A stretch of 64,000 nt of DNA from an uncultured Gaiellales bacterium (GTDB taxonomy: Bacteria > Actinomycetota > Thermoleophilia > RBG-16-64-13). The notes beneath the pieces are model-generated. The model searched no databases. It saw only the letters and a list, made by a program, of their open reading frames with translations, and was not told the origin of the DNA. How positions within the stretch are numbered: position 1 is the stretch's first letter; each line of letters opens with the position of its first letter. The stretch is taken from positions 2,064 through 66,063 of the forward strand of contig CAZWAR010000003.1 in the NCBI GenBank assembly GCA_964631965.1, in the 5' to 3' direction. The position numbers and the translations under genes are program-made. Positions 1 to 64,000 of this stretch are shown piece after piece.

Positions 1-455
1 GAGGATGCAGGCCATGAAGGGCTCGAGCGATACTTCCGCTTCGGTAAGCATTTTATACGGAGGGTCGACGAAGAGCAAATCAAACCTCTCCCCCGCTTGG
101 CTGAACCCCTGCAAAGCCACTCGATAGTCCGCGACCATCACCCGGCTTTCGGCCTCGTACTCCAGATCGTGGATGTTCTGTCGCAGCACGGCCGCCACGG
201 CCCGGTCCGCCTCGACGAACACACAGCGCTTCGCTCCCCGGGAGAGTGCCTCGAGACCCATGGCTCCTGTACCGGCGAAGAGGTCGAGCACCACCAGCCC
301 GGCCACGGGCCCCAACGAGTCGAAGATGGCTTCCCGGACCATCTCGCTCGTCGGGCGCACCGTGCTGTCGGAAGGCACGCGCAGGCGCCGGCTGCGCCGG
401 GCGCCTGCCACCACTCTCACACTGTTCCTCACTCCCGGCCGCATGCCACCGCCAT
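1..455 (-). CDS. rsmD: 16S rRNA (guanine966-N2)-methyltransferase RsmD, 3' end truncated by window start
   Basis: Minus-strand translation from ATG at 455 gives MRPGVRNSVRVVAGARRSRRLRVPSDSTVRPTSEMVREAIFDSL...VVLDLFAGTGAMGLEALSRGA...FVDPPY, the typical RsmD N-terminus and SAM-binding motifs. It lies downstream of recG as in many genomes. The six-frame track only shows antisense ORFs here. Confidence 0.75.
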
Positions 456-488
456 TCGCCCGCTCGCGCCTCCCTGCACCGCTGCCGC

Positions 489-2783
489 TCACACCCGCTC
501 CAGCCACGAGATCCTGCGACCGAACCGGTCTTCTGCGGCTTCCAGGAGCGCCGCCAGGCTCACGCCCTCCTGGCATTCGCCGTCGTCGCCTCCCGAACGA
601 ACTGCCGTCCCCGACCCCGGGCTTCCGCCGCCCACCGCGCGGCCGTCCGGTCGGGACACGCAGTCGAGCACGTCGGCCGCCTCGGCCCGAGCCTCCTCGA
701 GAAGAGCGCGGTCGCGGAGCAGAGACGCGACATGCAGGTCCCCCAGTCCGGACTGCCGCTCTCCGAACAGTTGGCCCGTTCCTCTGGCCCGGAGGTCGGC
801 CTCCGCCAGCGCGAAGCCGTCGTTCGTCGTCGAGAATACGCGCAGTCTCTCGAGCGCGGCGTCGTCCTCGTCGCTCGTGAGGGGGAGGAAACAATAGGAT
901 CCCGCCTCTCCCCGGCCCACGCGGCCCCGCAACTGATGCAGCTGCGAAAGTCCGAAGCGCCGCGCCCCCAGGATCACCATCACGCTTGCGTTGGGCACGT
1001 CCACCCCGACCTCGATGACGGAGGTGCTCACGAGGACGTCCGCCTCCCGAGCGGCGTATTCGGCCATCGCGGAGGCCTTCTCACCGGGGGGCAGCTGCCC
1101 GTGCAGCAACCGCAATCGGTAACCGGCCAACTCGCCTGCTTCCAACTCGGCGAAGGTCTGCCGCGCAGAGGCGGCCTCTAGACCCTCGCTCTCTTCGATG
1201 AGCGGACATACGACATAGGCCTGCCGGCCCGCTTCGATCTGCTCCCTCACGAAGCGCCACATCCGCCCCGTCGATTCCTGACCAACCAGTCTGGTGACCA
1301 CCGGCCGCCGGCCGGCGGGCATCTCGTCCAGGACGCTCACGTCGAGGTCCCCGTACAACGTGAGGCTGAGAGTACGCGGGATGGGCGTCGCCGACATGTG
1401 CAACGTGTGCGCCCGGGTCTCCTGCGCCTCCCCAGCCAAGATCGCCTCTCGCTGGCTCACGCCGAAGCGATGCTGCTCGTCCACCACAGCCAGGCGCAGA
1501 TCGTGGAAACGTACCCCTTGCTGGATAAGGGCGTGAGTCCCGACCACCACGTCCAGGTCCCCAGACTCGAGCCTCTTGCGCACCGCCCTTCGCTCCGCGG
1601 CGGTCTGGCTGCCTTTGAGCAGGCCCACACGCACCCCGTGGCGCTCCAGTTGCGCCGAAAGGCCCAGGGAGTGCTGGTCGGCCAGGACCTCGGTGGGCGC
1701 CATCAACGCTCCCTGGCCTCCTTGCTCGACGGCTCTCAGGAGACAGTACGCGGCTATCATGGTCTTGCCCGACCCGACGTCACCGTGCAGCAGACGCCGC
1801 ATGGGGACCGCCCGCCTCAGGTCGCGTTCGATCTCTGCGATCACCCGGGTCTGAGCTCCGGTCGGAGCGAAAGGCAGGTCGGCGAGATACGCAGCCGAGA
1901 GCGCGGCCGGAGCAGCCAGGGCCCGAGCCCGCTCCCGAGAGTCCTGCGCGCGCCGCCGCCTCAGCAGGGCCAACTGCAGCAACAGGAGTTCCTCGAAGGC
2001 CAGACGTTCCCGGGCTCTCGCTGCTTCCTCCAAGTCCGAGGGAAAGTGGCAGGCAATCACCGCCTCGGCCCGGCCGGCATACCGCCGCCGGGCGAGCATC
2101 GCGGGAGGAAGAGGATCACTGATGTTGACGGCGAGAGGGGCGGCCTCGTGCAGAAGTGTCCGTATCGTACGGACACTCAGGTCGGCCGTGCTCGGATAGA
2201 CAGGGACCAGTCCGAGGATGTGTCGGCTCTCTTCGGCCGCTCCGAGGATCTCGTGCCGCTTCACCACGAAGACCGGGGCCCCGCGCTGTCGCGTCAGAGT
2301 CCCCCTGAGCAACACCTCAGGCCGTTCCCGGAAAGCGGCTTCGAGGTACGACTGGTTGTACCACAGAGCCACGACGCTGCCACTCTCGTCGCTCACCAGA
2401 GCCTCCAGCACCTTGACCCGCCGACGAACCGTCTCCCGGCATGCGCAAGAGATCACTGTGCACCGCAGCGTTACCTCGGCCCCAACCACCAGATCTGCGA
2501 CCTCCACCACTCGCGACGGCGGTTCGTGACGGAACGGGAGGTGCCAAAGGAGGTCTCCCACGGTCGCGAGACCCAAGCCCCGAAGGCGGCGCTCGGTGGC
2601 CTTGCCCACTCCGCGCAGGCTCGCGATCGGGCGATCGAGCGACCCTGGGTCAAGTCTCCGCTTGGACGTCGGAGAGAGCGGCAGCCGCGAAGCCGGCTCA
2701 CCGCCTTGTGCGCCCATCTCCGCGACAGACCGCCCCTTCCCGCCGAAAGGGTAGTGCCCACTGCCGCGTGTCGCCCCGCTCAT
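489..2783 (-). CDS. recG: ATP-dependent DNA helicase RecG
   Basis: 764 aa. Contains the Walker A motif GDVGSGKT, the DEQHRFG helicase motif, a wedge domain and a C-terminal helicase domain. Confidence 0.95.
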   Translation of the reverse strand: MSGATRGSGHYPFGGKGRSVAEMGAQGGEPASRLPLSPTSKRRLDPGSLDRPIASLRGVGKATERRLRGLGLATVGDLLWHLPFRHEPPSRVVEVADLVVGAEVTLRCTVISCACRETVRRRVKVLEALVSDESGSVVALWYNQSYLEAAFRERPEVLLRGTLTRQRGAPVFVVKRHEILGAAEESRHILGLVPVYPSTADLSVRTIRTLLHEAAPLAVNISDPLPPAMLARRRYAGRAEAVIACHFPSDLEEAARARERLAFEELLLLQLALLRRRRAQDSRERARALAAPAALSAAYLADLPFAPTGAQTRVIAEIERDLRRAVPMRRLLHGDVGSGKTMIAAYCLLRAVEQGGQGALMAPTEVLADQHSLGLSAQLERHGVRVGLLKGSQTAAERRAVRKRLESGDLDVVVGTHALIQQGVRFHDLRLAVVDEQHRFGVSQREAILAGEAQETRAHTLHMSATPIPRTLSLTLYGDLDVSVLDEMPAGRRPVVTRLVGQESTGRMWRFVREQIEAGRQAYVVCPLIEESEGLEAASARQTFAELEAGELAGYRLRLLHGQLPPGEKASAMAEYAAREADVLVSTSVIEVGVDVPNASVMVILGARRFGLSQLHQLRGRVGRGEAGSYCFLPLTSDEDDAALERLRVFSTTNDGFALAEADLRARGTGQLFGERQSGLGDLHVASLLRDRALLEEARAEAADVLDCVSRPDGRAVGGGSPGSGTAVRSGGDDGECQEGVSLAALLEAAEDRFGRRISWLERV

Positions 2784-3637
2784 TCCTGGATGAAGCTGAG
2801 TGCCACCGCACCGGGGCCGACATACGTGCCGATGACCGGACCGACGATGCTGGCCGGCTGGATCCGCAGATCACGGTCCTCGACGCCGTCGATCAACGCC
2901 CGCAACTGGTTCAGCACGGGCTCGTTCAATGCGTGGGACAGGCTGACGTACACGGGGCTCCCGGGCGTGGTGCGTTCCACCAGCCCATCCCGCATTACCT
3001 CAAGGGCCTGGGACAGGCCGCGGACCTTCTTGAACACGTCGATGATGCCCTCGTCGATGACCAGCACCGGCTTGATATTGAGGAGGGTACCGACCAGATG
3101 CGAGGCCTTCCCGATCCGCCCTCCCTTGTATAGGTAGTCCAGAGTGGTGGGCAGGAAGTAGAAAGTCTTCTCTTTGACGAACCTGGTGATGTAGGCCTCG
3201 AACTCCTCCTCGGGAGTCCCCTTTTCGAGCCGCTCCATCAATCGCGCTACGAACAGGGCGATGCCCCCGGTGGCCAGTTCCGAATCCACCACCCGGACGC
3301 CGTCTATCTGACCGGCGGCCACATCAGCACTGGCGACAGTGCCGCTGAACTTGCCGCTCAAGTGCACCGAATAGACGCGGTCGTACCGCTCCCGCAGGCT
3401 TTTGTAGACATCGAGGAACGCGCCGGCCGACGGTTGCGACGTCCGCGGGAGCACCGGACCGTTCTTGAGCCGGTCGTAGAACTCCTCAGGCTTCAGGTCG
3501 ACCCAGTCGAGCCGGGCTTCCTCTCCGAAGTACACGGTCAGCGGCACTGTGGTGATACTCGGGTCGTCCGCCAGATAGTCAGGCAGGTCCGCGGTGGAAT
3601 CGACGACGATGGCCGTGGTCGTCCGGTCGATGATCAT
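2780..3637 (-). CDS. DegV family fatty-acid-binding protein (FakB)
   Basis: 285 aa with DegV signature (IVVDSTADLP, TSQPS). Has a 4-nt overlap with the recG start and is adjacent to a DAK2/FakA gene. Confidence 0.85.
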   Translation of the reverse strand: MIIDRTTTAIVVDSTADLPDYLADDPSITTVPLTVYFGEEARLDWVDLKPEEFYDRLKNGPVLPRTSQPSAGAFLDVYKSLRERYDRVYSVHLSGKFSGTVASADVAAGQIDGVRVVDSELATGGIALFVARLMERLEKGTPEEEFEAYITRFVKEKTFYFLPTTLDYLYKGGRIGKASHLVGTLLNIKPVLVIDEGIIDVFKKVRGLSQALEVMRDGLVERTTPGSPVYVSLSHALNEPVLNQLRALIDGVEDRDLRIQPASIVGPVIGTYVGPGAVALSFIQE

Positions 3638-3679
3638 CTCGGCCCGGCTCCTTTCTTTGCCAGATGAACGGGCTTCCCG

Positions 3680-5320
3680 CTATTCCGCTGAGAGCAGGAC
3701 GGGATAGAAGGGCTGGCCGCCCTGATGGAGGTCCATCTCCACCAAGGGATAGGCACCGCGTAGACTCTCCAGTGCTGCCGCCGCATGGTCTGCGTTCTCC
3801 TCGTCGCCTATCAGAGCGGTGAGCACTCCCCGACCCCCGTCCAGTAGCAGGGCCACCACCTGACTGACGACCGGTTCCAACTGGCTGCCGGCCACGACCA
3901 CCCGATCGTCGATGAGACCGATGAAGTCGTCCGCCCTGACCTGGACGCCATCCACAAGCGAGTCCCGCACGGCCCGAGTGATCTCTGCCGTCGCCACTCC
4001 CTCGATAGCCGCCCGCATGTCCCTGGCGTTCTCCGCCCCGGGCCTCCGCTTGTCGAGGGCCACGGCCGCGCTCAGTCCCGCTTGGATGGAACGGGTCGGT
4101 ACGACGATGACCTCCTTGTCGGTGAGGTTCACTGTCTGCTCCGCCGTCATGATGATGTTGCCGTTGTTGGGCAGGATGATCACCGACGGGGCCGCCGCCT
4201 TCTCCACCGCCCGCATGAGGTCTTCCGTGGAAGGGTTCATCGACTGCCCGCCTTCCACTATGAGGTCGACCCCCAGGTCGCGGAAGAGGGCCTTGTTCCC
4301 CTCGCCGGTCACCACGGCGACGACCTGGGTGAGACCGGCATCCGAGACCGACTCCTCCGTCGGCACGGCGGCGAGGCGCCGCTCGCGGGCCGCTCTCTGC
4401 TCCTTCATGTTGTCGATCTCGATCTCTGACAGTGTGCCCACCGGAGTCACCAGGGCCAGCACCGCCCCAGGTTCATCGGTGTGCACGTGCACCTTTATCT
4501 GCCGGTCGTCCCCGACCACCAGAAGGCTGTCCCCCAATCGCCCGAGCTCGTCCTCCAGCAGGGCCCTATCGAGACCCCGGCCGGTGAGCAGAAAGCTGGT
4601 GCAATAGGTGAAGTCGCCCACCTCCTCGGCTTCGGCCATCACAGGCAAGGGGGGAAGGGCCGCCTGTGCGGACCTCTTCATCGGCGCCGCCCTTCTGCCA
4701 CCTGGTCCGGCTGCGGCGCCCTCCACGAGGACCACAAGACCGAAACCTCCCGCATCGACCACTCCGGCATCGGCCAGGACCCGGAGCAGCGTGGGCGTCC
4801 TTTCCACGCTCGCCCATCCGGCAGACACCACCAGGCTCAGGAACTCCTGTAGATCGTTCCCATCGGGCGCCTCGGCTGCAGCCTCGGACATCTCCCGCAA
4901 CACGGTGAGCATCGTGCCCTCCACCGGCCTCCTCACCGCTCGATATGCGGTTTCGGTCGCGTGACGCAAAGCTCTTGTGAGGACCTCTTGGGTGACGGGT
5001 CCGTCCTGACCAAGGACCTCCATCGCTCCCCGGATGATCTGGGAGAGGATCACCCCGCTATTGCCCCTCGCCCCCATGAGAGCCGCCTGAGCAAGAGCCG
5101 AGCACACCTCTCGCTCGGCAAGCCCGTCGGGCAGCCGAGATACGGATTCGACCATGCCCTTGACTGTAAGGGCCAGGTTGGTTCCGGTGTCGCCGTCCGG
5201 CACCGGATACACGTTGAGATCGTTGATCTCCTGTTTGCGCTCCTCGAGGGCCGCGTACCCGGCGGCAAGCAGTTCCCGGGCGCGGGATGGCGTGAGCGAG
5301 TCTTCCGCGTTACTCCCCAA
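3680..5320 (-). CDS. fakA: DAK2-domain fatty acid kinase FakA (YloV-like)
   Basis: 546 aa with an N-terminal DAK2 domain (DGDTGTN). Sits in the conserved rpmB-asp23-yloV-recG neighbourhood. Confidence 0.85.
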   Translation of the reverse strand: MGSNAEDSLTPSRARELLAAGYAALEERKQEINDLNVYPVPDGDTGTNLALTVKGMVESVSRLPDGLAEREVCSALAQAALMGARGNSGVILSQIIRGAMEVLGQDGPVTQEVLTRALRHATETAYRAVRRPVEGTMLTVLREMSEAAAEAPDGNDLQEFLSLVVSAGWASVERTPTLLRVLADAGVVDAGGFGLVVLVEGAAAGPGGRRAAPMKRSAQAALPPLPVMAEAEEVGDFTYCTSFLLTGRGLDRALLEDELGRLGDSLLVVGDDRQIKVHVHTDEPGAVLALVTPVGTLSEIEIDNMKEQRAARERRLAAVPTEESVSDAGLTQVVAVVTGEGNKALFRDLGVDLIVEGGQSMNPSTEDLMRAVEKAAAPSVIILPNNGNIIMTAEQTVNLTDKEVIVVPTRSIQAGLSAAVALDKRRPGAENARDMRAAIEGVATAEITRAVRDSLVDGVQVRADDFIGLIDDRVVVAGSQLEPVVSQVVALLLDGGRGVLTALIGDEENADHAAAALESLRGAYPLVEMDLHQGGQPFYPVLLSAE

Positions 5321-5702
5321 GCCTGACCCCCTGCACGTAGATGTGCAGGCCGCTGACCGGCCTTCCCGTCATTTTCTCGACGCTGTAGGCCACTTGCGAA
5401 CGCACGTTGCCTGCTACCTCGGCCACGTTCAAGCCGTACTCGACGATGATGTAGAGCTTGATGTGCAGTTGATCGGCGCTCTGGGCGACCTTGATGCCCT
5501 GGTGAAGGCGCTCACGCGAGAGGAGCGAGGCCACTCCCTGCCGGAGGTTGGGAGACGCCATCCCCACGACCCCGTAGCATTCGAGAACCGTCCACCCGAC
5601 GATATCGGCGATCGCCTTCTCGCTGATGTTGAGATGGCCGCCGACGGCTCCCTCGCGAGCTTCTGGAGCACTACCCGCCCGCGCGCCCCTTCTTGCGCTC
5701 AT
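5310..5702 (-). CDS. Asp23/Gls24 family alkaline-shock protein (YloU-like)
   Basis: Internal start MSARRG... at 5702; Asp23 motifs (ISEKAIADIVG, YGLNVAEVAGNVRSQV). Has a 4-nt overlap with the upstream DUF1858 gene. Confidence 0.8.
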   Translation of the reverse strand: MSARRGARAGSAPEAREGAVGGHLNISEKAIADIVGWTVLECYGVVGMASPNLRQGVASLLSRERLHQGIKVAQSADQLHIKLYIIVEYGLNVAEVAGNVRSQVAYSVEKMTGRPVSGLHIYVQGVRLGE

Positions 5703-5917
5703 GCTTTCGAAGACTCCTCGATGCGGGCCAGCCTGTTGAGTTCGTCCACGACGGTTCCAGGATCTATGCCGTGCATCCTCGCCCCGTCCTCGATGGATTC
5801 CATGCTCACCCCCATACAACCGATACACGCCATACCGTGAGCGGCGAACACGTCCTTGGCGCGCGGGTCGGCCTGCAGGGCTTCCATCATCGACATGTCT
5901 TTGGTAAAGGTCGCCAT
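5699..5917 (-). CDS. DUF1858-like small redox protein (hybrid-cluster-protein-associated disulfide domain)
   Basis: 72 aa: MATFTKDMSMMEALQADPRAKDVFAAHGMACIGCMGVSMESIEDGARMHGID, typical of the DUF1858 family with a CxGC motif. Confidence 0.6.
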   Translation of the reverse strand: MATFTKDMSMMEALQADPRAKDVFAAHGMACIGCMGVSMESIEDGARMHGIDPGTVVDELNRLARIEESSKA

Positions 5918-6105
5918 CTCCTCCCCAGTCGGACATTTGTCCCTGCCTAAGTACTATACCCTACAGCACAGAGCGCTTTGTAGCTACACTAGGCGCGTCG
6001 GCCAGGCGCAGCGGTCACTGCGATTCTCCCCGGCTTGTCACGGACAACGCGTTGCGGCATACTATTGAATTCCGTGCCCGCAACCGAAGAAGCAGAGTGA
6101 TCCCC

Positions 6106-6297
6106 ATGTCCAAAGTGTGCGTCATATGCGGCAAGAAGCCCAGCTTCGGCAACAACCGCAGTCATTCCATGCGTGCCACCCCGCGCCGTTGGGATCCCAA
6201 CGTCCAGAAGGTCCGCATCCAGCTCGACGGCAAACCAACCCAGGCTTACGTCTGCGCGAAGTGCCTCAAGGCCCACAAGGTCCAGAAGGTCGCCTGA
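6106..6297 (+). CDS. rpmB: 50S ribosomal protein L28
   Basis: MSKVCVICGKKPSFGNNRSHSMRATPRRWDPNVQKV...CAKCLKAHKV, 63 aa. Start is internal to the 6052 ORF. Divergent to the asp23 cluster as in the conserved arrangement. Confidence 0.9.
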   Translation: MSKVCVICGKKPSFGNNRSHSMRATPRRWDPNVQKVRIQLDGKPTQAYVCAKCLKAHKVQKVA

Positions 6298-6315
6298 CCC
6301 TCTGACCTCGTTCCC

Positions 6316-6350
6316 GCCGGCCGGTACCACCTGTCACCGGCCGGCAGCGG
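6316..6350. terminator. Candidate bidirectional GC-rich hairpin between convergent rpmB and ribH
   Basis: ccggccggt-N10-accggccgg inverted repeat with no clear U-tract. Confidence 0.3.
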
Positions 6351-6399
6351 CGCCGGCCCATGCGCCGTGCGACTCGCCTCTCCTTGTGCTCTCCCCGTC

Positions 6400-6903
6400 C
6401 TACGCTTTCGGCTGGTCTCCGGCCGGTCGGTCGAGGTTCTTCACCAGGTTCGCCATCTCCAGAGCCGAAACGGCTGCGTCCCAGCCCTTGTTGCCCGACT
6501 TCGTGCCGGCCCGCTCCACCGCCTGTTCAATGGTGTCCGTCGTGAGCACACCGAAGATCACCGGGACCCCGGCGTCCAACTGCACCTTGGCCACGCCTTT
6601 TGCCACTTCGGAGGCCACATAGTCGAAGTGCGGCGTCGAGCCCCGGATAACCGCGCCCAGACAGATGACCGCGTCGTAGCGCTTGGTCGCTGCGAGACGC
6701 TGGGCTATCACCGGGATCTCGAACGCCCCGGGCACCCAGGCCACGTCGATATCAGCCCCTTCGGTACCATGACGCGTGAGGCAGTCCCAGGCTCCGGAAA
6801 GCAGCTTGCTGCTGATGAACTCGTTGAACCTGCTGACGACCATGGCGAAGCGAAGCCCTTCACCGTTCAGAAAACCCTCGAACACCAGCCCTTTGCTATC
6901 CAT
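6400..6903 (-). CDS. ribH: 6,7-dimethyl-8-ribityllumazine synthase
   Basis: 167 aa lumazine synthase ([19 protein letters not shown]). Confidence 0.95.
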
Positions 6904-8176
6904 CGCCCTCGTCCTTTCGCTCGACTTCCGGGTATTGCAGTCCCTGATGGTGCAGGATGTGGCCCATCTTCTCTCTCTTGACCCGCAGGTAGTTCAGGTT
7001 CGCCCGGGTCGGCCTCATCTCGAGCGGTACACGCTCGGTGATGGTGAGCCCATAGCCCTCCAGCCCCACCAGCTTCCTCGGGTTGTTGGTCATGATCCTG
7101 ATGGTGGTGAGCCCCAGGTCAACCAGGATCTGGGCACCGATACCGTAATCGCGAAGGTCGGGGGCGAAACCCAGCTCCACGTTCGCCTCCACCGTATCCA
7201 GCCCCTGTTCCTGGAGTTCGTACGCACGAAGCTTGTTGAGCAGCCCGATGCCCCGGCCCTCCTGCCGCATGTACAGAAGGACGCCGGCCCCCTCCTGCTC
7301 GATCCGCTCGAGAGCGGCCTGCAACTGATCGCCGCAGTCGCAGCGCATGGAGTGGAAGACGTCTCCAGTGAGACATTCCGAGTGCACCCGTACGAGGATA
7401 TTCTCTTTCCCGGCCACGTCGCCCTTGACCAGGGCCAGGTGCTGCCCGCCGTCGAGAAGACTCTCGTATCCGTGCCCGACGAAATCTCCAAACCGCGTGG
7501 GCATCTGCACCAGCGCCGCTCGCTTGACGAGCTTCTCGGTCCTTCGCCGGTAGCGGATGAGGTCGGCCACGGTGATCATCTTGAGCCCGTGGCGCCCGCA
7601 GTATCGCATGAGATCGGGCACGCGGGCCATGGTTCCGTCTTCGTTCATGACCTCACAGATGACGCCCGCCGGAATGAGACCTGCAAGCCGGGCGAGGTCC
7701 ACGGCAGCCTCGGTCTGCCCCGTCCGGCTCAGCACCCCACCAGGCCGGGCGATGAGTGGGAACACGTGGCCCGGCTGGACGAGATCTTCCGGCCGGCTCC
7801 GCGGATCGATGGCCACCCGTATGGTATGCGCACGGTCGGCCGCGGATATCCCGGTGGTCACGCCCTCCCTGGCTTCGATCGACACCGTGAAGGCCGTGCC
7901 GAAGCGCGACGTGTTGGAACGTACCATGGGGCGTAGGTGCATGTCCTCCGCCCGCTCCTCGGTGATGGAGAGACAGATGAGACCCCGGCCGTGAGCGGCC
8001 ATGAAGTTCACCGACTCCGCCGTCACGAACTGAGCGGCCATGGTCAGGTCGCCCTCGTTCTCCCGGTCCTCGTCGTCGACCACCACCACCATGCGGCCGT
8101 TCCTGATCTCCTCGATCGCCTCCTCGATGGTGGCAAAGCCTTGTCCTTCAGTCATACTGAACGATCCTCCTATCAA
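6896..8176 (-). CDS. ribBA: Bifunctional 3,4-dihydroxy-2-butanone-4-phosphate synthase / GTP cyclohydrolase II
   Basis: 426 aa with an N-terminal DHBP synthase domain (RENEGDL) and a C-terminal GCH-II domain ([15 protein letters not shown]). Confidence 0.95.
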
Positions 8177-8838
8177 GCGAACCCTTGTTCGCGAAGAAAT
8201 TCCTCTGTCAACCCGGCGGCGCCGGGGCCTTCGTCTCCCGCCGCGTGAGAGAGTGTCTGCAGCGCTTGCAGAACGTACCGGGCGAGCACATCCACTTCCA
8301 GGTTCACGCGCTGCCCCGCCCTCACTCCGCGCAGGGTGGTCTCGGCCAGTGTGTGCGGGATGATGCCGACCGTGAACGCATCACCGGTCACCTGCATCAC
8401 CGTGAGGGAGATCCCATCGACGGCGATCGATCCCTTGGCTGCCACGGCGCCCGCTACCTCGGCCGGCAGCGAGAGTTCCACCTCCCGGGCGATCCCCGCC
8501 TGTCTCATCCCCCGCACCACCGCAACTGCGTCGACGTGACCGAGCACCAGGTGACCCCCCAGCCGGTCCCCCCAGCGTAGGGACCGCTCCAGGTTCACCA
8601 GCGAACCGGGCTCCGCTTGACCGAGCGTGGTGCGGGAAAGGGTCTCCGGCATGCACTCCACGACGAAGCCGTCACCATCCAGACTGACGACCGTGAGACA
8701 GGCTCCGCTCACCGCGATAGAGTCCCCGATCTTCGTGCCGTCCAGCACGGCCGCGGCGCGCACGCTCAGCTTTCCTCCCGCCGGGCTCCGTTCGAGGCGC
8801 CGAACCACTCCTACCTCTTCGACTAGTCCCGTGAACAT
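8173..8838 (-). CDS. ribE: Riboflavin synthase alpha subunit
   Basis: Starts at [10 protein letters not shown] with two lumazine-binding repeats ([13 protein letters not shown] / [12 protein letters not shown]). Confidence 0.9.
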
Positions 8839-10019
8839 CAGTACACGTCCCTGGTGTAGCCGGTCATGAGCACGTCGCACCCGCTCCTCTCCACCTCGAC
8901 CTCGCGAAGTGACAGGGCGTCTCCCATGAGCTGAGGGCCCTCACTCCACAGCGCTCCACGGTGTTCGGTCCCCGGGGCCAGCTTCGGACACAAGAAACAG
9001 GCCACCTTGTCGATGAGACCCTCAGCCCACCAGGCGCCGGCCAGGCGCCGGCCTCCCTCGAGCAGGACGCTCTGCACCCCTCGGGCGGCAAGTTCGGTCG
9101 CCACAGCCACCGGCTCGGGGTTGCCCTCCGGTCCGGAGGCCACCGTCACAACGCCGACTCCAAGGGCCCGCAGCCTGGTGGCGGCCTCGTCCGCGCCCGG
9201 GTCCCCGCCGACCACCAGCACAGGTCCTTCCGTCACGCTCCGCACCAGGGCGGCCTCCGTCGGGAGAGCCCCAGCCCGACCGACCACGACCCGTAGGGGT
9301 TGGTGGCAAGGATCGACATTGCGCGCGGTGAGTAGGGGGTCGTCCGCACGGGCCGTGCCAGCTCCAACCACCACCGCGTCGCTCCACGAACGCCAGCGGT
9401 GCACGAGTTGCCGGCTCTCAGCGCTCGATATCCAGCGAGAGTTGCCGCTGTCGGTGGCCAGACGACCATCGGCGGTCATGGCGTACTTATAGGTGACGAA
9501 CGGCAGTCCGGTGGCCACCATCTTTCGCAACGCGTCGTTCTGTCGCTTCATCCGGCGCTCGAACTCGCCTTCCGCACAGTCCACCGTCAGGCCGGCCTCA
9601 CGCAGCAGCGCCAGACCGCGCCCGTTCACCCCGGGCGTCGGGTCCACGGCCCCGACGACCAAGCGCGAGAATCCTGCGGCCACGAGGGCCGTGGTGCAGG
9701 GAGGCGTCCGGCCGAATGTGCAACAGGGCTCCAAGGTGACGTACATGGTGGTGCCTTCGCACGCGACACGAGCAGCCGCATGGTCGAGCGGGACGTTCGG
9801 GGCGGCGCTGCCCCCCGCCCGGAGGACGGCGTCCTTCATGGCGGCTATCTCCGCATGGTCCTTCCCGGGACCGGCGTGATAGCCCTCGCCCACGACGTGG
9901 GCATCCCGCACGATCACCGCCCCCACGACCGGGTTGGGACTCGTGCAGCCCCGGCCTTTTTCGGCCAGGGCGAAGGCCCGTTCGAGCATCAGGATGTCAT
10001 GCGCCTCTAGAGCAGACAT
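8838..10019 (-). CDS. ribD: Bifunctional diaminohydroxyphosphoribosylaminopyrimidine deaminase / 5-amino-6-(5-phosphoribosylamino)uracil reductase
   Basis: 393 aa with a deaminase zinc motif (HAEIAAM, TLEPCC) plus a reductase domain. Confidence 0.95.
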   Translation of the reverse strand: MSALEAHDILMLERAFALAEKGRGCTSPNPVVGAVIVRDAHVVGEGYHAGPGKDHAEIAAMKDAVLRAGGSAAPNVPLDHAAARVACEGTTMYVTLEPCCTFGRTPPCTTALVAAGFSRLVVGAVDPTPGVNGRGLALLREAGLTVDCAEGEFERRMKRQNDALRKMVATGLPFVTYKYAMTADGRLATDSGNSRWISSAESRQLVHRWRSWSDAVVVGAGTARADDPLLTARNVDPCHQPLRVVVGRAGALPTEAALVRSVTEGPVLVVGGDPGADEAATRLRALGVGVVTVASGPEGNPEPVAVATELAARGVQSVLLEGGRRLAGAWWAEGLIDKVACFLCPKLAPGTEHRGALWSEGPQLMGDALSLREVEVERSGCDVLMTGYTRDVY

Positions 10020-10190
10020 TAAGACCCCTCAGCCTCATGGCCCAGGGGTCCGCAGAGCGATGGCGTACGCTCCGGTCTTCTCTCCTCCAGACTGTACTGT
10101 CGGCCCAGGGATTCCACCTGGTCTGCCCCTGAGGGCTCGCGGGCTGTCACCGCCGGTAGGGAATTTCACCCGACCCCGAAGACCAACTAC
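10020..10190 (-). ncRNA. FMN riboswitch (RFN element) with expression platform, upstream of ribD
   Basis: Minus-strand RNA GGUCUUCGGGGUCGGGUGAAAUUCCCUACCGGCGGUGACAGCCCGCGAGCCC...GGUGGAAUCCCUGGGCCGACAGUACAGUCUGGAGGAGAGAAGACC matches the FMN aptamer consensus almost base for base (aptamer about 10074-10186, P1 GGUCUUC/GAAGACC). Downstream, a hairpin GACCCCU...AGGGGUC includes the GAGGGG Shine-Dalgarno 5 nt before the ribD ATG at 10019. Confidence 0.9.
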
Positions 10191-10314
10191 TGAATCGCAC
10201 CCGCAGGTGCAGCGGGAAATCTACCACAACCCGGACCAAGCCGTCATGTGCGGCCCCTCCGATCCTGCCCTGCCCTGCTCGGGCAGGCCGGCCCGTCCCG
10301 CGACCGATCCCCGG

Positions 10315-11010
10315 TCAGGCCGCAGCGTCCCCCGCCATGAGCGCCTGCAGCAGCCTGGCCTCGTCTCCCGGGTCTTCCGCTCCAAACACGGCCGAACCAG
10401 CCACGATCCAGTCGGCACCCAACTCGACCACCTCCCGGATGTTCGAGCGGTTGACCCCCCCATCAACCTCGATGGCGGCCTCCGGCCGGATCATAGCCCG
10501 CACGAGGGGCACCTTCCTCAGCGCAGCGGGGATGAGCTTCTGTCCGCCGAAGCCCGGGTTCACGGTCATCACCAGCACCAGATCCACGAGGGAGGCCACG
10601 TCTCTGATGGCGGAGACCGGAGTGCCGGGATTGAGCGCGACACCCGCCCCTGCGCCCCTTCCCTTGATCATCTCGACAGCATGGTAGAGCCCCGTGCTCG
10701 CCTCGGCATGGATGCTCAGCACATCGGCGCCTGCATCGGTGAACTCGTCAACGAACTGCTCGGGATTCTCGATCATCAGATGCACCGAGAGCAGGCCGCC
10801 GCGGTCGTGGACCGACGGAGCGATGGAGGCGACAACAGCCGGTCCCATCGTCAGGTTCGGGACGAAATGACCGTCCATGACATCGCAATGGATGACGCGC
10901 ACGCCGGCGTCCATCACCTGGGCGATCTCGTCACCCAAGCGGGAGAAGTCCGCCGACAGAATCGATGGGAGCAGGTGGACTTCCCGATAGACGGCCGCCG
11001 GCACCGTCAT
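10315..11010 (-). CDS. rpe: Ribulose-phosphate 3-epimerase
   Basis: PSILSADFSRLGDEI, HCDVMDGHFVPN and VMTVNPGFGGQ motifs. The start is assumed at MTVPAAV. Confidence 0.9.
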   Translation of the reverse strand: MTVPAAVYREVHLLPSILSADFSRLGDEIAQVMDAGVRVIHCDVMDGHFVPNLTMGPAVVASIAPSVHDRGGLLSVHLMIENPEQFVDEFTDAGADVLSIHAEASTGLYHAVEMIKGRGAGAGVALNPGTPVSAIRDVASLVDLVLVMTVNPGFGGQKLIPAALRKVPLVRAMIRPEAAIEVDGGVNRSNIREVVELGADWIVAGSAVFGAEDPGDEARLLQALMAGDAAA

Positions 11011-11035
11011 GCGCCCTTTCCTTCCCCTCGGAGAC

Positions 11036-12022
11036 TCATCCTCCACCCTCCTCCGGAAAACATGCGCCCGTGATCGGAGTGATGCTCGCCCCCAGCCGGC
11101 CGCGATATCCACGAACGAATTCGGCCGCCGTCATCCGCCCCCTCCCGTCCGGCTGCAGGCTCAGTATCTCCACAACCCCTTCCGTGCATCCCAGGAACAA
11201 CCGGGTGGGGGTCGCTTCGATCGCCCCCGGCCGGCCGACGGCCGGGACGGCGTCCGCGGGCGTCTCCATGCCGAGAACGCCGTACGGCCAGGTGCGCCAC
11301 ACCTTGAACCGGACACCCCCGCACGCGACCCGGGCGCCCACCCGCGGGCTGAGGGCGCGCACCTGATCGTGGACCGCACGCGCGGAGCACGCCGGGTTCA
11401 GGAAACAGTCCTCCTGGCACAGCTTCTCCGCGTAGACGCTCTCCCCGTCCTGTTCCGTCCAGACAACCGTGCCATCCTCTATCCCTGTCAGCACTTGGTC
11501 GACGCCTCTGGCTCCGAGAAAGGCGAGGGCGCGGGCCAGCGTACCGGCGTCGTCCCACAGGCTTATCGACAAAGAGGTCTTGAGCGCCCAAGGGCCGGCA
11601 TCTAAGGCCTCGACCACCCGCATGACGCTGACGCCCGTACACTCCTCGCCAGCCGCAAGGGCTCGCTCGATGGGGGCGGCGCCCCGGTAGGCCGGCAGCA
11701 GCGAGGCGTGGATGTTGATGCACGGAACGGAGTCGAGCAGATTCCTTCGCAGGATCTGGCCGAAAGCAGCCACCACGAGCACCGCCGCCCCGGAAGTCCG
11801 TACCTGTTCGACGACTGCGGGAGCGTTGATGTCCTCGGGCTGGATGAGGTCCAACCCGAGGCGTCCGGCGGCGGCCGCCGCCGCAGGCGCGGCCGCCCGT
11901 CTTCCTCTTCCCACCGGGCGGTCCGGCTGAGAGATCACGAGGGTTGGGCGGCGTCCCAGCCCGACCAGGTCCTCGAGGGTCCAGGCCGCGAAGTCTGGAG
12001 AGCCTGCGAAGGCGAACTTCAC
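11036..12022 (-). CDS. fmt: Methionyl-tRNA formyltransferase
   Basis: MKFAFAGSPDFA..., INIHASLLPAYRGAAPI; 4-nt overlap with def. Confidence 0.9.
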   Translation of the reverse strand: MKFAFAGSPDFAAWTLEDLVGLGRRPTLVISQPDRPVGRGRRAAAPAAAAAAGRLGLDLIQPEDINAPAVVEQVRTSGAAVLVVAAFGQILRRNLLDSVPCINIHASLLPAYRGAAPIERALAAGEECTGVSVMRVVEALDAGPWALKTSLSISLWDDAGTLARALAFLGARGVDQVLTGIEDGTVVWTEQDGESVYAEKLCQEDCFLNPACSARAVHDQVRALSPRVGARVACGGVRFKVWRTWPYGVLGMETPADAVPAVGRPGAIEATPTRLFLGCTEGVVEILSLQPDGRGRMTAAEFVRGYRGRLGASITPITGACFPEEGGG

Positions 12023-12567
12023 CTGTCGGTCTCAAGCGCGCGCTCGCGGAGTTCCTTCAAAGCGCGCCGCCTCTCCTCAGGGGTTGCTCGGTCCAGTATC
12101 AGACGGCCCTCGAGATGGTCGATCTCGTGCTGCATGATCCGGGCCACCAGTCCGGATGCCTCCAGCTCGATGGGCGTACCTCCCAGATCCTGGGCCGTGA
12201 CCACCACCTCGTTGGCACGTTCCACTTCGACGGTGCACCCCGGCACCGAGAGGCAACCTTCCCCGGTAGTGTTGCATTCCTCCGAGCGGGAGATTATCTG
12301 TGGATTCACGAACACGTGCTCCGCCTCTTCGTGTTCCGGATCCCTCCACACCATGATGCGGCTCAGCACTCCAATCTGCGGGGCGGCCAAGCCGACCCCC
12401 TCTTCCCGACGCATCACCTGCAGCATGGTGTCGGCCAGTTTCTCCAGGCGCGAGTCGAACGCGGTGATGGCATGGGTCTGTTGTCGGAGAGCGGGATCCC
12501 CAAACGTGCGCAGGCGCTCGAGTGGAACCTGCGGGCTCTGCTCCTTCTCTCGTTCCCTCCGTGCCAT
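12019..12567 (-). CDS. def: Peptide deformylase
   Basis: GVGLAAPQIG, EGCLSVPG and HEIDHLEG motifs. Confidence 0.95.
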   Translation of the reverse strand: MARREREKEQSPQVPLERLRTFGDPALRQQTHAITAFDSRLEKLADTMLQVMRREEGVGLAAPQIGVLSRIMVWRDPEHEEAEHVFVNPQIISRSEECNTTGEGCLSVPGCTVEVERANEVVVTAQDLGGTPIELEASGLVARIMQHEIDHLEGRLILDRATPEERRRALKELRERALETDR

Positions 12568-12592
12568 CGTGACCTTTCTGCCCCTCGTATAG

Positions 12593-14911
12593 TTACCCGA
12601 AAGATAGCGGATCGACGTCTGCCGATAGGACGACGCCCCGGCGCCGGTAAGGCTCTTCGAGCTGCGCCAGCGCCTGCCTTATTATAGTCCGCGCCCGCTC
12701 ACCTTGGCGGGCCGCCACCATGATCTGCCAGCGATGCCGTCCCCGGAGACGGGGCAGCGGCGCAGGGCCGTGCAGCTCGCCATTAGGAAAGTACGTCGCC
12801 ATTCTCTCCACCAAGTGCCGAGCCGCTGCTTGGGCCTTGAGCGCGTCGGGCGACGACGTGACGAGCCGGACGAGCTCCGCGTAGGGTGGATAACCCAACC
12901 TCTGCCGCATCGCCAGTTCCTCGCGGTAGAAGGCTTCTTCCTCTCCGGCCAGAGCCATGCGGATGCAGGGCACGTCGGGATTCGCGGTTTGCACTAGGAC
13001 TCGACCGGGGCGCTCTGCACGACCGGCTCGCCCCGCCACCTGGGTCAGCAGCTGGAACGTCCGCTCGGAGGCCCGGAAGTCGGGCACATAGAGACCCACG
13101 TCCGCGTCGGCGACGACGACCAGCGTCACATTAGGGAAATCGTGCCCCTTGGCCACCATCTGGGTGCCGACAAGCACCCCGGGCCGCGATGCCCCGAACG
13201 CTTCCAGCACAGCCTGAGTCTTCGCTCCGCTCCCCATGACGTCGGAGTCCATCCGAAACACCTGCTCACCCGGCACCAAGGTCCGCAACTCGCCGTCCAA
13301 GCGCTCGGTACCCGGAGCCGCTCTGGTGAGCGGCGCTTCCCCACACGAGGGACAGGCCGGTGGCTGCGCGTAGCCCCGGCCGCAGTGGTGGCAGAGCAAC
13401 CTCTGCTCTCCCTTGTGGAAGGTGAGAGAGAGTTCGCAGTCGGCGCACATCAGGACGTGACCGCACGCTTCGCAGTGGACGTAGCCGGCGTACCCTCTCC
13501 GGTTGAGCAGGATGATCGCCTGCTCCCCGTTGCGGAGGACCTCCGCCAGCGCCTGCCGGGAGCGCGCCGCGAGCAGGAGACCGGCGCCCTGGCGCCTCAT
13601 GTCCACCACTTCGACCTCCGGAGGCGCTCCAGCAGCCCGCCGGGACAGCCGGATGCGCTCGTCGGAACAGGCCATGCGCTCCACTGCGGGGGTCGCGCTC
13701 CCCTCGAGCAGAAGGCCACCCCTCGGCCGTAGCCGCATCTCGGCGACAGTCCTCACCCGGTAGCGAGGCTCCTCTTCCTGCTTGTAGGAGCTGTCGTGCG
13801 CCTCGTCGACGATGATGAGTCCCAATTCCTGCACGGGGGCGAACACCGCTGAGCGCGCCCCCACAACCACGGTTGCCTCCCCGGCGGCCACGCGCCGATA
13901 CTCCCTCGCCCTCTCCCCGGGAGCAAGCCCACTGTGGAACACGCCTACCCGGTGTCCGAACCGAGCTTTCACTCGCCGGATGGTCTGCGGCGTGAGCGCG
14001 ATCTCCGGGACCAGGAGTATGGTTCCTTTCCCGCCCGCGAGCGCGTGCTCCATCACCCGCAGATACACCTCCGTCTTCCCGCTGCCTGTGACCCCCCACA
14101 GAAGCCGCTCCGCATACTCAGGCCGATCCAGGACGGTAGTCAGGGCCTCGATCGCCAGGTCCTGCTCCGGCCACGGCACAACCACCTGACCGGCTTGCCG
14201 GGCTGCATCCTCCCCGCCTTCCTCTTTGCCGACCATTCTCTCGGCCGGGCCGCTGCCAACCGCGGGTGGGGCCGCAGAGGACCCTTCCTCGACCGGCGGC
14301 GCAGACCGCGCCTCGAGGAGCCCTTTCGCCTCCAGGGCGGCGACCACCCTCCGCCCGACGCCGGCCGCCTCGCAGAGCGCAGCCTTGCGCATACCCGAGG
14401 GAGGAACGGCCTCCCACGCCACCCGTTGCTTCGCGGTCAACCCGGCGATCAACTCGGAGTCGGCTCCGGGCGTCGGGAACACGTGATCCTTGCGGACTCT
14501 CGTCCTCGAAGCTCTACCGCTCGCCGCTCCAATAGGCGCCACCAGCCGCAGGCACGATTCCAGGGAACACAGGTACCGTGTAGACATGTGCGACGCCAAC
14601 TCGAGGAGGTCCACAGGTATGGAGTCGGGACCGACGCTCTCGACGGACCGCAATCCCTCGAGCGGCACCTGCATCGACTGCCGGTCCGCGGTCGCTTCCC
14701 CGCCGCAGTTCGCGGCATCCAGCGTCTCGAGCACCACGGCCCGCACCGTCCGCCGGCCGAACGGGACCGTCACGATGGAGCCGCGCACCACCGCCCCGGC
14801 GACGTCCTCGGGTACGACATAGTCGAACTGCCGGTGGCCGAGGTGGTGCAGCCGCAGCAACGGGACGACCCGGGCCACGAGCCCTTTATGCTCGGCCGCG
14901 CTGGAAGCCAC
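12593..14911 (-). CDS. priA: Primosomal protein N' (replication restart helicase PriA)
   Basis: 772 aa with a DEAH helicase core and a Cys-rich zinc-binding insert (CEACGHVLMCADCELSLTFH...CHHCG). Confidence 0.9.
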   Translation of the reverse strand: MASSAAEHKGLVARVVPLLRLHHLGHRQFDYVVPEDVAGAVVRGSIVTVPFGRRTVRAVVLETLDAANCGGEATADRQSMQVPLEGLRSVESVGPDSIPVDLLELASHMSTRYLCSLESCLRLVAPIGAASGRASRTRVRKDHVFPTPGADSELIAGLTAKQRVAWEAVPPSGMRKAALCEAAGVGRRVVAALEAKGLLEARSAPPVEEGSSAAPPAVGSGPAERMVGKEEGGEDAARQAGQVVVPWPEQDLAIEALTTVLDRPEYAERLLWGVTGSGKTEVYLRVMEHALAGGKGTILLVPEIALTPQTIRRVKARFGHRVGVFHSGLAPGERAREYRRVAAGEATVVVGARSAVFAPVQELGLIIVDEAHDSSYKQEEEPRYRVRTVAEMRLRPRGGLLLEGSATPAVERMACSDERIRLSRRAAGAPPEVEVVDMRRQGAGLLLAARSRQALAEVLRNGEQAIILLNRRGYAGYVHCEACGHVLMCADCELSLTFHKGEQRLLCHHCGRGYAQPPACPSCGEAPLTRAAPGTERLDGELRTLVPGEQVFRMDSDVMGSGAKTQAVLEAFGASRPGVLVGTQMVAKGHDFPNVTLVVVADADVGLYVPDFRASERTFQLLTQVAGRAGRAERPGRVLVQTANPDVPCIRMALAGEEEAFYREELAMRQRLGYPPYAELVRLVTSSPDALKAQAAARHLVERMATYFPNGELHGPAPLPRLRGRHRWQIMVAARQGERARTIIRQALAQLEEPYRRRGVVLSADVDPLSFG

Positions 14912-14984
14912 GTCTCCTCCAACCGCTCAAGATCGGGCGCGCCCGCATACCGACGCGCCGCCGGCCAGACGGCAGCCTCTCCGG

Positions 14985-16193
<1,209 letters not shown>

Positions 16194-16312
16194 CGCTCTT
16201 GACCTCCGAGACTCTACTTATCGCCAGGGGCACGCAAGCGGCCGCCCCTCGAAACGCCGTCGGCACACTGTAGCAGATGAAGCGGACACCCAGGCGGTGC
16301 CCCATGCGTCCA

Positions 16313-17614
16313 TCACCCGGTAGGACGGGTGTCGATAACCCGCCGCAATTCGCCGAGCGGCACCGTCCGCGGCTCGACCAGGCGCACCCGCGGGCGTATC
16401 CCCAACTCCTGGCGCATCCGCTCCTCCACACTCCGCTGGAAGCCCTGCAGCCTCCTCACGGTGTCGGCCATGAACGACGGCTCCACCTCGATCTGGATCT
16501 CGAGCTGGTCCATGACTCCCTCCCGGAACACGATGATCCGATAGCGGGGGTCGACCCCCTCCAGGTCGGCGAGCACAGCCTCTATGGATCCCGGGTACAC
16601 GTTGACTCCTCGGATGACGAGCATGTCGTCCGTGCGCCGGTACACCTTGCTGTGCCGGGCGAACACCCTACCGCAGGCGCACGGCCGGTAGCTGACGCTG
16701 GCCAGGTCGCCCGTGCGATAACGGATCACGGGCAAGGCTTCCTTCGTGAGCGAGGTGAAGACGAGTTCGCCCTCCTTGCCGTCGGGCACAGGCTCACCGG
16801 TCGCCGGATCCACCACCTCCACCAGGAAGTGGTCCTCGTTGATGTGCAATCCGTCCTTGTTCCAGCACTCGTAGGAAACTCCCGGTCCGATGACTTCCGA
16901 CAGACCGTATATGTCGGTGGCCGACATGCCGGTGCGCGTCTCGATCTCTTCCCGGGTCCGGTTGGTCCAGGGCTCCGATCCGAGCAAGGCCACACGGAGG
17001 TCGAGGGCTCCGAGGTCGTAGCCGAGCCGGGGCGCCACCTCGGTGAGGTGGAGAACGTACGACGGGGTTCCCACGAGCACCGTCGTATTAAAGTCCCTCA
17101 TGACTTTCAACTGCCGCTGGGTGTTGCCGGTGGAGGTCGGCACCACCGTGACACCCACCCGCTCGAGGCCCGCGTGCATGCCGAAGGCACCGGTCGTCAA
17201 TCCGTACTCGAAAGTTATCTGGGCTACGTCGTGCGAGTGGGCGCCGCCCGCCGCCGCCGCTCGGGCGCACAGTTCCGACCAGGTGTTGAGGTCGCCTCGG
17301 CTGTATCCGACCACGGTCGGAGTGGAGATGGCCCCCGACGTGGAGTGGATCCGGATGATCTTCTCCAGAGGCAGCGCGAACAGCCCGTACGGATAGGCCG
17401 CCTTGAAGTCACCCTTCCCCGTGAAGGGCAGCTTGCGTACGTCTTCCAAAGACTTGACGTCACCGGGTCTGAGCTTCATGGCCGACCAGCGCTCGTGATG
17501 GAACGGCACGTTGTCGTACGCCCACCTCAGAGTCATCTGCAGACGCTTGAACTGCAGAGCGCGCAGTTCCTCCCGGCTCATCGTCTCGTACTCGGGGTTC
17601 CAGATCTCGTTCAT
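16313..17614 (-). CDS. Phenylacetate-CoA ligase family protein (PaaK-like adenylate-forming enzyme)
   Basis: Start MNEIWNPEYETMSREELRALQ...; PaaK/coenzyme F390 synthetase-like. Last gene of the ACT-liv operon. Confidence 0.8.
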   Translation of the reverse strand: MNEIWNPEYETMSREELRALQFKRLQMTLRWAYDNVPFHHERWSAMKLRPGDVKSLEDVRKLPFTGKGDFKAAYPYGLFALPLEKIIRIHSTSGAISTPTVVGYSRGDLNTWSELCARAAAAGGAHSHDVAQITFEYGLTTGAFGMHAGLERVGVTVVPTSTGNTQRQLKVMRDFNTTVLVGTPSYVLHLTEVAPRLGYDLGALDLRVALLGSEPWTNRTREEIETRTGMSATDIYGLSEVIGPGVSYECWNKDGLHINEDHFLVEVVDPATGEPVPDGKEGELVFTSLTKEALPVIRYRTGDLASVSYRPCACGRVFARHSKVYRRTDDMLVIRGVNVYPGSIEAVLADLEGVDPRYRIIVFREGVMDQLEIQIEVEPSFMADTVRRLQGFQRSVEERMRQELGIRPRVRLVEPRTVPLGELRRVIDTRPTG

Positions 17615-17633
17615 GACTGCTCCCTGGACCTCG

Positions 17634-18422
<789 letters not shown>

Positions 18423-18461
18423 CTGCTGCTCTCCCGCTCACCATGCGGCGTACCCTCTCGG

Positions 18462-19712
18462 CTACTCGGCGAGGATCCAGGTCCCGCCCTCGATCTTCAC
18501 CATGATCATGTCCGAGGCCACGAGCCCGTCATGGTCTGTGGCGCTGTAGTTGTAGATGCCGTCCGGGCCGGGGAACCCGGTCGTTGAGTTCAGAGCCAAC
18601 TGGATGGCCGCGGCGTCGGTGCTGCCTGCGCGGGTGATGGCATCCGCCAGGATGGTGATGGCCTCGAACGCGTAGCCGGCAAACGGATTCGGCTGGGCAC
18701 TGTAGGTGTACTCGTAGTCGTGTATGAACGCCTCCGTCACTTCTTTCTGCTTGGGATCGGTGATGGAGCTCGGCACGAGCAGCCGCCCGCCCGGGAAGAC
18801 GACCCCCTCCGCAGCGTCGCCGGCAAGCTCGATGAACGTGCGGTTGGCGATGCCGTGGCTGCCCACGTAGGGAATGGTCATGCCCAACTGCTTCATGTTC
18901 TTCGCCGCGAGCGCCGGACCGGGGTTCGTGCCCCAGACCACGAGGACTTCAGGATTCTCGCCTTTGATCTTCGTCAGCTGCGCGGTCATGTCGGTGTCGT
19001 TCGTCTTGTAGGACTCGGACGCCACTACTTCGAGCCCCTTGCCCGGAGCCTGCTTGGCGATCTCGGCATTTCCCGAAGAGCCGAAGGCGTTCTCGTCGTG
19101 GAGTACGGCCACCTTCTTCACCTTGAGGCTGTTCGCGATGTAGTCGAGCGCACGTTCCACGGCCAAGGCGTCCTTCTGCGGTGTCCGCCAAATCCATTGG
19201 TTGGGCTCTTTGTCGGTGACGTCATTGGCAGCCGCCATCGCGATCTGCGGAATGCCCTCCTGCGCGGCGATCTCCTTCACCGCCAGCGTGGAAGAGGACG
19301 TCGTGGCCGCGATGAGGGCCACGGCCTTGTCCTGCTGCAGCAGCTTGTTGGCCGCCGTCACCGCCTCTTTGGGATCGCTCTTGTCGTCTTCCACGACGAT
19401 CTTGAGAGGCCGGCCGAGAACACCCCCCTTGGCATTGATGAGATCCTCTTCCATTTGCAGGACGTTCCGCTCCTGCTCGCCCAGCGCCGACCCCGGTCCG
19501 GTGGCCGACACGATTGCGCCGATCACGATGGGGTCTCCGGTCGGAGCGGCAGCCCCACCCGTGGTGTCGGTACTCGCAGCCGTCGTGGTTGTGGTCTCGC
19601 CGCCGCAGCCGACCGCGAGCATCGCGACCAGCAGGACGGCTGCCACCAGCAGCACGAGACTCACACCCGGGATCGTGCGCGCTCCATTGTTCTTCTTCAC
19701 CGACCTGCTCAT
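18462..19712 (-). CDS. Branched-chain amino acid ABC transporter substrate-binding lipoprotein (LivK-like)
   Basis: 416 aa with a lipobox LAVGC and a type I periplasmic binding fold. Confidence 0.8.
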   Translation of the reverse strand: MSRSVKKNNGARTIPGVSLVLLVAAVLLVAMLAVGCGGETTTTTAASTDTTGGAAAPTGDPIVIGAIVSATGPGSALGEQERNVLQMEEDLINAKGGVLGRPLKIVVEDDKSDPKEAVTAANKLLQQDKAVALIAATTSSSTLAVKEIAAQEGIPQIAMAAANDVTDKEPNQWIWRTPQKDALAVERALDYIANSLKVKKVAVLHDENAFGSSGNAEIAKQAPGKGLEVVASESYKTNDTDMTAQLTKIKGENPEVLVVWGTNPGPALAAKNMKQLGMTIPYVGSHGIANRTFIELAGDAAEGVVFPGGRLLVPSSITDPKQKEVTEAFIHDYEYTYSAQPNPFAGYAFEAITILADAITRAGSTDAAAIQLALNSTTGFPGPDGIYNYSATDHDGLVASDMIMVKIEGGTWILAE

Positions 19713-20497
19713 TGCAGCTCCTCCCCTAGGTACGCCTTGATCACTTCCTCGTTGTTGCGGATCATCAGCGGAGGCCCCTCGGCTATCTTCCTCCCGTAGT
19801 CGAGGACCACCACCTCATCCGATATCTCCATGACGAAGTTCATGTCGTGTTCCACCAGGAGCACAGTGACACCCTCGTCCCGTATTTTCCTCACAGTATC
19901 CGCTAATCGTAAGGTTTCGTCGTCATTCAGCCCCGCGGCCGGTTCGTCGAGCAGGAGCAACCGGGGCCCCGAGGCCAGCGCCCGGGCGATCTCGAGCAGG
20001 TGCCTCTCCCCCATGGGCAGGTTCTCTGCCGGTTCCTCGGCCAAGTGACCGATCCCGATCCTCCGGAGGGCCTCGTGCGCAGCCTTGAACGTTTCGGCCT
20101 CCTCTCGCCGGTGGCGCGGCAGAGTCAGGGCGGCGGCGAGCAGGCCGGCCCTCGTCCGCGAGTAGCGGCCGACCGCCACGTTCTCCACGACGCTCATGTC
20201 GTCGAACACCAGGCTGTGCTGGAAGGTACGCCCCACGCCCATGCGACAGATGCGGTGCGGCGTTTTGCCCCTCACCTCCACGTCCGCTAGCAGCACGGAA
20301 CCCTCGGTGGGCCGGTACGACCCCGAGATGATGTTGAAGAGAGTGGTCTTGCCGGCGCCGTTCGGTCCGATGAGGGCTTTGATCTGGTCCCGATATACGG
20401 TGAAGGTGACCTCGCGCAGTGCATCGAGCCCGCCGAAGCGTTTCGACACGTTCTGTACGCTGAGAAGGGGCATGCCGTTACTCCTCCGTCCCCGCAC
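19709..20497 (-). CDS. livG: Branched-chain amino acid ABC transporter ATP-binding protein (LivG-like)
   Basis: GPNGAGKTT and LPMGERH motifs. Confidence 0.85.
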   Translation of the reverse strand: MRGRRSNGMPLLSVQNVSKRFGGLDALREVTFTVYRDQIKALIGPNGAGKTTLFNIISGSYRPTEGSVLLADVEVRGKTPHRICRMGVGRTFQHSLVFDDMSVVENVAVGRYSRTRAGLLAAALTLPRHRREEAETFKAAHEALRRIGIGHLAEEPAENLPMGERHLLEIARALASGPRLLLLDEPAAGLNDDETLRLADTVRKIRDEGVTVLLVEHDMNFVMEISDEVVVLDYGRKIAEGPPLMIRNNEEVIKAYLGEELQ

Positions 20498-21488
20498 CGG
20501 GTTCCGGCCCGGCAGTTCCCGAGCCCCGCCGGCGGTCCCAGAGGTCCTTTGTCCGACGCCAGAGGTACGGAGTCCCCCTCCCAGCCAACACCATGATGGC
20601 GATGAGCAATACGCCGAACACGAGGTTGGTGAGGTCCTGGTTCACCCGTTTGAGCAGTTCGGGCAGGATGACGATCACCATCGTCCCCCAAAGCGCCCCC
20701 CACAGGGTCCGCAGGCCTCCAATGATCACCCCTGTGATGAGGATGATCGAGAAGGTGATGGTGTAGCTTTCGGGGCTGATGTACCGAATGTGGTAAGCAT
20801 CGAAGCTGCCGGCGATGCTGGCGAACACCGCAGCGATCATGAAGACCTGCACCTTGCGATAGGACGAGTCGATGCCCAGGGATTCCGCCGCCGGCTCCGA
20901 ACGATGCAGCGCACGGAGAGACCGCCCCACTCGGGACCCGGTCAGGTTGAGGGCCACGCGGAACATGAGCAGGGCGACTCCCCATGCCACCAGATGATAG
21001 GCGCGGGGCCCGCTCAGGTCGAGACCGCCCAGGTGAAGAGCCGGTATGCCCGTGAGACCGTCGGTACCGTTGGTGAGAGGCTTCAGCTGAACCAGAAGGA
21101 TGTACACGATCTCGTTGATGCCGAGAGTGGCCATGGCCAGGTAGTAGCCCTTGAGCTTGAGGGTGGGTATGCCCACCAAGCCGGCGATGACCGCAGCCAG
21201 GAGCGCAGACACGATGAGAGCCACCCACGGATCGAAACCAGCCTTCGTGGTGAGGATGGCCGAGCCGTACGCACCGATGCCGACGAACGCCGCCTGGCCG
21301 AGTGAGATCTGGCCCGCCTGGCCGAGCAGCAGACTGAGACCGAGCGCCATCATGAAGCGGGTGGCTCCGAAGGAGAGCACCGAAAGGTAATAGGTGTTGC
21401 CAAGGTAGGCAGGGATGGTCATCACGAGCACCGCGAACAGGAAGTAGGCGGCATGCCGACGGAAGAAGCGGAGGGCGGCCTCGGTCAT
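20478..21488 (-). CDS. livM: Branched-chain amino acid ABC transporter permease (LivM-like)
   Basis: 336 aa polytopic membrane protein. Confidence 0.8.
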   Translation of the reverse strand: MTEAALRFFRRHAAYFLFAVLVMTIPAYLGNTYYLSVLSFGATRFMMALGLSLLLGQAGQISLGQAAFVGIGAYGSAILTTKAGFDPWVALIVSALLAAVIAGLVGIPTLKLKGYYLAMATLGINEIVYILLVQLKPLTNGTDGLTGIPALHLGGLDLSGPRAYHLVAWGVALLMFRVALNLTGSRVGRSLRALHRSEPAAESLGIDSSYRKVQVFMIAAVFASIAGSFDAYHIRYISPESYTITFSIILITGVIIGGLRTLWGALWGTMVIVILPELLKRVNQDLTNLVFGVLLIAIMVLAGRGTPYLWRRTKDLWDRRRGSGTAGPEPGAGTEE

Positions 21489-22363
21489 TGCCTGCCCACC
21501 ACCTTTGCTCCAAGCAGTCCGGCCGGGCGCAGGAACAGCACCAGCAGCAGGATCACGAAGGCGATCGCGTCCTTGTAGCCGGCGGAGACCAGCCCTACTC
21601 CGAGGGCTTCGATGATGCCGAGGGCGAAGCCTCCCAGCACCGCGCCCAGCGGGTTGCCAAGTCCTCCGAGAGTCGCCGCTGCAAAGCCTTTCAGGCCGAG
21701 CAAGGTACCCGAGGAGTAGCCTATGAAGCTGATGGGGGTGATCATCACCCCGGCGGCGGCGGCCACGGCCCCGGTAAGGGCAAACGTGAACATCACCACC
21801 TTGCGGTAGGAGATACCCTGCAGCCGGGCCGACTCAGGGTTCACCGCACAGGCGCGGATGGCCGTCCCGAACAGGCTCCTGCGATAGAAGACCGTGAGGG
21901 CGACGACAACCACCACGGTGAGGCCCACCACCCACAACGTCTGCGGCACCACGGTCGCCCGGCCGACGGCTATGGGTGTCTCGCCACTGAACGCGGGCAG
22001 CGACTTCGCGTCCCTTCCCCAGATGAGCATGGCCGCCGTCTCGAAAACAAACGAGGCCCCTACAGTAGCGATGATCTGCGCGAGCACGCCCTTCCGCAGG
22101 AGGGGCCGGATGGCTACCTGCTCCATGCCCACGCTGACGGCGGCAACCGCCGCAACCGCTCCCAGGAAGCATGCCCACAATGGCAGCCCGGCTTTGTACA
22201 GTGTCACTCCCATCATTCCGCCGAGCATGACCATCTGGCCCTGGGCGAAGTTGATGATCTGCGTGGCGCTGAATACAAGAGTGAAGCCGATGGCGGTGAG
22301 CGCGTACACGCTGCCGCTGGTGATACCGCTGAAGATGTACTGCAGGAACTGGTCGAAGGTCAC
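21485..22363 (-). CDS. livH: Branched-chain amino acid ABC transporter permease (LivH-like)
   Basis: 292 aa polytopic membrane protein; 4-nt overlap with livM. Confidence 0.8.
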   Translation of the reverse strand: MTFDQFLQYIFSGITSGSVYALTAIGFTLVFSATQIINFAQGQMVMLGGMMGVTLYKAGLPLWACFLGAVAAVAAVSVGMEQVAIRPLLRKGVLAQIIATVGASFVFETAAMLIWGRDAKSLPAFSGETPIAVGRATVVPQTLWVVGLTVVVVVALTVFYRRSLFGTAIRACAVNPESARLQGISYRKVVMFTFALTGAVAAAAGVMITPISFIGYSSGTLLGLKGFAAATLGGLGNPLGAVLGGFALGIIEALGVGLVSAGYKDAIAFVILLLVLFLRPAGLLGAKVVGRQ

Positions 22364-22384
22364 AGCCGGCGCCGCTCGCTGGGC

Positions 22385-22810
22385 TCAGACCGTGTCACCC
22401 GGGCCGAGCACCCGGAAACCGCTTTCGACCAACAACTCTTCCATGCGCTCCAGATCCTCTGTCTTTATGCAGAGCGTGTCCCGGTTCCCTTGGTAGATAT
22501 ACTCGATATCCAAACCGGAGTCATGGACAGAGCGCACGACGGCGGCCAGTGCTCCAGGCTCATCCCGAAGCAGCGTCCGCACCACAGGGTGCTCCACCAC
22601 CATGTAACCCGCGCGGTCGAGAGCCTCCTTCGCAGGTTCCACTCTGTCGACCACAAGGCGAAGAATGCCGTAGTCGTTCGTATCTGCGATGGTGAACGAA
22701 TGAATGTTCACGCCGGCCGCAGCCAGAGTGGCGAGTGCATCGGCCAGATGCCCGGGCTTGTTCTCCACGAAAACGGAGAGCTGTGGAACGCTCACGGGAA
22801 CCCCCAACAC
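22385..22810 (-). CDS. Tandem ACT-domain protein (first gene of the ACT-Liv-PaaK operon)
   Basis: 141 aa with two ~70-aa ACT-like repeats (VFVENKPGHLADALATL... / LRDEPGALAAVVRSV...). Confidence 0.7.
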   Translation of the reverse strand: MLGVPVSVPQLSVFVENKPGHLADALATLAAAGVNIHSFTIADTNDYGILRLVVDRVEPAKEALDRAGYMVVEHPVVRTLLRDEPGALAAVVRSVHDSGLDIEYIYQGNRDTLCIKTEDLERMEELLVESGFRVLGPGDTV

Positions 22811-22872
22811 GCGGCTGATCCGATCGACTACAGGGATGTCCGGGGCGCCAGACCGGAACGGACGCTATTCTA

Positions 22873-24687
22873 ATGGATATGCGCGAGCGTGAACACTGCC
22901 GTCTCGTGGCTCTTGGTCAGGAGCCACCGAACCTTCTCGTCAAGGGGGGGCGCGTTTTCTCGCCGTTCACCGGGGAGATGTTCGAAGCCGATGTGGCGAT
23001 ATGTGGGTCGCTCATCGCAGGCGTCGGCCACTACCCGGGTGAAGCCGCGGCCGTGATCGATGCGCGCGGGATGTTCGTGCTGCCCGGTTTCATCGACGCC
23101 CATGTGCACCCGGAGACCTCTCTGCTATCTCCTCCCCGCTTCGCCGAAGCCTTGGCCGTCCACGGCATAACCACCACTCTATCGGAGCCCCATGAGATCA
23201 CGAACGTCATGGGTCCCGCCGGCATCGATTTCTACTTGGACGCCCGGCCAGGACTGCCCCTGGACCTGCGGATCATGATCCCCACGACGGTCCCGGCCTC
23301 GCCCTTCGAACATGCCGCGGGCAGTCTCGACGCGGCAGTCGTCGCCCGCCTGCTCGAGGAGGACGGGGTCACCGGCATGGGCGAGGCCATGAACTACATG
23401 GGCCTGATATCGGGGGAAGCCTCCGGACAGCTATTCGACCTCTCCGGCCACCGCGTTGTCGACGGCCACGCCCCGGACGTCACCGGCCGCCAGCTTGCCG
23501 CGTACATGGTCGCCGGACCCAGCACCGACCACGAGACCTCCGATCCTGACCTCATCCTCGAGCGGCGCAGGCTGGGCATGTGGACTCTCATCCGCGAGGG
23601 CTCCGCAGCCCGCGATCTCACTCGGGCCCTGCCCTACCTCGTCGAGCACGGTACCGAGCGCACCGCCCTCTGCACCGACGACCGCAACGCTGCGGCCCTC
23701 GCAGAGCACCACCACCTCGACGGCGTGGTGGGCGCGTTGTGTAGGGCAGGCGTGCCGGTGGCGGCCGCGCTGCGCGCCGCCACGGTCAACCCGGCCCAGT
23801 TATACCGGCTCTTCGACCGCGGCAGTCTGACGCCCGGCTTCCGCGCCGATCTTCTGATAGTCGATGATCCGGCGTTCCCGCATCCACGGGAGGTGGTCCA
23901 AACGGGCCGGTTGACCGCCCGCCACGGGGAGCTCGTCATCCCGCTACCCCCTACTCCGCGTCTCGACTCTCCTCCGTTCCGTCTGGAAGTGTCAGACGCA
24001 CGGGACCTCGCCCCTCCTGCACCAGACGGAGTGCATCGCGCCCGGGCAATCCACCTCACGCCGCGCGCGATCACCAACGAGGAGCGGTTCGTAGAGATGA
24101 CAGCCGCCGGCGGCCGGCTGCACGCCGATCCTGAGAGGGACATCTGCCTGGCGGCTTTGATGGAGCGCAGGCCGGGAGCAGCCCGACCGGGCGCTTCGCA
24201 GGAGTTGCCAGTCCTTTCAGCGGCTTCCTTCCCTCTGTCCGACAAAGCGCGCGGGGCCACCCTGTCACGAGGGAACAGAATAGGTCGCGGCCTGGTGAGC
24301 GGCCTCGGGTTGCGCAGCGGTGCGATCGCCACCACCATCGCTCATGACGCGCATCACCTGCTCGTGGTCGGCGTGGAGCCGTCCGACATGCTGCTCGCCG
24401 CGCGTGCAGTCGCCGCGGCCGGCGGCGGGCTGGCGGTCGTCGAGGGGGACAAGGCCGAGATCCTACCGCTCCCGCTCGCCGGGCTCATGGCCGACCTGCC
24501 CGTGAAGACCGTCGCTGCTCAATTGCGCGCACTGGAACGGGCGGCCGAGTCTTTGGGCGTTGATTTCGAGGAGCCGTTCATGGTGCTGAGCTTCATCACT
24601 CTGAGTGTGATACCACGGCTCCGCCTCACCCTCGACGGCCTCCTCGACGTCGGAGACCAAGCCCTCGTTCCGGTCATCGTGGCCTAG
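22873..24687 (+). CDS. ade: Adenine deaminase
   Basis: 604 aa with PGFIDAHVHPETSLLSP, SEPHEITNV and a C-terminal adenine deaminase domain. Confidence 0.85.
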   Translation: MDMREREHCRLVALGQEPPNLLVKGGRVFSPFTGEMFEADVAICGSLIAGVGHYPGEAAAVIDARGMFVLPGFIDAHVHPETSLLSPPRFAEALAVHGITTTLSEPHEITNVMGPAGIDFYLDARPGLPLDLRIMIPTTVPASPFEHAAGSLDAAVVARLLEEDGVTGMGEAMNYMGLISGEASGQLFDLSGHRVVDGHAPDVTGRQLAAYMVAGPSTDHETSDPDLILERRRLGMWTLIREGSAARDLTRALPYLVEHGTERTALCTDDRNAAALAEHHHLDGVVGALCRAGVPVAAALRAATVNPAQLYRLFDRGSLTPGFRADLLIVDDPAFPHPREVVQTGRLTARHGELVIPLPPTPRLDSPPFRLEVSDARDLAPPAPDGVHRARAIHLTPRAITNEERFVEMTAAGGRLHADPERDICLAALMERRPGAARPGASQELPVLSAASFPLSDKARGATLSRGNRIGRGLVSGLGLRSGAIATTIAHDAHHLLVVGVEPSDMLLAARAVAAAGGGLAVVEGDKAEILPLPLAGLMADLPVKTVAAQLRALERAAESLGVDFEEPFMVLSFITLSVIPRLRLTLDGLLDVGDQALVPVIVA

Positions 24688-24744
24688 CGGGGAGACCGGG
24701 CGGTCACCCAACCCGGAGGGCACGCCGCCCCAGACCCGGACCTG

Positions 24745-26013
24745 TCAGTCGCTTCTCAGGGCACCCTCGGTGTAGTTCAGCGAAGCGTTCCAGAGTAGCC
24801 ACTCCGAGTAGCCCAGCTCCTCGGCGGCTCTGATCTCTGCCTTCACCTCCGTCGTCCCGTACTTGACGTAGCCGCCGCCCCCGTTCATGGAGAAATCCTG
24901 CAACCAGGGGCGGATGGTGGCTCCGGTGCCCGGCATACGCTGTTTTGCCTCCTGAAGCGCTTGGCTGACTAGTTGATAGGGGCTCGCGTTGGGCGACGCC
25001 AGACCGAAGGAGTTCACGGCGTAATGTGACGGATAGACCATCGGACAGATGATGTCGAGGTTCTGAGCCATCTGCTCAAGGATCTGTCCGATCCCCTGGT
25101 CGTCGGGGCTCTTCACCCGGAGGGTCATGCCGAAGACATCGGCCGAGATCCAAACACCGAGCGGCTCCAGACGCTTCTTGGCAAATGCCAGGAACCCCGA
25201 GATGGCATCGCTCATCTTCATCCCATTCTGACCCGCGTATACAGCCTGCTTGATGGGGCCTCCGTCCGGGAACCGCACGTAGTCGAACTGAATCTCGGCG
25301 AATCCATGCCTGGCAGCGTCCTCGGCCACCTCGACCAGATACTCCCACACCTCGCGTGAGAACGGGTTGATGAACCGCGTGTGGTTGCTGTAGGTCTCCC
25401 ATATCTCCCCGGTCTCGCCGTTCATGACCGCGAGATCGGGCCTGGCGTTGGGCAACACGGAATCCTTGAAGCACACGATCCGGGCTATCGGAGTGATGTG
25501 ATGTTCCCGCAGCGTCGCTATGAGAGAGTCGACATCCTTGATGCGGGCGCTGATTGTCCCGAGATTCCTGGCCGCCGGGGCGTCACAGTTGTATGTGATG
25601 CTTCCCCAATCGTCCTTGACATCCACGACGAACGCATTGATCTCCGTGGTATCCGCCAGATCCAGTAACGGCTGAAGCAGCTCCGGGTCCGCCAAATGCT
25701 GACTGCCCACGTAGATCCCCTTCACCGGAACATACGAGAGATCGCGCAAAGCCCGCATGTTGACGAGAGGTTCGAGCGGCTGGTCGATCTGAGCCTGCAC
25801 GGCCACGGGAGACAATGAGACGCCCGCTGGTGAAGCCCAGGGGAACCCTTTGCCCCCCACGATGACACTTCCGAGAGACCACAGGAGGATGTATCCGCCG
25901 GCGAAGAAGACCACGCTCGCCAACGCGATCAGGGTGAGCTTGCTCTTTGCCCCCTTGCGCGGTCGAGCCGGTCTGCCCGAGTACGGACGTCCGTTTGCTG
26001 TGGCCTGGCCCAT
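24745..26013 (-). CDS. Membrane-anchored putative glycoside hydrolase (TIM-barrel GH-like family, DUF4015-type)
   Basis: 422 aa with an N-terminal TM segment and a TIM-barrel-like core (INAFVVDVKDDWG, FAEIQFDYVRFPDGG, ICPMVYPSHY). Family assignment is from memory and uncertain. Confidence 0.55.
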   Translation of the reverse strand: MGQATANGRPYSGRPARPRKGAKSKLTLIALASVVFFAGGYILLWSLGSVIVGGKGFPWASPAGVSLSPVAVQAQIDQPLEPLVNMRALRDLSYVPVKGIYVGSQHLADPELLQPLLDLADTTEINAFVVDVKDDWGSITYNCDAPAARNLGTISARIKDVDSLIATLREHHITPIARIVCFKDSVLPNARPDLAVMNGETGEIWETYSNHTRFINPFSREVWEYLVEVAEDAARHGFAEIQFDYVRFPDGGPIKQAVYAGQNGMKMSDAISGFLAFAKKRLEPLGVWISADVFGMTLRVKSPDDQGIGQILEQMAQNLDIICPMVYPSHYAVNSFGLASPNASPYQLVSQALQEAKQRMPGTGATIRPWLQDFSMNGGGGYVKYGTTEVKAEIRAAEELGYSEWLLWNASLNYTEGALRSD

Positions 26014-26058
26014 AGTGGGGGGTATTGTAGCAGAGGGCTCTGCTAGACTTGTCCGACC

Positions 26059-27162
26059 ATGCGGCGCAGGAAAGTGCTTCGTTTTCTAGGGATCGCCTTC
26101 ATCGTGGGGGCCTTTCTCGGGCTGGTTTCGGGGCTCGCGTTCGGCGGTTCCCAGTCGGAGACGGGTACGCCCCGCGCCGTCCTGCCCACGGGCGACCAAT
26201 CCAACCCGGTATCGTCGCCCGCTTCCGCCGGTACGCCATCCACGTTCACGGGACCGATGACCGCGGCCAAGGCGGAGGCCATGGGGGCGAACGAACTCGG
26301 ACAGATCCCGGTCCTGTACTACCAGAGGATCGGGGATGAGCGGGGTGACGACATCCGCAGCCCCGCAGCCCTGGCCGACGACATCGAACTGCTCGAGTCG
26401 GAGGGGTTTCAACCTATCGACCTGCGCGATCTCGCCGCCGGAAACATCGACATCCCTGCCGGGACCTCCCCGGTCGTGCTCACGTTCGACGACTCCAGCC
26501 TGGGGCAGTACAACATCCTCGACGACGGGACCCTCGACCCACAGTGCGCGGTGGGAATCCTCCAGGCGGCCGTCGAGTCGGGCGGGTGGGCGCCGAGAGC
26601 CACCTTCTACTGTCTCATCGACGTGAAATCCAAAGACTACGAGTTGTTCGGCCAGGCCGACCGGCGCCAGGAGAAGCTGCGCAACCTCGTGGACTGGGGC
26701 TACGAGATCGGCAGTCACACGTACAGCAACGTCAATCTCAAGAAGGCCTCCGCCCTCGATGTCCGGAAGGAACTGCAGACATCACAGGAGACTCTGCAGG
26801 GGTTGATCGGCAACAACTATCAGGTCACCAGCCTCTCGGTACCCTCCGGCGACTACCCCGATGACAAAAGCCTGCTCTCGTCCGGGGCCTACGAGGGCAA
26901 GACCTACGTGTACACCTCGGCGGTCACCCTCGGCGAGTCCCTCTCTGTCTCACCCTTCTCCACGCTTTTCGATCCGATGCACATCACCCGGATCACGGTG
27001 ACGGGTAACAGCCTGCGCGACGCTATCGACGAACTCAAAGCGCATCCTGAACTGCGGTACATCTCGGATGGGGACCCCACGACCGTATCGGCACCGTCCC
27101 AATCGGCCGCAGCTCTGGGCTCGCTCAGCGAGGACCTGGGCCGGCCTGTGATTCTCTACTGA
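26059..27162 (+). CDS. Polysaccharide deacetylase (CE4/NodB-homology) family protein, N-terminally anchored
   Basis: 367 aa with N-terminal signal/TM, a CE4 motif 1 (VLTFDDSSLG) and a motif-2-like IGSHTYSNV. Confidence 0.75.
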   Translation: MRRRKVLRFLGIAFIVGAFLGLVSGLAFGGSQSETGTPRAVLPTGDQSNPVSSPASAGTPSTFTGPMTAAKAEAMGANELGQIPVLYYQRIGDERGDDIRSPAALADDIELLESEGFQPIDLRDLAAGNIDIPAGTSPVVLTFDDSSLGQYNILDDGTLDPQCAVGILQAAVESGGWAPRATFYCLIDVKSKDYELFGQADRRQEKLRNLVDWGYEIGSHTYSNVNLKKASALDVRKELQTSQETLQGLIGNNYQVTSLSVPSGDYPDDKSLLSSGAYEGKTYVYTSAVTLGESLSVSPFSTLFDPMHITRITVTGNSLRDAIDELKAHPELRYISDGDPTTVSAPSQSAAALGSLSEDLGRPVILY

Positions 27163-27204
27163 TCGAGTCGCGTCCGCCTGCGGCGCGCGAGGCAGCGTCC
27201 GGTC

Positions 27205-27423
27205 TCACCCGGCCCTGAGGCTCACGCCTTCCCCGCCCTCAACGACCTCGGAACTCCCTCCGCAGAGACCGCAGGTGACGCGCTCCCCGCTCCAGATGCC
27301 CGCTCGCAGGTGCAGCAGCACGTGACAGTAAGGACAGGGAGTGTCCAGATCGGGCTCTTCGTTCTGGAGGGCCACCTTTTCGTCCACGATCTCCCATAAG
27401 GGATCGAACTTCTTCTTTGCCAC
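27205..27423 (-). CDS. Small zinc-ribbon protein (LysW/Trm112-like CPxC...CxxCG architecture)
   Basis: 72 aa: ...PCPYCHVLLHL...RVTCGLCGGSSEVV. Divergent to lipB. Confidence 0.45.
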   Translation of the reverse strand: MAKKKFDPLWEIVDEKVALQNEEPDLDTPCPYCHVLLHLRAGIWSGERVTCGLCGGSSEVVEGGEGVSLRAG

Positions 27424-27482
27424 CGCTCCTCCAGGTCTCGAGGGACCGATATCTCGGTCCTGCGTACGGTATCTTTCCTGAG

Positions 27483-28202
27483 ATGGAACGAGTCTCTCAC
27501 ATCGCAGGCCGGCGCCTCAAGCCGCCGATCCCCGAGTACCAGGTCTTCGACCTCGGCGTAGCCCCCTACCAGCCGGTTCAAGCGCTCCAGAACCGGCTGC
27601 GGGCGGCCGTGATCGCCGGCCAGATCCCCGGGGTCCTTCTCCTCCTGGAGCACGAGCCGGTGATCACGATGGGTAGCCGCGCCGGGCTCCAGGACCTCCG
27701 CGGGTCCTGCGGCGTCCCCGTCGCCGAATCTGAGCGAGGCGGGCAGGCGACCCTTCATGCCCCCGGACAGCTCGTGAGCTACCCGATCGTCCCTATCCCA
27801 GGGCGCGACCTCAGCACTTACGTCAGGGGGCTCGAAGAGGCGAATATCCTTGTTCTCAAACGGTTCGGGGTCGCCTCCGAACGCCGCCCCGGCCGTCCGG
27901 GGCTCTACGTGCAGGGCGACAAGATCTCGTCTGTGGGTCTGCGCTGCCAGAGGTGGGTCGCCAGTCACGGCACCTCTCTCAACGTAACCATCGACCTTTC
28001 CCTTTTCTCAACCGTCGTTTCGTGTGGAGAGCCGGACCTCGGGCAGGTCAGCATCGAAAGCTTGACTGGAGCCCGCCCCGCGATTGCAGCGGTCAAGCTG
28101 GCGTACATACACGCAGTCATACAGGTATTCGGGTGGCGGCTCTCGCCCCTTCGAGCCGCGCCCTACGGTGAGGTTGAGGCTCAGCTCGGATTGAACGGGT
28201 GA
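27483..28202 (+). CDS. lipB: Octanoyltransferase (lipoyl(octanoyl) transferase LipB)
   Basis: Start MERVSH; LipB motifs (LLLEHEPVITMG, LHAPGQLV, KISSVGLR). Confidence 0.85.
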   Translation: MERVSHIAGRRLKPPIPEYQVFDLGVAPYQPVQALQNRLRAAVIAGQIPGVLLLLEHEPVITMGSRAGLQDLRGSCGVPVAESERGGQATLHAPGQLVSYPIVPIPGRDLSTYVRGLEEANILVLKRFGVASERRPGRPGLYVQGDKISSVGLRCQRWVASHGTSLNVTIDLSLFSTVVSCGEPDLGQVSIESLTGARPAIAAVKLAYIHAVIQVFGWRLSPLRAAPYGEVEAQLGLNG

Positions 28203-28231
28203 GTCGACCTCAGACGGAAAGTCCTAAGTAG

Positions 28232-28304
28232 TGCCCACGGCAGGATTCGAACCTGCGACACCTGGCTCCGGAGGCCAGTGCTCTATCCCCTGAGCTACGT
28301 GGGC
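28232..28304 (-). tRNA. tRNA-Arg (anticodon CCG)
   Basis: Minus-strand GCCCACGTAGCTCAGGGGATAGAGCACTGGCCTCCGGAGCCAGGTGTCGCAGGTTCGAATCCTGCCGTGGGCA. It has a cloverleaf with a D-loop (AGCTCAGGGGATAGAGC), an anticodon loop CU-CCG-GA and a T-arm (GGTTCGAATCC). The CCA tail is not encoded. Confidence 0.85.
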
Positions 28305-28347
28305 ATTATTGGAGAGTCGACCGGCGCGCAGCGTCGACGGAGCGCCA

Positions 28348-29283
28348 TTATACCCGTTCGAGCCGGGCCGTGCCTTTGTCGGGATATGGCACCACCATGA
28401 CGTCAAGATCGCGGGGAACGATGGTCGACCGGAACACACGCCGTGCCTCGTCTCGGAGTTCCCTCCACCCGTGCCGCGAACTGAGGTGGGTAAGCACCAA
28501 GGTGTCCACACCGGCCGCACGTGCGACTTCTGCCGCTTCCCTAGCCGTCGAGTGACCTGTCTCGAGCGCGCGTTCCTTCTCTGTGTCGGAGAAGGTGGAG
28601 TCATGCACGAGCACCGCCCCACCACGCGCCAGTTCCATCACCCCTTCGGCCGGTCTGGTATCTCCGGTTATCACGATCTTCCTTCCAGGGCGGGCTTCGT
28701 CCACGATGTCGGTGGGCCGCACGACCCGTCCGTTCTCCGTCGTGACTGTCTCGCCTCTCTGAAGCTTGCCGAAGTCCGGCCCCGGGGTGATACCGAGCTC
28801 GACTGCACGCTCAGGGTGGAACATCCCAACCCTCGGTCTCTCCTCGAGGCACCAAGCCAGCCCGGGGAGACTGTGCTGGGTGCGTGCCGCCTTGACCACG
28901 TATTCGGGCATCTCGTAGACCGTACCCGGCCGAGCCTCTTCCACCAGAAACGGGAACCGGGGTCGGCCTATGATCCCCTCCACCTCGCGGAGCAGCTCAT
29001 AGAGCCCCTCGGGTCCGAAGAGTTGCATCGGCTCCTCGCGCCCACCGAGGCTGAGGGTCTTGAGGAAGCCGGGCAGGCCCAGGTAGTGGTCTCCGTGCAG
29101 GTGCGTGATGAGGATGGTATCGATGTGCGCCAGCCCCACCGACCGCATCAGCTGGCGCTGTGTTCCTTCCCCACAATCCACGAGGATCCGCTCCCCGCCG
29201 CGGATGATGAGGGTAGCCGGCGATCCCCTGTCGACCGTGGGGGTCGCTCCGGCAGTGCCGAGAAAGACGAGATGGAGATCCAC
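28348..29283 (-). CDS. rnz: Ribonuclease Z (tRNA 3'-end processing MBL-fold endonuclease)
   Basis: 311 aa with HLHGDHYLG and an RNase Z exosite region; adjacent to a tRNA gene. Confidence 0.85.
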   Translation of the reverse strand: MDLHLVFLGTAGATPTVDRGSPATLIIRGGERILVDCGEGTQRQLMRSVGLAHIDTILITHLHGDHYLGLPGFLKTLSLGGREEPMQLFGPEGLYELLREVEGIIGRPRFPFLVEEARPGTVYEMPEYVVKAARTQHSLPGLAWCLEERPRVGMFHPERAVELGITPGPDFGKLQRGETVTTENGRVVRPTDIVDEARPGRKIVITGDTRPAEGVMELARGGAVLVHDSTFSDTEKERALETGHSTAREAAEVARAAGVDTLVLTHLSSRHGWRELRDEARRVFRSTIVPRDLDVMVVPYPDKGTARLERV

Positions 29284-29294
29284 AAAGTCTCCTG

Positions 29295-29744
29295 TCAGTC
29301 TTGGGGTTGAGGCTCGGGCGGGAGGTTCGTTGTGAACCTGATCCTATCCTCGGGAGTGCCCGTGGGCTGGTGAAAGAAGGTGGGATTGCTGCAGGCAGCG
29401 CTCGCTGCCCCCGGGTACGCCTGTTCCACCCACACCTTGCACTGTTTGCGCGGCGAGCGATTGAGCTTGATGGCCCCGTACGTATCGACCCCCCGCGCAC
29501 GGCCGCGGCGGTTCTCGAACGCCGAGAGGTCGAATTCGGGCGCAAAGACCTTGTGCAGGCAGCCGAACATCCTGGTCTCGTCGTCGTCATACACGTAGAC
29601 CGAGGAGCAACCGGAATCGAGGCAATGCTGGGGCGAGACGACCCTCTCACAGATGACCTCGCACTCCCGGCACTCCAAACGGGTACGCTGCAGCCGGCGT
29701 CTCCATGCTCCAAGCCTGCTAGAGATGCGGGAATGTCTCTCCAT
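29295..29744 (-). CDS. Cys-rich hypothetical protein (unknown function)
   Basis: 149 aa with CRECEVICE...HCLDSGCSS...FGCLHK. I recognise no family. Confidence 0.4.
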   Translation of the reverse strand: MERHSRISSRLGAWRRRLQRTRLECRECEVICERVVSPQHCLDSGCSSVYVYDDDETRMFGCLHKVFAPEFDLSAFENRRGRARGVDTYGAIKLNRSPRKQCKVWVEQAYPGAASAACSNPTFFHQPTGTPEDRIRFTTNLPPEPQPQD

Positions 29745-29807
29745 GGGCGTGAGTATACCCGCCGTGAGCCCGCAGGGGCCGAGTTCGGCGCGGCCATCCG
29801 CTCGGCC

Positions 29808-30809
29808 TCATTCGACGGCCTCACGGCGCGTACCGGGTACCAGCCTCGTGCGCACCAGGGATCGGTCGGTGGCCCAGCGAAGCACTGCAGGTGAGAACGT
29901 CACTCCGCCGTCGACCCCCATGTCAACAGTTCGCGTGGCGAACACGGCCCCATGCAGCCTCGTCCCCTCCAGGAACACAGCTCCCCCGTCAGCGACGATG
30001 ACCCCGTACACGTCCCCGCGTTCGCTCGCATCCACCGATGCCCCACCGATGACCACGAACAGAGCCGGCATGGTCGCCTCGTTCCCCCAATCGGCCGGTA
30101 TGGAGGTGGTCCCGGACCGGCGATCAAAGATTATGACCTGCGGACCCGGTGCCAGACCGTCCCGGGCGGGGAGACCGTCTGCACCGACAGCCGGCGCGGA
30201 GTCCATGCAAAAACGCCGCCAGCCGTCATCGAGGCCCCACGAACGCCCTAGCCCACTCAGGCTGACACCTGGACCGAGAAGTGGTGACGGTGAAGCCATC
30301 CTCACAAGTCCGGTCGGCTGAAGGCCTACGGCCTCCTCGGTCTGCAACCAGGCATTCGCCCGCCCGGACGCCCAGGTGACCTGATCGGCCACCAAGCCGA
30401 CGAAAGGCAAATCGAATCCGTCGCTTCCGCGCTCGATCCATGCAGACACCTCGACCGGCAACACCGACGTCTCATGCGCCGCGGTGACCTCGAGTAGCAG
30501 GTCCGGGCTCCCCGTCCCCGCGGCGACACTCGCCCACACCCCCGCCGGCCAGCCGTCGCGAGCGTCAAGTCGCCGCTCGAACGTACTCCAAGAACCGAGC
30601 AGGTCGTCGCGCACCCATGCCAGTGCGCTATCGTTCTCTTCCATCAACAGCCGTCCCCTGGCCTCGGCTTCGTTGCCGCTGTCGAGACACACCGCCACAG
30701 CGGCCACCACCTGGACCAGCACCGCTACCCCCAGGCAGACGAACAACACCAACAGGAGAATGGACCCCTCCTCGCGGGCAGACGCGGGCCGCCCGGAGAG
30801 GCCGCTCAC
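29808..30809 (-). CDS. GspK/ComGG-like pilus-associated membrane protein (N-terminal TM helix, no Glu+5)
   Basis: In-frame GTG at 30809 overlaps the TGA of the upstream pseudopilin (GTGA coupling). The N-terminus is VSGLSGRPASAREEGSILLLVLFVCLGVAVLV. It is the last gene of the pseudopilin run. Confidence 0.5.
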   Translation of the reverse strand: MSGLSGRPASAREEGSILLLVLFVCLGVAVLVQVVAAVAVCLDSGNEAEARGRLLMEENDSALAWVRDDLLGSWSTFERRLDARDGWPAGVWASVAAGTGSPDLLLEVTAAHETSVLPVEVSAWIERGSDGFDLPFVGLVADQVTWASGRANAWLQTEEAVGLQPTGLVRMASPSPLLGPGVSLSGLGRSWGLDDGWRRFCMDSAPAVGADGLPARDGLAPGPQVIIFDRRSGTTSIPADWGNEATMPALFVVIGGASVDASERGDVYGVIVADGGAVFLEGTRLHGAVFATRTVDMGVDGGVTFSPAVLRWATDRSLVRTRLVPGTRREAVE

Positions 30810-31465
30810 CGACCCACCTCGGTTGAAGCCACCATTTCCGGCCGACCAGGACCACGATCGGCTCGGCCGACCAGATGAATGAAAACCGTGTCGAGCTGAC
30901 AAAGCGTAGTGGCCGGCATCGCGTCGCATTCTTGCCCGAGGCAAACGAAAGAGAACCTCGAGCTGGTGGTGTCCACGTCCTCCAGCATGGTCTTGCTGTC
31001 GCGATAGAGGGCGTGAGGGAAGACCTCGGGCATGAGAGCCGGACAGAAGCCCCAGCGACGCATGAGCGTCCCCCCTATCAACTCCCATTCGACTATGGTC
31101 GACACTCCCGAATCAGACAACCGGAGCAACACGAGCTGGGATGGCGTGGCCTGCAGAACCAGCCCGTCGACTTGGAAGGCGCAGCCGGAAGCGGTGGAGA
31201 GCCGCACATCCTGCTCGAGCCTCGCCACCGCCACCCGCCCCTGCGCGACCCACACCGCGTTGTCTCCCTCGACTGCCGCTAAGGACTCCAACGACACCCA
31301 GATGGGTGCCACTGCGAGTGCCAGACACAGGGCAAGAGCAAGGCCGAGGAGCACCTCTATGAGCGAATAACCCTCCGAGCCGGCGGCTCCGACCCCCCTC
31401 CTCTCGGGCCGGCACGCCCCCCGCATGCTCCTGACCCACCGGTCGAGGCGTACCGTCCGAGACCT
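30806..31465 (-). CDS. Prepilin-type N-terminal cleavage/methylation domain pseudopilin
   Basis: ...GSEG|YSLIEVLLGLALALCLA (G-1, E+5). The start is assumed at MRSRTV. Confidence 0.65.
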   Translation of the reverse strand, partial: RSRTVRLDRWVRSMRGACRPERRGVGAAGSEGYSLIEVLLGLALALCLALAVAPIWVSLESLAAVEGDNAVWVAQGRVAVARLEQDVRLSTASGCAFQVDGLVLQATPSQLVLLRLSDSGVSTIVEWELIGGTLMRRWGFCPALMPEVFPHALYRDSKTMLEDVDTTSSRFSFVCLGQECDAMPATTLCQLDTVFIHLVGRADRGPGRPEMVASTEVGR

Positions 31466-31475
31466 CATAACCCGT

Positions 31476-32252
31476 CTAGAAGTAGAGGTCGACACCCCGC
31501 CCCTCCTCCATCCACCACCATTGCCATTGACCGCCGAGCGCCGCCCCGGCCCAGCCTGACACCGGCGGATCCGCGGTGAAGACCAAGCCTGGCGGATGCG
31601 CCATGACCGGCTCCGATCCCCAGGAGACGTGCATGGCGGACGTGCCCGCCTGGGGGCGATGGACCACCACGGCCGGACTGAACGAGGGCAACCCTGCCGA
31701 GACGTTCGCTGCCGGTGGGCCTCCGGTGGGAGCGGGGACGACCGACCGCCGGGGCGGCCCCCAGATTCCATCGCCGGTTCGGACCCGGGCGATCACTTCG
31801 TCGCCTTCGAGCCCTGTCCACTTCCAAGGTTCTATCCGCGTCTCTCCAGGCAGGTCGGGTTCGGCGCTCGCGTCGAGCACGGGCGTCTCCAGGAGGAGGA
31901 GCCCGTCCGCCCATATGCCCAGCGTGGCCTCCGATGTCGACGAACACGCCCCGGGCGCGGTGCTCACATGTAGAACCGGCCCCGGACCCCACCAAGCCCC
32001 AGCCACTCTGGGGCCCCACTCCCAGGCCGCGGCCGTAGCGGGTGCCCAGGCCGCGGACTGAGCGCCGGCAGCCTGTCTCGCCAATCGAGACCGTTCGACC
32101 ACACCGGCGAACGCTGTGAAGAGAGGAACCACCAGGATCCCTACGAGCGCAACGGCCGCGATGACCTCCAAGAGTATGAAGCCGTCTCGCAACCGCAGGA
32201 GGCGTCGCAGGGTGCGCGCTCGCCTCCTTTTCACTGCGCCGCCTCCTCGCAA
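31476..32252 (-). CDS. Prepilin-type pseudopilin
   Basis: ...LRDG|FILLEVIAAVALVGILV prepilin motif; 258 aa. Confidence 0.65.
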   Translation of the reverse strand: MRGGGAVKRRRARTLRRLLRLRDGFILLEVIAAVALVGILVVPLFTAFAGVVERSRLARQAAGAQSAAWAPATAAAWEWGPRVAGAWWGPGPVLHVSTAPGACSSTSEATLGIWADGLLLLETPVLDASAEPDLPGETRIEPWKWTGLEGDEVIARVRTGDGIWGPPRRSVVPAPTGGPPAANVSAGLPSFSPAVVVHRPQAGTSAMHVSWGSEPVMAHPPGLVFTADPPVSGWAGAALGGQWQWWWMEEGRGVDLYF

Positions 32253-32761
32253 GACCTCCTGGTGAGGCCACTCTCCAGACGCACCGTGACCCGGTAGTCG
32301 TCGCCCGGAGCTTTGAAGTAGACGGAGCCGGCCGCATTGGGATGACCGGAGAGAGCGGCAAAGACGACGATCACCCCCTGGGCGGTCCGCCAGCGGGGAA
32401 CGTTTGCGACCTCGGCCACTGGGGGAACGGCGCTCCCGAGGTCCCAGCTGCTGCCACCCGGGTCCGCCGCTACGGCCAGGCCGGCGGGTGACGATTCGAG
32501 GACTTCATTCGTCCCCTGCCACACTGCTCCGGTTTGGGCGCACGCTGCCGCCACCTGCCATATCTGGGCTCCGCCCCTTGCCTCCACCGTCTCGATACCC
32601 CGGGGCAGCAGCACCAGCCCGATTGCGAGACAGATCCCCAGTAGTACGAGGACGACCAGCAGCTCGACGAGCGAGTGCCCCGATTGTCCGGAAACTACCG
32701 GGTGGGCGGAGGCTGGATGAGCGGCCCGCGAGCGAAGCCTTGAGTGCGTCCCACTTTGCAT
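32231..32761 (-). CDS. Prepilin-type pseudopilin (GspH-like position)
   Basis: ...SGQSG|HSLVELLVVLVLLGI (G-1, E+5). The N-terminal extent is uncertain. Confidence 0.6.
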   Translation of the reverse strand: MQSGTHSRLRSRAAHPASAHPVVSGQSGHSLVELLVVLVLLGICLAIGLVLLPRGIETVEARGGAQIWQVAAACAQTGAVWQGTNEVLESSPAGLAVAADPGGSSWDLGSAVPPVAEVANVPRWRTAQGVIVVFAALSGHPNAAGSVYFKAPGDDYRVTVRLESGLTRRSCEEAAQ

Positions 32762-32834
32762 GGGCCAAGGCTACTGGGGGTTCGGCCGATCAGAGATCGG
32801 ACCTTAGTCTGGCGCTGGCGGAGGAGGCACGTGA

Positions 32835-32865
32835 GGCCGGCGGCGCTCGCACGAGCGCCCGGCCT
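32835..32865 (-). terminator. GC-rich hairpin downstream of pilin gene 1 (candidate attenuating terminator between major pilin and pseudopilins)
   Basis: ggccgg-gcgctcg-tgc-gagcgc-cgccggcc inverted repeat 70 nt after the pilin stop. Confidence 0.4.
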
Positions 32866-32933
32866 GCCGAACGAGCAGACCAGGGCGGACCCGGCCTCCG
32901 CCTTCTCCGACAATACTCAGAATCTGCGGTCGG

Positions 32934-33479
32934 CTACCAGCCTAGTCCCGCAGTCCCCTCGATGACCTTCACCTTCACGTAGCCGCTCTCAGAAACGTTC
33001 AGCGCGTTGACCTGGATGCCGAACATGTTACCGCTCTCGCTCTTGCACGCCAGGTCGACGATATCCCCCGACTCTGGGTAGTACTCCACCTGGTTTGCCG
33101 CCGCGTCGGCGGTTAGCGCGTCGCTTATCCAGGCCGGTTCCGTGCTCACCAGATCATCGTCGGCCCGAATGAAATCGATACTCGGCTCGATGGCGTGAAG
33201 ATCGTCCGCTTCGATCAGTGTGTAGTCGTTTGTATCGACGAAAGCGCCCTGGATCGCGGTGAGAGAGTTTCGAACCAGCGAGTAGGCCGCTGCGTCCTGG
33301 GCGTGCTGGCGCTGCCCCATGAAGGTGGGGATGGCAATGGTGGCCAACACGGCGATGATGATGATGACGACCAGCAGTTCGATGAGCGTGAACCCGGCCG
33401 CGGCGTGACTCCCGACTCGGAGACTCCGCAGCATCCGCTGCCAGCGCCTGTTCCACATTATCTTCTCGATGGTCTTCAT
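32934..33479 (-). CDS. Type IV pilin (PilA-like major pilin), paralog 1
   Basis: ...AAAG|FTLIELLVVIIIIAVLATIAIPTFMGQRQ; C-terminus ...GTAGLGW. Confidence 0.8.
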   Translation of the reverse strand: MKTIEKIMWNRRWQRMLRSLRVGSHAAAGFTLIELLVVIIIIAVLATIAIPTFMGQRQHAQDAAAYSLVRNSLTAIQGAFVDTNDYTLIEADDLHAIEPSIDFIRADDDLVSTEPAWISDALTADAAANQVEYYPESGDIVDLACKSESGNMFGIQVNALNVSESGYVKVKVIEGTAGLGW

Positions 33480-33513
33480 GAGCCGCGCCCTCCTTCTGCG
33501 GCTTGATAGTATG

Positions 33514-34158
33514 TCAGGACGTGCTAGGGGTCGTGTTGTTCAAGTCCAGGGTGAGCCCCGATGCCGCAGCTATCCGACGCAACTCGTCCACTTCTCCCGC
33601 TCTTCCCTGCCGCTCGAGGAGCGAGATCAATACCACATAGGCGTGGGGATAGGAGCTGTCAGTCACCAGTGCCCTTCGCAAGCTGGCCTCAGCCGATTCT
33701 TCTTCTCCGGCGGATAACTGGGCCGAGCCCAAGAAGCTGAGATACTGAGCCGTGGGCTGGAGCCGACACGCTTCCTCGAATACCTGCACGGCTTTCCCGG
33801 CCTGCTCTTGGTGGTTCAGATAGTTGAACCCCAGTTCCACCCTGATCTGGGCTTCTCCGGGGTCCATCTCCACAGCCTTCTCCTGGACGGGAAGCGCTTC
33901 ATCCCACCGACGCTGAACGTACAGCACGGCGGCGAGAGCTTTCGTGGCAGAGACATCATCGGGATGCGCCGCCACGCATTGCTGGTAGAGCTTCGCGGCT
34001 GCGGCGAGATCCCCGGACTCCATCGCCTTCCCGGCTTGAGAAAGCGTACCGGAGCAGCTCGCCAGGGCGACGGCCAGCAGCACGAACGAGACCATGGATA
34101 CCCAGCGGGTGATGGTCGCTCTGTGGTTTGTGTCTGCCCGGTCGGGTCTTTCCTGCAT
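33514..34158 (-). CDS. TPR-repeat lipoprotein
   Basis: 214 aa with a signal peptide and lipobox (ALASCSG) and TPR-like repeats. Located between the two pilin paralogs. Confidence 0.65.
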   Translation of the reverse strand: MQERPDRADTNHRATITRWVSMVSFVLLAVALASCSGTLSQAGKAMESGDLAAAAKLYQQCVAAHPDDVSATKALAAVLYVQRRWDEALPVQEKAVEMDPGEAQIRVELGFNYLNHQEQAGKAVQVFEEACRLQPTAQYLSFLGSAQLSAGEEESAEASLRRALVTDSSYPHAYVVLISLLERQGRAGEVDELRRIAAASGLTLDLNNTTPSTS

Positions 34159-34236
34159 CTGCGACTCCTAGCGAACTCCGGACTGGATACCACCGTTCTT
34201 GGTGACGTTCGCAGCCAGAGCAGTTACTTGTCCTCT

Positions 34237-34274
34237 AGCGAAATGGGGCCCCACAGATGGGGCCCCATTTCGCT
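34237..34274 (-). terminator. Perfect 16-bp-stem palindrome downstream of pilin gene 2
   Basis: agcgaaatggggcccc-acagat-ggggccccatttcgct begins 19 nt after the pilin-2 stop. Confidence 0.5.
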
Positions 34275-34292
34275 CAGGTTTCGTCTTGATGA

Positions 34293-34775
34293 TTACCAGC
34301 CGGCGCTGGTGTCGCCGTCGATGGTCTTGACAAAGGTCGTCGAGCCTCCGGCGCCCTTGTCGGTCACCACGCCGAACACGTTGCCGGATTCGCTAGCGGT
34401 CGCGATCTCGAAAGTGGTGCCATCGCCGAAGAAGTCCACGGCAGCGTCGGTAGCCACCTGGGTCGCAGCCACGGCCGGCGTATCCGCGCAGACGCCGCCG
34501 TCGGCGTCTTTGACGAATTCAATCGACGGCTCGATAGCGTTGAGCTCGTCGCCGGTCACATCATACGTGCGGGAGTCGACATAGGCGGATTCCAGGGCGG
34601 TCATGGCATTGCGGACGAGTGATTTAGCAGCTGCGTCCTGGGCTTTCTGACGCTGGCCCAGGAAGGTCGGGATGGCGATCGCCGCCAGGATGGCGATGAT
34701 GATGATCACCACCAGGAGTTCGATGAGGGTGAAACCTTTTTCGCCCTTCATCCTTTTGTGGATCTTCATGAACAT
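34293..34775 (-). CDS. Type IV pilin (PilA-like major pilin), paralog 2
   Basis: MFMKIHKRMKGEKG|FTLIELLVVIIIIAILAAIAIPTFLGQRQ...SAGW. GGAGGAGGA Shine-Dalgarno 8 nt upstream of the start. Confidence 0.8.
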   Translation of the reverse strand: MFMKIHKRMKGEKGFTLIELLVVIIIIAILAAIAIPTFLGQRQKAQDAAAKSLVRNAMTALESAYVDSRTYDVTGDELNAIEPSIEFVKDADGGVCADTPAVAATQVATDAAVDFFGDGTTFEIATASESGNVFGVVTDKGAGGSTTFVKTIDGDTSAGW

Positions 34776-35312
34776 CGTGTGTGTTCCTCCTCCTGTTTGT
34801 TCGCGGACTCTTTTTGTTTGAGACCGCGAACCTTTCGCGGCCCAGCACGCCAGGTGTGACGTACCGCTTTCTTCATCGGCCAGTGTGGGGCAGGACTTTA
34901 GGGTTTCTTTTGCGACTTTGGTGCAATTTTGGCGCGGCTGTCTACTGAGAGCTCGCACACGCACGTCGAACGCGCCCTATATGGACCATTCGAAGCCCCG
35001 AACGGCACCTCGGCCTAAAGGCCCAACCCGCGCCTGCCGATACTCCTGACAGGACTAGAACGGGGGTCAACGTGGTCCCGGCCGAGTCTTCTCGGATCCC
35101 TCCTCCAGAGAGGGTCATTCATCCGCCATGCGGCCGAAACCTCAAGGCTTGTGCGGTTCTGCCGATACACATGGAGAACCCATCGAGGGAGGCACCGAGG
35201 CATGAATGCTTCAGCGCTCAGGTATAGGATCGGTCCGGCCAGATCCTCAGATGATCGCCCGTGTCCAGACGCGCGCCGTCGCGGAACCGGAGACCGGCAC
35301 CGCCTGCGCGAG

Positions 35313-36881
35313 ATGGTTGGACGCACTCGAGGCTTCACCGTAGTCGAGGTGCTGGTCGCGGGTCTGGTGCTCGTGGTCGGCCTCATCTTCATCGCCCACT
35401 TCTTCACGGCCTCGGCCATGCGCGTGCTCGCCTCCGACACCCGGTCGGTCATGGCTCAGATCGCCACCGAGGAAATCGAGACGATCCGCGGTCTGCAGTA
35501 CCAGGACATCGGCACGGTCGGCGGCCACCCGCCCGGGCAACTCGCAGCCGTCGAGACCGTCAACAGGGAAGGGAGCGACTTCGAGATCCAGCGAGACATC
35601 ACTTACTTCGAGGACGACGCGTACTCCGGGCCGTATCCGGCCAACTACCGCCGGGTCACAGTCACCGTTACCGCGCTCGATAGCGACGCTCTCGACCCCG
35701 TCGTCATGACTACGAACATCGCGGGTGGTGCGAAAGGAGGCACCCTCGACATCACCGTCACCGATCTGAGCGGTCAGGGCCTGCCGGACGCTCCCCTCGT
35801 CATCTCGGACAACCTGCTGGTCCCCCACGTCTTGATAAACGCCCCCACCATCCGCACCGACGGAACCGGCCATCTCCAGGTGCCCGGCTTGACCGAGGAC
35901 CCCAACGGCGGCTATTTCGTCAGCGCGAGTTACCCGGGCTACAACAGCGCAGCCCTGGAACAAGGGGTAGTCGTCGCGACGGGCCAGACCACGGTGGTCC
36001 AACTGATCATGGACAGGCTTGCGACCATGCACATCCACCTGACGGACCAGTATGGCACCGCCCTCTCAGGGGTCCCTCTCCGGGTCACGGGATTCCTGTC
36101 CGTTAGCCCATGGACCTTTGAGCAGACAGTCACCACCGATAGCAGCGGCAATGCCACACTCGAGGACATCCGGTTCTCGACCTCTCTCGAGCCGTACTTC
36201 ATCGAGCTCGTCACACCGCACAATCCGCCGCTGGCTCTGCCCACCGGCGTGAGCGCGCCTGCCATCGATTCCAGCTTCCTGCCTCTCCCGGACGGTAAGA
36301 TCCCGGTAATCCTCGATCCCGGTCAGACCCAAACTGTCAACCTCGTCGTATCCACCGGTCCTGCCGTCACTTCCGTAAGTCCGGCCAGCGGCGGCCCGTC
36401 CGGCGGCACCACAGTTGTCATCAACGGTGCGAACTTCAATGGAGCCACCGCAGTCAAGTTCGGCAGTACCGACGCGGCCAGCTTCGTCGTCGACTCCGCT
36501 GCCCGCATCACTGCGGTCTCTCCGGCAGGCTCCGGCACCGTAGACATCACCGTGACCACACCCAACGGCACTTCGGCCCAGGTCGCGGCCGACCAGTACA
36601 CCTACGTGTCGCTTCTTCCCCCAACGGTGCAAGCTGTGAGCCCCAGCAGTGGCTACCGGGGTGGCGGCACGACGGTAGTCATCACCGGCACGAACTTCGT
36701 CAACGTGACCAAAGTGCAGTTCGGATACCGGGATGCGGACAGCTTCATCGTCGAGTCCAGTACGACGATCCGGGCCGTCACACCTTCGGGCTGGGGCACT
36801 GTCGACGTGACCGTCACCAATTCGGCGGGGGCCTCAGATACCTGGTGGGGCGACTGGTTCACATACACCTGGCGCAGGTAG
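35313..36881 (+). CDS. Modular prepilin-type protein with beta-sandwich and two C-terminal IPT/TIG domains (putative pilus adhesin / minor pilin)
   Basis: MVGRTRG|FTVVEVLVAGLVLVVGLIF prepilin leader; internal PEGA/CarboxypepD_reg-like segments; two IPT-like repeats (PAVTSVSPASGGPSGGTTVVINGANF..., PTVQAVSPSSGYRGGGTTVVITGTNF...). Confidence 0.7.
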   Translation: MVGRTRGFTVVEVLVAGLVLVVGLIFIAHFFTASAMRVLASDTRSVMAQIATEEIETIRGLQYQDIGTVGGHPPGQLAAVETVNREGSDFEIQRDITYFEDDAYSGPYPANYRRVTVTVTALDSDALDPVVMTTNIAGGAKGGTLDITVTDLSGQGLPDAPLVISDNLLVPHVLINAPTIRTDGTGHLQVPGLTEDPNGGYFVSASYPGYNSAALEQGVVVATGQTTVVQLIMDRLATMHIHLTDQYGTALSGVPLRVTGFLSVSPWTFEQTVTTDSSGNATLEDIRFSTSLEPYFIELVTPHNPPLALPTGVSAPAIDSSFLPLPDGKIPVILDPGQTQTVNLVVSTGPAVTSVSPASGGPSGGTTVVINGANFNGATAVKFGSTDAASFVVDSAARITAVSPAGSGTVDITVTTPNGTSAQVAADQYTYVSLLPPTVQAVSPSSGYRGGGTTVVITGTNFVNVTKVQFGYRDADSFIVESSTTIRAVTPSGWGTVDVTVTNSAGASDTWWGDWFTYTWRR

Positions 36882-36885
36882 AGCT

Positions 36886-37596
36886 ATGAACAACAAGACA
36901 ATCTCATCGAAGGCCCGCTTCTGGCTCTCGCTACGGAGCCCCAGAGGATTCACGCTGATCGAACTGCTGGTGGTCTGCCTGACCGCGGGCATCCTGGGTA
37001 TGGCCATCCTAGGCGTATACGAGAGCGTCATGCGCTCGTGGGCCGACACCAGCCACCGCATCGTCAACCAGGACGACGCGCGCTACGCCATCAACGAGAT
37101 CGCCCGCTACCTCCGCATGGCTGAGTCCTCGGCCTCCAACCTCTCGTCCCAGTCGGACGCAATCGCTACGGCCACGGCGAGCGAGCTCGTCTTCTACGCC
37201 GATATCAACGGCGATGGACTGGCCGAGAAGTGCCGGTACTACCTGGATGGTACGACTCTCCGGCTGGCCACCCTTCCCCCGGATACCTCCGACAGCCCGC
37301 CTACCTACCCCACTGAGTACGTCACCGACGGAGTCGTCATCATGCAGGGCATCCAGGACCCCAATCTGTTTACGTACTACAGGCTGAACCCGGCATACGC
37401 CCTCAATCCCATACCGGAGAATGACACCCTGGAACAGGTGGTCAATCCCGCTTCAGCGGCCGATCTGCGGAGCATTGTCGCCGTCGACATCCGTCTTCGG
37501 GTGAACGAGACTCCCGGCTTGCCGAAGGCCAATGTGGCCTTGGACACCCGTGTCCAGATCCGCCAGCGCTACAACGGAGGTCTCAGTGGAGTCTAG
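36886..37596 (+). CDS. PilW-like minor pilin (prepilin-type)
   Basis: ...SPRG|FTLIELLVVCLTAGILGMAILG; 236 aa. Confidence 0.65.
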   Translation: MNNKTISSKARFWLSLRSPRGFTLIELLVVCLTAGILGMAILGVYESVMRSWADTSHRIVNQDDARYAINEIARYLRMAESSASNLSSQSDAIATATASELVFYADINGDGLAEKCRYYLDGTTLRLATLPPDTSDSPPTYPTEYVTDGVVIMQGIQDPNLFTYYRLNPAYALNPIPENDTLEQVVNPASAADLRSIVAVDIRLRVNETPGLPKANVALDTRVQIRQRYNGGLSGV

Positions 37597-39139
37597 ATCT
37601 CGCACCATCGGCCGTCTACCGGGTCGCCTCGGCCTGCGACTGCAGAGCGAGCGCGGTTACGTGTTGATCCTCGCCATGCTGGTGTTGGTAGCCATCGGTA
37701 TGGCCTCGGCCGCCCTGCTCTCGGCGATATCCGTGAACCAGCAGCACGTGTCCCGCGACCGGTCCTACTCGCAGTCGCTCACTGTGGCGGAAGCGGGCTT
37801 GAACCAGTACCTCTGGATGGTGGCGAGCGGAGAAAGCTCGCGCAGCAACGGTTTCGCCATCGCCGGCAACACCGAGGCCGATGACCCCTTGTTCAAGGAA
37901 TTCGAGTTCAACGACATCCACGATGCCTCGGTCAAGGGTGTGTACGCCACGCAGGTGTCCCCTCCCAGCGCAACGAACCCGAACGTGACCGTGACGGTCA
38001 CCGGGCAGGCGACCTCGCCCATGGACACTCCGAGAACCGTCACTGCTTCTCTCGGGCGTCCCTCGTTCAGCCAATACCTGCTGCTCACCAACGACGAGGT
38101 CTGGATCGGTGGGCCGCTCGATCGCGTCTGGCACGGCAAGACCTTCTCGAACACCGGCATCTGTGTGGACACGGCCAACCTCGTCGAGACGATGTCCTGT
38201 TCCAGGGCCACGTATTCCAGCAGCATGTTCGGAGGCACTCGCAACGGCGTCTGGTCGGGCTACCTGTATACAGTCCCCCTCAACGATCCTTCCCGGGCGC
38301 TGTGGCAGTTCCCCGTGCCGGCCATCAGCTTCTCGACGGTGACCTCGGACTTCGTCAATCTGAACAGCCTGGCCGTAGGCAACGGGGTGAACCTACCGTA
38401 CTCAACAAGTACTTCGCACGGAGAAACCCAGGGTTGGTATATCAAGCTCCTACCGGACGAGAAGTACCAGATCAAGCGAGTGACCGCGGAAAGTGAGTCG
38501 ACGGGCGGGAGCGGCGGCAGCCTCAGCTACGTGAACCCCAGTTCCCCGGTTCCGAGCACGATTCTTAGCTACCCGACCAACGGCGTCATCTACGTGAACG
38601 ACAATGTGTGGGTGGAGGGCACCGACATCGATGGGCGCATCACCATCGCCAGTTCCGGGCAGCTCAACCCAACCGGCAAGAACTCGGCCACCTCCATCCA
38701 CATCGTGGGCAACCTCACCTACTCCCACAAGGATGGCACGGTCGCCGTGGGCCTCATCGCTCAGAACGACATCGAGATACCCCGATACGCGCCTTTGGGA
38801 GCGGGCGGTTCCGTCTCCCTGCAGGACATGGAGATCGACGCCGCGCTCATCGCGCAGCAGGGCAGAGAGTCCTGCAACGCGGCCGATTCGCTCAACAACG
38901 CATACGGGCCCGTCCGCGACATGCTCACCATCTACGGTTCGGTCAGCTCGTACCACACGCCCTATCGCAGCACGGTCAACAACTACGGTACGACCCTGGG
39001 CGGCTTCGCCAACGGCACGAACACGTACGACCCCTGGCTGCTGAACGACCCGCCGCCGTACTTCCCCACGGTCGGGAGCTACCAGATCCTGAACTGGCAG
39101 GAGTTGCCCAATACCCAGTCGGTGCTTCCCAGCCCATGA
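37586..39139 (+). CDS. PilX-like minor pilin with large C-terminal beta-helix-like domain
   Basis: GTG start after a GGAGG Shine-Dalgarno. PilX_N-like segment ERGYVLILAMLVLVAIGMASAALLSA...LTVAEAGLNQ. C-terminal repeated VxVxGxxIxGxI strands. Confidence 0.6.
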   Translation: MESRSRTIGRLPGRLGLRLQSERGYVLILAMLVLVAIGMASAALLSAISVNQQHVSRDRSYSQSLTVAEAGLNQYLWMVASGESSRSNGFAIAGNTEADDPLFKEFEFNDIHDASVKGVYATQVSPPSATNPNVTVTVTGQATSPMDTPRTVTASLGRPSFSQYLLLTNDEVWIGGPLDRVWHGKTFSNTGICVDTANLVETMSCSRATYSSSMFGGTRNGVWSGYLYTVPLNDPSRALWQFPVPAISFSTVTSDFVNLNSLAVGNGVNLPYSTSTSHGETQGWYIKLLPDEKYQIKRVTAESESTGGSGGSLSYVNPSSPVPSTILSYPTNGVIYVNDNVWVEGTDIDGRITIASSGQLNPTGKNSATSIHIVGNLTYSHKDGTVAVGLIAQNDIEIPRYAPLGAGGSVSLQDMEIDAALIAQQGRESCNAADSLNNAYGPVRDMLTIYGSVSSYHTPYRSTVNNYGTTLGGFANGTNTYDPWLLNDPPPYFPTVGSYQILNWQELPNTQSVLPSP

Positions 39140-39188
39140 GAGCCCCGGACGGGCCGCGGCGCCGTCTGGCTCCTTGGCTGCCTGCCGC

Positions 39189-39617
39189 TCAACGACCGCT
39201 GCTACCGAAGCCTCCCTGGCCCCTGCTGGTGTCGCCGAGTTCGTCCACGGCGAGATAATCGGGCTCTTCCACCTTCTGGATCACGAGTTGCGCGATCCGC
39301 TCCCCTACGGCGACCGTGAACGGTGCGGCTCCTGAATTGTAGAGCGACACTCGCACCTCGCCACGGTATCCGGCGTCGATCAGACCGGGGGAGTTCGTCA
39401 GCATGATGCCGTGCTTGAAGGCCAGCCCGGAGCGGGGTTGCACGAACCCCCCATAGCCCTCCGGGATGGCCAGAGCGATGCCCGTGCCCACCTCCCGGCG
39501 CTCGCCCGAGGGGATGGTCACCTCCTCCACCGCGAAGAGATCCGCACCGGCGTCGCCCGGATGGGCCCGGCGAGGTAGCTGAGCCTGCGGGTGGAGCAGG
39601 CGGACCCAGAGTTCCAC
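39189..39617 (-). CDS. dut: dUTP diphosphatase
   Basis: 142 aa; GDAGADLF, RSGLAFKHG and GLIDAGYRGEV motifs. Confidence 0.9.
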   Translation of the reverse strand: MELWVRLLHPQAQLPRRAHPGDAGADLFAVEEVTIPSGERREVGTGIALAIPEGYGGFVQPRSGLAFKHGIMLTNSPGLIDAGYRGEVRVSLYNSGAAPFTVAVGERIAQLVIQKVEEPDYLAVDELGDTSRGQGGFGSSGR

Positions 39618-39695
39618 CTCAGCCCCTCCCGTGCGGAGAACCGACCTCGGGGCCTGCCGTGAGCCGCGTTGATGCCGACGTTGCCGAATGCCCCA

Positions 39696-40859
39696 TCACA
39701 GCCTCAGCGACCGTTCGATGCGGTCCACCGCCTCGGCGATGCGGTCGTCGGGAGTCGTGAGCGACAGGCGCACGAATCCCTCTCCGGCCGGACCGTATCC
39801 CCGCCCGGGGGTGATGACCACCGCGGCCTGCTCGAGCACGTGATCGCAGAAGCTCCCCGACGTGTAGCCCTCAGGCACAGGGATCCACATGTAGATCGTC
39901 CCTTTGAGACGCGGCACCGTCATCCCCACCGAAGTGAGAGCCTCGGCTAGGAGATCCCGGCGCCGCCGGTAGACCTCGCACATCTCGTGCACGAAGTCCC
40001 ACGGACCATTGAGGACGAAGGCGGACGTCTTCTGCAGGGCGTCGAACATCCCCGAGTCCATGTTGGTCTTCAGGCGCCACAAGTGTTCAAGGATCTCGTG
40101 GTTGCCCACGGCGAAGCCCGTCCGCCATCCCGTCATGTTGAAGGGCTTGGAGAAGCTGAAGAACTCCACCCCCACGTCCTTGGCTCCAGGCGTGGCCAGG
40201 AAGCTGGGGGCCACATACCCGTCGTACGTGAGCTCGGAGTATGCGTTGTCGTGGACGACCGCGATGTCGTACTTCTTCGCGAAGGCCACCACCCGAGCGA
40301 AGAAGTCGTCCTCCACTACCGCACCCGTCGGATTGTTCGGGTACCCGATGAACAGGACCTTGGCGCGCCGGGCGCCTTCCTCGCTTATCGCTTCCAGGTC
40401 CGGGAGGAAACCGCGCTCGGGCCCGAGTGGGAGGTTGCGCACCTCGGCGCCCGCCAGAATGGAGCCGCCGGAATACACCGGATAGCCTGGGTCGGGGACC
40501 AGAGCGAGGTCACCGGCGTCGAGCATCGCGAAGCAGATGTGGGCCAGGCCTTCTTTGGCGCCCAGCAGTGCCATGAACTCCCGGCTGGGATCGATGTCCA
40601 CCCCGAAGCGGCGTTTGTAGAAGGACGCAGCCGCGGCAGCGAAGTCGGGATGGCCCCAGTTGCTCGGGTACCGGTGATTTGCGGGATCGGCCACCTGCCG
40701 TTGCATCTCCTCCACTATGTACCCGGGGGTGGGCAGGTCGGGGTCGCCGATGCCCAGACTGATGACGTCGATACCCGCCGCGCGCTTCTCCGCGATCTTG
40801 CGCTCCGCCTCCGCGAAGAGATAGGGCGCCAGGTTGTCCATCCGGTGGGAGAATCGCAC
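39696..40859 (-). CDS. dapL: LL-diaminopimelate aminotransferase (class I/II PLP aminotransferase)
   Basis: 387 aa fold-type I aminotransferase (NPTGAV, SFSKPF). Adjacent to dapF, with dapB in the window. Confidence 0.6.
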   Translation of the reverse strand: MRFSHRMDNLAPYLFAEAERKIAEKRAAGIDVISLGIGDPDLPTPGYIVEEMQRQVADPANHRYPSNWGHPDFAAAAASFYKRRFGVDIDPSREFMALLGAKEGLAHICFAMLDAGDLALVPDPGYPVYSGGSILAGAEVRNLPLGPERGFLPDLEAISEEGARRAKVLFIGYPNNPTGAVVEDDFFARVVAFAKKYDIAVVHDNAYSELTYDGYVAPSFLATPGAKDVGVEFFSFSKPFNMTGWRTGFAVGNHEILEHLWRLKTNMDSGMFDALQKTSAFVLNGPWDFVHEMCEVYRRRRDLLAEALTSVGMTVPRLKGTIYMWIPVPEGYTSGSFCDHVLEQAAVVITPGRGYGPAGEGFVRLSLTTPDDRIAEAVDRIERSLRL

Positions 40860-40885
40860 GTCCGCCTCCTTGCTGTGCCGTAGGT

Positions 40886-41866
40886 TCAGTGCGCCGGCGG
40901 CGCCGGCCAGCCCAGCCGGCGCAGCAGATCGTCGCTCAACGTGCAGGTGAAGACCTCTTCGGCCGGTCCGGTCATGAAGACCCGCAGTCCGGTGCCGGCC
41001 GAATGGTCGCCGGATTCGCTCGGGTCACCCGGATCCGAGGCGGAATGATCAGTCGAACCGTTAGCAGCAGCACCGCCGGCCTCGTCCCCCACCTCGACGA
41101 CAAGGTCGCCGCCCGGAAGACGCACGGTCACCGGACTGGTGGCCAACCCGAGCCGTACTGCCGCCACGCCAACCGCAGTCGCTCCGGTGCCACATGCTTG
41201 CGTCTCCCCCACACCACGTTCCCACACCCGCATCCTCACCGACCCGTCGGGCTCCGGGCAGATGAACTCGACGTTTACCCGGTTCGGGAACAAGAGATGA
41301 CGTTCGATGGCAGGGCCGATCGCGGCCAGTGGGACCGCCGCCGGGTCGTCTACCACGATGATGCAGTGCGGGTTGCCCACGTCCACGAAGGTGAACCGGT
41401 AGGTGATGCCGGCGGCCTCAAGCGCCGCATCCACTACACCATCCTCGTAGCCGCCGCTGAGAACCGCCATGTCTATGCTGGCGCTCGCGAACCGGGCCCG
41501 ACCCATGTCCACTCTCACGAGCCCGCCCTCGAGGAGCCGGGGAGTGATGGGGCCCGCCAGCGTCTCCACCCTGAATTCAGACCCAGGAGAGACGATCCCA
41601 GCGGCCTCCAAGTAGCGTGCGAAGATGCGGATACCATTGCCGCACATCTCCGATTCACTCCCGTCGGGGTTGAAGATGCGCATGCGGCTCACGGCGTCGG
41701 GCACCGCTCCGGTGGGCCGGCAGCGAAGTAGGACGCCGTCCGCGCCGACGCCCCGATGCCGGTCGCAGAGAAGGACGACGGCGTCTGGCGTCAGCGGGTC
41801 GAGAAGGGAGGATTCCTCCACCACCAGGTAGTCGTTCCCCAGTCCATGCCACTTAGCCAGGTCCAT
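40886..41866 (-). CDS. dapF: Diaminopimelate epimerase
   Basis: MDLAKWHGLGNDYLVV and MCGNGIR motifs. Has a low-complexity Ser/Asp/Gly insertion near the C-terminus. Confidence 0.85.
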   Translation of the reverse strand: MDLAKWHGLGNDYLVVEESSLLDPLTPDAVVLLCDRHRGVGADGVLLRCRPTGAVPDAVSRMRIFNPDGSESEMCGNGIRIFARYLEAAGIVSPGSEFRVETLAGPITPRLLEGGLVRVDMGRARFASASIDMAVLSGGYEDGVVDAALEAAGITYRFTFVDVGNPHCIIVVDDPAAVPLAAIGPAIERHLLFPNRVNVEFICPEPDGSVRMRVWERGVGETQACGTGATAVGVAAVRLGLATSPVTVRLPGGDLVVEVGDEAGGAAANGSTDHSASDPGDPSESGDHSAGTGLRVFMTGPAEEVFTCTLSDDLLRRLGWPAPPAH

Positions 41867-41917
41867 CGATGTCGACGCTCCTCAGCGGTCCGTTGCGTCA
41901 GCGAGCGGGGCAGAAGC

Positions 41918-42838
41918 TCAGCCCCCGGCCAGATCCAGGATCTCGCGGGCCATGTCCTCCGGTTCCCTGTCTCGGACGTTCATCATAACAGCGTCCTTGA
42001 CCTTCCGTAGCCAGGTGAGCTGCCGTCTGGCGTAGCGCCTGGTAGCCGCCGCCATCTCTTCTGCGGCCTCCTCCCGCGACAACCTCCCGTCCAGGTATCC
42101 GCAGATCTCCGGGTACCCGATCGCACTCCGTATGCCGGACCCTCCAGGCAGGGTCGTCTCCGGGCCGCGAGCCTCGCGGAAGCGTCGCACCTCCTCGATA
42201 GCCCCCTCCTGCAGCATCCGCCCAACCCGCGCGTCGATACGCGGGTAGAGGATTTCACGATCCAGCGTCAGTCCCACCACGAGGGTGGGCCGCTCGTAGC
42301 GAGGGTTCCACAGATCGTCCCGTCCGGACCATCCCGCTCCCCCTACCAGCACTGCCTCCAGGGCCCGCACTACTCTCCTCGAGTTCCGCGGATCAACCGC
42401 TACGGCGGCAGCCGGATCGAGGCGGGCGAGTTCGGCGTGCAGCGCGCCGGGACCTTCGCCTGCTGCGCGCTCTTCGAGACGGGCCCGCACCTGGGCGTCA
42501 CCGGGGGCTACGGCCAGAGGAGCGACCGCCGCCCTCAGGTACAGTCCCGTACCGCCGGCCAGCAAGGCCACCCCGTGCGCAGCCACGTCTTCAGCGACGA
42601 GCGGCCGGGCACAGTCCGCGTACTGCGCGGCGGAGAAGGGTGCGAGCGGGTCGACGAAACCGACGAGCGCGTGCTGCGCTCCCTCCGTGTCCCGTAGCCG
42701 CGGCTGGTTCGTGAGCACCGGGAACCCCACGTAGACCTGCATCGAATCGCACGAGACGACCCGCACGCCGAGAGTGGTGGCAAGGGCGGTAGCCACTGCG
42801 GTCTTGCCGACCGCCGTTGGGCCGAGAAGGCCGATGAC
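41918..42838 (-). CDS. miaA: tRNA dimethylallyltransferase
   Basis: Start MVIGLLGPTAVGKT; VSCDSMQVY motif. Confidence 0.85.
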   Translation of the reverse strand, partial: VIGLLGPTAVGKTAVATALATTLGVRVVSCDSMQVYVGFPVLTNQPRLRDTEGAQHALVGFVDPLAPFSAAQYADCARPLVAEDVAAHGVALLAGGTGLYLRAAVAPLAVAPGDAQVRARLEERAAGEGPGALHAELARLDPAAAVAVDPRNSRRVVRALEAVLVGGAGWSGRDDLWNPRYERPTLVVGLTLDREILYPRIDARVGRMLQEGAIEEVRRFREARGPETTLPGGSGIRSAIGYPEICGYLDGRLSREEAAEEMAAATRRYARRQLTWLRKVKDAVMMNVRDREPEDMAREILDLAGG

Positions 42839-42951
42839 CATCCCGGCACCCGGCGCGGATCGGAGGCCGTCCGCTCTTTCTTGGCCTTGGAGACCGGGCG
42901 CCCGACCGGCCGCCGCCCGCGCAGACCCTCTGCCGGGGTCGGGACCGGCGC

Positions 42952-44304
42952 TCATGGCGCTTCCCGGCCCCGGAAGCTCGTGGATGTGGCCTCCAGAAGT
43001 TCCACCATGACGAGGTCCCCCGGAGCGGCCGTCGAAGAGAAGTTCACCGGTTTGTGCCCACGGGTACGCCCCATCACCTCTCCCGCGCCGTGGCGGCTGG
43101 TCCGTTCCACCAAGACCTCTACGATGCGGCCCAGCATTGCCTGATTGTGTTCCCGTCCCAGCCGCTGCACCAGGTCGACCAGACGCGTCATCCGCTCCTC
43201 GCCCACACCGGGAGCGAGGCGGCCGGGCAGCCCCGCAGCCGCCGTGCCGCGTCGCGGGGAGTAGATGAATGTGAAGGCCGCGTCGTACCTGCACTCTTCC
43301 ACCAGGGACAGCGTCTGCTCGAAATCAGCTTCCGTTTCACCGGGGAAACCGACTATCAGGTCGGTGGTGAGCGCCACTTCCGGTACCGCCCGACGCAGCC
43401 GCCCTACCAGGTCGAGATATCCGGCCCGGTCGTACCGCCGGTTCATCGCGGCCAGAACGCGGTCGCTCCCGGACTGCACCGGCAGATGGACGTGCTCGCA
43501 CACCGGGTTGTCTCCGGCAATAAGGGCTATCAGGGCGTCGGACATGTCTTTGGGGTGAGAGGTCATGAAGCGCACCCGGCGTATTCCCTCCACCTCGGAT
43601 GAAGCGTGGAGCAGATCGGCGAACGACTCCTTCCCTCGGAAGGCCGGTTCCTTACCGTAGGCGTTGACGTTCTGCCCGAGAAGCGTGATCTCCCGTACAC
43701 CGGAGGCCGCCAACTCCTCGATCTCGCTGACGATGTCCTCAGCGGGACGGGATGCTTCCGGCCCTCGCACGGAGGGCACGATGCAGTACGTACAGTGATT
43801 GCTGCAGCCCGCAACGACCTGCACCCAGGCAGATGGACCATCCACTCGCACGCGGGGCAGATCTGCGCTCCAGCGCGTCGTGGTCTCCGCAAAGGCGCCC
43901 ACAGCTCGCTCCCCCGCCCAGCGCCGCGCCAGCAGCCCAGGGAGTTCATGCAGGCTCTGCGGCCCCAGCAGGACGTCGACGAACGGGAACTCGCGGAAGA
44001 ACCCCTCCTTACGGCTCTGGGCAAGGCAGCCGGCCACCACCACCAATCGAGACGGCCGCTCCCTCTTCAGGCGGGCGGCATCCCCCAGATGGCCGGCGAG
44101 CCGGGTATCGGCCTTCTCCCGTATGGAGCAGGTGTTGTAGAGAAGAAGGTCGGCGTCCCTGGGCGTGGCGGCCGCCTTCATACCCATTTCTTCGAGCAAG
44201 CCAGCGATGCGCTCCGAATCGTGCTCGTTCATCTGACAGCCGAAAGTGCGCAGAAAGTAGAGGCGAGGAGCTGCGTAGCCGGTCCCGCTCATCACTCTCT
44301 CCAT
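42952..44304 (-). CDS. miaB: tRNA-2-methylthio-N6-dimethylallyladenosine synthase
   Basis: 450 aa with an MTTase N-terminus (FGCQMNEHDSE), a radical-SAM CSNHCTYC motif and a TRAM domain. Confidence 0.85.
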   Translation of the reverse strand: MERVMSGTGYAAPRLYFLRTFGCQMNEHDSERIAGLLEEMGMKAAATPRDADLLLYNTCSIREKADTRLAGHLGDAARLKRERPSRLVVVAGCLAQSRKEGFFREFPFVDVLLGPQSLHELPGLLARRWAGERAVGAFAETTTRWSADLPRVRVDGPSAWVQVVAGCSNHCTYCIVPSVRGPEASRPAEDIVSEIEELAASGVREITLLGQNVNAYGKEPAFRGKESFADLLHASSEVEGIRRVRFMTSHPKDMSDALIALIAGDNPVCEHVHLPVQSGSDRVLAAMNRRYDRAGYLDLVGRLRRAVPEVALTTDLIVGFPGETEADFEQTLSLVEECRYDAAFTFIYSPRRGTAAAGLPGRLAPGVGEERMTRLVDLVQRLGREHNQAMLGRIVEVLVERTSRHGAGEVMGRTRGHKPVNFSSTAAPGDLVMVELLEATSTSFRGREAP

Positions 44305-44369
44305 GTCTCTGATTCGCCTCTCGAAAGATGGCCACCCGAGCGGCGAGGCCTTGCGGGCGGCTCCGACCC

Positions 44370-45911
44370 CTACTTGGCGTAGTCGACGGCGCGGCTCTCG
44401 CGGATGACGGTCACGCGGATGGTACCTGGGTAGTCGAGTTCCTGCTCGATCTCTTTCGCTATCTCGCGGCAGAGCAGACCGGCGGCCTGGTCGTCCACCT
44501 CATCCGGCTTGACCAGCACGCGGATCTCCCGGCCCGCCTGGATGGCGTAGCTCTTCTCCACCCCCGGCCTATTCTCCGCGATGCGCTCGAGGGACTCCAG
44601 CCGCTTGATGTAGGTCTCCAGGGTCTCGCGTCGGGCACCCGGCCGAGCCCCGCTCACCGCGTCTCCCGCGGCCACGAGCACGGCCTCGACGGTCTGCGGT
44701 TCCACCTCGGCATGATGGCTCTCGATGACGTGCACAACCATCTCGGATTCCCCATACCGACGCGCGAGGTTGGCTCCGATGGCGGCGTGGGATCCCTCCA
44801 CCTCGTGGTCGACGGCTTTACCCAGGTCGTGCAGCAATCCGGCCCGCTTGGCCAGCTTGGCGTTGACCCCCAGTTCGTTCGCCATGAGTCCGGCGAGGTG
44901 AGCCACCTCGAGCGAGTGCATCAGCACATTCTGCCCGTAGCTCGTGCGGAACTTCAGGCGGCCGAGCAGACGAAGGAGTTCGGGGGCCAGCCCATGAACG
45001 TTGGCGTCGAGCACAGCCTGCTCGCCCGCATCCTGGATCTCCTTCTCCACCTCATCGCGAGCCTTGGAGTACATCTCCTCGATCTTCGCGGGGTGGATGC
45101 GCCCGTCGGCGACCAGCTTCGAAAGAGTCAGCCGGGCTATCTCCCGACGGACTGTGTCGAAGCCTGACAGGACGACCGCTTCCGGCGTGTCGTCGATGAT
45201 GAAGTCGATACCGGTAAGGTTCTCGAGCGTGCGGATGTTGCGCCCCTCCCGCCCGATGATTCGGCCCTTCATGTCGTCGGACGGCAGCGGAACCACCGAC
45301 ACCGTGGTGTCGGCGACGTGGCTGGCGGCGGTCCGCTGAATGCATGTGGAGAGGATGTCTCGGGCCCGGCGGTCACCTTCGTGCCGCGCCTCCTCCTCGA
45401 TGGACCTGACCATCTTGGCCATGTCGTGCCGGACCTCATCCTCCGTGCGCTTGAGGATGATCTCCGCAGCCTGGTCTCTCGTCATCCCCGAGATCTCCTC
45501 GAGTTGGCGCTGCTGCTCCGTCCGGGCCGCCTCGGCCTCCTCCAGCACCCGGCGGTAGTGCACCTCCCTGTCGCTGACCGACTGTTCGCGTCGGGACAGG
45601 TCCTTCTGCATCTCGTCGATGCCCTCTTCCCGGTTCAACAGCCTGTTCTCCAGCTGCACCAGCTCCTGGCGGCGTTCTTTGATCTCCGCCTCAGCCTGGG
45701 TACGCAGCTGGTGCATCTCATCCTTGAGTTCCACCCGAGCTTCGCGCTGTATCGCGTCAGCCTGCCGCTGCGCATCCTGAACGATGCTCTCCGCAGCCTT
45801 CTCGGCGGAATTGATCTTCGCTTCTCCCACGTATTTGCGAGCCAGGAAGCCCGCCACCACCCCGATGATCGCTACCACTAGGACCACAGCGATCCACACG
45901 CCAGTCATCAT
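44370..45911 (-). CDS. rny: Ribonuclease Y
   Basis: 513 aa with an N-terminal TM helix, coiled coil, KH domain and HD domain (SLEVAHLAG...LLHDLGKA). Confidence 0.9.
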
Positions 45912-45986
45912 CTCTTCATCACCATTCCAGTCCGCACGTGCGATTCAATTCACATATCAGGTGTGCGAAGATCGTTCGTGGACATG

Positions 45987-46010
45987 AAAAAAGCCGAACT
46001 CACGTCCGGC
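45987..46010 (-). terminator. Rho-independent terminator (hairpin GCCGGAC-GUGA-GUUCGGC followed by UUUUUU)
   Basis: Read directly on the minus strand. Confidence 0.7.
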
Positions 46011-46217
46011 CGATACAATCCAAACAGGTGACCTCGCCCTACAGAGGAGCAGCCCTTACCGGCGAGTCGGCCGCCTCTACCAGCAGACCCCCGCACGGTT
46101 ATGTTCCCCGCAATCTAAGTCTTCGGCTCCGACGCTTCGCCGGATACGCCGACTTACAGAGCAATCTATAGCCAAACGGCAAGGTCGCGCGCTACCGCTA
46201 TCGACCGATCATCACAC
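45987..46217 (-). ncRNA. Candidate ~230-nt non-coding transcript between recX and rny (promoter to intrinsic terminator)
   Basis: Bounded by a TTGACA-N17-TAAACT promoter and a hairpin+U6 terminator. No ORF of 60 aa or more lies on this strand. Predicted closing stem UCGGUCGAUA/UAUCGGCCGG. Confidence 0.45.
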
Positions 46218-46224
46218 TCAGCGG

Positions 46225-46253
46225 AGTTTACGTGTACAGAGATAAAGTGTCAA
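46225..46253 (-). promoter_or_regulatory. Sigma-70-type promoter (-35 TTGACA, 17-nt spacer, -10 TAAACT)
   Basis: Minus-strand ttgacactttatctctgtacacgtaaact. The -35 overlaps the recX stop codon. Confidence 0.55.
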
Positions 46254-46990
46254 GGAATGCTGGGGGATTCTGGCTCGGAGTCGGTCTCCCTGCGCATCTG
46301 CGCCACCACCCGGTCGATGGTATCCCAGTCGTAGCCACGCCTGGCTAGGAACCCCGACAGCCTTCGCTGGGCGCCCTGAGGATCGGAAAGGAACTCTCCG
46401 CCGAACCGTCGGCGAATGGTCTTCTCGAGAGCATCCGGCAGAGCATGGTCTTCCGGCAAGCGGTCCTCGGCGTCTTCCGCCGCACGAGAAGCTCCCTTAC
46501 AGGCCGCCAGTACCTCTTCTACGACCGGACGTTCTACCCCCCTGCCGACCAGTTCCCCACGGATCTTCCGCGGGCCCCATCCGCTCCGCTCCTTCTCCGC
46601 GGCGTATGCGGCTGCGAACCGGCGGTCGTCGAGGTATCCCAGCCTGACCAGCCATTCGACCGTGCTGCCCACCTCGTCCGCATGGAAGCCCTCTCTGTGA
46701 AGCCGCGTCTCCACTTCCCTGACCGAGCGATCCCGCACACTCAGAAGACGGAGTGCCTGCTCCCGAGCCCTGTACGGCCCGTCCTGCTCGATGAGGTCCT
46801 CCTGTTGCTCGACGGTGAGGATGGCGCCGGCGCGCAGCCCGGCGCGATCGGCGACCTCGACCGCCAGGTCGAAGGCCCTCCGTCCGTCGAGGTGGACTGC
46901 GACTCGCTCGCCCCGACCGCGCCGGGCCACGAGGGCCGTGACCTCACCCTCACGCAGGAGTAGAGGTCCTTTCCGTCTGGAGACCTCCAC
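46250..46990 (-). CDS. recX: Recombination regulator RecX
   Basis: 246 aa with RecX three-helix repeats; immediately downstream of recA. Confidence 0.85.
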   Translation of the reverse strand: MEVSRRKGPLLLREGEVTALVARRGRGERVAVHLDGRRAFDLAVEVADRAGLRAGAILTVEQQEDLIEQDGPYRAREQALRLLSVRDRSVREVETRLHREGFHADEVGSTVEWLVRLGYLDDRRFAAAYAAEKERSGWGPRKIRGELVGRGVERPVVEEVLAACKGASRAAEDAEDRLPEDHALPDALEKTIRRRFGGEFLSDPQGAQRRLSGFLARRGYDWDTIDRVVAQMRRETDSEPESPSIP

Positions 46991-47002
46991 CAGACCCTCT
47001 GG

Positions 47003-48076
47003 CTAGTCGGCCGCGGTGTCCGCTGCCGCCTCGGCCTCCGTCGGCCCGGCATCACCGGCAGCCGCCCGGGCACGGGCGCCGTCGCCCTCGGCCCATTCAG
47101 GGTTCACCGCGTCGATGACCTCGCGCCGTAGTTGGGCCACCAGTTCCTGGTTGTCGCGGAGGAACTGCCGCACGTTCTCCCGACCCTGACCGAGACGCTG
47201 GTCCCCGTAGGAGAACCAGGCGCCGCTCTTCTGCACGATCTTGTTCTCGACTGCCAGGTCGAGCACATCCCCTTCGGAGGAGATGCCCACTCCGTACATG
47301 ATGTCGAACTCCGCCTCTTTGAACGGCGGCGCCACCTTGTTCTTGACCACCCGCACCCGCACTCGGTTGCCCACGGCCTCCGTGCCCTCCTTCAAGGTCT
47401 CGATGCGGCGGATATCCAGACGAACCGAGGCGTAGAACTTGAGCGCCCGACCGCCCGGCGTGACCTCCGGGTTGCCGAACATGACCCCCACCTTCTCGCG
47501 GAGTTGGTTGATGAACACGGCTGTGGTCTGGGTCTTGCTGATCGTCCCGGCCAGCTTGCGCAGAGCCTGGCTCATGAGGCGGGCCTGAAGACCGACGTGG
47601 GAGTCACCCATCTCGCCTTCGAGCTCCGCCCGGGGCGTAAGCGCCGCGACTGAGTCGATGACCACGATGTCCAAAGCGCCGCTGCGGATAAGAAGCTCGG
47701 CGATCTCCAGAGCCTGCTCCCCGTTGTCGGGTTGCGACACCAGCAGCTCGTCGATGTTGACCCCGATCTTGCGTGCGTAGGCGGAGTCCATAGCGTGCTC
47801 GGCGTCGATGAACGCTGCTTTGCCCCCGGCCCTCTGGGCCTCAGCGATCATGTGAAGGGCGAGCGTGGTCTTGCCGCTCGATTCCGGACCGAATATCTCC
47901 ACCACTCGGCCGCGTGGCACCCCGCCCACTCCCAGAGCCAGGTCGAGCCCCAGCGAACCGGTGGAGATGGCCGGTACCTTCAGCACCGCTTCGTCACCCA
48001 GCCGCATGATGGACCCCTTGCCATACTGTCGCTCTATCTGCAGAACGGCCATTTCCAAGGCCTTGTCCTTTTCCAC
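47003..48076 (-). CDS. recA: Recombinase A
   Basis: 357 aa with [12 protein letters not shown] Walker A and full RecA core conservation. Confidence 0.97.
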
Positions 48077-48085
48077 CGGTGCCTC

Positions 48086-48667
48086 CTATGCCCCGTCACT
48101 ATCGCCGGCAGACAGGGTCCGCCGGCAGACGACCGTGTACACTGCTCCCTCACGCCTCAACTCACTCCGGTAGAGGCAGACCGACTGTACCGCAAACCTC
48201 GCGGCCTCGCTCTCATACTTTGGCCCCACCGGACCCGGCACCCGCAGACGGGCGATTGTCAAATGCGGCCTAAAGGGTCTTTTCTCCCGCTGCATGACTC
48301 CCTCGGCTTCGAGACCCTCCATGACCCTCTCGAACACTGTTTGGAAGACCCCGTGTTGATCGGCCACCTCGAGGGTCACAACTCGCGTTCGCGACGGCGA
48401 GGGCAGGAGCAGGAACCCGGCAAGGGTGGCCTCTCCGCCCAGCCCCACCGGCAGCCTTTCCACCACCTCCCGAGCCAGGACCGCCTTTGTGGCATCCACC
48501 TCACCGGCAAAGGCCAGCGTCACGTGCCACTGCTCAGCCGGCAGCAATCGCAGTCCACGAACGCGGGGCAAGGCCTCCTGCGCCCGGCGAACCACTCCCT
48601 CCAGTTCCCGCGGAAGAGGGACCGCGACGAAAAGCCTCTGTGTCTCCCCTCCCTCCGCCGCTGCCAT
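48086..48667 (-). CDS. thpR: RNA 2',3'-cyclic phosphodiesterase (2H phosphoesterase, ThpR/LigT)
   Basis: Two H-x-T-x motifs (HVTLAF, HLTIARL). Confidence 0.8.
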   Translation of the reverse strand: MAAAEGGETQRLFVAVPLPRELEGVVRRAQEALPRVRGLRLLPAEQWHVTLAFAGEVDATKAVLAREVVERLPVGLGGEATLAGFLLLPSPSRTRVVTLEVADQHGVFQTVFERVMEGLEAEGVMQREKRPFRPHLTIARLRVPGPVGPKYESEAARFAVQSVCLYRSELRREGAVYTVVCRRTLSAGDSDGA

Positions 48668-48695
48668 GGTCCCACTCCTTACCTACCGTCTACCC

Positions 48696-49274
48696 CTATT
48701 CGTGCCCCTTCTGAAGAGCGTGCACGAAGTAATCCACACCGCTGACCACCGTCAGCACGAGCATCATCACCACCCGATAACGGCTTATGGGCCACCCGAA
48801 CAACGTCCACTCCGGTTTGATCCAGCGCGGCTCGATGATGAGGAACGCGATGGCCAGCATCTGGCTCGCAGTCTTCGCCTTGCCCCACTTGCTCGCCGGT
48901 ATGACCGTGCCCTCCGCGGCCGCCACCATCCGCAGGCCCGTGACTGCGAACTCGCGGCCTATCACTACCATAGCAACCCAGGCGGACAGACGGCCGAGTT
49001 CGATGAGCGAGACCAACGCTGCCGTAACGAGCAGTTTGTCAGCCAACGGATCGAGGAACGTCCCCAGCCGCGTGGTCTGACGAAAACGCCTGGCCAGATA
49101 TCCGTCCAGAGAATCGCTCGCCGCCGCGAGCACGAACACCGCAAGGGCAAGCAGATCGCCGTAGGGTAGGTCCACGAGCAGAAACGCCATCAGAACCGGG
49201 ACCAGCACCACGCGGAAGAAGGTGATGGCATTGGGGACGTTCCACGTCACGCCCGGCTCCCTCCTCCGGCCCAC
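48696..49274 (-). CDS. pgsA: CDP-diacylglycerol--glycerol-3-phosphate 3-phosphatidyltransferase
   Basis: CDP-alcohol phosphatidyltransferase motif DSLDGYLAR...GTFLDPLADK. Confidence 0.9.
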   Translation of the reverse strand: MGRRREPGVTWNVPNAITFFRVVLVPVLMAFLLVDLPYGDLLALAVFVLAAASDSLDGYLARRFRQTTRLGTFLDPLADKLLVTAALVSLIELGRLSAWVAMVVIGREFAVTGLRMVAAAEGTVIPASKWGKAKTASQMLAIAFLIIEPRWIKPEWTLFGWPISRYRVVMMLVLTVVSGVDYFVHALQKGHE

Positions 49275-50620
49275 CCACCGACGAAGTCGTACCCGACAGC
49301 CGACTCGATGGTCACTTTGATGACGTCTCCCACCCTCACCCGGTCCGGCAACTCGCCCTCGATGTACACCACTCCATCCACTTCGGGCGCCTGGCCGCGT
49401 GTCCGCCCGACCACCTGTGGTCCCTCGCTGCTCTGGGATGGCTCGATCTCGTCGACCATCACCTCCACCGTGCCGCCCACCTGCCGCGCGTGTGCAGCCT
49501 CCGCCGTCTCAGCCAGTACCTGACTCAGGCGGTTGAAACGCTCCCGCGCCACCCGCTGGGGGACACGCGGCATCAGCCTGGCAGCCGGAGTACCCTCCTC
49601 GGGACTGTATACGAACGCCCCGGCGTAATCAAACTCGGCCTCGCGCACGAACTGGAGAAGATTCTCGAAGTAATCCTCCGTCTCCCCGGGAAACCCCACG
49701 ATGAAGGCGGTGCGGATCGCCACCCCGGGAATGAGCCGGCGAGCCCGGTCCAGCAGTCTCAGGTAGGAATCGCCGTCTCCGGCCCGACCCATGCGACGCA
49801 GAACCGCAGGATGGGAATGCTGCAGGGGTAGGTCCAGGTAGGGGCACAGCTTGCCGCCCTCGCCCATTCTCGTGAGGAAGGCCTCGCCCACGTGCTCGGG
49901 CTGTAGGTACATCACTCGAAGCCATGTAACCCTTGGATCCCGGGCCAGGGCTCCGACCAGGGCGGTCAGGTCCAGACCTTCGTTCTCCCAGCGGGCCGTG
50001 TCCTGCCCCACGAGCACCAGTTCCTTCGCGCCGACGGCCAAGCACGCCTCGGCCTCCGCCAGGATCTCCGCTGGAGACGACGCACCGTATCGACCTTTGA
50101 TCCCGGGGATCGCGCAGAACGTGCACAGCTCGTCGCACCCATCAGATATCTTGACGTATGCGTACGGCACTGCCGCACACGGAACGGCGACCAGCGACAG
50201 CGGGGCCCCGCCCACCACGCCCTTGCTCGACTCGGGAAACGCGCCGGTCTCCACCCGGTCCAGAGCCTGTACGAGTTCCACTTGTTCCGGCCCGCCTATC
50301 AGCCCTGACCATCCCGCGACCTCCGGGATACCGACCTCGAGCTCCCGACGGTAGCGTTCAACGAGGCAGCCCACCGCCACGACCTTCTTGTCCGGATACG
50401 TCGCCGTGGCCTCGAGGATGGCCGAGATCGATTCCTCTTTCGCCTCCCGGATGAACCCGCACGTGTTCACGAGGATGTGGGTGGCTTCCTCAGGCCCCGT
50501 CACGATGAATGCGCCGGCCGCTGCGAGTGAGCGGGCCAGTCTTCTGCTGTCCGCTTCGTTCTTCGGGCACCCGAGTGTGTGGATGTACACCCGCGAACTG
50601 CCGGAGACATCCCGGCTCAT
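49247..50620 (-). CDS. rimO: Radical-SAM methylthiotransferase, likely ribosomal protein S12 methylthiotransferase RimO
   Basis: MTTase domain (LGCPKNEADS), radical SAM (CDELCTFCAIP) and TRAM. Positioned next to pgsA/recA as in Clostridia. Confidence 0.6.
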   Translation of the reverse strand: MSRDVSGSSRVYIHTLGCPKNEADSRRLARSLAAAGAFIVTGPEEATHILVNTCGFIREAKEESISAILEATATYPDKKVVAVGCLVERYRRELEVGIPEVAGWSGLIGGPEQVELVQALDRVETGAFPESSKGVVGGAPLSLVAVPCAAVPYAYVKISDGCDELCTFCAIPGIKGRYGASSPAEILAEAEACLAVGAKELVLVGQDTARWENEGLDLTALVGALARDPRVTWLRVMYLQPEHVGEAFLTRMGEGGKLCPYLDLPLQHSHPAVLRRMGRAGDGDSYLRLLDRARRLIPGVAIRTAFIVGFPGETEDYFENLLQFVREAEFDYAGAFVYSPEEGTPAARLMPRVPQRVARERFNRLSQVLAETAEAAHARQVGGTVEVMVDEIEPSQSSEGPQVVGRTRGQAPEVDGVVYIEGELPDRVRVGDVIKVTIESAVGYDFVGGWAGGGSRA

Positions 50621-50621
50621 G

Positions 50622-51464
50622 CTACTCAGTGGTCTCGGTGGATCCGGACTCCTGCCGCTCCACCCCCGTCTCCGTGACCAGGAATGTGCCGGCTTCGCCG
50701 GTGACAGTGAACGGCGTCCCGTTGATAGAGATCGAAAGCACTTCCGGGATGCCCGCCCTCAACCAGTAGCGCTTGGCGGCATTGAACGTCTGCGTGCCCC
50801 CGGCCGACAAGGTGCCGGCGTACAGTTCGGCACCATCCTCCCCATACTGCCGCACGACGAGCCAGCAACTCCCCTCCGTGACCGAGAGGACCATCGTGAC
50901 GTTCTGTCCCGTGGTGGTAACCACGGTGCTGGCCCCCGAACTGGTGGTCGTGGTGTCCGCCTCCTTGTCCGTGGATGTGGTTGTCACTGCCAAGCCACCG
51001 GAGACGACGGTCGATACCGTGGTGGAACTGGGAAGATTCTCGGGACCTATGACGGCCCCCCCGCTCCCGGGCCTGGCACCCAGCCAGGCGATCACAACGA
51101 TAACGGCGACGGCGAGGAGCGCAGCAGCCACATAACCGCGCTGGTGCCGGCCCCGTTTCTTTCTGCGGTCTCCGGCCTGGGTGCGCCGCGGCTGGAAAGG
51201 CTCGGGCCGGGTGGGTACGGCTTCCTCCTTCTGTTCGTGTGCGCCGCCGTACTCGTACAGAAGAAGGTCTGGATCGAGCTTCAGAAAGACGGCGTAGGAC
51301 CGGAGGAAGCCCTTGACCACGGTCGACCCGGGCAGAACGTCAAAGTCGTTCTCCTCGAGGGCTTCGAGATACTTGGAACGGATCTTCGTGACCTTCTCGA
51401 CATCGGATATCGAGAGCCCCCGCTTAATCCGCGCCTCACGAAGGGTGTTGCCAATGTCTGGCAC
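50622..51464 (-). CDS. RodZ-like HTH-domain membrane protein
   Basis: N-terminal XRE HTH (LREARIKRGLSISDVEK), a TM segment and a C-terminal DUF4115-like domain. Confidence 0.7.
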   Translation of the reverse strand: MPDIGNTLREARIKRGLSISDVEKVTKIRSKYLEALEENDFDVLPGSTVVKGFLRSYAVFLKLDPDLLLYEYGGAHEQKEEAVPTRPEPFQPRRTQAGDRRKKRGRHQRGYVAAALLAVAVIVVIAWLGARPGSGGAVIGPENLPSSTTVSTVVSGGLAVTTTSTDKEADTTTTSSGASTVVTTTGQNVTMVLSVTEGSCWLVVRQYGEDGAELYAGTLSAGGTQTFNAAKRYWLRAGIPEVLSISINGTPFTVTGEAGTFLVTETGVERQESGSTETTE

Positions 51465-51474
51465 TTGGGTCCGG

Positions 51475-52572
51475 TTATGCCTCTCCGATCAAGCGCGCCA
51501 TGTCTGCCGCGAACCGGCACGCATCACTTTCAGGGTCGGATGTCGTCTCGAACTCGAGAACGAATCGCCTGCCCTCTACGCACGACCGTTCGTAGAGCGG
51601 ATCGTAGTAGCTGGCCAAAAGAGCCTCCACGACGTCTCTAAATCTACCATCCGCAAAAGCCCTTTCCAAGGACAGCACTTCCTCCTTGGGAAGCCGGGCG
51701 CCGATGAGCTCGAGGCTCCGGCGGAAACGGTCATGGTCGCCCTCGGCCCAGCTATCAGGAGAATACTCCTGGATGATCCGTGCCGCCCTGGCCTCTGCCG
51801 GGGCCCTCACCAGCACCGGCGTGCCCGACCGGATCGCATCCGCCACGGTGCCCGGCACGAACAGCCTGCCGATCTTGCCGCCTTCGCACTCCAGAATCAG
51901 GTAGTCTCCGCGGGCGCCTCGTAACTCGTCCCAGAGAAGCGCGTCGAAGTCCTTCTGCCTCCGCTCTCCCGGTTGGTTCAATCCCCCCAGCAGGGATCCA
52001 CGGTGCAGGGCCAGACCCTCGAGATCCACTACCCACGGCCGGGGCGTATCGAGTCGCGGAGAAATGCGCACCAGCTCACGGATGAGGGCGCTTTTCCCCG
52101 CTCCGGTGTGACCGTAGAGCGTGAAGACCGGTACCGGCGGGCGCCAGTGAGCCATTCCTTCGAGGACTTCCTTGCGATACGCACGGTAGCCGCCCCTTAC
52201 GATCACGGCATGGACGCCGACCAGCGCCAACAGAAGAACGACGTTGCGGCTGCGTTCGCCTCCACGCCAGCACATCACCGCGAGCCTGCGGCCCTTCGGT
52301 AGTGAACGAGCCAAGGCCACGAGCGAACCAAGGTACACGGGCAGCCCCGGACTGACGAGCTCCATTGCAACCAGTCTCGCTTTCGCGGCTCCCTCGTTCT
52401 TGTAGGAGACCCCGACTGCTGCGCGCGCCGGGTCGTCGAGCAACGGATGGTTCAGGGACCCGGGCATGTGCCCTTCTGCGAATTCCGCGGGCGAGCGGAC
52501 ATCGACGACCTGGAACCCACCTTCCATCGCCTCCGCCGCGGTGATGGAAGGCACCTGCAGGTTCTCAGTCAC
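51475..52572 (-). CDS. mnmH: tRNA 2-selenouridine synthase (MnmH/SelU), rhodanese + P-loop
   Basis: Rhodanese motif (VVDVRSPAEFAEGHMPGSLN...MCWRGGERS) and P-loop GHTGAGKS. A candidate GTG start at 52572 overlaps the ftsK 3' end. Confidence 0.6.
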   Translation of the reverse strand: MTENLQVPSITAAEAMEGGFQVVDVRSPAEFAEGHMPGSLNHPLLDDPARAAVGVSYKNEGAAKARLVAMELVSPGLPVYLGSLVALARSLPKGRRLAVMCWRGGERSRNVVLLLALVGVHAVIVRGGYRAYRKEVLEGMAHWRPPVPVFTLYGHTGAGKSALIRELVRISPRLDTPRPWVVDLEGLALHRGSLLGGLNQPGERRQKDFDALLWDELRGARGDYLILECEGGKIGRLFVPGTVADAIRSGTPVLVRAPAEARAARIIQEYSPDSWAEGDHDRFRRSLELIGARLPKEEVLSLERAFADGRFRDVVEALLASYYDPLYERSCVEGRRFVLEFETTSDPESDACRFAADMARLIGEA

Positions 52573-55399
52573 TTTCGAGCTCGTCTCCTCGATCCCCCAC
52601 TCCGCTCTCGAGACGAAGCTCGGCCAACACCTGCTCGACTTCGTCCGTCTCCACGAGAATCTGCCGGGGCTTGCTGCCCTCCCACGGTCCGACGACGCCC
52701 CGCCGTTCCAGCATGTCGATGAGCCGGCCCGCACGCGTGTAGCCGACACGCAGCCGACGCTGCAGCATCGACACCGAGGCGCTGCCGGTCTCGATCACCA
52801 ATCGCGCGGCTTCGGCCAGCAGATCGTCCGCGTCGGGGTCGAACTGCTCCTCCTCCACCCTCTTGAGCTCCTTCGGGTCGGGCGGTCTGCGTAGCAGCTC
52901 CTCACGGAACTCCGGCTCCGCCTGCCGCCGCCAGTGGCCCACCAAGAGGGCTATCTCCTCCTCGGTGATGAACGCGCCCTGCACTCGTTCCATATGGCTG
53001 GATCCAAGGGGCTTGAACAGCATGTCGCCACGGCCCAGAAGGGTCTCGGCCCCGTTGACATCGAGGATCACCCGCGAGTCGATCTGGCTGGAGACCGCGA
53101 AGGCGATACGCGAGGGGATGTTGGCCTTGATCATGCCGGTGATGACATCCGCCGACGGCCTCTGGGTAGCGACCACCAGGTGGATGCCCACCGCTCGCGA
53201 TTTCTGAGCCAGGCGGATGACGTATTCCTCCACCTCCTGCGGGGAGACCATCATCAGATCGGCCAGTTCGTCGATGACGACCACGATGTAGGGGACCGCG
53301 CGCTCTCCGCGGCGCGCCCTCGCCTTGTTCATGTCGCCCAGGCTGCGGCAATGCTCGAGTTCCATCAACTCGTAGCGGTCCTCCATCTCCTTGCAGACGT
53401 TGTGCAGTACTCCGGCCGCATCCTTCATGTTCGTCACGACGGGCACGAGCAGATGCGGGATACGGTCGTAGTGGGACAGTTCGACCTTTTTCGGATCGAC
53501 CATGATCATTCGCACCTGCTCGGGCGTGCTGCGCAGCAAGATGGACGAGACGATGCAGTTGACGCAGCCGCTCTTGCCGGAGCCGGTGGTACCGGCGATA
53601 AGCAAGTGGGGCAATTTGGCCAGGTCGGAGTACACCGGCTTGCCGGAGATGTCCTTGCCCAGCCACACGTGGAGCGGGCCGGCGCCCTTCGGGAACTCGC
53701 GGTAGATATCCCCCAGGGTGACGAAGTCGGGACGCTGGTTCGGCACCTCCACGCCCACCGCCGACTTGCCGGGGATCGGGGCAAGGATGCGGATCTCGGT
53801 GGTTGCCAGTGCGTATGCGAGGTCATCCTTGAGCGAGGACACCTTGGACACCTTCGTCCCCGGCGCCAACTGCAACTCGTAGCGCGTCACCCGCGGCCCC
53901 ACGACCATGCCGACCACACGGGCCTCCACCCCGAACTGCGCGAGGGCCTGCAGCACGACGGCAGCCGTGTCGCGCTCTGTGGTGCGCCCGGCTGACATAG
54001 GGGCGCTCTTCTTGAGCAGTTCCGCCTCCGGCAGGAGGTAGTTGGGCGTCTCGACCGGCAGTTCGCTCTGCCGCGGGGTCCGGGCGAGCCCCGGCAGCGT
54101 CTCCTGCCGTCCGTCGAGCGTCTCCTCCGTGGGGTCGGACCGCTGAGCCCCCGCCGGTTCAGCCGAACCAGGCCCTCCCTGCCCCCGGTTCCGGCCATCG
54201 ATGCCGGTAGACACCGAGCCGGACCCTTCGGCCGCCCCCGTCGAGGACAAGCCTGCGTTGCCTGTGGCCGAGCCCCCCTCTCCTCGGACAGCGCCCGAGG
54301 CCGTCCGGGCCGAGCCCGACCCGGTCACAGCTGTCGTGGCCCCGGGGTCCTCGCCCGGCGTCGGGGGTACACCATAGAGATCCGCGAACACCTGAGCTCC
54401 GTCGAGTACTGCCGGGCCCTGCGGGGCCCCGCGTGCGGGTGCAAGCGGGCTGCGCTCGCCCGCCTTGCCGTCGGACCAGTCGTCGAACTCGTCCCCAAAA
54501 GGACTGGTTTCCGGGGACCGTCCCGAAGGCAGGGTGTCTGCGTCGTCCCCGACCAGGTCCACAGGACCGAGCCTGGGCACCCCCACCGCTCGGACCGAGC
54601 CTCCAGAGGCCGTCTGCCACCCGACGCCCGTCCCTCCGGCGAACATCCCTGAGTCTGCGCCGTCCAAACGCCCGGCCGGGTCTCGGACCAGGGTCATCCC
54701 GCGTCCCGCTCCCTCCTTGACCATTCCGGCGGCTCGCTTCGTCCCTCGACCGATACGGGCCGCGGTCACCCCCGTGGCCAGACTGAAGCCGGCGAGCACC
54801 GCGACCCAGCCGACGATACCCACTCCGACAGTTCCAGACAACCTACGTAGCAGCGCATAGAAGGCCTCCCCCAAGCCGCCGGCGCGCCCTTCGAACTCCG
54901 CCCGGGAGAAGTAGTCGACCCCGTGACCTCCGAAGGGTGGAGCCCCGGCCGCCACCAGAACGAACAGGCCGAACAGGAAGACCAGGGCACCGGCGAACCA
55001 ATAGGAGTGCCGCAGCCCGGTCTCGAGCACCGTGGTCACCGAGAGCCCGAGGAGCACGATCGGCACCACCAAGGCCAGGTGGCCGAAGGCGAACGTCAGT
55101 CCAGCCGCCACACCGCGGCCCAGCACGCCTCCAGTCCCTCCCGCGAGAAGCACCACGAAAAGGAAGACGGCCACGCCGAACAGCACGAGCGCGGCCATTT
55201 CGCGCTGCCGTCCCGGCTTGGGCGACCGGCTCTGCCCACCTTTCGGCACGGGATTCTTCCTGCTTCGGCCGGACGCGGAGACCGCTCTCGTCGGCTCGGT
55301 GCCCGCCCGAGTGCCATGCGCCGCGCGGGGAGCCGAGGCCGAAGAACGGGGCTTAACGGCAGTCCGCGCCGCCTGTTGGCTGCTGCTCCGGCCGGGCAT
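52565..55399 (-). CDS. ftsK: DNA translocase FtsK
   Basis: 944 aa with an N-terminal membrane domain, a Pro/Gly-rich linker, a motor domain (HLLIAGTTGSGKS) and a gamma winged-helix. Confidence 0.95.
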   Translation of the reverse strand: MPGRSSSQQAARTAVKPRSSASAPRAAHGTRAGTEPTRAVSASGRSRKNPVPKGGQSRSPKPGRQREMAALVLFGVAVFLFVVLLAGGTGGVLGRGVAAGLTFAFGHLALVVPIVLLGLSVTTVLETGLRHSYWFAGALVFLFGLFVLVAAGAPPFGGHGVDYFSRAEFEGRAGGLGEAFYALLRRLSGTVGVGIVGWVAVLAGFSLATGVTAARIGRGTKRAAGMVKEGAGRGMTLVRDPAGRLDGADSGMFAGGTGVGWQTASGGSVRAVGVPRLGPVDLVGDDADTLPSGRSPETSPFGDEFDDWSDGKAGERSPLAPARGAPQGPAVLDGAQVFADLYGVPPTPGEDPGATTAVTGSGSARTASGAVRGEGGSATGNAGLSSTGAAEGSGSVSTGIDGRNRGQGGPGSAEPAGAQRSDPTEETLDGRQETLPGLARTPRQSELPVETPNYLLPEAELLKKSAPMSAGRTTERDTAAVVLQALAQFGVEARVVGMVVGPRVTRYELQLAPGTKVSKVSSLKDDLAYALATTEIRILAPIPGKSAVGVEVPNQRPDFVTLGDIYREFPKGAGPLHVWLGKDISGKPVYSDLAKLPHLLIAGTTGSGKSGCVNCIVSSILLRSTPEQVRMIMVDPKKVELSHYDRIPHLLVPVVTNMKDAAGVLHNVCKEMEDRYELMELEHCRSLGDMNKARARRGERAVPYIVVVIDELADLMMVSPQEVEEYVIRLAQKSRAVGIHLVVATQRPSADVITGMIKANIPSRIAFAVSSQIDSRVILDVNGAETLLGRGDMLFKPLGSSHMERVQGAFITEEEIALLVGHWRRQAEPEFREELLRRPPDPKELKRVEEEQFDPDADDLLAEAARLVIETGSASVSMLQRRLRVGYTRAGRLIDMLERRGVVGPWEGSKPRQILVETDEVEQVLAELRLESGVGDRGDELESD

Positions 55400-55400
55400 C

Positions 55401-57119
55401 TTATACCTCGACCACTATGGGGAGCACCATGGGCCGGCGCCCCGCTTCCTTGTGCAGAAACTTCTGGAGCACGTCGTGCACCCTGGTTTTGACCACCGCG
55501 ATATCGGACGCTTGGACCATCTCTTCGCCTCCCAGCGCTTCGAGGACCCGTTGCTTGGCCTTCTCCGTGAGTTCGTCGAGATCCCCGGCATGAGCGAACC
55601 CGCGGAAGACGATCTCCACGTCGCCCACGATCTCCCCGTCTTGGGAGCTGCGGACCACCACGATGATCACCAGGCCGTCGTTTGCGAGATGCTGGCGGTC
55701 CCGCAGGACCAGGTCGCGAAGGTCCCCCATGGCGAATCCGTCGACCAGCGTCATGCCGGCCTGGACCCGGTCCACGATCCCAACGCCCGCGTCGCTCAGC
55801 TCGAGTACATCGCCGTTCTCAAGCAGGAACACGTGGTCGGCCGCCACACCAGTGGCTTTGGCCAGCTCTGCATGGAAGTGGAGATGGCGATGCTCTCCGT
55901 GGATCGGCATGAAGTATGTCGGCCGCACAAGATTGAGCATCACTTTCAACTCTTCGGCCGCGGCGTGGCCGGACACATGAACCCCTGCATGCGACTCGTA
56001 TATCACGCGCGCGCCCGCAGCGAACAACCGGTCTATGGTGCGGTACACGCTGGTCTCGTTACCGGGCACAGCGCGGGCCGACAGTACCACCGTGTCGTCT
56101 TTCACGATCTGGACCAGGGGATGGTCATGCGAGGCGATACGGGCCAGAGCGGACAACGGTTCGCCCTGGCTGCCGGTGGAAAGAATGGCCACCCGATCGG
56201 GCGGGAGGAGGCCGATGTCGTGTGGCTTGATGAGTAAGCCCTGTGGTACATCGAGGTAGCCCAGGTTCTGGGCGATGTTCACGTTCTTGACCATGCTCCG
56301 GCCGATGACGGCCAAAGAGCGTCCATACTTCTCGCAGGTGTTCATGACCTGCTGGATACGATGGATGTGGCTGGCGAAGGACGCCACGATCACCCGCCCC
56401 GGAGCCAGGGCGAAAATGCCCTCCAAAGCGCCGCCCACGCTGCGCTCCGGCATTGTGAAGCCCGTCTTGTCGGCGTTGGTGCTGTCCGACATGAGCAGCA
56501 ATACTCCCTTGCTCCCCAGTTCGGCGAACCGCTGCATGGCCGTCGGCCGGTGGTCGATAGGTGTCTGGTCGAGCTTGAAGTCGCCCGTGTGCACCACCGT
56601 GCCGACCGGGGTGTGGATTCCCACCCCCACGCCGTCGGGGATGCTGTGGCTCACTTCCAGAAACTCCAGGGAGAACGGACCGAGGCTCAGTTGCTTCGCT
56701 GTGGTTATCTCGTTCAGCGACACCTTCCCCTGCAGACCGTGCTCTCCCAGCTTGGCATTCACCAAGCCGAGCGTGAGCCGAGTCCCGTATACCGGCGCGT
56801 CCACTTGTTTCAACAGATAGGGCAGAGCCCCGACATGATCCTCGTGCCCGTGGGTGAGGATGATACCCAGCAGACGCTCGCGGTTCTCGACCACGTACGA
56901 GAAATCAGGTAGCACCAGATCGATGCCGAGCATCTCGTCATCGGGGAACATGAGGCCGGCGTCGAGCACGAGCAGTGCGTCGCCGTACTCCAGAGCCATC
57001 ATGTTCTTGCCGATGGCTCCCAGCCCGCCGAGGGGTATCACTTTGAGAGCTTTGTCTGTCACGATTCCGGGTCGACGCCTCCAAGGCGCGATGAACAGGC
57101 CGACAACCACCGCCGCCAA
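55401..57119 (-). CDS. rnj: Ribonuclease J
   Basis: MBL + beta-CASP fold (HGHEDHVG). Confidence 0.9.
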   Translation of the reverse strand: MAAVVVGLFIAPWRRRPGIVTDKALKVIPLGGLGAIGKNMMALEYGDALLVLDAGLMFPDDEMLGIDLVLPDFSYVVENRERLLGIILTHGHEDHVGALPYLLKQVDAPVYGTRLTLGLVNAKLGEHGLQGKVSLNEITTAKQLSLGPFSLEFLEVSHSIPDGVGVGIHTPVGTVVHTGDFKLDQTPIDHRPTAMQRFAELGSKGVLLLMSDSTNADKTGFTMPERSVGGALEGIFALAPGRVIVASFASHIHRIQQVMNTCEKYGRSLAVIGRSMVKNVNIAQNLGYLDVPQGLLIKPHDIGLLPPDRVAILSTGSQGEPLSALARIASHDHPLVQIVKDDTVVLSARAVPGNETSVYRTIDRLFAAGARVIYESHAGVHVSGHAAAEELKVMLNLVRPTYFMPIHGEHRHLHFHAELAKATGVAADHVFLLENGDVLELSDAGVGIVDRVQAGMTLVDGFAMGDLRDLVLRDRQHLANDGLVIIVVVRSSQDGEIVGDVEIVFRGFAHAGDLDELTEKAKQRVLEALGGEEMVQASDIAVVKTRVHDVLQKFLHKEAGRRPMVLPIVVEV

Positions 57120-57154
57120 GCTGCGACCAGCGCACGGCGTAGCGGCAGTCCTAC

Positions 57155-57898
57155 CTAAAGAATGTTCTCCAAACCGACCACGAGTCCTTGCAGCGAGCGG
57201 ACCCGTTTGACTGCCAGCAGCACGCCTGGCATGAACGTGTCCCGGGTGATGGAGTCGTGCCGGATGCAGAGGGTCTCCCCTGGACCACCGAACAATACTT
57301 CCTGGTGGGCCACAAGGCCCGGGAGGCGGATGCTGTGGATGATGACTTCCTTGTCGAGCCCTCGATCGGCCCAGGCTTCTTCCACGCGCAGACGCGTGAG
57401 CCTCGACGTCCCCGAAGGGGCGTCCACCTTCTTGTCGTGGTGGAGCTCCACGATCTCGCAGGACCCGAAGTACTTGGCCGCCTGTTTGGCGAACTCCATC
57501 ATGAGCACGGCGCCCATGGCAAAGTTCGGGGCGACGAGCACGGGGGTCACATGGTGCTCGGCAGCTGCTCCGATCTCGGCCAGGTCGGCGGGGCTCAGCC
57601 CGGTGGTCCCCACCACGACCGGCACGTGACGTTCGAGGCTCGTCAGTACGTTCGCCTTCACTGAATCCGGGATGGTGAAATCGACCACGACATCGACGTC
57701 GACGATGTCCAGAGCGCTCTCCAAACGGGCGAAGTCCCCGCCCATGCCCAGCAACGGTCCTCCGCCCTCCCCGAAACCGGTGTCCACCGCCGCTGTCAGC
57801 TCCAGGGCTTCGTCAGCCCTCACTGCGTTGATCGTCGTGGTGCCCATGCGCCCCAATGCGCCGCAGACCGCGACCCTGATCCTGTTGTCGGCGTCCAT
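57155..57898 (-). CDS. dapB: 4-hydroxy-tetrahydrodipicolinate reductase
   Basis: IRVAVCGALGRMG and HHDKKVDAPSGT motifs. Confidence 0.9.
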   Translation of the reverse strand: MDADNRIRVAVCGALGRMGTTTINAVRADEALELTAAVDTGFGEGGGPLLGMGGDFARLESALDIVDVDVVVDFTIPDSVKANVLTSLERHVPVVVGTTGLSPADLAEIGAAAEHHVTPVLVAPNFAMGAVLMMEFAKQAAKYFGSCEIVELHHDKKVDAPSGTSRLTRLRVEEAWADRGLDKEVIIHSIRLPGLVAHQEVLFGGPGETLCIRHDSITRDTFMPGVLLAVKRVRSLQGLVVGLENIL

Positions 57899-57915
57899 CC
57901 CTTCCGGCTCCTAGC

Positions 57916-59193
57916 TCACATCAGCCCGGCCAGACAGTCAGCGGGCACCACCCCTTCGAACTCCGCCCGGTGAGCTCCTATACCCACCACGGACAGCCTC
58001 CCGGGCCGGTAAAGCTCAGATGCCAGCTCGAGTACCTGCTCAGGGGTCACGGCGTCGATGCGTGCAGCCAGCTCGTCGAGCGAGAGTATCTCGGTGTCGG
58101 TGAGCACACCTTTGCCCAGCCGAGTCATCCTGCTGGAGGTGCTCTCCAGGCCCAGGATAAGCCGTCCTTTCAGATGCTCCTTGGCTCTCTGCAGCTCTTC
58201 TGTGGGTACCGGCTCGGTGACGAGCCGAACCAACTCCCGGGAGACGGTGTCCATGACCGCCTCCAGGCGTTCGGGGCGGCAGCCGAAGTAGAGACCGGTC
58301 AGACCGGTCTCCTGATAGAGGCTGGAGAAAGAATAGACGCTGTAGACAAGCCCACGCTTCTCCCGGACTTCCTGGAACAACCGGGAGCTGAGCGAGCCCC
58401 CGAAAAGACTGTCGAGCACCGAGAGTTGATAGCGCCGGTCGTCGTCCCGGGCCAGGCCCACACCGCCGAGACAGACATGCATCTGCTCGGTGTCCTTCTC
58501 CTCAAACCGCCGCTCGGGCCTCGCGAGCGGGTTCGCCAAGGCCCGTTGCGGCTCCGCGCCGTTCGAGTCCATCTGCCGTTCCAGCAACAACCCCCGGATC
58601 TCGTCATGAGAGACCCTCCCGGCCGCCGCCACCACCATGTCGCTGAACTGGAAACGCCGGCCGTGATAACCCCGGATGTCCGCCTCGGATGCTTCGGCGA
58701 TGCTCTTGCGCGTGCCCAGTATGGGGTGAGCCAGCGGATGGCCATCGAGCACGACCTCGGCCAGGACGTCGTGGATGAGGTCCTGAGGGGAGTCGTCCAC
58801 CATGGCGATCTCCTCGAGGACGACCTCCCGCTCCCGGTCTAGGTCGGCGAATGTGGGAGTCATCAGCATGTCGGCCATGACATCCATGGCCACGGGAAGC
58901 TGATCGTCCAGGAAGCGGCCGTACACGACCACGTACTCCCGGGATGTGCTCGCGTTCAGCTCCCCTCCAAGGGTGTCGAAGACCTGCGCGGTCTCTTCCG
59001 CCGTATACTTCGACGACCCCTTGAAGAGGAGATGTTCGAGAAAATGGGTGGCGCCTTCGAGCGGGCCGGTCTCATCCCGTGAGCCTGCGGGGATCCAGAA
59101 GCCCAAACACACCGACCTGAGATGGTCGAGCTTCTCGGTGATCAGCCGCTGGCCGTTAGGGAGACTTTCTAGCCGGTAGTCGTCGGCAGTCAC
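57916..59193 (-). CDS. M16 family zinc metallopeptidase (YmfH/PqqL-like)
   Basis: Inverted zinc motif HFLEHLLF...E. Confidence 0.8.
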   Translation of the reverse strand: MTADDYRLESLPNGQRLITEKLDHLRSVCLGFWIPAGSRDETGPLEGATHFLEHLLFKGSSKYTAEETAQVFDTLGGELNASTSREYVVVYGRFLDDQLPVAMDVMADMLMTPTFADLDREREVVLEEIAMVDDSPQDLIHDVLAEVVLDGHPLAHPILGTRKSIAEASEADIRGYHGRRFQFSDMVVAAAGRVSHDEIRGLLLERQMDSNGAEPQRALANPLARPERRFEEKDTEQMHVCLGGVGLARDDDRRYQLSVLDSLFGGSLSSRLFQEVREKRGLVYSVYSFSSLYQETGLTGLYFGCRPERLEAVMDTVSRELVRLVTEPVPTEELQRAKEHLKGRLILGLESTSSRMTRLGKGVLTDTEILSLDELAARIDAVTPEQVLELASELYRPGRLSVVGIGAHRAEFEGVVPADCLAGLM

Positions 59194-59263
59194 TAACCTT
59201 CCTTCCGGAGACTCGATTCACGACGAAACACCGGTCGCTCAGCGCATCGCCTGCGATGAAGCT

Positions 59264-61390
59264 TCATTTCGAATCGGGTCCTTTGGACAAGTTCTCCAAT
59301 AGTCTGAGACTGATCTTCTCCTTGCCTCCCGGCTGCTGCTGCACGTCGAGGACCTCCACCCGTACAAGGTCACCTCTGTTCACCACTTCCTCCACCGTCG
59401 CCACCCGGCGATCGGCCAAACGAGAGATGTGGACGAGTCCGTCGGTCCCCGGTTTGAGCGTTACGAACGCACCGAAGGAGGTGGTGGACGCCACCCGTCC
59501 CTCGACGATGTCGCCGGCCTGGGTCTCCCGGGTGAGCAGGTTGATCCGCTCGATGCACTGATCGCCAAGCTTGCCGTCGGTCGCGAAGACCTTGATGAGG
59601 CCGTCTTCAGCCACATCGATGGTGCACTCGAATTCGGCCTCCATGCCCCTGATGGTCTCGCCGCCCTTGCCGATTACCGCTCCGATCTTCTCGGGGTCGA
59701 TGCGGATGGTGGCGATGCGTGGCGCGAACTCGGACAGCTCGGAGCGGGGCCCGCTGATGGAGTCGGCGATACGCTCGAGGATGAAGAGCCGGGCCTTCCG
59801 GGCGCGGGCAAGCGCGTCGCGCATGATCTCGAAGGTGACGCCGGTGATCTTGATGTCCATCTGCAGAGCGGTTACGCCCCGATCGGTACCGGCCACCTTG
59901 AAGTCCATGTCACCGAGGTGGTCCTCCACCCCGGCGATGTCGGTGAGCACCACGTAGTCATCGCCCTCTTTGATGAGCCCCATGGCGATACCGGCCACCG
60001 GACGCGCGATGGGCACGCCGGCGTCCATGAGCGCGAGGGTTGAAGCGCACACGCTTGCCATGGAACTGGAACCGTTGGATTCCAGGGTCTCCGAGACCAG
60101 GCGGATCGTGTACGGGAACTTCTCCTCGTCAGGTACCACAGGGACGAGGGACCGCTCGGCGAGGGCACCGTGACCGATCTCCCGGCGGCCGGGGCCGCGC
60201 ATGAAGCCGGTCTCGCCCACGCTGAAAGGCGGGAACTTGTAGTGATGCATGAATCGCTTGGACTCTTCGATGTCCAAGCCGTCGACACGCTGCTCGTCGC
60301 GAGCCGCCCCCAGGGTGAGCAGGGTCATGACCTGGGTCTGGCCCCGGGTGAAGAGACCCGAACCGTGCGTGCGCGGAGCCACGCTCACTTCACAGGTGAT
60401 GGGCCTGATCTCGTCGACTCCCCGAGCATCGGGACGCTTCTTCTCCACAGCGATGGTCCGGCGCACGTGTTCCTTCTCGACTGCGTCGAACGCCTTGGAG
60501 ACCCCCACCGCCTCGGCGATCTGTTCCTCCGTCGCATCCTCCGGCAGCCAGTTGCCGACGACTTCCTGCTTGAGAACGGCCAGAGCATCGGCTCGGCCGT
60601 GCTTGTCGAAGACGTTGAACGCCTCGGTGAGTCGCTCCCCATAGCGTTCCTTAATCTTGTCCATCAAGGCGCGGTCGGGGAGCTTCTCCACGAACTCCAT
60701 CTTCGGCTCGCCCGCCTCGGTCTGCCAGGTCGAGACCACGTCGCAGATCTTCTTGATGGCCTCGTGTGCAACCTCGAGAGCTTCCACGAGATCTGCCTCG
60801 TCGACCTCCTCGCAGCCTGCCTCCACCATGCCGATGGCGTCCTTGGTGCCGGCCACCACCAGATTGATGGGGCTCAGATCGATCTCCTCGTAGGTGGGGT
60901 TGACGATCCAACTCCCTTCTACCTTGGCGACGCGCACCGCACCGACAGGGCCGAGGAACGGCGCCTCAGACAGGGCCAGAGCCGCGGAGGCCCCGGTCAC
61001 CGCCAAGACGTCGTAGGGGTTTTTCCGGTCCACGGAGAGGACCGTCGCCACGATATGAGTCTCGCGGTTGAAGCCCTTCGGCCACAGCGGCCGGATGGGC
61101 CGATCGATCAACCTGGCGTTGAGGATGGCCTGGTCGCTCGGCCGCCCTTCCTTCTTGATGAAACCGCCGGGGATCTTCCCCGCCGCATACATCCCCGCCT
61201 CCACGTCGACCGTCAGCGGGAAGAAATCCACATTCCGCTCGTTGGCGGCTACCACTGCCGTCACCAGCACCATCGTATCGCCCGAACGGACGAGCACCGA
61301 TCCGCTGGCCTGCTTCGCCAACCTCCCGGTCTCGAAGCTGATGATCCTATCGCCTACAGCTACCTCAGTCCGACTCACTCCACTTGCCAC
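59264..61390 (-). CDS. pnp: Polyribonucleotide nucleotidyltransferase (PNPase)
   Basis: 708 aa with two RNase PH domains, KH and S1. Confidence 0.97.
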   Translation of the reverse strand: MASGVSRTEVAVGDRIISFETGRLAKQASGSVLVRSGDTMVLVTAVVAANERNVDFFPLTVDVEAGMYAAGKIPGGFIKKEGRPSDQAILNARLIDRPIRPLWPKGFNRETHIVATVLSVDRKNPYDVLAVTGASAALALSEAPFLGPVGAVRVAKVEGSWIVNPTYEEIDLSPINLVVAGTKDAIGMVEAGCEEVDEADLVEALEVAHEAIKKICDVVSTWQTEAGEPKMEFVEKLPDRALMDKIKERYGERLTEAFNVFDKHGRADALAVLKQEVVGNWLPEDATEEQIAEAVGVSKAFDAVEKEHVRRTIAVEKKRPDARGVDEIRPITCEVSVAPRTHGSGLFTRGQTQVMTLLTLGAARDEQRVDGLDIEESKRFMHHYKFPPFSVGETGFMRGPGRREIGHGALAERSLVPVVPDEEKFPYTIRLVSETLESNGSSSMASVCASTLALMDAGVPIARPVAGIAMGLIKEGDDYVVLTDIAGVEDHLGDMDFKVAGTDRGVTALQMDIKITGVTFEIMRDALARARKARLFILERIADSISGPRSELSEFAPRIATIRIDPEKIGAVIGKGGETIRGMEAEFECTIDVAEDGLIKVFATDGKLGDQCIERINLLTRETQAGDIVEGRVASTTSFGAFVTLKPGTDGLVHISRLADRRVATVEEVVNRGDLVRVEVLDVQQQPGGKEKISLRLLENLSKGPDSK

Positions 61391-61499
61391 TTCGTTTCTC
61401 CCGTCTGAGGGCCTCCTTGGCCCCCTTCCTGCCGATTCTCTCTTCTCTGCCGCTTCCTTCCCACGGGAGCTCGGACGAACCGGGCCCCGGCATACCCAC

Positions 61500-61766
61500 C
61501 TACCTCCGAAGACCGAGTTCCCTGATCATAGTGCGATACCGCTCGACGTCCTCGCGCTGGAGGTAGTCGAGCAGGCGACGACGGCGTCCGACCATCTTCA
61601 ACAGGCCGCGGCGCGAATGGTGGTCTTTCGAATGGATCTTCAGGTGTTCGGTGAGTACGTTGATCTGCTCGGTGAGGATACCTATCTGCACCTCAGGCGA
61701 GCCCGTGTCACCCTCGTGCTTCTTGAAACGGTCGATGATCTCGGTCTTGCGCTCCTTGCTCAACAT
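61500..61766 (-). CDS. rpsO: 30S ribosomal protein S15
   Basis: [69 protein letters not shown]...; 89 aa, start internal to the listed ORF. Confidence 0.95.
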
Positions 61767-61965
61767 ACGGCATGGCCTCCTTGGGCTCCTTGCTCCCAGC
61801 GGGGACATTGCGGTCCGGGCCGAGACGCAGGTTTCAATGCTGATGGGCTCCGGGACAGCCGGGCCCATCTTCCGAAGCTTACTTCACTCCGTTACGGTGA
61901 CGTAGGGTACCACAGGGAGGAAAAACCGAATCGTCCCGGGGCTGGAAGGGGCAACGGCGCACGAC

Positions 61966-61997
61966 GGGGCGGGCCTGAGAAATCGCCGGCCCGCCCC
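61966..61997 (-). terminator. Perfect 10-bp GC hairpin (GGGGCGGGCC-N12-GGCCCGCCCC) downstream of the L,D-transpeptidase gene and upstream of rpsO
   Basis: Read directly; no U-tract. Confidence 0.35.
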
Positions 61998-62034
61998 GGT
62001 CTTCCACACGCATCCTCCCGCCTGGCAGGAGAGG

Positions 62035-64000
62035 CTAGTAGATATACACGTACGTCCCCACCGCCACCAGCGGATATATGGCGTCCTGATCCCAGTAGAG
62101 GGTCCGCACGCAGCCGTGACTGGCCGGATAGGTGGGCACGCTCGGATAGCCGTGGATAGCCAGCAGCGTCGTGCTGATGTACAGCGGGTGGTACCGCGGG
62201 CTGGTCTCCATTGTCTTGCGGGTCACCGTGTACGTGCGCGACGGGGTGACGATGCCCACGCTCGCACTTCCTGTTGACACGGGGATGGTCCAAACGACTG
62301 CCCCGTCCTTGCAGTAGAGCAGCACCTGCTTGGTCTTGTTCACTTCGATCCATGGGTTGGTTGCTCCGATCCTGCTTGGGCGGGGCCGGCTGGCCACCGT
62401 CAGCGCGTTGAGGACGGCAGCCGAGACCTTGCCGTCACGGGTGAGACCCTGCCACTTCTCGAAGGCGATGATGGCTCCCGTCGTCTTGCCGTCGAAGACG
62501 CCGTCGACGGTGCCGGGCCGGTATGACAGGTCGCTCAGCCTCTGTTCGACCCACAACCGTTGCCCTGCGGTCAACGTCAGTTCCCAAGGAAGCGTCCCCC
62601 GTATGTCGAAAGCATCAACGCTGATGAACGCTCCCTCGTCGTTCCCCTCGTCCCACGTGATCTCCACCACGTGCTCGCCGCTCCTCAGAAGGCCGGTGCT
62701 CCACGCCGCCTCCTGATAGACCGTACTGGGACTGTACAGGTCCACCAGTACGGGAGCGCTGCCGTCCACCGATACCTCCGCCGAGCCCATCTCCGGACCG
62801 AGAGTCGCGATCCAATCGAGACGGGTCCCGACGAAGTCGACGGTGATACCGCTGCCGCCGCCTCCCAGTTTGTAGTTCCCCCCCGAGGCGGACGGCGATG
62901 AGGCCACGTGCCAGGTGCCCGCGTTCAGCAGCCGCGGATCGTCCTGTTCGTAGCGCGCGGTGAAATAGGCCTGCAGCACATCACCCTCCACATCGAAGGC
63001 ATCGACGCTGATGTACTTGCCGACCGGATTGGAGGTGTCGTACCAGATCTTGACCTCGTGATCTCCCGGCGAGAGGTCCCCGGTCTCCCAGACCTTCTGC
63101 TGATAGGCCACCACGTCGGCCGCAAGGTCTACGTTCACGGCCGGACCCCCGTCCACCGACACGAACGCTCTTGCGAGGGTGGTTCCTCTGGTGGCGATCC
63201 AAGCGAGATAGGTCCCATTGAAGTCGACAACCGCAGCACCCGTCGGGCTGCTGGTGCGGGCATAGCTACCACCGGACGCGTTGCTCGTGAAGAACTCGGC
63301 CCAGGTGCCGCCTCCGAACGCTATACGCCCGTCTGTCTGGTCTACCCGACCCATCCCGCTGAGCGAGCCCAGCACGTCCACGGCGTCGATGGTGACGAAC
63401 TCCCCATATGCGCTCGTGTCGCTGCGCACGATTTTGACCGTGTGGAGACCGCCGTCGAGGTCCCCGGTCGACCACACCCTCTGCTGGTAGACGGCCACGC
63501 TGTTGCGGAGGTCGACGGTGGCGGCGAAGGCGTCGTCCAGATACACCTCGGCGATGCCGGTGGTGGTGCCTCTCATGGCGATCCAGTCGAGCCGGGTGCC
63601 GGTGAAGCTGACGGTGACGGAGGCGTCGGCGCTCGAGGAGCGGCTGTAGCTGTCCTGCCAGGCCAGGGTCTTGGCGAAGGGGGCCCAGCCACCGGCGTAG
63701 AAGAGGCGGGCGTCGGTCTGGTCGTAGCGCATCATGAAGGTGTAGTCGTCGGCGGCGGTGTTCGGGCTCGCGCCTCCGGCCGCCGTCACCACCACATCCA
63801 CCTTCCCGGTCGCGTGAGCCGGAGTGACCGCGGTGATCCGGGTGTCGGAGTCCACGGTGTAGCTGGCCGCGTCCATCCCTCCGAAGGACACCGCCGAGGA
63901 GCCCGAGAGGCCGGTGAAGCCGGTGCCGGTGATGACGAGGGGAACGCCTCCGGCGCTGGGGCCGGAATCGAGGCTGAGGCCGGTCACGGTGGGGGCAGGG
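62035..64000 (-). CDS. L,D-transpeptidase (YkuD) family protein with IPT/TIG domain and tandem ~120-aa repeats; 5' end beyond window
   Basis: C-terminal YkuD catalytic domain (HGYPS...ASHGCVRT), a peptidoglycan-binding-like segment and three tandem repeats (about 62602-63732). The reading frame stays open to the window edge. Confidence 0.75.
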   Translation of the reverse strand, partial: PAPTVTGLSLDSGPSAGGVPLVITGTGFTGLSGSSAVSFGGMDAASYTVDSDTRITAVTPAHATGKVDVVVTAAGGASPNTAADDYTFMMRYDQTDARLFYAGGWAPFAKTLAWQDSYSRSSSADASVTVSFTGTRLDWIAMRGTTTGIAEVYLDDAFAATVDLRNSVAVYQQRVWSTGDLDGGLHTVKIVRSDTSAYGEFVTIDAVDVLGSLSGMGRVDQTDGRIAFGGGTWAEFFTSNASGGSYARTSSPTGAAVVDFNGTYLAWIATRGTTLARAFVSVDGGPAVNVDLAADVVAYQQKVWETGDLSPGDHEVKIWYDTSNPVGKYISVDAFDVEGDVLQAYFTARYEQDDPRLLNAGTWHVASSPSASGGNYKLGGGGSGITVDFVGTRLDWIATLGPEMGSAEVSVDGSAPVLVDLYSPSTVYQEAAWSTGLLRSGEHVVEITWDEGNDEGAFISVDAFDIRGTLPWELTLTAGQRLWVEQRLSDLSYRPGTVDGVFDGKTTGAIIAFEKWQGLTRDGKVSAAVLNALTVASRPRPSRIGATNPWIEVNKTKQVLLYCKDGAVVWTIPVSTGSASVGIVTPSRTYTVTRKTMETSPRYHPLYISTTLLAIHGYPSVPTYPASHGCVRTLYWDQDAIYPLVAVGTYVYIY

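Follow-up and report, generated by a model that had tools for sequence, protein, structure and literature searches.

A divergent pair of genes in the window, by which we mean the whole 64-kb stretch of DNA that was analysed, encodes a DUF4015 barrel protein and a circularly permuted CE4 protein that has Asn and Gln in place of two catalytic-site histidines. With moderate confidence, we interpret the two as a conserved extracytoplasmic glycan-remodelling pair that probably acts on the cell wall and in which the CE4 protein is a pseudo-deacetylase subunit.

Both open reading frames were confirmed as given, and the codon-position GC content (GC3 of 0.78 for the DUF4015 gene and 0.83 for the CE4 gene) supports both as genes. 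Pfam searches with the two ORFs bore out the reading of a GH-like TIM barrel next to a CE4 domain that the first-pass annotation of this DNA had proposed: the former matched DUF4015 (PF13200) over the complete profile (positions 1-313 of 313, E = 1.7e-110, 369.5 bits at a threshold of 27) and the latter matched Polysacc_deac_1 (E = 2.4e-11, 44.1 bits at a cut-off of 23.1). That both proteins are extracytoplasmic or anchored was likewise upheld, in that at each N-terminus a hydrophobic helix comes after a stretch of basic residues. Structure models predict an anchor helix at residues 22-51 of the DUF4015 protein and at residues 3-26 of the CE4 protein, which fits N-in/C-out membrane anchors. 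The motif GFILLWSLGSxxVGGxGFP of the DUF4015 protein is nearly invariant in 29 orthologues, the GLAFGG of the CE4 anchor shows no variation across 32 aligned orthologues, and the CE4 zipper glycines are retained in orthologues spanning the helix; the linkers that follow are variable in both proteins.

24745-26013, minus strand: DUF4015 gene, coding for a predicted membrane-anchored extracytoplasmic (beta/alpha)8 glycanase-like protein of 422 aa
24772-25719, minus strand: DUF4015 TIM-barrel domain, residues 99-414
25861-25950, minus strand: putative DUF4015 transmembrane anchor, residues 22-51, AKSKLTLIALASVVFFAGGYILLWSLGSVI, a helix in the model, with the conserved GGxGFP motif after it
26059-27162, plus strand: CE4 gene, 367 aa, circularly permuted PgaB/IcaB/PplD/BA0330 (NodB2) type, predicted to be catalytically dead
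26065-26148, plus strand: putative CE4 transmembrane anchor, residues 3-30, translation RRKVLRFLGIAFIVGAFLGLVSGLAFGG, with the glycine zipper G17xxxG21xxxG25xxxG29-G30

The barrel is probably an active glycan-cleaving enzyme, either a hydrolase or a lytic transglycosylase, because the family-conserved residues are all kept. For this comparison, a position was taken as conserved if it was shared by at least 95% of 241 diverse DUF4015 sequences; the window protein contains D131, K133, R178, D184, E240, Q242, D244, Y245 and R247, and further along D292, Y327, S329, H330, R368, W370, Q372 and W408. D244 (codon 25282-25284) is located directly after the modelled beta-4 strand (residues 240-244). 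The catalytic acid of the GH18, GH20 and GH153 enzymes is situated at the place just after beta-4, and we infer that D244 is the catalytic acid of the DUF4015 protein. The closest structural neighbour of the barrel is Cwp19. Searches of the PDB sequences with the barrel, both as a single sequence and as the family profile, yielded 4s1a as the sole match, and the links to Cwp19 and to PgaB are therefore links of fold only. The activity and the substrate of the barrel are read from fold similarity at 13-14% identity. No signal for GH114, GH166 (PF03537) or GH135 was obtained with Pfam or in the structural comparison, and there was no Pfam match to GHL10 (PF02638). The DUF4015 family is large, with matches to over 7,900 clusters at 90% identity, and is spread over Bacillota, Actinomycetota, Chloroflexota and others; a full-text literature search returned no characterised member. 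One DUF4015 cluster carries an SH3_3 domain, and YkyA/PdcF, a cofactor domain of peptidoglycan deacetylases, occurs fused to DUF4015 (PMC12700454).

The fold of the CE4 protein is nearer to PgaB, IcaB and PplD than to the classical CE4s, and its histidine motif is N-terminal to TFDD. The protein is of the circularly permuted PgaB/IcaB/PplD/BA0330 (NodB2) type, in agreement with the earlier suggestion of a PgaB-like deacetylase. Residue equivalences were taken from a profile alignment to PplD and BA0330 and from secondary-structure positions, not from superposed coordinates, and place the catalytic residues at the sites listed here.

26323-26325, plus strand: codon of Q89, in the column of the catalytic His (PplD H105, BA0330 H150, BpsB H49)
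26488-26493, plus strand: codons of D144 and D145 in motif 1, T142-F-D144-D145 (TFDDS), catalytic Asp and metal-binding Asp, both kept
26716-26730, plus strand: motif 2, H220-T-Y-S-N224, with the first metal-binding His kept and Asn replacing the second
26989-26991, plus strand: codon of R311, invariant, in a late modelled strand (309-313)

In the profile alignment, LMYH of PplD and VLMYH of BA0330 align on the llYH of the family, where the window protein reads YQ, and its motif 2 aligns to HTVNH of PplD (H223/H227). The catalytic Asp is held by R302 in PplD and by R343 in BA0330, and R311 probably corresponds to these residues, as judged by position and not by residue-by-residue alignment; the equivalent Arg of BA0330 is supplied by the last strand (PMC4505593). 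The first-pass annotation had correctly read motif 2 as HTYSN and had suggested altered metal coordination. The H-to-N change is real, and the suggestion understated the case: deacetylase activity is doubtful because the catalytic His is lost as well (Q89), beyond the change in motif 2. From the set expected of a catalytically competent CE4, motif 1 (TFDD) is present, and the second of the two metal His of motif 2, H(S/T)xxH, and the catalytic His, which belongs to motif 5' in the permuted type, are absent. The PplD H105A (PMC8807736) and BpsB H49A (PMC5933820) mutants are inactive, and from these mutants of homologues the window CE4 is predicted to be catalytically dead. H308 (in MHITRI) was considered as a motif-5 catalytic His and rejected, since orthologues and fused relatives carry R, K or A there and the permuted type has its catalytic His before TFDD.

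We counted the states of the CE4 residues on a tree of 116 orthologues, 38 in the clade of the window sequence and 78 outside it. All 38 clade members have N or S at position 224, where 71 of the 78 outside sequences have H, and the full set H-D-D-H-H-R is kept by 69 of these 78. At position 89, the clade contains H (16 members), Q (14), G (3), V (2), E (2) and R (1); moreover, D145 is changed to G or H in 5/38 and H220 to Q in 2/38. By Fitch parsimony on the 116 orthologues, site 89 changed at least 16 times and D144 once on the tree, and no change was needed at Y88 or R311. Degenerate CE4 lines have also appeared independently outside the clade, and three fused proteins have degenerate CE4 domains. 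The dN/dS values within the clade were 0.11-0.19 for CE4 and 0.09-0.22 for DUF4015, which are rough values as dS was saturated (>1); judged by these ratios, the CE4 gene is still under purifying selection. A decaying pseudogene is ruled out by the dozens of diverged full-length orthologues along with the dN/dS of 0.11-0.19. A pseudo-deacetylase is the most likely state of the window CE4 because the N224 and Q89 losses occur in a full-length protein under purifying selection.

The same data bear on a second reading of the CE4 protein, by which it would have remained active as a deacetylase or esterase through a remodelled site, where Asn224 would ligate the metal and the role of His89 would fall to substrate assistance or to another residue. 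The retention of Y88, D144, D145, H220 and R311, the purifying selection on the protein and the presence of H89 in 16 of the 38 clade members are consistent with such a site, and yet we consider it unlikely: the equivalent His mutants of PplD and BpsB are dead, the residues found at position 89 (Q, G, V, E and R) are chemically unrelated and, with the D145 and H220 changes, point to relaxed constraint on the site rather than to a new way of catalysis, and independent degenerate lines are seen outside the clade and in fused proteins. Given that H89 is found in these 16 members and that Asn is able to ligate metals, some members of the clade may retain activity.

The first-pass annotation had proposed a split PgaB/PelA-type module for exopolysaccharide processing. 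In such a module, an active deacetylase and a hydrolase would mature a secreted polymer such as PNAG, Pel or one resembling galactosaminogalactan by trimming it during export. Its observation that no glycosyltransferase is nearby held for the entire window, where Pfam searches of about 50 ORFs revealed no glycosyltransferase or polysaccharide synthase, including none of the PgaC/IcaA type. The window has the content of a housekeeping core, and the surroundings of the pair are syntenic in the Actinomycetota clade (lipB, RNase Z, an ACT gene and liv genes). None of 8 other annotated contexts contained a PNAG- or Pel-type synthase. Together with the lack of GH114, GH166 and GH135 signals for the barrel, a score of 12.5 bits with the NCBIfam PgaB model (TIGR03938, cut-off 321.9) and the missing catalytic His and metal His, these results make the maturation of an exopolysaccharide improbable.

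Two candidates for a cognate synthase were rejected. In L084, the GT2 gene that adjoins the fused gene is HpnI-like (hopanoid); the GT2 of L088, located 3.6 kb away, is small and has generic GT2 matches only, far below every cut-off. Clustering of DUF4015 neighbours in 80 genomes reflected lineage synteny only and was uninformative on the substrate. The neighbours in Paenibacillus are YitT, a DEAD helicase, MatE, PFK and DUF2600, and those in Bacillaceae are an ArsC/Spx-like protein and MecA.

A catabolic function, with a surface glycanase and a deacetylase degrading exogenous chitin, chitosan or the walls of other microbes for nutrition, seems to us quite improbable. CE4 proteins and glycanases do form catabolic combinations as well, and the fused homologue L085 adjoins sugar-binding proteins and an AraC-type two-component system. 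However, most family members lack carbohydrate-binding modules and are not secreted further than a membrane anchor allows, a sugar transporter or kinase is not adjacent in the window or in most contexts, the pair keeps its place in the housekeeping core, and a dead deacetylase would be of no help to catabolism.

The two genes are separated by the shared 45-nt divergent region that the first-pass annotation had pointed out, which contains the following candidate control elements.

26014-26058, no strand: divergent control region, 45 nt, with two back-to-back extended -10-like boxes, read by eye
26041-26049, plus strand: TGcTAGACT, -10-like box toward CE4
26032-26024, minus strand: TGcTACAAT, -10-like box toward DUF4015
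26028-26045, no strand: perfect palindrome TAGCAGAG-GG-CTCTGCTA, between and overlapping both -10-like boxes

A scan of 24600-27500 with the sigma-70 consensus gave no match, and the -10-like boxes are putative promoter elements. A Shine-Dalgarno sequence is absent at both start codons. By hand count, about 42 of the 45 nt are identical in L003 and L004, and the shared region is conserved above the coding sequence. The palindrome is identical in these two genomes; in L001 and L006, its arms are different, with one mismatch per pairing. It could be a shared operator or merely reflect the symmetry of a bidirectional promoter. The flanking proteins of L003 and L004 are only 65-70% identical.

The divergent arrangement of DUF4015 and CE4 genes recurs in six other Actinomycetota genomes (L001 and L003-L007). 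Single-chain fusions were found apparently in both orders, DUF4015-CE4 in L050 and L064 and CE4-DUF4015 in L043, and the genes are in tandem in L065, L068 and L086. Fused or tandem arrangements occur in Bacillota, Armatimonadota, Rokubacteria and Acidimicrobiales, and 33 cluster representatives among the 120 best matches to a fused query have both domains in one chain, in line with the earlier notion of a split bifunctional enzyme. Taken together, fusions, tandem pairs and divergent pairs span at least five phyla, with single-chain fusions in at least two. In Bacilli, DUF4015 adjoins classical PdaA/PdaB/PgdA-like CE4 genes. The pairing of DUF4015 with CE4 is not due to chance. That the two are unrelated neighbours held together by inherited synteny is highly implausible, for although the entire Actinomycetota neighbourhood is syntenic, such that the pair there alone proves little, single-chain fusions in at least two phyla, tandem pairs in otherwise unrelated neighbourhoods (Rokubacteria, Acidimicrobiales and Bacillota) and a 45-nt shared region more conserved than the coding sequence contradict it. 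The fusions and the conserved transmembrane segments also suggest that the two proteins may be physically associated.

We propose a two-subunit, membrane-anchored extracytoplasmic glycan-processing module composed of a DUF4015 enzyme and a permuted CE4 protein. In most relatives, the CE4 protein with its complete catalytic set would presumably de-N-acetylate a GlcNAc-type residue and thereby create or mark a site that the barrel binds or cuts, similar to the action of the two domains of PgaB on PNAG. In the window, the CE4 protein would be a pseudo-deacetylase that binds the glycan and serves the DUF4015 enzyme as a targeting, scaffolding or regulatory partner, and the association may be mediated by the unusually conserved glycine-rich transmembrane helices. 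The likeliest substrate would be peptidoglycan or a wall-linked GlcNAc-containing polymer and not a secreted biofilm exopolysaccharide, because the pair is in a core-genome setting without a synthase and peptidoglycan is the polymer that the nearest characterised relatives bind or act on: Cwp19 is one of its lytic transglycosylases (PMC6016235), and BA0330 and BA0331, of the same CE4 type, bind peptidoglycan and act non-enzymatically (PMC4505593). A bolder extension, which we put forward tentatively, is that DUF4015 and the permuted CE4 constitute a widespread and undescribed wall glycan-cleaving system, in which DUF4015 would be a new glycoside hydrolase or lytic transglycosylase family and CE4 a recognition or licensing subunit that, as a pseudoenzyme in several lineages including this one, would control the glycanase without catalysis while bound to it by paired glycine-zipper transmembrane helices.

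For DUF4015, fusion and adjacency provide a first functional partner, a PgaB/PplD-type de-N-acetylase, and two substrate hypotheses, namely peptidoglycan or a wall-linked GlcNAc polymer versus PNAG. Should DUF4015 turn out to cleave the wall, it would constitute a new family of autolysins or remodelling enzymes in Gram-positive bacteria. A CE4 protein that is retained under constraint and has repeatedly lost catalytic residues offers a natural experiment on its non-catalytic service to the barrel, and it would add a genetically coupled case to the few known CE4 pseudoenzymes, for instance BA0330/BA0331 and BA3943.

The two-domain proteins PgaB and BpsB (E. coli and Bordetella) combine CE4 with GH153 on PNAG, the catalytic Asp of GH153 being D474 in BpsB. 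In contrast, the window barrel showed no sequence similarity to GH153 in the searches and belongs to Pfam DUF4015 and not to GHL13, the module consists of two polypeptides that each have a transmembrane anchor of their own, a context with a synthase or porin like those of pgaACD is lacking, the PgaB model scores far under its cut-off, and the CE4 protein has no equivalents of the catalytic His and one metal His of PgaB. Cwp19 of Clostridioides difficile (GHL10/DUF187) is 14% identical to the window barrel; it is anchored by CWB2 repeats and has no CE4 partner, whereas the window barrel has a transmembrane helix. The DUF4015 structure Cthe_0052 (PDB 4s1a) is a truncated and uncharacterised structural-genomics fragment of 233 residues and is uninformative on function. 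PelA, Agd3/Ega3 and Sph3 (GH166, GH114 and GH135 with CE4/CE18, acting on Pel and galactosaminogalactan) have in common with the window pair the logic of a deacetylase and an endo-glycanase on a hexosamine polymer.

As for the CE4 subunit, PplD (Streptococcus pyogenes) and IcaB are membrane- or surface-associated permuted de-N-acetylases of the same type. PplD has the full set H105/D167/D168/H223/H227, two positions of which are occupied by Q and N in the window protein, and the PplD literature consulted mentions no pairing with a DUF4015 gene. BA0330, BA0331 and BC0361 (Bacillus anthracis and B. cereus) are NodB2-type CE4 lipoproteins with a non-enzymatic role in the cell wall. These proteins keep all catalytic residues and have an Fn3 domain and a lipid anchor; in the window CE4, by contrast, residues are indeed missing, and there is genetic coupling to DUF4015.

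The divergent gene pair at 24745-27162, which the first-pass annotation had proposed to be a split exopolysaccharide-processing module of the PgaB/PelA type, was read from the window with exactly the coordinates and 45-nt spacer claimed there. It has the following features:

24745-26013, minus strand: DUF4015 gene, 422 aa (ORF and Pfam)
25861-25950, minus strand: transmembrane anchor of the DUF4015 protein, nearly invariant in orthologues
26014-26058, no strand: divergent spacer, 45 nt (read from the sequence)
26059-27162, plus strand: CE4 gene, 367 aa (ORF and Pfam)
26065-26148, plus strand: transmembrane anchor of the CE4 protein, nearly invariant in orthologues

In both ORFs, GC is distributed over the codon positions as in real genes (window GC 65%). 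Pfam identified the hydrolase-like protein as DUF4015 ("putative glycosyl hydrolase domain", E = 1.7e-110, full profile covered) and the deacetylase as Polysacc_deac_1 (E = 2.4e-11), with no further family at E <= 0.1 for either, while NCBIfam gave only weak sub-threshold CE4 matches. Each N-terminus consists of a basic stretch followed by a hydrophobic helix, in line with the membrane anchoring suggested earlier, and the catalytic domains are therefore located outside the cytoplasm.

The DUF4015 and CE4 genes form a functional unit. Six other Actinomycetota genomes (L001, L003-L007) carry the same divergent pair, but since synteny extends across the whole actinomycetotal clade, its conservation there weighs less than the evidence from elsewhere. 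We scanned 80 DUF4015 loci on one-genome-per-species contigs with a profile of the window's CE4 subfamily, and found both domains in single ORFs of three MAGs, in the order DUF4015-CE4 in L050 (Clostridia) and L064 (Bacillota) and CE4-DUF4015 in L043 (Armatimonadota), as well as tandem genes in L068 (Rokubacteria) and L065 (Acidimicrobiales). A further tandem pair is present in Candidatus Contubernalis (L086), and of the 120 top matches in a search with a fused protein, 33 are cluster representatives that are themselves fused. The term "split bifunctional enzyme" is correct in the sense that the same domains are fused or in tandem elsewhere. In four Bacilli loci (L062 6728-7729, L072 6880-7803, L074 724-1674 and L080 7422-8273; Alkalibacterium, Oceanobacillus and Pseudogracilibacillus), DUF4015 adjoins, on the same strand, a classical rather than permuted CE4 of PdaA/PdaB/PgdA-like type, which is a second, independent CE4 partnership; three of these CE4s have PdaB/PdaA/PgdA-like NCBIfam matches below the equivalog cut-offs. 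Two unrelated contigs (L083, 8396-9034 and 7228-8421; L088, 7194-7769 and 5999-7204) carry an ECF-type sigma-70 r2/r4 gene divergent from a fused DUF4015-CE4 gene, which hints at envelope-stress regulation. The gene after the sigma factor encodes a zf-HC2/DUF4349 protein in L083 and a protein without Pfam match in L088.

To map the CE4 residues, we aligned a profile of 32 orthologues to PplD, BC0361, BA0330 and BA0331. The family motif llYH corresponds to LMYH of PplD (H105) and to H150 of BA0330, TFDD to D167/D168 and HTvs[HN] to H223/H227 of PplD. H105 is the bifunctional acid/base of PplD, the function of which is abolished by H105A or D167N (PMC8807736), and the BpsB deacetylase is likewise inactivated by H49A and D114A (PMC5933820). 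The window protein reads TFDDS in motif 1 and, as noted before, HTYSN in motif 2; it retains D144, D145, H220 and the invariant R311, but two of the five aligned positions are occupied by Q89 and N224. The suggestion that metal coordination may be altered falls short of the change, as the catalytic-His position differs too and deacetylase activity itself is doubtful.

In a neighbour-joining tree of 116 full-length CE4 orthologues, the window protein belongs to a 38-member clade in which position 224 is N throughout except for one S, and site 89 is H in 16, Q in 14, G in 3, V in 2, E in 2 and R in 1. D145 has been replaced by G or H in 5 of the 38 sequences and H220 by Q in 2. Outside the clade, the complete H-D-D-H-H-R set is present in 69 of 78 sequences, the remainder being scattered, independent degenerate lines. 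By parsimony, at least 16, 8, 7 and 6 changes are required at sites 89, 224, 145 and 220, respectively, as compared to none at Y88 and R311 and one at D144. Decay of the gene is ruled out by the full-length orthologues and by within-clade dN/dS values of 0.11-0.19, similar to 0.09-0.22 for DUF4015, all values being rough since dS is saturated; for the same genome pairs, CE4 is better conserved than its partner. The loss of catalytic residues from a retained gene points to a non-catalytic role. Three fused DUF4015-CE4 proteins (P0279, P0341 and P0347) have the degenerate catalytic sets YEDGYA, YRDDQD and YQDGYA, which shows that pseudo-enzymes also evolved independently inside fusions; precomputed Pfam no longer recognises their CE4 domain. 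There is precedent in the same CE4 subtype: BA0330 and BA0331 bind peptidoglycan and show no deacetylase activity, and their catalytic-Asp mutants complement (PMC4505593).

AF2 folds the DUF4015 protein into a (beta/alpha)8 barrel (pLDDT 83). The top structural neighbour of this model is Cwp19, a peptidoglycan lytic transglycosylase, followed by GH29, GH20, GH42, GH5 and GH18 enzymes, and similarity at the sequence level was seen to 4s1a only. Among 241 diverse DUF4015 sequences, the polar residues conserved in >=95% at the barrel strand ends are D131, K133, R178, D184, E240, Q242, D244, Y245, R247, D292, Y327, S329, H330, R368, W370, Q372 and W408. Because the window protein has the whole set, its barrel is probably active, with D244, just after beta-4, as the obvious candidate catalytic acid.

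Both membrane anchors are far better conserved among orthologues than the linkers that follow. The CE4 anchor contains a glycine zipper, G17xxxG21xxxG25xxxG29 (GxxxGxxxGxxxGG), and ends in an invariant GLAFGG, and the DUF4015 anchor reads GFILLWSLGSxxVGGxGFP; the hydrophobic-G-G motif at the end of both may serve in helix packing or be a site of processing. The zipper was absent from the few fused or tandem relatives inspected by eye, and packing of the two anchor helices against each other may take the place of the covalent link in the fusions.

The spacer would act as a compact control region for both directions, and it varies less between genomes than the coding sequence on either side: in L003 and L004, about 42 of 45 nt are identical by our own count, whereas the proteins are only 65-70% identical. 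Its putative promoter function is read from a back-to-back pair of extended -10-like boxes, TGcTAGACT on the CE4 side and TGcTACAAT on the DUF4015 side, the upstream halves of which form a perfect 8+2+8 palindrome, TAGCAGAG-GG-CTCTGCTA, at 26028-26045; a consensus scan of the region yielded no sigma-70 promoter. The palindrome arms differ in L001 and L006, with one mismatch per pairing. Neither gene has a Shine-Dalgarno sequence. Since the boxes end 9 and 10 nt ahead of the two ATGs, the transcripts may be leaderless or near-leaderless.

Pfam scans of about 50 ORFs characterise the 64-kb window as a block of core housekeeping genes, with recG, fakA/degV, the riboflavin operon, rpe, fmt, def, priA, metK, a liv-type ABC transporter with PaaK-like ligase and ACT protein, and adenine deaminase; beyond the pair are lipB, RNase Z, a pseudopilin cluster, dut, dapF, miaB, RNase Y, recX and recA, and at the far end pgsA, rimO, rodZ, ftsK, RNase J, dapB, PNPase and rpsO. 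No glycosyltransferase, as already stated in the first-pass annotation, and no polysaccharide synthase was detected among these ORFs. The nearest relatives are MAGs of uncultured Actinomycetota, and the source names of remoter homologues include Thermoleophilia bacterium. The liv-type branched-chain amino-acid transporter operon (16313-22810, minus strand), including the PaaK-like AMP-forming ligase (16313-17704), adjoins at its end a two-ACT-domain protein (22385-22810), an arrangement kept in L001. There, nothing separates the ACT gene from DUF4015, and hence the adenine deaminase gene between them in the window (22873-24687, plus strand, opposite in orientation) is an apparent lineage-specific insertion into the syntenic block. 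The CE4 gene and lipB flank a 72-aa four-cysteine zinc-ribbon ORF (27205-27423, minus strand; weak LysW-like match, E = 6e-4), and L001 has a 73-aa gene at the same place. Also syntenic in L001 is the type IV pilus/pseudopilin-like cluster (29295-34964, minus strand), with four ORFs carrying prepilin N-methylation motifs and a TPR protein; the adjoining ORFs 29295-29744 and 29808-31088 are without Pfam matches. TIG/IPT-domain proteins are encoded at 35151-36881 (plus strand), adjoined by ORFs 36886-37596 and 37532-39139 without Pfam matches, and at 62035-63987 (minus strand), where TIG is combined with a CE2_N-like region, PG_binding_1 and a YkuD L,D-transpeptidase in an unusual wall-enzyme architecture.

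In the ancestral or commonest state, the CE4 would de-N-acetylate a GlcNAc-type residue and the barrel would then bind or cleave the deacetylated glycan. PgaB works likewise, its hydrolase cutting deacetylated PNAG only (PMC5933820). A PNAG-like exopolysaccharide is a possible but rather unlikely substrate here. We lean tentatively, with slightly less than even confidence, towards the cell wall, since peptidoglycan is what the barrel's top structural neighbour cleaves, the wall-acting PplD and the peptidoglycan-binding BA0330/BA0331 are among the closest kin of the CE4, and Bacilli couple DUF4015 with peptidoglycan-deacetylase-like CE4s. The same lean follows from the YkyA/PdcF domain, a cofactor of peptidoglycan deacetylases found fused to DUF4015 (PMC12700454), from an SH3_3 domain in one DUF4015 cluster, and from the contexts examined, every one of which was housekeeping, with no conserved synthase gene. 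In the window lineage, the CE4 has probably been retained as a subunit with a glycan-binding, targeting or regulatory role.

The DUF4015/CE4 pairing is described in no paper of the searchable literature, and the module is hypothesis-generating and directly testable. While the initial observation was confirmed, its interpretation was borne out in part only. The NCBIfam PgaB model scored 12.5 bits, far short of its cut-off (321.9), and GH114, GH166 and GH135 structures were absent from the 60 best structural matches to the DUF4015 model. It is a module of the deacetylase-glycanase kind, fused or adjacent across several phyla, in which the barrel belongs to an uncharacterised family and the CE4 is permuted; in the window it has a predicted pseudo-deacetylase subunit.

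What the first reader, a model, noticed from the sequence alone, without database searches (positions are those of the whole stretch)
29295..39139. Divergent type IV pilus / pseudopilus structural-gene locus embedded in the housekeeping backbone, with no motor, platform or peptidase genes
There are nine consecutive genes with prepilin-type signatures or pilus-associated features. On the minus strand: two PilA-like pilins, a TPR lipoprotein, three pseudopilins, a GspK-like protein lacking E+5, and a Cys-rich protein. On the plus strand: an IPT-domain prepilin plus PilW-like and PilX-like genes. The locus sits between tRNA-Arg/rnz and dut and interrupts otherwise conserved synteny. The combination of an H/I/J/K-like pseudopilin run and a PilV/W/X-like minor-pilin set in one locus resembles no single canonical T4aP, T2SS or ComG layout. 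It could be a lineage-specific filament system.
Basis: partly seen in the sequence, partly recalled or inferred. Interest (0 to 1): 0.8.

Follow-up and report, generated by a model that had tools for sequence, protein, structure and literature searches.

The report
Actinobacterial type IV pilin gene cluster
This is a real, conserved cluster of pilus-fibre genes from an uncultured actinobacterium; it encodes two main fibre subunits and two sets of tip proteins, each capped by a protein shaped like the DNA-binding tip protein ComZ of Thermus, while the motor that builds the fibre is encoded somewhere else.

Summary
Nine adjacent genes carry prepilin-type N-termini: seven have G|(F/H/Y)xxxE and two lack E+5. 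A TPR lipoprotein gene and a Cys-rich gene lie among them. The rest of the 64-kb window is housekeeping genes.

The locus is not an island. The same 11 genes lie between dut and rnz in many uncultured Actinomycetota/Thermoleophilia MAGs.

Conserved sigma-28/WhiG-type promoters (TAAAG-N15-16-GCCGATA) precede pilA1 and pilV. This matches what is published for Rubrobacter type IV pilus genes.

No pilB, pilC, pilD or pilM lies in the window or within 10 kb in about 55 related Actinomycetota-type loci. In distant low-GC relatives the V-W-X trio sits inside pilB-pilC-pilA-VWX-pilMNO operons.

Verdict: this is a pilin and tip-complex locus of a type IVa-like pilus. It is a new variant of a known kind, not a new filament system. 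The Cys-rich protein is an unexplained orphan family.

The parts
34293..34775 (-). pilA1: probable major pilin (160-aa precursor, leader MFMKIHKRMKGEKG|FTLIE, mature 147 aa)
   Evidence: Pfam N_methyl 35.9 bits. Best NCBIfam hits are PilA_Myxo and GspG, both below cut-off. Start at 34775 with a GGAGGAGG ribosome-binding site. It has its own sigma-28-type promoter and is followed by a strong hairpin. Copy number is 1-3 in relatives.
34873..34900 (-). Sigma-28/FliA/WhiG-type promoter upstream of pilA1 (TAAAGTCCTGCCCCACACTGGCCGATGA)
   Evidence: One of only 2 matches to TAAA-N14-17-GCCGAT in 64 kb (0.08 expected). The same motif lies 80-135 bp upstream of the pilA1 cleavage site in 11 other loci.
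34237..34274 (-). Perfect 17-bp G+C-rich hairpin directly after the pilA1 stop codon (terminator or attenuator candidate)
   Evidence: RNA fold of 34159-34295(-): -61.6 kcal/mol, z = -5.4, and 0 of 200 shuffles fold as well. There is no U-tract, and the simple terminator scan did not list it.
33514..34158 (-). TPR lipoprotein (lipobox LASC) between the two pilin genes
   Evidence: TPR_16, TPR_14 and TPR_2 match. NCBIfam type_IV_pilW scores 47.9 bits against a cut-off of 154 and Tgl scores 40 against 225, so neither is met. Its position between the pilins is conserved in relatives.
32934..33479 (-). pilA2: second PilA-type pilin (181-aa precursor, mature 153 aa)
   Evidence: Pfam N_methyl 29.3 bits. 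GFTLIE is invariant in 10 orthologs.
32231..32761 (-). H-like minor pilin (SG|HSLVE, mature 149 aa)
   Evidence: Pfam N_methyl 25.6 bits. Weak, sub-threshold GspH (24.4 bits) and ComGD hits. G(-1) and E(+5) are invariant.
31476..32252 (-). I-like minor pilin (DG|FILLE, mature 235 aa); its start overlaps the end of the H-like gene
   Evidence: N_methyl 16.8 bits, sub-threshold. G(-1) and E(+5) invariant in 9 orthologs. hhalign to the PilV-like family: probability 92.5%, E 4.8e-7 over 141 columns.
30806..31495 (-). J-like minor pilin (EG|YSLIE, mature 188 aa); overlaps the I-like and K-like genes
   Evidence: N_methyl 14.4 bits, sub-threshold. hhalign to the PilW-like family: probability 98.2%, E 3.7e-14 over 193 columns. 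Start chosen by ribosome-binding site and ortholog length.
29808..30809 (-). K-like cap pilin without E+5 (G|SILLL), 333 aa: long N-terminal helix, pilin sheet and beta-solenoid (small ComZ-type cap)
29295..29744 (-). Cys-rich 149-aa protein, a conserved neighbour lying 11 bp upstream of rnz; probably cytoplasmic, role unknown
   Evidence: 8 invariant Cys and no hydrophobic N-terminus. Only 148 homologs, none named outside Actinomycetota/Thermoleophilia MAGs, with no Pfam or PDB match. It lies between K-like and rnz in every locus where both were seen.
35016..35043 (+). Sigma-28/FliA/WhiG-type promoter upstream of pilV (TAAAGGCCCAACCCGCGCCTGCCGATAC). A weaker second candidate, TCAA-N15-GCCGATAC, lies at 35142-35168.
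   Evidence: The second of the 2 matches in the window. The motif lies 112-204 bp upstream of the pilV cleavage site in 11 other loci. The second candidate was read from the sequence.
35202..36881 (+). PilV-like modular minor pilin (RG|FTVVE, mature 516 aa): pilin module, Ig-like domains and two C-terminal IPT/TIG domains. The start is 35202 or 35313.
   Evidence: TIG PF01833 E 2.5e-22. NCBIfam PilV 25 bits, below cut-off. The N-terminal ~350 aa are conserved in 36 orthologs. The IPT/TIG tail occurs only in the closest relatives L005, L033 and L035.
36886..37596 (+). PilW-like minor pilin (RG|FTLIE, mature 216 aa)
   Evidence: Pfam N_methyl 23.7 bits. 42 orthologs have E(+5) invariant. Paralog of J-like.
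37586..39139 (+). PilX-like cap pilin without E+5 (RG|YVLIL), 517 aa: GspK-like pilin domain plus a large beta-solenoid (ComZ-type cap)

Best explanation
The locus is the pilin and tip-complex gene cluster of a type IVa-like pilus in an uncultured, high-G+C member of the Actinomycetota (labelled Thermoleophilia or 'Gaiellales' in public MAGs).

Content: pilA1, and probably pilA2, supply the fibre subunit. Two sets of minor pilins form priming/tip complexes of the GspH-I-J-K / FimU-PilV-W-X kind. These are H-I-J-K on the minus strand and V-W-X on the plus strand.

Caps: each set ends in a cap subunit that lacks E+5. Each cap carries a beta-solenoid on a GspK-like pilin domain, the architecture otherwise solved only for Thermus ComZ. 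PilV also carries Ig-like and IPT/TIG modules, so the tip displays large binding surfaces.

Regulation: transcription of pilA1 and of pilVWX starts from divergent sigma-28/FliA/WhiG-type promoters. A strong hairpin after pilA1 would keep the major pilin in excess over the downstream TPR-pilA2-HIJK genes.

Assembly: the prepilin peptidase, PilB-type ATPase, PilC platform and PilMNO must be encoded elsewhere in the genome.

What is shown: the gene content, motif conservation, folds, paralogy, promoter motif and synteny.

What is inferred: that the caps sit at the tip; that the two sets are alternative or co-operating tips; that V-W-X is the core priming set, because it is the more conserved, occurs alone in many genomes and lies inside pilB-pilC-pilA-VWX-pilMNO operons in distant relatives; and the function. 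I commit to adhesion or substrate capture by the tip. DNA capture as in Thermus is a serious sub-option at about 0.3.
For: Prepilin motifs occur in nine adjacent genes and nowhere else in 64 kb.

Across up to 42 orthologs per family, G(-1) is invariant apart from one exception each in PilW-like and PilX-like. E(+5) is invariant in the seven E5-type families. Position +5 is non-acidic in both caps.

The H, I, J and K genes overlap, which indicates translational coupling.

J and W are paralogs, and I and V probably are.

The 11-gene cluster is conserved between dut and rnz across species.

The TAAA-N14-17-GCCGAT motif occurs twice in the window against 0.08 expected. In 584 kb of window plus loci, 22 of 24 occurrences lie within 300 bp upstream of the pilV or pilA1 cleavage site. 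Rubrobacter T4P genes are driven by WhiG promoters with -35 TAAA and -10 GCCGATAA, and cultured Thermoleophilia carry WhiG/RsiG (PMC8325347).

In the low-G+C relatives L034, L061 and L063 the V-W-X trio lies in pilB-pilC-(pilA)-VWX(-pilM...) operons.
Against: No assembly ATPase, platform, peptidase or PilM was found in the window or within 10 kb of the trio in about 55 related Actinomycetota-type loci. The existence of the machine in this genome is therefore inferred, not shown.

The PilX-like model is only moderately confident (pLDDT 72). Its global TM-score to ComZ is low, 0.25-0.29. There is no sequence-level similarity to ComZ or GspK.

Assigning H, I and J to the GspH/I/J classes rests on gene order, size and weak profile hits only.

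No sigma-28 gene was seen, because it was not searchable.

The role of the TPR lipoprotein in a presumably monoderm cell is unexplained.
Confidence: 0.8

Rival explanations
1. It is specifically a competence (DNA-uptake) pilus locus. The ComZ-like caps would bind extracellular DNA at the pilus tip, as Thermus ComZ/PilA2 do, and retraction would deliver the DNA to a ComEA/ComEC channel.
For: ComZ is the best structural match of the large cap and a strong match of the small one. ComZ binds DNA and, with PilA1-3, is needed for transformation (PMC6561018). A distant relative, L061, has a ComEC-family gene 7 kb from a pil operon that contains two V-W-X sets.
Confidence: 0.3
2. It is a type II secretion-like or Com-like pseudopilus: a short, non-surface piston that serves secretion across the wall, not an extended pilus.
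For: There is an H-I-J-K order with a GspK-fold cap. There are weak GspG, GspH and ComGC/ComGD profile hits.
Against: All GspG/H/I/J and ComG hits are far below their NCBIfam cut-offs, for example GspH 24 bits against 80. The T4aP minor pilins FimU-PilVWX are homologous to GspH-K (general knowledge), so gene order does not discriminate. Relatives of the V-W-X trio sit with PilM_2-type genes, which mark T4aP-like machines. Two PilA-type pilins with their own strong promoter, and large modular tip proteins, fit an extended fibre better.
Confidence: 0.08
3. It is an orphan or decaying set of pilin genes with no working machine: a remnant kept by chance.
For: No motor, platform or peptidase gene was seen in the window or near about 55 related Actinomycetota-type loci.
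Against: The ORFs are intact in the window. The cleavage-site and E5 residues are invariant or nearly so. The PilX-like protein keeps 47-83% identity across species. The promoters are conserved. The gene order is conserved. None of this is expected without selection for function.
Confidence: 0.04

Closest known systems
Thermus thermophilus competence-pilin locus pilA1-pilA2-pilA3-comZ-pilA4 (ComZ structure 6QVI; PMC6561018)
   Different: There is no detectable sequence homology to ComZ. Here there are two such caps of different size, in two sets. The organism belongs to the Actinomycetota, which are presumably monoderm, so no secretin has to be passed. A TPR lipoprotein and a Cys-rich protein are embedded in the locus. 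The major pilins lie upstream, not downstream. The insertion point of the solenoid in the pilin fold was not checked.
Rubrobacter radiotolerans / R. xylanophilus type IV pilus gene clusters under WhiG-(RsiG)2-c-di-GMP control (PMC8325347)
   Same: Both are deep-branching Actinomycetota. The pil genes are preceded by promoters with -35 TAAA and -10 GCCGATAA.
   Different: [quoted passage not shown] Whether the Rubrobacter cluster includes machinery genes, or minor pilins homologous to these, was not read. No WhiG or RsiG gene could be looked for in this genome.
T4aP core minor pilins FimU-PilV-PilW-PilX(-PilY1) of Pseudomonas and GspH-I-J-K of T2SS (GspIJK complex 3CI0)
   Same: Four-gene minor-pilin operon with overlapping genes. 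The last subunit lacks E5 and has the GspK fold. The presumed role is priming assembly and forming the tip (role from general knowledge).
   Different: The cap inserts are beta-solenoids, not the alpha-helical domain of GspK. There is no PilY1-like gene. None of the NCBIfam equivalog cut-offs is met.
Pil operons of low-G+C (Patescibacteria-type) genomes: pilB-pilC-pilA-V-W-X-pilM-N-O (loci L034, L061, L063)
   Same: They hold a homologous V-W-X trio in the same order. The X protein is 24-31% identical at full length, with HMM E 1e-55 to 1e-62.
   Different: There the trio is operonic with the motor, platform and PilM. Here it is a stand-alone operon with its own promoter, next to a second minor-pilin set.
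Modular type IV pilins of Streptococcus sanguinis (PilB, PilC) and multiple minor-pilin/PilY1 clusters of Myxococcus xanthus (recalled from general knowledge, not tested here)
   Same: Pilins with grafted functional modules (here Ig-like and IPT/TIG on PilV). More than one tip set serves one machine.

Membership tests
Type IV pilin / pseudopilin (class III signal peptide proteins) | Conserved G at -1, a hydrophobic N-terminal helix of about 20 residues, and E at +5 (absent only in GspK/PilX-type caps) | tested here: met
   Seven genes have G|(F/H/Y)xxxE. Two have G followed by a hydrophobic helix without E5. These residues are invariant or nearly invariant across orthologs.
Type IV pilin / pseudopilin (class III signal peptide proteins) | Pfam N_methyl (PF07963) at or above the gathering score of 21.2 bits | tested here: inconclusive
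   Met for pilA1, pilA2, H-like and PilW-like (35.9, 29.3, 25.6 and 23.7 bits). Sub-threshold for I-like (16.8) and J-like (14.4). No hit for PilV-like, K-like or PilX-like.
Type IV pilin / pseudopilin (class III signal peptide proteins) | Cleavage and N-methylation by a PilD-type prepilin peptidase | not testable with these tools
   There is no peptidase gene in the window. The rest of the genome could not be searched.
Type IVa-like pilus system (complete machine) | PilB-type ATPase (T2SSE), PilC platform (T2SSF) and PilM/N/O in the same genome | not testable with these tools
   Absent from the window and from +-10 kb in about 55 related Actinomycetota-type loci. Present next to the homologous V-W-X trio in L034, L061 and L063.
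ComZ-type cap pilin | Pilin-like domain of the GspK type, with an N-terminal hydrophobic helix and no E5 | tested here: met
ComZ-type cap pilin | Large beta-solenoid of the ice-binding-protein type joined to the pilin domain | tested here: met
ComZ-type cap pilin | Sequence homology to Thermus ComZ | tested here: not met
   Profile searches of both families against all PDB sequences gave no ComZ hit at E <= 1 (PilX-like) or E <= 10 (K-like). The two cap families are also not detectably similar to each other.
ComZ-type cap pilin | Binds DNA and a GspI-like partner pilin | not testable with these tools
   This needs biochemistry. Only adjacency to the I-like and V-like genes is seen.
Type II secretion pseudopilins GspG/H/I/J/K | NCBIfam equivalog models at or above their cut-offs | tested here: not met
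   GspH 24.4 bits against a cut-off of 80. GspG 46.8 against 88.85. GspJ 18.5 or less against 64.85. GspI 17.4 or less against 44.35.
ComG competence pseudopilus (ComGC-GG) | NCBIfam ComGC/GD/GE/GF equivalog models at or above their cut-offs | tested here: not met
   ComGC 37.9 bits against 75. ComGD 21.5 against 70. ComGE 24.8 against 49.
Sigma-28 (FliA/SigD/WhiG)-dependent promoters | -35 TAAA and -10 GCCGATAA separated by about 15-16 nt, placed upstream of the gene | tested here: met
   2 matches in 64 kb against 0.08 expected, both in the divergent pilA1/pilV intergenic region. 22 of 24 matches in 584 kb lie within 300 bp upstream of the pilA1 or pilV cleavage site. More were found in the metagenome loci.
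Sigma-28 (FliA/SigD/WhiG)-dependent promoters | A sigma-28-family gene in the genome and a mapped transcription start | not testable with these tools
   No such gene was seen in the window. WhiG/RsiG are reported for cultured Thermoleophilia (PMC8325347).
PilF/PilW/Tgl TPR lipoprotein (secretin pilotin) | NCBIfam type_IV_pilW or Tgl at cut-off, and a secretin partner | tested here: not met
   47.9 bits against 154 and 40 against 225. Only generic TPR repeats plus a lipobox are present. No secretin was seen.

The most novel reading that the evidence does not exclude
ComZ-type beta-solenoid cap pilins would not be a Thermus curiosity. They would define a large, unannotated family: 1109 cluster representatives and no Pfam model. 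That family would form the core tip of type IV pili in uncultured Actinomycetota and in Patescibacteria-type bacteria. In this actinobacterial clade, two different ComZ-type tips under sigma-28/WhiG control would give the pilus two binding specificities, one of them DNA. That would point to natural competence in a soil and sediment lineage never cultured. The co-conserved cytoplasmic Cys-rich protein would be a new regulator or chaperone of the system.
Probability: 0.25. Interest if true: 0.6.

Novelty: new variant of a known kind. Interest (0 to 1): 0.4.

Why it matters
It adds a well-defined type IV pilus structural locus for a widespread but uncultured actinobacterial lineage. It shows that the ComZ architecture, a pilin domain plus a beta-solenoid, is widespread and occurs twice in one locus; until now it was solved only for Thermus. 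It extends the sigma-28/WhiG control of pili known from Rubrobacter to this clade. It gives concrete candidates, two caps and a modular PilV, for testing what these bacteria bind: surfaces, polymers or DNA. It does not reveal a new kind of filament machine.

Tried and rejected
- Exact-sequence look-ups of the window's PilW-like protein and of P0001 found no contig on record.
- Sequence-profile searches of the K-like, PilX-like, J-like, I-like, H-like, PilW-like, PilV-like and Cys-rich families against PDB sequences matched only the N-terminal pilin helix, or nothing.
- hhalign of K-like against PilX-like found no similarity beyond the N-terminal helix.
- A Walker-A scan and tblastn with the Patescibacteria PilB and PilC found no motor or platform gene in the window or in any locus fetched up to then (L001-L060) except L034 itself. 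L061-L063 were fetched later and do carry them.
- The distant loci L057 and L060 have the trio among housekeeping genes with no machinery.
- The simple terminator and sigma-70 scans gave nothing above chance.
- The literature search for the clade name RBG-16-64-13 gave nothing on pili.
- The afdb50 fold library was not available.
- I considered and rejected a horizontally acquired island, because G+C is close to the window average (0.60-0.685 against about 0.65) and the position is conserved.
- I considered and rejected the Cys-rich protein as a pilus subunit, because it has no signal peptide or hydrophobic helix.
- I could not test for PilB, PilC or PilD elsewhere in this or related genomes.

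Full report
**1. Observation**

On the minus strand, in order of transcription, lie:
- pilA1 (34293-34775)
- a TPR lipoprotein (33514-34158)
- pilA2 (32934-33479)
- an H-like pilin (32231-32761)
- an I-like pilin (31476-32252)
- a J-like pilin (30806-31495)
- a K-like protein without E+5 (29808-30809)
- a Cys-rich protein (29295-29744), followed after 11 bp by rnz and then tRNA-Arg

On the plus strand lie:
- a PilV-like protein with two IPT/TIG domains (35202 or 35313 to 36881)
- a PilW-like protein (36886-37596)
- a PilX-like protein without E+5 (37586-39139), convergent with dut

A motif scan for G-[FYH..]-x-x-x-E plus a hydrophobic stretch finds seven sites in the 64-kb window. All seven lie in these genes.

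Pfam N_methyl passes its threshold for four proteins and is sub-threshold for two. NCBIfam gives only sub-threshold hits to PilA, GspG/H/I/J, ComG and PilV models.

All other GC3-supported ORFs of the window are housekeeping genes. They include recG, fakA, the rib operon, fmt, def, priA, metK, a liv-type ABC transporter, lipB, dapF, miaA, miaB, rny, recX, recA, ftsK, RNase J and pnp. None is a T2SSE ATPase, T2SSF platform, A24 peptidase or PilM.

**2. Conservation and setting**

The PilX-like protein has 143 listed homologs at 47-83% identity. Nearly all those that carry a name come from MAGs labelled Actinobacteria, Actinomycetota or Thermoleophilia. One scan of GTDB species genomes returned 30 loci. 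One scan of JGI metagenomes returned 26 more.

tblastn of the 11 window proteins shows the whole cluster between dut and rnz in L004/L012, L010, L015, L020, L023, L028, L029, L031-L033, L035, L044, L050 and L054. The flanks are also conserved: aminotransferase-dut on one side and rnz-lipB-deacetylase on the other.

In some genomes all genes point the same way. In the window and its closest relatives (L001/L005, L031-L033, L035, L050) the V-W-X block is inverted, which creates the divergent intergenic region.

In other genomes (L008, L013, L018, L026, L038-L041 and others) the V-W-X trio stands alone among unrelated genes.

G+C in the locus is 0.60-0.685, against about 0.65 for the window.

The locus is thus part of the clade's conserved backbone, not an insertion that interrupts it.

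**3. Functional constraint**

Across orthologs, G(-1) is invariant in seven of the nine prepilin-like families and has a single exception each in PilW-like and PilX-like. E(+5) is invariant in the seven E5-type families. Position +5 is L/F/V/I/M in both families that lack E5, with one P in PilX-like.

The H, I, J and K genes overlap one another by 4-22 nt.

This pattern is what selection by a prepilin peptidase and by filament assembly would produce. It argues against a decaying remnant.

**4. What the two E5-less proteins are**

The PilX-like family was modelled with 20 sequences: pLDDT 72, pTM 0.63.
- In Foldseek the three ComZ chains are the only significant PDB hits, E 1.5e-7 to 3.8e-7. 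The global TM-score is low, 0.25-0.29.

The ComZ paper describes ComZ as a GspK-like pilin domain with an inserted ice-binding-type beta-solenoid. It proposes that ComZ caps the pilus tip, and shows that ComZ binds the adjacent pilin PilA2 and binds DNA (PMC6561018).

Both window proteins therefore share the ComZ architecture. Neither shows sequence similarity to ComZ, to GspK or to the other. I call them ComZ-type by fold, not members of a ComZ sequence family.

**5. Two partly paralogous tip sets**

- J-like and PilW-like are homologous over their whole length (hhalign probability 98.2%, E 3.7e-14).
- I-like and the N-terminal part of PilV-like are probably homologous (92.5%, E 4.8e-7).
- K-like and PilX-like share a fold.
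- H-like has weak GspH and ComGD similarity and has no counterpart in the plus-strand set.

The locus therefore encodes H + (I, J, K) and (V, W, X). These are two versions of the GspIJK / PilVWX tip complex.

The V-W-X set is the more conserved and the more widespread.

The PilV-like protein has a conserved N-terminal region of about 350 residues: a pilin module plus CarboxypepD_reg-like Ig domains. Its C-terminus is variable. The two IPT/TIG domains occur only in the nearest relatives.

**6. Link to an assembly machine**

No PilB-type Walker A motif and no tblastn match to PilB or PilC occurs in the window or in loci L001-L060, apart from L034.

An exhaustive HMM search with the PilX-like profile found 1109 cluster representatives at E<=1e-3 and 196 at E<=1e-30. 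Most are full-length proteins of 450-540 aa without names.

Distant low-G+C members (37-42% G+C in L061-L063; one relative is labelled Patescibacteria) lie in complete pil operons:
- L034: pilB-pilC-V-W-X
- L063: pilB-pilC-pilin-V-W-X-pilM plus three small genes
- L061: pilB-pilC-pilin-[V-W-X]-[V-W-X]-pilM and further genes, with a ComEC-family gene 7 kb away

This ties the trio to a PilB/PilC/PilM-type machine. It makes it likely that such a machine exists elsewhere in the actinobacterial genomes, but that step is inferred.

**7. Regulation**

The pattern TAAA-N14-17-GCCGAT occurs exactly twice in the window, against 0.08 expected. Only 1 of 100 shuffles reaches 2. Both occurrences lie in the divergent intergenic region. 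One points to pilA1 (34873-34900, minus strand) and one to pilV (35016-35043, plus strand).

In 584 kb of window plus 30 loci there are 24 occurrences. Of these, 22 lie 80-288 bp upstream of a pilA1 or pilV cleavage site. The other two precede an extra pilin block in L005 and frameshifted pilV fragments in L031. The metagenome loci show the same pattern.

The consensus TAAAG-N15/16-GCCGATA is the sigma-28 / FliA / SigD / WhiG promoter. Schumacher et al. showed that WhiG promoters (-35 TAAA, -10 GCCGATAA) drive the type IV pilus cluster of Rubrobacter, and that cultured Thermoleophilia carry WhiG and single-motif RsiG (PMC8325347).

A perfect 17-bp G+C-rich hairpin follows the pilA1 stop codon (34237-34274, z = -5.4). 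This fits a highly expressed major pilin gene followed by attenuated read-through into TPR-pilA2-HIJK. The attenuation is an inference.

**8. The two non-pilin genes**

The TPR protein has a lipobox and generic TPR repeats. It fails the PilW/PilF and Tgl models. Its place between the pilin genes is conserved, but its role is unknown.

The Cys-rich protein belongs to an orphan family:
- It has 148 homologs, none named outside Actinomycetota/Thermoleophilia MAGs.
- It has eight invariant cysteines and no signal peptide.
- It has no Pfam or PDB match.
- It lies between the K-like gene and rnz in every locus where both were seen. In one NCBI MAG its locus tag is adjacent to that of the K-like gene.
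- NCBI annotates only a 91-residue version in this genome (P0276), whereas orthologs are conserved from residue 1.

It is probably cytoplasmic. It may belong either with the pilus genes or with rnz, and I could not decide which.

**9. Comparison and verdict**

The closest known system in content is the Thermus pilA1-4/comZ locus. The closest in phylogeny and regulation are the Rubrobacter type IV pilus clusters. The closest in mechanism is the GspHIJK / FimU-PilVWX priming complex.

The differences are:
- two ComZ-type caps in two sets
- a modular PilV
- an embedded TPR lipoprotein and a Cys-rich protein
- a stand-alone V-W-X operon
- a presumably monoderm host

None of these requires a new kind of machine. 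I rate the finding a new variant of a known kind, real and well conserved, with moderate interest (0.4).

Its idea of a lineage-specific filament system that resembles no canonical layout is only partly supported.

Noticed in passing
window 29295-29744 (-): An orphan Cys-rich protein family with 8 invariant Cys and no signal peptide. It has about 150 homologs, none named outside this actinobacterial clade, and no Pfam or PDB match. It lies between the K-like cap pilin and rnz in every locus where both were seen. NCBI annotates only a 91-aa C-terminal version here (P0276).
   Followed up: partly
window 27205-27423 (-): A 72-aa ORF with two CxxC pairs (zinc-ribbon-like) between the polysaccharide deacetylase gene and lipB. 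A 73-aa gene is called at the same place in L004 (20031-20252).
   Followed up: no
window 62035-63987 (-): A second IPT/TIG-containing protein in the window: TIG + CE2_N + PG_binding_1 + YkuD (L,D-transpeptidase). It lies at the edge of the window and may be truncated.
   Followed up: no
L005 4700-7600 (same contig as L001): The closest long-read relative has an extra four-gene block (264, 224 [N_methyl weak], 248 and 173 aa [DUF2572 weak]) between pilA1 and pilV. The block is preceded by its own TAAAG...GCCGATAC motif at 3968-3995, which suggests a third minor-pilin-like set. Many genes in this nanopore assembly are frameshifted.
   Followed up: partly
L016 2000-4300 (-); L013 8350-9620: L016 carries an additional, divergently oriented V-like (495 aa mature) and W-like (204 aa) pair next to the standard V-W-X. 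In L013 the pilW gene is split by a 372-aa ORF, possibly an insertion element.
   Followed up: no
L061 4696-11632 and 18660-20060: A low-G+C relative has two tandem V-W-X sets inside one pilB-pilC-pilA-...-pilM operon, and a ComEC-family (PF03772) gene 7 kb downstream.
   Followed up: partly
window 32790-32936 (-): The 172-bp spacer between pilA2 and the H-like gene folds into a long G+C-rich structure (-74 kcal/mol, z = -2.6). Whether it has a regulatory role is unknown.
   Followed up: no

Follow-up and report, generated by a model that had tools for sequence, protein, structure and literature searches.

ComZ (PDB 6QVI), the tip pilin of the competence pilus of Thermus thermophilus, combines a pilin domain and a solenoid of about 380 residues in a chain of about 550 amino acids; it binds DNA and pairs with PilA2. 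When its structure was described, its pilin domain was matched to GspK and its solenoid to an ice-binding protein, and its location at the tip was argued on steric grounds (PMC6561018). The cyanobacterial PilX proteins, divided into the subfamilies PilX-Com and PilX-EPS, are terminal core minor pilins devoid of Glu5, in which an ice-binding-like beta-solenoid interrupts the pilin fold. This solenoid has been proposed as a tip plug replacing PilY1, and two separate minor-pilin sets prime two kinds of filaments in these bacteria (bioRxiv 10.64898/2026.02.12.705559). In type II secretion, the tip pseudopilin is represented by GspK/XcpX (PDB 3CI0 and 5VTM), which carries an alpha-helical insert. 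The gene described here, named F, encodes a protein that shares with GspK a basic leader, a Gly, a hydrophobic helix and the absence of Glu at position +5, and in which the insert is predicted to be a beta-solenoid. We consider it probable, with good though incomplete confidence, that F is the terminal cap minor pilin of the priming complex of a type IV filament, and thus the functional counterpart of GspK and PilX.

In the 64-kb stretch of DNA that was analysed (the window), gene F closes a compact operon of the minus strand composed, in this order, of pilin A, a TPR protein, pilin B, and the genes C, D, E and F (Table 1). The first genes of the operon resemble type IV pilins rather than GspG. 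Pilin A is likely the major pilin and the first gene of the operon, and the TPR protein found between the two pilins carries a lipobox-like LASC. The product of gene C is weakly GspH/ComGD-like (NCBIfam GspH with an E-value of 2.4e-5, below the curated cutoff) and its size is conserved. For the Glu5-bearing pseudopilins D and E, a PDB sequence search recovered only N-terminal helices in the case of D and no match in the case of E, and neither was assigned to GspI or GspJ. The GTG start of gene D and the stop codon of gene C share the bases GTGA, and gene E probably starts at GTG 31495, within an ORF spanning positions 30806 to 31771. The overlaps are of 4 nt for both C/D and E/F and of 20 nt for D/E, which fits a stoichiometric co-production. 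The five other proteins of this minus-strand set comprise 160, 181, 176, 252 and 229 amino acids with the chosen starts. With its 333 residues F is the largest of the set, as the initial annotation had proposed (about 330 residues), and it indeed closes the run, since, in a module that is conserved, three pseudopilins with Glu5 precede it. This position and the tight coupling to gene E mirror the arrangement gspH-I-J-K.

Table 1. Coordinates of the features of gene F and of its operon in the window. A slash marks the position following the conserved Gly of the prepilin-type motifs; residue numbers are those of F.
Feature	Coordinates	Strand	Remarks
Candidate promoter, flagellar/WhiG-type motif TAAA-N16-GCCGAT(GA)	34875..34900	-	About 100 nt upstream of pilin A
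Pilin A	34293..34775	-	ATG 34775 with strong GGAGGAGG Shine-Dalgarno; G/FTLIELLVVIIIIAILA
Pilin B, second pilin paralogue of the operon	32934..33479	-	G/FTLIELLVVIIIIAVLA
Gene C, GspH/FimU-like pseudopilin, mature 148 aa	32231..32761	-	G/HSLVELL; N_methyl motif, E-value 8.5e-6
Gene D, Glu5-bearing pseudopilin, mature 234 aa	31476..32234	-	G/FILLEVI; GTG start
Gene E, Glu5-bearing pseudopilin, mature 187 aa	30806..31495	-	G/YSLIEVLL; GGAGGAGG Shine-Dalgarno
Shine-Dalgarno-like GAGGTGGG	30813..30820	-	Also codes for the conserved EVGR C-terminus of gene E
GTGA start/stop overlap of genes E and F (4 nt; translational coupling)	30806..30809	-	Read directly
Gene F CDS, 333 aa, probable cap minor pilin	29808..30809	-	GTG start, TGA stop at 29810-29808; translation, NCBI twin, GC3
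Leader, residues 1-15, basic, last residue invariant Gly15	30765..30809	-	Family alignment
Alpha1 helix, residues 16-72	30594..30764	-	AlphaFold2 helix H16-72, pLDDT about 95
Pilin-type antiparallel beta-sheet, residues 77-130	30420..30581	-	Ends with the conserved ERGRDGxDLP motif
Predicted beta-solenoid head domain, residues 139-305	29895..30395	-	
Most conserved segment, residues 307-333, short helix and two terminal strands	29811..29891	-	Family conservation

The operon is opposed, on the plus strand, to a divergent set that includes a PilV-like protein with two IPT/TIG domains, a PilW-like pseudopilin and a protein of 517 amino acids (535 in the mechanical ORF) having a Gly-Tyr-Val-Leu-Ile-Leu N-terminus and no Glu5; several relatives of this last protein are named PilX by JGI. 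The window consequently holds two divergent minor-pilin sets, each closing with a large protein devoid of Glu5. F and the 517-aa protein were considered as possible paralogues and this is not supported, BLASTP and hhalign giving only a weak match of the N-terminal helix (31%); beyond this helix the two proteins are not detectably homologous. A Cys-rich ORF of 149 amino acids located downstream of F was rejected as a member of the operon: it is conserved in all loci alongside RNase Z rather than F, and where an additional gene has been inserted behind F, it remains linked to RNase Z. The remainder of the window is made of housekeeping genes (recG, riboflavin genes, priA, metK, recA, rny, ftsK and pnp, among others). 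No gene for a prepilin peptidase, a pilus assembly ATPase or a platform protein was detected within the 64 kb, nor any gspD, E, F, C, L or M gene, and no type II secretion genes lie near F.

The product of gene F begins with VSGLSGRPASAREEG/SILLLVLFVCLGVAVLVQVVAAVAVC, and a single long uncharged segment was found in its sequence, in agreement with the single N-terminal hydrophobic helix described initially. The leader is followed by Gly15-Ser16, between which a prepilin-peptidase site is predicted, and by a Leu at position +5 instead of a Glu. The first 26 residues of alpha1 (16 to 41) are uncharged and correspond to alpha1N; the conserved positions of the helix are Cys +10, Gln +18 and Cys +26, together with E-x-x-G-R at residues 49-53. 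In the family, the Gly and the Ser of the Gly-Ser site are each present in 56 of 57 members, behind an Arg-rich leader of variable length (5 to 52 amino acids). Substrates of prepilin peptidase do not usually have a Ser at +1. The position +5 is occupied by Leu or Phe in 59 of the 63 sequences having a residue there, the others showing Met, Val or Trp, and by Glu in none of them. The absence of the Glu+5 signature noticed in the single sequence therefore holds across the whole family. At the other end of the protein, residues 307-333 follow the consensus LRWATDRSLxRxRLVPGTRxE and correspond to the elements H307-316, E318-323 and E329-332 of the predicted structure.

A monomer model of F was built with AlphaFold2 on an alignment of 68 sequences and reached a pLDDT of 92.2 and a pTM of 0.83; a run on the single sequence of F gave a pLDDT of 41 and no usable model. 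The model displays a 57-residue helix and a four-strand sheet, followed by successive short strands as is usual in beta-solenoids; a short helix then leads to the two terminal strands (318-332). A pilin-like domain and a triangular beta-solenoid of the ice-binding-protein type are thus present in one predicted chain, the solenoid representing about half of the modelled protein (about 170 residues). The best overall structural match of the model is ComZ: at E-values of at most 1e-3, Foldseek retained only three ComZ chains (best E-value 1e-4, probability 0.98). The corresponding TM-scores, 0.24 and 0.18, have the low values to be expected when two-domain proteins differ in size, so that the match concerns the architecture and the local structure and not a rigid-body superposition. 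The strongest structural matches overall are ice-binding proteins, and GspK is the top match among the structures of pilins and pseudopilins. The four-strand sheet module matches GspK, XcpX, GspI and about 15 further pilin structures. The order of the elements (sheet, solenoid, helix, two terminal strands) is compatible with the insertion of a solenoid between the penultimate and the last strand of the pilin sheet, as in the tip pilins of the ComZ and cyanobacterial PilX types.

A direct search with F recovered 75 relatives sharing 31-50% identity, all unnamed and none with a Pfam domain; the few that carry a source name come from Thermoleophilia metagenome-assembled genomes (MAGs). An exhaustive profile search among 1.84 billion cluster representatives (E-value up to 0.001) detected only 152 matches to the family. 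In a collection containing one genome per species, gene F occurs in 40 loci, all from MAGs, which are labelled Actinomycetota, Actinomycetes, Thermoleophilia or Gaiellales, with the exception of one labelled only "bacterium"; the members of the family are known from MAGs alone. The order and the sizes of the module are kept in most of these 40 species-level genomes. The mature proteins measure about 145 and 152 residues for the two pilins, 148 for C, 223-241 (about 232) for D, 187-192 for E in most homologous loci and 302-348 (about 318) for F. Glu5 is found in every member of the module save F.

The initial annotation had stated that the sequence of F resembles nothing that could be placed, and this stands for direct searches. 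F has no Pfam match at E-values up to 10 and no NCBIfam match up to 1, and none of the 68 members of the family matches Pfam (E-value up to 1) or NCBIfam. No PDB sequence is recovered with the profile of the family at E-values up to 10. Concerning the profile comparison with GspK, ComGG and PilX that had been proposed at that stage, neither F nor its 68 relatives directly match the models of GspK, PilX_N, ComGG, DUF7305 or DUF3494. In particular, none of the 68 members matches the Pfam family T2SSK, F does not match NF037980 of NCBIfam (E-value up to 1), and neither F nor any of the 68 relatives matches PF14341 or PF23981. However, the comparison of profiles with profiles does link the family to proteins bearing a PilX_N domain. 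The weakest matches of the exhaustive search form a related actinobacterial group (A2) of proteins of 340-440 residues, whose N-termini are PilX-like and whose C-terminus ends in VPNTWRELQP, and hhalign aligns the family of F (A1) with A2 from end to end (98.85%, E-value 4e-17). The N-termini of A2 match weakly the GspK model NF037980 over the N-terminal 60-100 residues (best E-value 2e-4, 20.8 bits against a cutoff of 130), and the A2 profile recovers from the PDB only non-significant pilin N-termini. A search seeded with A2 reaches proteins carrying PF14341 (PilX_N), occasionally with PF23981 (DUF7305), one of which bears the NCBI name "PilX N-terminal domain pilus assembly protein". Compared with 28 proteins bearing PF14341 (group A4), the family of F aligns only over the C-terminal 100 columns (95.5%, E-value 1.4e-8). 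Judged from these profiles, F is a remote and unannotated relative of the PilX_N group, lying outside the definition of that family in Pfam.

From these data we infer the following role for F. Its translation would be coupled to that of the preceding pseudopilin gene E, and the protein would be inserted in the membrane by a class-III-type signal made of the basic leader, the Gly and the hydrophobic alpha1N, then probably cut after Gly15 by a prepilin peptidase. F may next nucleate, together with the pseudopilins D and E that carry Glu5, a small initiation complex similar to GspIJK, to which the GspH-like protein C, proposed as a GspH/FimU-type adapter, would join the major pilins A and B. Through Glu5, a subunit pairs with the N-terminus of the one lying above it. 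As F has no Glu5, no subunit needs to sit above it, and it would end up at the tip of the filament. The beta-solenoid would then lie on the filament axis, at its top, and serve as a plug or an adhesive head, with a putative ligand, as has been proposed for Thermus ComZ and cyanobacterial PilX in organisms without PilY1. The initial assignment to GspK/PilX-type tip pseudopilins is hence retained for the coupling, the absence of Glu+5 and the terminal position, and must be modified for the head, where a predicted solenoid stands in place of the alpha-domain of GspK. F works like GspK and PilX in this scheme, and it is no member of the GspK family, since the beta-solenoid replaces that domain.

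Three other explanations are much less likely than a cap minor pilin. The one that survives best, and which we nevertheless regard as unlikely, is that F is a bitopic membrane protein or surface adhesin that never enters a filament, retained by an uncleaved signal anchor and acting as an accessory, for instance a PilY1-like partner or a component of the platform. Such an anchor would account poorly for the Gly placed before the hydrophobic segment in nearly all members and for the basic leader that precedes it, both as in prepilins. The 57-residue helix is packed on the sheet shared with GspK, XcpX, GspI and other pilins, the gene occupies a gspK-like position tightly coupled behind three pseudopilins, and the C-terminal region is homologous to that of pilus proteins with a PilX_N domain.

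The similarity of the solenoid to ice-binding proteins evokes, on the other hand, a secreted or surface protein of DUF3494 fold, binding ice or polysaccharide, exported by an ordinary signal peptide and only a passenger of the operon. This second explanation appears very improbable. The similarity to DUF3494 proteins is one of fold only, no Pfam match being found for F or for the 68 members at the thresholds given above, and the solenoid constitutes only about half of F, where it is fused to the pilin-like module of residues 16-130. Most of the 40 genomes moreover keep the gene within the pilin module. ComZ yields the same ice-binding-protein match without having an ice-binding role (PMC6561018).

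The reading of F as a cap minor pilin uses the GTG start at 30809. On the minus strand, this region reads GAG GTG GGT CGG TGA, the ORF of gene E terminating in EVGR with its TGA stop codon at 30808-30806. The initial annotation had recognized an in-frame GTG overlapping this stop codon as GTGA, and this is what is read on the minus strand: GTG 30809-30807 is in frame with the ORF 29808-31088 and lies 279 nt (93 codons) downstream of ATG 31088. The sequence GAGGTGGG, at 5 nt from the GTG when measured from its GAGGTG core, is a plausible ribosome-binding site for gene F. Downstream of GTG 30809, no further in-frame start is encountered before the conserved Gly-Ser motif, and the next ones (TTG 30752 and GTG 30749) would truncate the conserved helix. 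Across positions 30810-31088, GC3 is 0.72 in the frame of gene E versus 0.505 in the extended frame of F, the real genes of the window having values of 0.75-0.84; the roughly 280 nt upstream of GTG 30809 are thus read in the frame of the neighbouring gene E. In a collection of 5.8 billion proteins, a protein sourced from NCBI (P0001) is identical to F across exactly 333 amino acids. An NTGA overlap with the stop codon of the upstream ORF opens gene F in 17 of the 22 parsable loci, namely 16 homologous loci and the window itself, with an upstream ORF of at least 100 amino acids ending in VGR or VAR before the stop codon. A motif search found a prepilin motif in this upstream ORF for 12 of the 17 loci, and the E/F junction GGGTGGGnCG[AG]TGA is kept in most of them. 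GTG 30809 is therefore favoured over ATG 31088 on three independent grounds, namely GC3, the identical NCBI product and the conserved NTGA overlap, and the choice made initially on grounds of parsimony proves well founded. The third explanation, that the real gene is the 426-aa ORF starting at ATG 31088 (the longest in the mechanical ORF list, with an ATG start and an overlap of 283 nt with the upstream gene), is hardly credible given the GC3 of the overlap and the 333-aa form called by NCBI, and because conservation of the family starts only a few residues before Gly-Ser, behind leaders of variable length, while the VGR terminus of gene E is itself conserved.

The candidate promoter of the operon ending with gene F is the motif TAAA-N16-GCCGAT(GA). 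It matches the flagellar/WhiG consensus as given in PMC8325347, from which type IV pilus genes of Rubrobacter are reported to be transcribed. A simple scan for sigma-70 promoters and terminators yielded nothing informative. In its relaxed form, TAAA-N14-17-GCCGAT, it occurs twice in the window, against 0.08 expected copies. Both copies are located in the intergenic region of the two pilin operons, one per strand, each pointing into its operon. In 27 of 42 loci the motif occupies the equivalent position, and 14 of these 27 show the divergent pair. A bolder reading, which we consider less likely than not, is that this basal lineage of Actinomycetota might produce two type IV filaments from one pool of pilins, each filament having its own set of minor pilins and a different Glu5-less cap (F with 333 residues and the PilX-like protein with 517 residues) under a shared pair of divergent promoters of the WhiG/flagellar-sigma type. 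If this is true, a compact solenoid cap would act as a minimal substitute of PilY1 setting the function of the filament, e.g. DNA uptake versus adhesion or motility, and a two-filament scheme would exist in bacteria usually regarded as single-membraned (monoderm).

A function is thereby offered for a conserved unnamed family, which counts 152 cluster representatives among 1.84 billion and has no match in Pfam or NCBIfam. For a specialist, F would be a sensible annotation rather than a surprise; the practical gain is a better annotation and a candidate tip adhesin or receptor for these pili. With about 170 residues, its predicted solenoid is a small example of its kind and could serve as a model of a tip plug without PilY1.

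According to the predicted structure, the closest architecture to F is that of ComZ or of cyanobacterial PilX, rather than that of GspK proper. F and ComZ share a pilin domain and a solenoid, but no similarity is detectable between them in a PDB sequence search, and F is shorter in both the whole chain and the solenoid. Cyanobacterial PilX, compared here by its description, is similar in lacking Glu5 and in having a solenoid, and the two minor-pilin sets of cyanobacteria resemble the two divergent sets of the window that end in Glu5-less proteins; it differs in phylum, F coming from a Thermoleophilia-like lineage of the Actinomycetota. The PilX_N proteins (PF14341, some with DUF7305/PF23981) also present a Gly followed by a hydrophobic N-terminus without Glu5. 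Their C-terminal solenoid turns and terminal strand are homologous to those of F (VPGSWRDF versus VPGTRRE in F), whereas the middle parts show no relationship in either length or sequence. F does not represent a new kind of system, since GspK/PilX caps and solenoid caps are both known. The family, the lineage and the compact size are new, and the solenoid-capped design of the priming complex, described for Thermus and cyanobacteria, would also occur in an uncultured lineage of actinobacteria that branches early.

The hydrophobic N-terminal half-helix (alpha1N) of F, the 333-aa gene product without Glu5 proposed as a beta-solenoid cap minor pilin, carries conserved cysteines, at +10 in 65/66 and at +26 in 57/68 members of its family (counted from the residue after the predicted prepilin-peptidase Gly). 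Among the Glu5-bearing pseudopilins of the same operon, a cysteine is often present in alpha1N at +15 in E and at +16 in C. Conserved cysteines within the membrane-embedded alpha1N are unusual among pilins. Further along F, the junction motif is invariant or nearly so and may represent a metal-binding or hinge loop. The features of the region are listed in the table.

Features in and around the two divergent pilin operons
Feature	Position	Strand	Remarks
Cys-rich ORF, 149 aa	29295-29744	-	CRECEVICERVVSPQHCLDSGC...; just downstream of F
Junction motif of F, E-R-G-R-D-G-x-D-L-P	30420-30434 region	-	F residues 126-135; where pilin sheet meets solenoid
Cys-bearing alpha1N segments of F, E, C	30687-30764, 31300-31370, 32640-32690	-	membrane-embedded helices
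Overlap of D with probable GTG start of E	31476-31495	-	20 nt
GTGA overlap, C/D	32231-32234	-	coupling additional to E/F
Pilin paralogues A and B	34293-34775 and 32934-33479	- and -	alpha1N near-identical, heads differ
TPR protein	33514-34158	-	lipoprotein-like signal MVSFVLLAVALASC; between A and B
Flagellar/WhiG-type promoter motif, two divergent copies	34875-34900 and 35016-35041	- and +	between both pilin operons
PilV-like minor pilin	35151-36881	+	RGFTVVEVLVAG; NCBIfam PilV E 2e-5, below cutoff
PilX-like protein, large, Glu5-less	37586-39139	+	517 aa, NCBI call; mechanical ORF start 37532

The Cys-rich ORF lies shortly behind F in 42/42 loci (39-76% identity) and has no match in Pfam or NCBIfam. 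In two loci (L002 and L030) an extra gene is inserted behind F and the ORF remains adjoining RNase Z, which makes it a probable member of the RNase Z unit. Within the operon, the C/D and D/E overlaps add to the translational coupling; gene E probably starts at a GTG, which is preceded by a Shine-Dalgarno sequence, GGAGGAGG.

The divergent operon encodes PilV-, PilW- and PilX-like proteins. The PilV-like protein, modular and unusually large for a minor pilin, ends in two IPT/TIG domains (Pfam E 2.5e-22) and may be an adhesin. The PilX-like protein, encoded by the last gene, has the N-terminus ERG|YVLILAML and no match in Pfam; JGI gives some of its relatives the name PilX or PulG. Its family (47-83% identity) is far better conserved than that of F, with which no homology is detectable outside the N-terminal helix.

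Pilins A and B share the alpha1N GFTLIELLVVIIIIA[IV]LA..IAIPTF.GQRQ, and some related genomes contain three paralogue copies. The position of the intervening TPR gene is kept in the single locus compared (L001). The TPR protein is reminiscent of TPR lipoproteins of the PilF/Tgl type, the secretin pilotins of two-membrane bacteria; such a protein is odd for an actinobacterial lineage.

The two promoter motifs, TAAA-N16-GCCGATGA and TAAA-N16-GCCGATAC, are the only matches in the whole 64 kb, where 0.08 would be expected. The motif is kept at the equivalent site in 27 of the 42 loci compared, 14 of which carry the divergent pair. As putative promoters, these motifs would fit the WhiG control reported for the type IV pili of Rubrobacter (PMC8325347).

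Follow-up and report, generated by a model that had tools for sequence, protein, structure and literature searches.

At 35313-36881 on the forward strand of the window (the whole 64-kb stretch of DNA that was analysed) we confirmed an open reading frame for a modular minor prepilin, 522 aa long when read from the ATG at 35313, with the stop codon included in the range. It is the first of three genes in an operon, in which an intergenic gap of 4 nt is followed by an overlap of 11 nt. The second gene (36886-37596, forward strand) begins 4 nt past the stop codon of the first, is kept downstream of the orthologous gene in syntenic loci, and encodes a 236-aa minor prepilin with Glu5 present (RG|FTLIELLVV; N_methyl E 3.4e-5). 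The third (37586-39139, forward strand) starts at a GTG that is preceded by GGAGG and that lies 11 nt inside the upstream gene; its product is a large pilin-like protein of ~517 aa (RG|YVLILAMLV) that lacks Glu5, as does its L002 ortholog (HG|YVLILALLIL). No Pfam or NCBIfam match was found for the ~517-aa protein, and when both downstream proteins were compared with the PDB, Pfam and NCBIfam only the N-terminal helix was matched. We regard the 236-aa protein as a candidate J-type partner and the ~517-aa protein as a candidate capping subunit of the K/PilX type, identities that rest on gene order, size and Glu5 status.

Divergent from this operon, on the reverse strand, lies a gene for a PilA-like major pilin of 160 aa (34293-34775; KG|FTLIELLVV; N_methyl E 4.8e-9), which also has NCBIfam matches below cutoff to the PilA_Myxo and GspG families. 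A second PilA-like pilin of 181 aa (32934-33479, reverse strand) is its paralog, with 49% identity, and the two major pilins have 146-152 mature residues. The same strand carries a second set of four minor-pilin-like genes (29808-32761), whose motifs, taken from the translations, are G|HSLVE, G|FILLE, G|YSLIE and G|SILLL, the last without Glu5; ORF 32231-32761 has an N_methyl match, and syntenic loci retain these genes. Genes for a prepilin peptidase, an assembly ATPase or a platform protein were looked for across the 64-kb window, and none was found.

The translation of the first operon gene, as read from the sequence, starts MVGRTRG|FTVVEVLVAGLVLVVGLIFIAHFF. It has the elements of a class III signal peptide: Gly occupies -1, position +1 is hydrophobic, Glu is at +5, and a stretch of ~20 hydrophobic residues follows. 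The minimal leader, MVGRTRG (35313-35333, forward strand), ends with Gly-1 at the predicted prepilin peptidase site, G|F. The predicted mature proteins of the operon would begin at F8 (first gene), F22 (236-aa protein) and Y25 (~517-aa protein). Among 19 aligned orthologs Glu+5 was invariant; Phe+1 was present in every sequence that covered the cleavage site, and Gly-1 in all of these but one, which has Ala. Residues before the site varied among the orthologs, and conservation started exactly at G|F. We rejected a start downstream of the hydrophobic N-terminus, as alternative starts lie only upstream and conservation begins where it does.

One of these upstream starts deserves attention. An in-frame ATG at 35202 has GGGAGG 9 nt upstream, and this codon is also where the gene begins in NCBI's public annotation (P0001, 559 aa); no Shine-Dalgarno-like sequence was found before the ATG at 35313. 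Translation may therefore begin at ATG 35202, which would give a leader of 44 aa rather than 7 aa. The possible extension (35202-35312, forward strand) is unconserved among orthologs, for which the annotated leaders are ~14-41 aa. The first-pass annotation had called MVGRTRG a canonical class III leader: the motif stands, its exact length is in doubt, and the mature protein and cleavage site are identical whichever of the two starts is used.

The N-terminal part of the mature protein is modelled as a lollipop-shaped pilin, in which an alpha-1 helix of ~50 residues packs on an antiparallel beta-sheet. The helix (residues 8-59; 35334-35489, forward strand) is hydrophobic and carries Glu5 in its N-terminal half; it was delimited with TIGR02523 and AF2, which placed it at residues 10-59 in the full-length model and 4-55 in a module-only model. 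The head (residues 60-139; 35490-35729, forward strand) is a four-stranded antiparallel sheet of the GspI/PilV structural class, and the solved structures nearest to it were those of GspI, XcpV and EpsI, which are I-class proteins. The best structural matches of the pilin module were T2SS pseudopilins and Thermus competence pilins; a Foldseek search with the module gave no significant match. At the sequence level, the NCBIfam PilV model TIGR02523 matched residues 6-60 (E 1.6e-5) with 25.4 bits, below its cutoff of 52.2, and the NCBIfam scan gave no match to the GspI model TIGR01707.

The N_methyl motif models (PF07963 and TIGR02532), which favour FTLIEL-type sequences, had no match in this protein at E<=0.1; PF07963 matched the ortholog P0017 and 54 of 92 sampled family members. 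The missed N_methyl models, together with the only name that NCBI gives the relatives, 'carboxypeptidase regulatory-like domain-containing protein', would suit a protein that is no pilin at all, held in the membrane by an uncleaved signal anchor and exposing Ig-like repeats at the surface. We hold this to be extremely improbable. There is good support for a type IV minor pilin as the gene product, with I (GspI/PilV) as its structural class.

The same structural matches bear on the kind of filament to which this pilin would belong. A non-pilus type IV filament, either a short secretion pseudopilus or a Com-like competence pilus in which the C-terminal domains would form a rod that handles substrate or DNA, would agree with the T2SS and Thermus matches, with the JGI name of the relatives, 'pseudopilin PulG', and with the absence of PilT or other filament-defining machinery from the 64-kb window. 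The fold match does not discriminate, however, because I subunits are common to all type IV filament classes. We take Actinomycetota to be usually monoderm, and the named close relatives come from Actinomycetota MAGs. T2SS, by contrast, is restricted to diderms (PMC10191384), and pilins of the ComGC type are shorter than the PilA-like major pilins that adjoin the operon. We consider a pseudopilus or competence pilus very unlikely.

The AF2 model of the full-length protein (mean pLDDT 82.4) had a clear five-module layout, in which the pilin head is followed by four tandem Ig-like beta-sandwich domains, two CarboxypepD_reg-like and then two IPT/TIG. The geometry of the resulting rod is not established by this model, as its pTM was only 0.46. 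Beta-sandwich domain 1 (residues 140-235; 35730-36017, forward strand) was identified as CarboxypepD_reg-like from AF2 (strands at 143-233) and from homologs, which match PF13620, PF17802 and PF02369. The second, with its conserved Pro-rich linker, spans residues 236-347 (36018-36353, forward strand; AF2 strands 237-345); conservation here extends to every ortholog, including those without TIG domains, which end at this point.

In Pfam the protein itself had no PF13620 or PEGA match at E<=0.1, and its middle region had a weak match to MG4 (E 0.02, residues 239-283). Close homologs (P0008, P0009, P0022 and P0040-43) match CarboxypepD_reg-type Pfam models, and among 92 sampled relatives PF13620 was found in 87 and PEGA in 20. 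The family profile matches NOMO2 and the regulatory domains of carboxypeptidase D in the PDB. The PEGA/CarboxypepD_reg-like strands suggested earlier are thus upheld by homology and by the fold of the two modelled sandwiches, and not by a direct match.

When the full-length model was compared with the PDB by Foldseek, tandem Ig/IPT proteins dominated (plexin, MET, SGBP-B, invasin and sortase pilins); these matches are uninformative on the pilin head. SpaA and PitA resemble the protein in the tandem Ig-like domains only. A sortase-assembled pilin of the SpaA type, suggested by those two fold matches and by PF17802 in homologs, was rejected: the protein has no LPXTG motif or C-terminal membrane anchor and has a prepilin-type N-terminus.

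The two distal domains were directly recognised by the Pfam TIG model PF01833, which matched two stretches (E 1.6e-22, 79.7 bits against a gathering cutoff of 20.9). TIG domain 1 (residues ~348-433; 36354-36611, forward strand; AF2 pLDDT ~87-95) is orthologous to the first TIG of P0002, P0004 and P0005 (74-77% identity). TIG domain 2 (residues ~435-520; 36615-36872, forward strand), the distal end of the protein, has its best Pfam stretch at 437-505 and is orthologous to the last TIG of the same three proteins (63-67% identity). It also matches the NCBIfam model CoaZ_rpt_PGGG (49.8 bits against a cutoff of 30) and ends in a Trp-rich tail, TWWGDWFTYTWRR, the C-terminus of the protein reading ...FTYTWRR. 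The TIG fold was modelled with pLDDT ~87-96, and Foldseek matched it to the IPT domains of plexin and MET. The two IPT/TIG repeats proposed in the first-pass annotation are therefore present, found above the Pfam cutoff, and its caveat that TIG hits might be absent was not borne out.

Its remark that the IPT fold recurs in an L,D-transpeptidase at the window end proved equally sound. ORF 62035-63987 (reverse strand) combines TIG, PG_binding_1 and YkuD domains, and its TIG is 44-49% identical to those of the pilin. The same TIG type occurs in Sec-secreted proteins and in the L,D-transpeptidase. A pilin module joined to TIG, a domain that is not T4P-specific, makes this protein a modular pilin in the sense of Raynaud et al. 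(2021).

We found ~20 full-length homologs, with 57-74% identity. The core of the protein (the pilin and CarboxypepD_reg-like domains) belongs to a large family of ~1,000 clusters, and those close relatives that carry a name are from MAGs of Thermoleophilia or of other Actinomycetota; the TIG domains are confined to a small clade of ~20 sequences. A scan of a genome collection with a single-sequence query returned one locus, 71% identical, in an Actinomycetota MAG. Close relatives have between 0 and 4 TIG copies. A TIG-less ortholog holds exactly the same syntenic slot in otherwise syntenic genomes, the TIG clade of the tree contains a nested TIG-less group, and the internal TIG repeats of P0003 are 76-81% identical to each other. 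TIG copy number has been altered by gain, intragenic duplication and loss, and its variation is what one would expect of a distal module in which each lineage adjusts length or valency.

On this evidence we think it probable that the protein is a modular I-class minor pilin of the tip complex, with the Ig-like rod as its likely adhesive module. A prepilin peptidase encoded elsewhere would cleave the pilin, which would then pair in the membrane with its two co-transcribed partners to give an I-J-K-like complex; this complex would prime pilus assembly and afterwards remain at the tip. From there the four Ig-like domains would project as a thin rod of ~12-16 nm, a length estimated from typical domain size because the inter-domain geometry is not reliably modelled, and the distal TIG domains would reach the environment first. 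The rod would most likely be the pilus's own adhesive or ligand-reaching module and would fill the role of PilY1 in diderm T4aP and of the grafted PilB/PilC modules of Streptococcus sanguinis. In known tip complexes the cap is a subunit without Glu5, and the modules on modular pilins are adhesive (PMC10191384, PMC9934059, PMC8179133). The suggestion that no separate PilY1 operates here agrees with our scan, in which neither the pilin nor the scanned cluster neighbours had a PilY1-like match (PF05567/IPR008707). The adhesive role is one that we infer, since the protein yielded neither a binding site or ligand nor a motif specific to adhesion; our best guess at a ligand is a glycan or cell-surface polymer, because the proximal domains have a carbohydrate-binding-like fold.

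TIG and CarboxypepD_reg domains are often mere spacers, as in the stalk of Bacteroides SGBP-B, and the Ig-like domains could have a structural role here, as a spacer or sheath that takes the nascent tip complex through the thick cell wall or S-layer of a monoderm actinobacterium or as a retraction stopper, with TIG number tracking envelope thickness. The common use of these two domain types as stalks, seen in the fold matches SGBP-B, plexin and MET, is in keeping with this, as are the related TIG that this genome carries in a peptidoglycan-binding L,D-transpeptidase, the range of TIG copy number, and a distal end without a recognisable binding domain. Spacers normally bear something at their far end, however, and here it is the TIGs themselves that are distal; moreover, TIG-less orthologs occupy the same locus, so the TIGs are dispensable for assembly. 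We judge a purely structural role to be unlikely.

The location at the tip must also be weighed against one along the shaft. Neisseria PilV, PilX and ComP are non-core minor pilins that are inserted sporadically along the shaft, and the protein could be a genuine pilin of this kind, its rod projecting sideways for pilus-pilus or pilus-surface contacts. It retains Glu5, so another subunit could sit above it; a flexible linker might allow a shaft location for modular pilins (Raynaud et al., PMC8179133); and the true tip complex could come from the full HIJK-like set encoded on the other strand. Against this, the head belongs with the I subunits, the nucleators of tip complexes (PMC9934059), the gene is co-transcribed with that of a Glu5-less capping-type subunit, and an appendage of 380 residues is more easily accommodated at the tip. 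A shaft location therefore seems improbable to us.

The preferred placement at the tip admits a bolder version, which we put forward as a tentative and rather doubtful idea: that the I subunit of this actinobacterial lineage itself became the tip effector, a GspI-like nucleator with an exchangeable distal module that replaces PilY1, and that the two minor-pilin sets prime the same PilA filament with different tips. The options for such a distal module are none, a third CarboxypepD_reg-like domain, an InlB-B-repeat-like domain, or 1-4 TIGs. If the I-J-K trio and the four-gene HIJK-like set are alternatives, the PilA filament could carry different tips; if the idea is true, the choice of tip and the number of TIGs would set what the pilus grabs and how far away. 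It counts against the main reading as well as this version that we found no precedent for an I subunit that bears a module, the I-like subunit of S. sanguinis being the non-modular one.

To our knowledge, type IV pili are almost unstudied in Actinomycetota, and this locus provides a clear-cut and well-conserved case of a modular pilin in an uncultured member of the phylum. The public annotation masks the nature of the family, and a minor-pilin label would improve the annotation of pilus loci. Orthologs in the same slot that differ only in TIG number (0, 1, 2, 3 or 4) offer a natural series on the role of distal Ig-like repeats.

The likeness to the modular minor pilins of Gram-positive T4P, drawn in the first-pass annotation, is the right frame for this protein (Raynaud 2021, PMC8179133; Shahin 2023, PMC9934059). 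Grafting of modules onto pilins is widespread, with 264 architectures (Raynaud et al. 2021, PMC8179133), and Dataset S1 of that study includes IPR012902-PF13620 in 66 proteins and IPR012902-IPR002909 (TIG) in 5 proteins. These architectures share the domain grammar of our protein, in which CarboxypepD_reg-like or TIG domains come after a prepilin motif, but the entries are only counted there, and the combination of an I-type head, two CarboxypepD_reg-like domains and 1-4 TIGs is not described. Our literature search found no paper on TIG-bearing type IV pilins. Both the grafting of modules and these domain pairings had been catalogued before, so the locus reveals no new principle; that it is an uncharacterised new example of a known modular pilin strategy is well supported.

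In S. sanguinis, PilB carries a vWA module and PilC a lectin module, and they act with PilA; the protein described here carries four Ig-like domains instead (PMC8179133, PMC9934059), and no sequence homology was detected between it and PilB, PilC or PilA. Here the graft is borne by the I-class nucleator and not by its partners, and this subunit keeps Glu5, whereas the I-like PilA of S. sanguinis is small, non-modular and without Glu5. CofB of ETEC CFA/III and TcpB of Vibrio cholerae resemble our protein in having a pilin module followed by beta-rich domains, which in CofB are a beta-repeat and a beta-sandwich; both are located at the tip and initiate assembly (PMC8179133, PMC5207764). They belong, however, to T4b systems of Proteobacteria, in each of which they are the single minor pilin, and the searches made detected no similarity of our protein to either. 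The PilY1/PilC tip adhesin shares the proposed role, that of a large modular adhesive element on a minor-pilin tip complex, but PilY1 is a non-pilin defined by a C-terminal beta-propeller (IPR008707), whereas our protein is a pilin. Finally, the classical I subunits (GspI/XcpV/EpsI in T2SS, PilV/PilI in T4aP) have ~100-130 aa and no extra domain; the protein described here, which scores below the cutoffs of the I-family sequence models, differs from them by its 380-residue C-terminal extension.

A plus-strand ORF at 35151-36881 encloses the proposed gene (35313-36881), whose translation yields 522 residues beginning MVGRTRG/FTVVEVLVAGLVLVVGLIFIAHFF, with the slash at the cleavage site. A search of 5.8 billion proteins returned the NCBI call of the same gene (P0001, 559 aa), identical to the target, and ~20 full-length relatives at 57-74% identity, together with orthologs of ~360 aa that end exactly where the target's TIG domains start. 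By these sequence comparisons, the gene is real and conserved. An in-frame ATG at 35202, the NCBI start, has a GGGAGG Shine-Dalgarno sequence 9 nt upstream, whereas no such sequence precedes the ATG at 35313; therefore, the leader may comprise 44 aa rather than 7 aa. This start-codon ambiguity spans 35151-35333, and the mature protein is identical from either ATG. Leaders of the cluster's other prepilins measure 14-24 aa; classical T4a leaders, at 5-7 aa, are shorter. The leader MVGRTRG proposed in the first-pass annotation keeps its motif at the G/F site and may be longer than proposed. Both refuting conditions of that annotation failed: TIG models match, and the competing start lies upstream, not downstream, of the hydrophobic N-terminus.

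Conservation of the cleavage site was read from a 19-sequence ortholog alignment. Glu+5 is invariant, Phe+1 occurs in every sequence that includes the site, and Gly-1 in all of these but one (Ala). The hydrophobic segment is conserved, and upstream of the site both length and sequence vary. That the target is instead a signal-anchored surface protein is essentially excluded.

Pfam identified the two predicted IPT/TIG domains (E 1.6e-22, 79.7 bits against a cutoff of 20.9), and an NCBIfam TIG-like repeat model also matched above cutoff. Neither the Pfam nor the TIGR model of the N-methylation motif matched the target itself. AlphaFold2, given the ortholog alignment, predicted five modules (mean pLDDT 82.4): a helix (residues 10-59) with a four-stranded sheet (80-137), two beta-sandwiches (143-233 and 237-345), TIG1 (351-431) and TIG2 (438-519). 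Because the full-model pTM was 0.46, the domain folds are credible and their relative arrangement is not. Foldseek matched the whole model only to tandem Ig/IPT proteins (plexins, MET, Bacteroides SGBP-B, invasin and sortase pilins). The pilin module, closest to GspI, XcpV and EpsI, had lower-ranked matches to Thermus competence pilins, GspK, and S. sanguinis PilB and PilA; from these matches, the modeled module belongs to the GspI/PilV structural class. NCBIfam sequence models of that class did not reach their cutoffs, PilV TIGR02523 aligning sub-threshold to residues 6-60. The distal TIG closes with a Trp-rich tail, DTWWGDWFTYTWRR (36840-36878), carrying four Trp among the last 13 residues; tails of close orthologs have a single Trp (e.g., DTWSGDRFTFNNRQ). 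Speculatively, the distal end might contact glycans through this aromatic patch.

With the N-terminal 346 residues as query against 1.8 billion representatives (clusters at 50% identity), the family comprised 1,048 clusters at E<=1e-3, 24 of them at E<=1e-30. The CarboxypepD_reg-like strands of the first-pass annotation agree with homologs and modeled fold, though the target itself gave no PF13620 match: PF13620 matched 87 of 92 sampled members, and two beta-sandwiches are modeled in the target. N_methyl was present in 54/92 and TIG in one, the window protein. Named close relatives are Thermoleophilia and Actinobacteria MAG proteins, and four (P0281, P0287, P0310 and P0317) are publicly labeled "carboxypeptidase regulatory-like domain-containing protein". 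This label overlooks the prepilin N-terminus; MAGs of Thermoleophilia and other Actinomycetota therefore probably contain more pilus loci than are recognised. A single-sequence query of species-representative genomes found one related locus, in an Actinomycetota MAG (71% identity). In one MAG locus (L001, 9731-11552) the ortholog is split into two overlapping ORFs, and a second ortholog, P0022, enters its first TIG in the wrong reading frame (…SPTSGTPSWRHQRHHH…). The apparent frameshifts are probably assembly errors, pseudogenisation being the less probable cause.

Orthologs carry 0, 1, 2, 3 or 4 TIGs. In a neighbour-joining tree of the family core (no bootstrap), TIG-bearing proteins form one clade, the single-TIG protein P0102 branches deepest, and TIG-less P0040, P0042, P0043, P0064 and P0075 nest within it, which suggests that TIG was gained once and later lost once. 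Internal repeats of three- and four-TIG proteins resemble each other most (76-81% in P0003, 78% in P0017), thus indicating intragenic tandem duplication. The target's TIG type is common among the secreted proteins of actinobacteria; Sec-type TIG-array proteins matching it at about 50-57% identity number in the hundreds, and of 103 such matches checked, the prepilin motif occurred in six, all from this pilin family. An L,D-transpeptidase cut by the window end (62035-63987, minus strand) combines TIG, CE2_N-like, PG_binding_1 and YkuD domains. As first proposed, it shares the fold; its TIG is 44-49% identical to those of the pilin, so one repeat type is reused across envelope proteins in this genome.

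Nine pilin-like genes form two divergent operons (29808-34775, minus; 35202-39139, plus): two PilA paralogs, a four-gene HIJK-like set, and the target's three-gene set. Four nt past the target's stop, on the same strand, begins a 236-aa prepilin (RG/FTLIELLVV; N_methyl E 3.4e-5), overlapped by 11 nt by a plus-strand gene for a ~517-aa pilin-like protein (GTG 37586, GGAGG upstream). The latter's mature N-terminus, G/YVLILAMLV, lacks Glu5, as does its ortholog in a second locus. A Glu5-less subunit caps minor-pilin tip complexes (PMC10191384; PMC9934059). On the divergent minus strand lie a 160-aa PilA-like pilin, a second PilA paralog (49% identity to it) and four further prepilin-motif genes, the last without Glu5; each minor-pilin set therefore ends with a Glu5-less protein. 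Between the PilA-like genes sits a TPR lipoprotein (33514-34158, minus; lipobox LLAVALASC), kept in syntenic loci, with PilW (TIGR02521) and the Tgl social-motility lipoprotein as weak matches below threshold. PilW and Tgl are secretin pilotins in diderms, and such a protein would be unexpected if the host is a monoderm actinobacterium. A Cys-rich 149-aa ORF (CRECEVIC...CLDSGC; 29295-29744, minus) ends the minus-strand operon; its syntenic counterparts, at the same position, have 150-162 aa and no Pfam match.

Synteny extends across the entire neighbourhood in two metagenomic contigs, with DUF4015 and a deacetylase at one end and dUTPase, dapF, miaA, miaB, RNase Y, recX and recA at the other; the same slot holds a two-TIG ortholog in one and a TIG-less ortholog in the other. 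No prepilin peptidase, ATPase, platform protein or PilY1-like protein was found anywhere in the 64-kb window, whose remaining genes are housekeeping (recG, riboflavin operon, priA, metK, recA, ftsK, RNase J, PNPase and others). In the pilus reading, a prepilin peptidase encoded elsewhere would cleave the target, which would then join the products of the two genes co-transcribed with it in an I-J-K-like complex that primes assembly and finishes at the pilus tip. The four Ig-like domains would project as a rod, with the distal TIGs contacting ligands; as less likely rivals, they could be a purely structural spacer, or the target an accessory pilin inserted in the shaft or, less probably still, part of a non-pilus type IV filament.

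Modular pilins were defined by Raynaud et al. 2021 (PMC8179133), who reported >1,200 in 264 architectures; their Dataset S1 lists 66 IPR012902-PF13620 and five IPR012902-IPR002909 (TIG) proteins. The grafting principle is already known. We found no discussion of TIG-bearing type IV pilins in the literature searched, and this specific family, a module carried by an I-class subunit with Glu5 retained, and the 0-4 TIG series in close relatives, where one slot holds either a TIG-less or a two-TIG ortholog, may be new. The proposed tip complex has parallels in PilABC of S. sanguinis and in the HIJK complex capped by PilY1, and the two minor-pilin sets, possibly alternative tip complexes, resemble the multiple minor-pilin clusters of Myxococcus.
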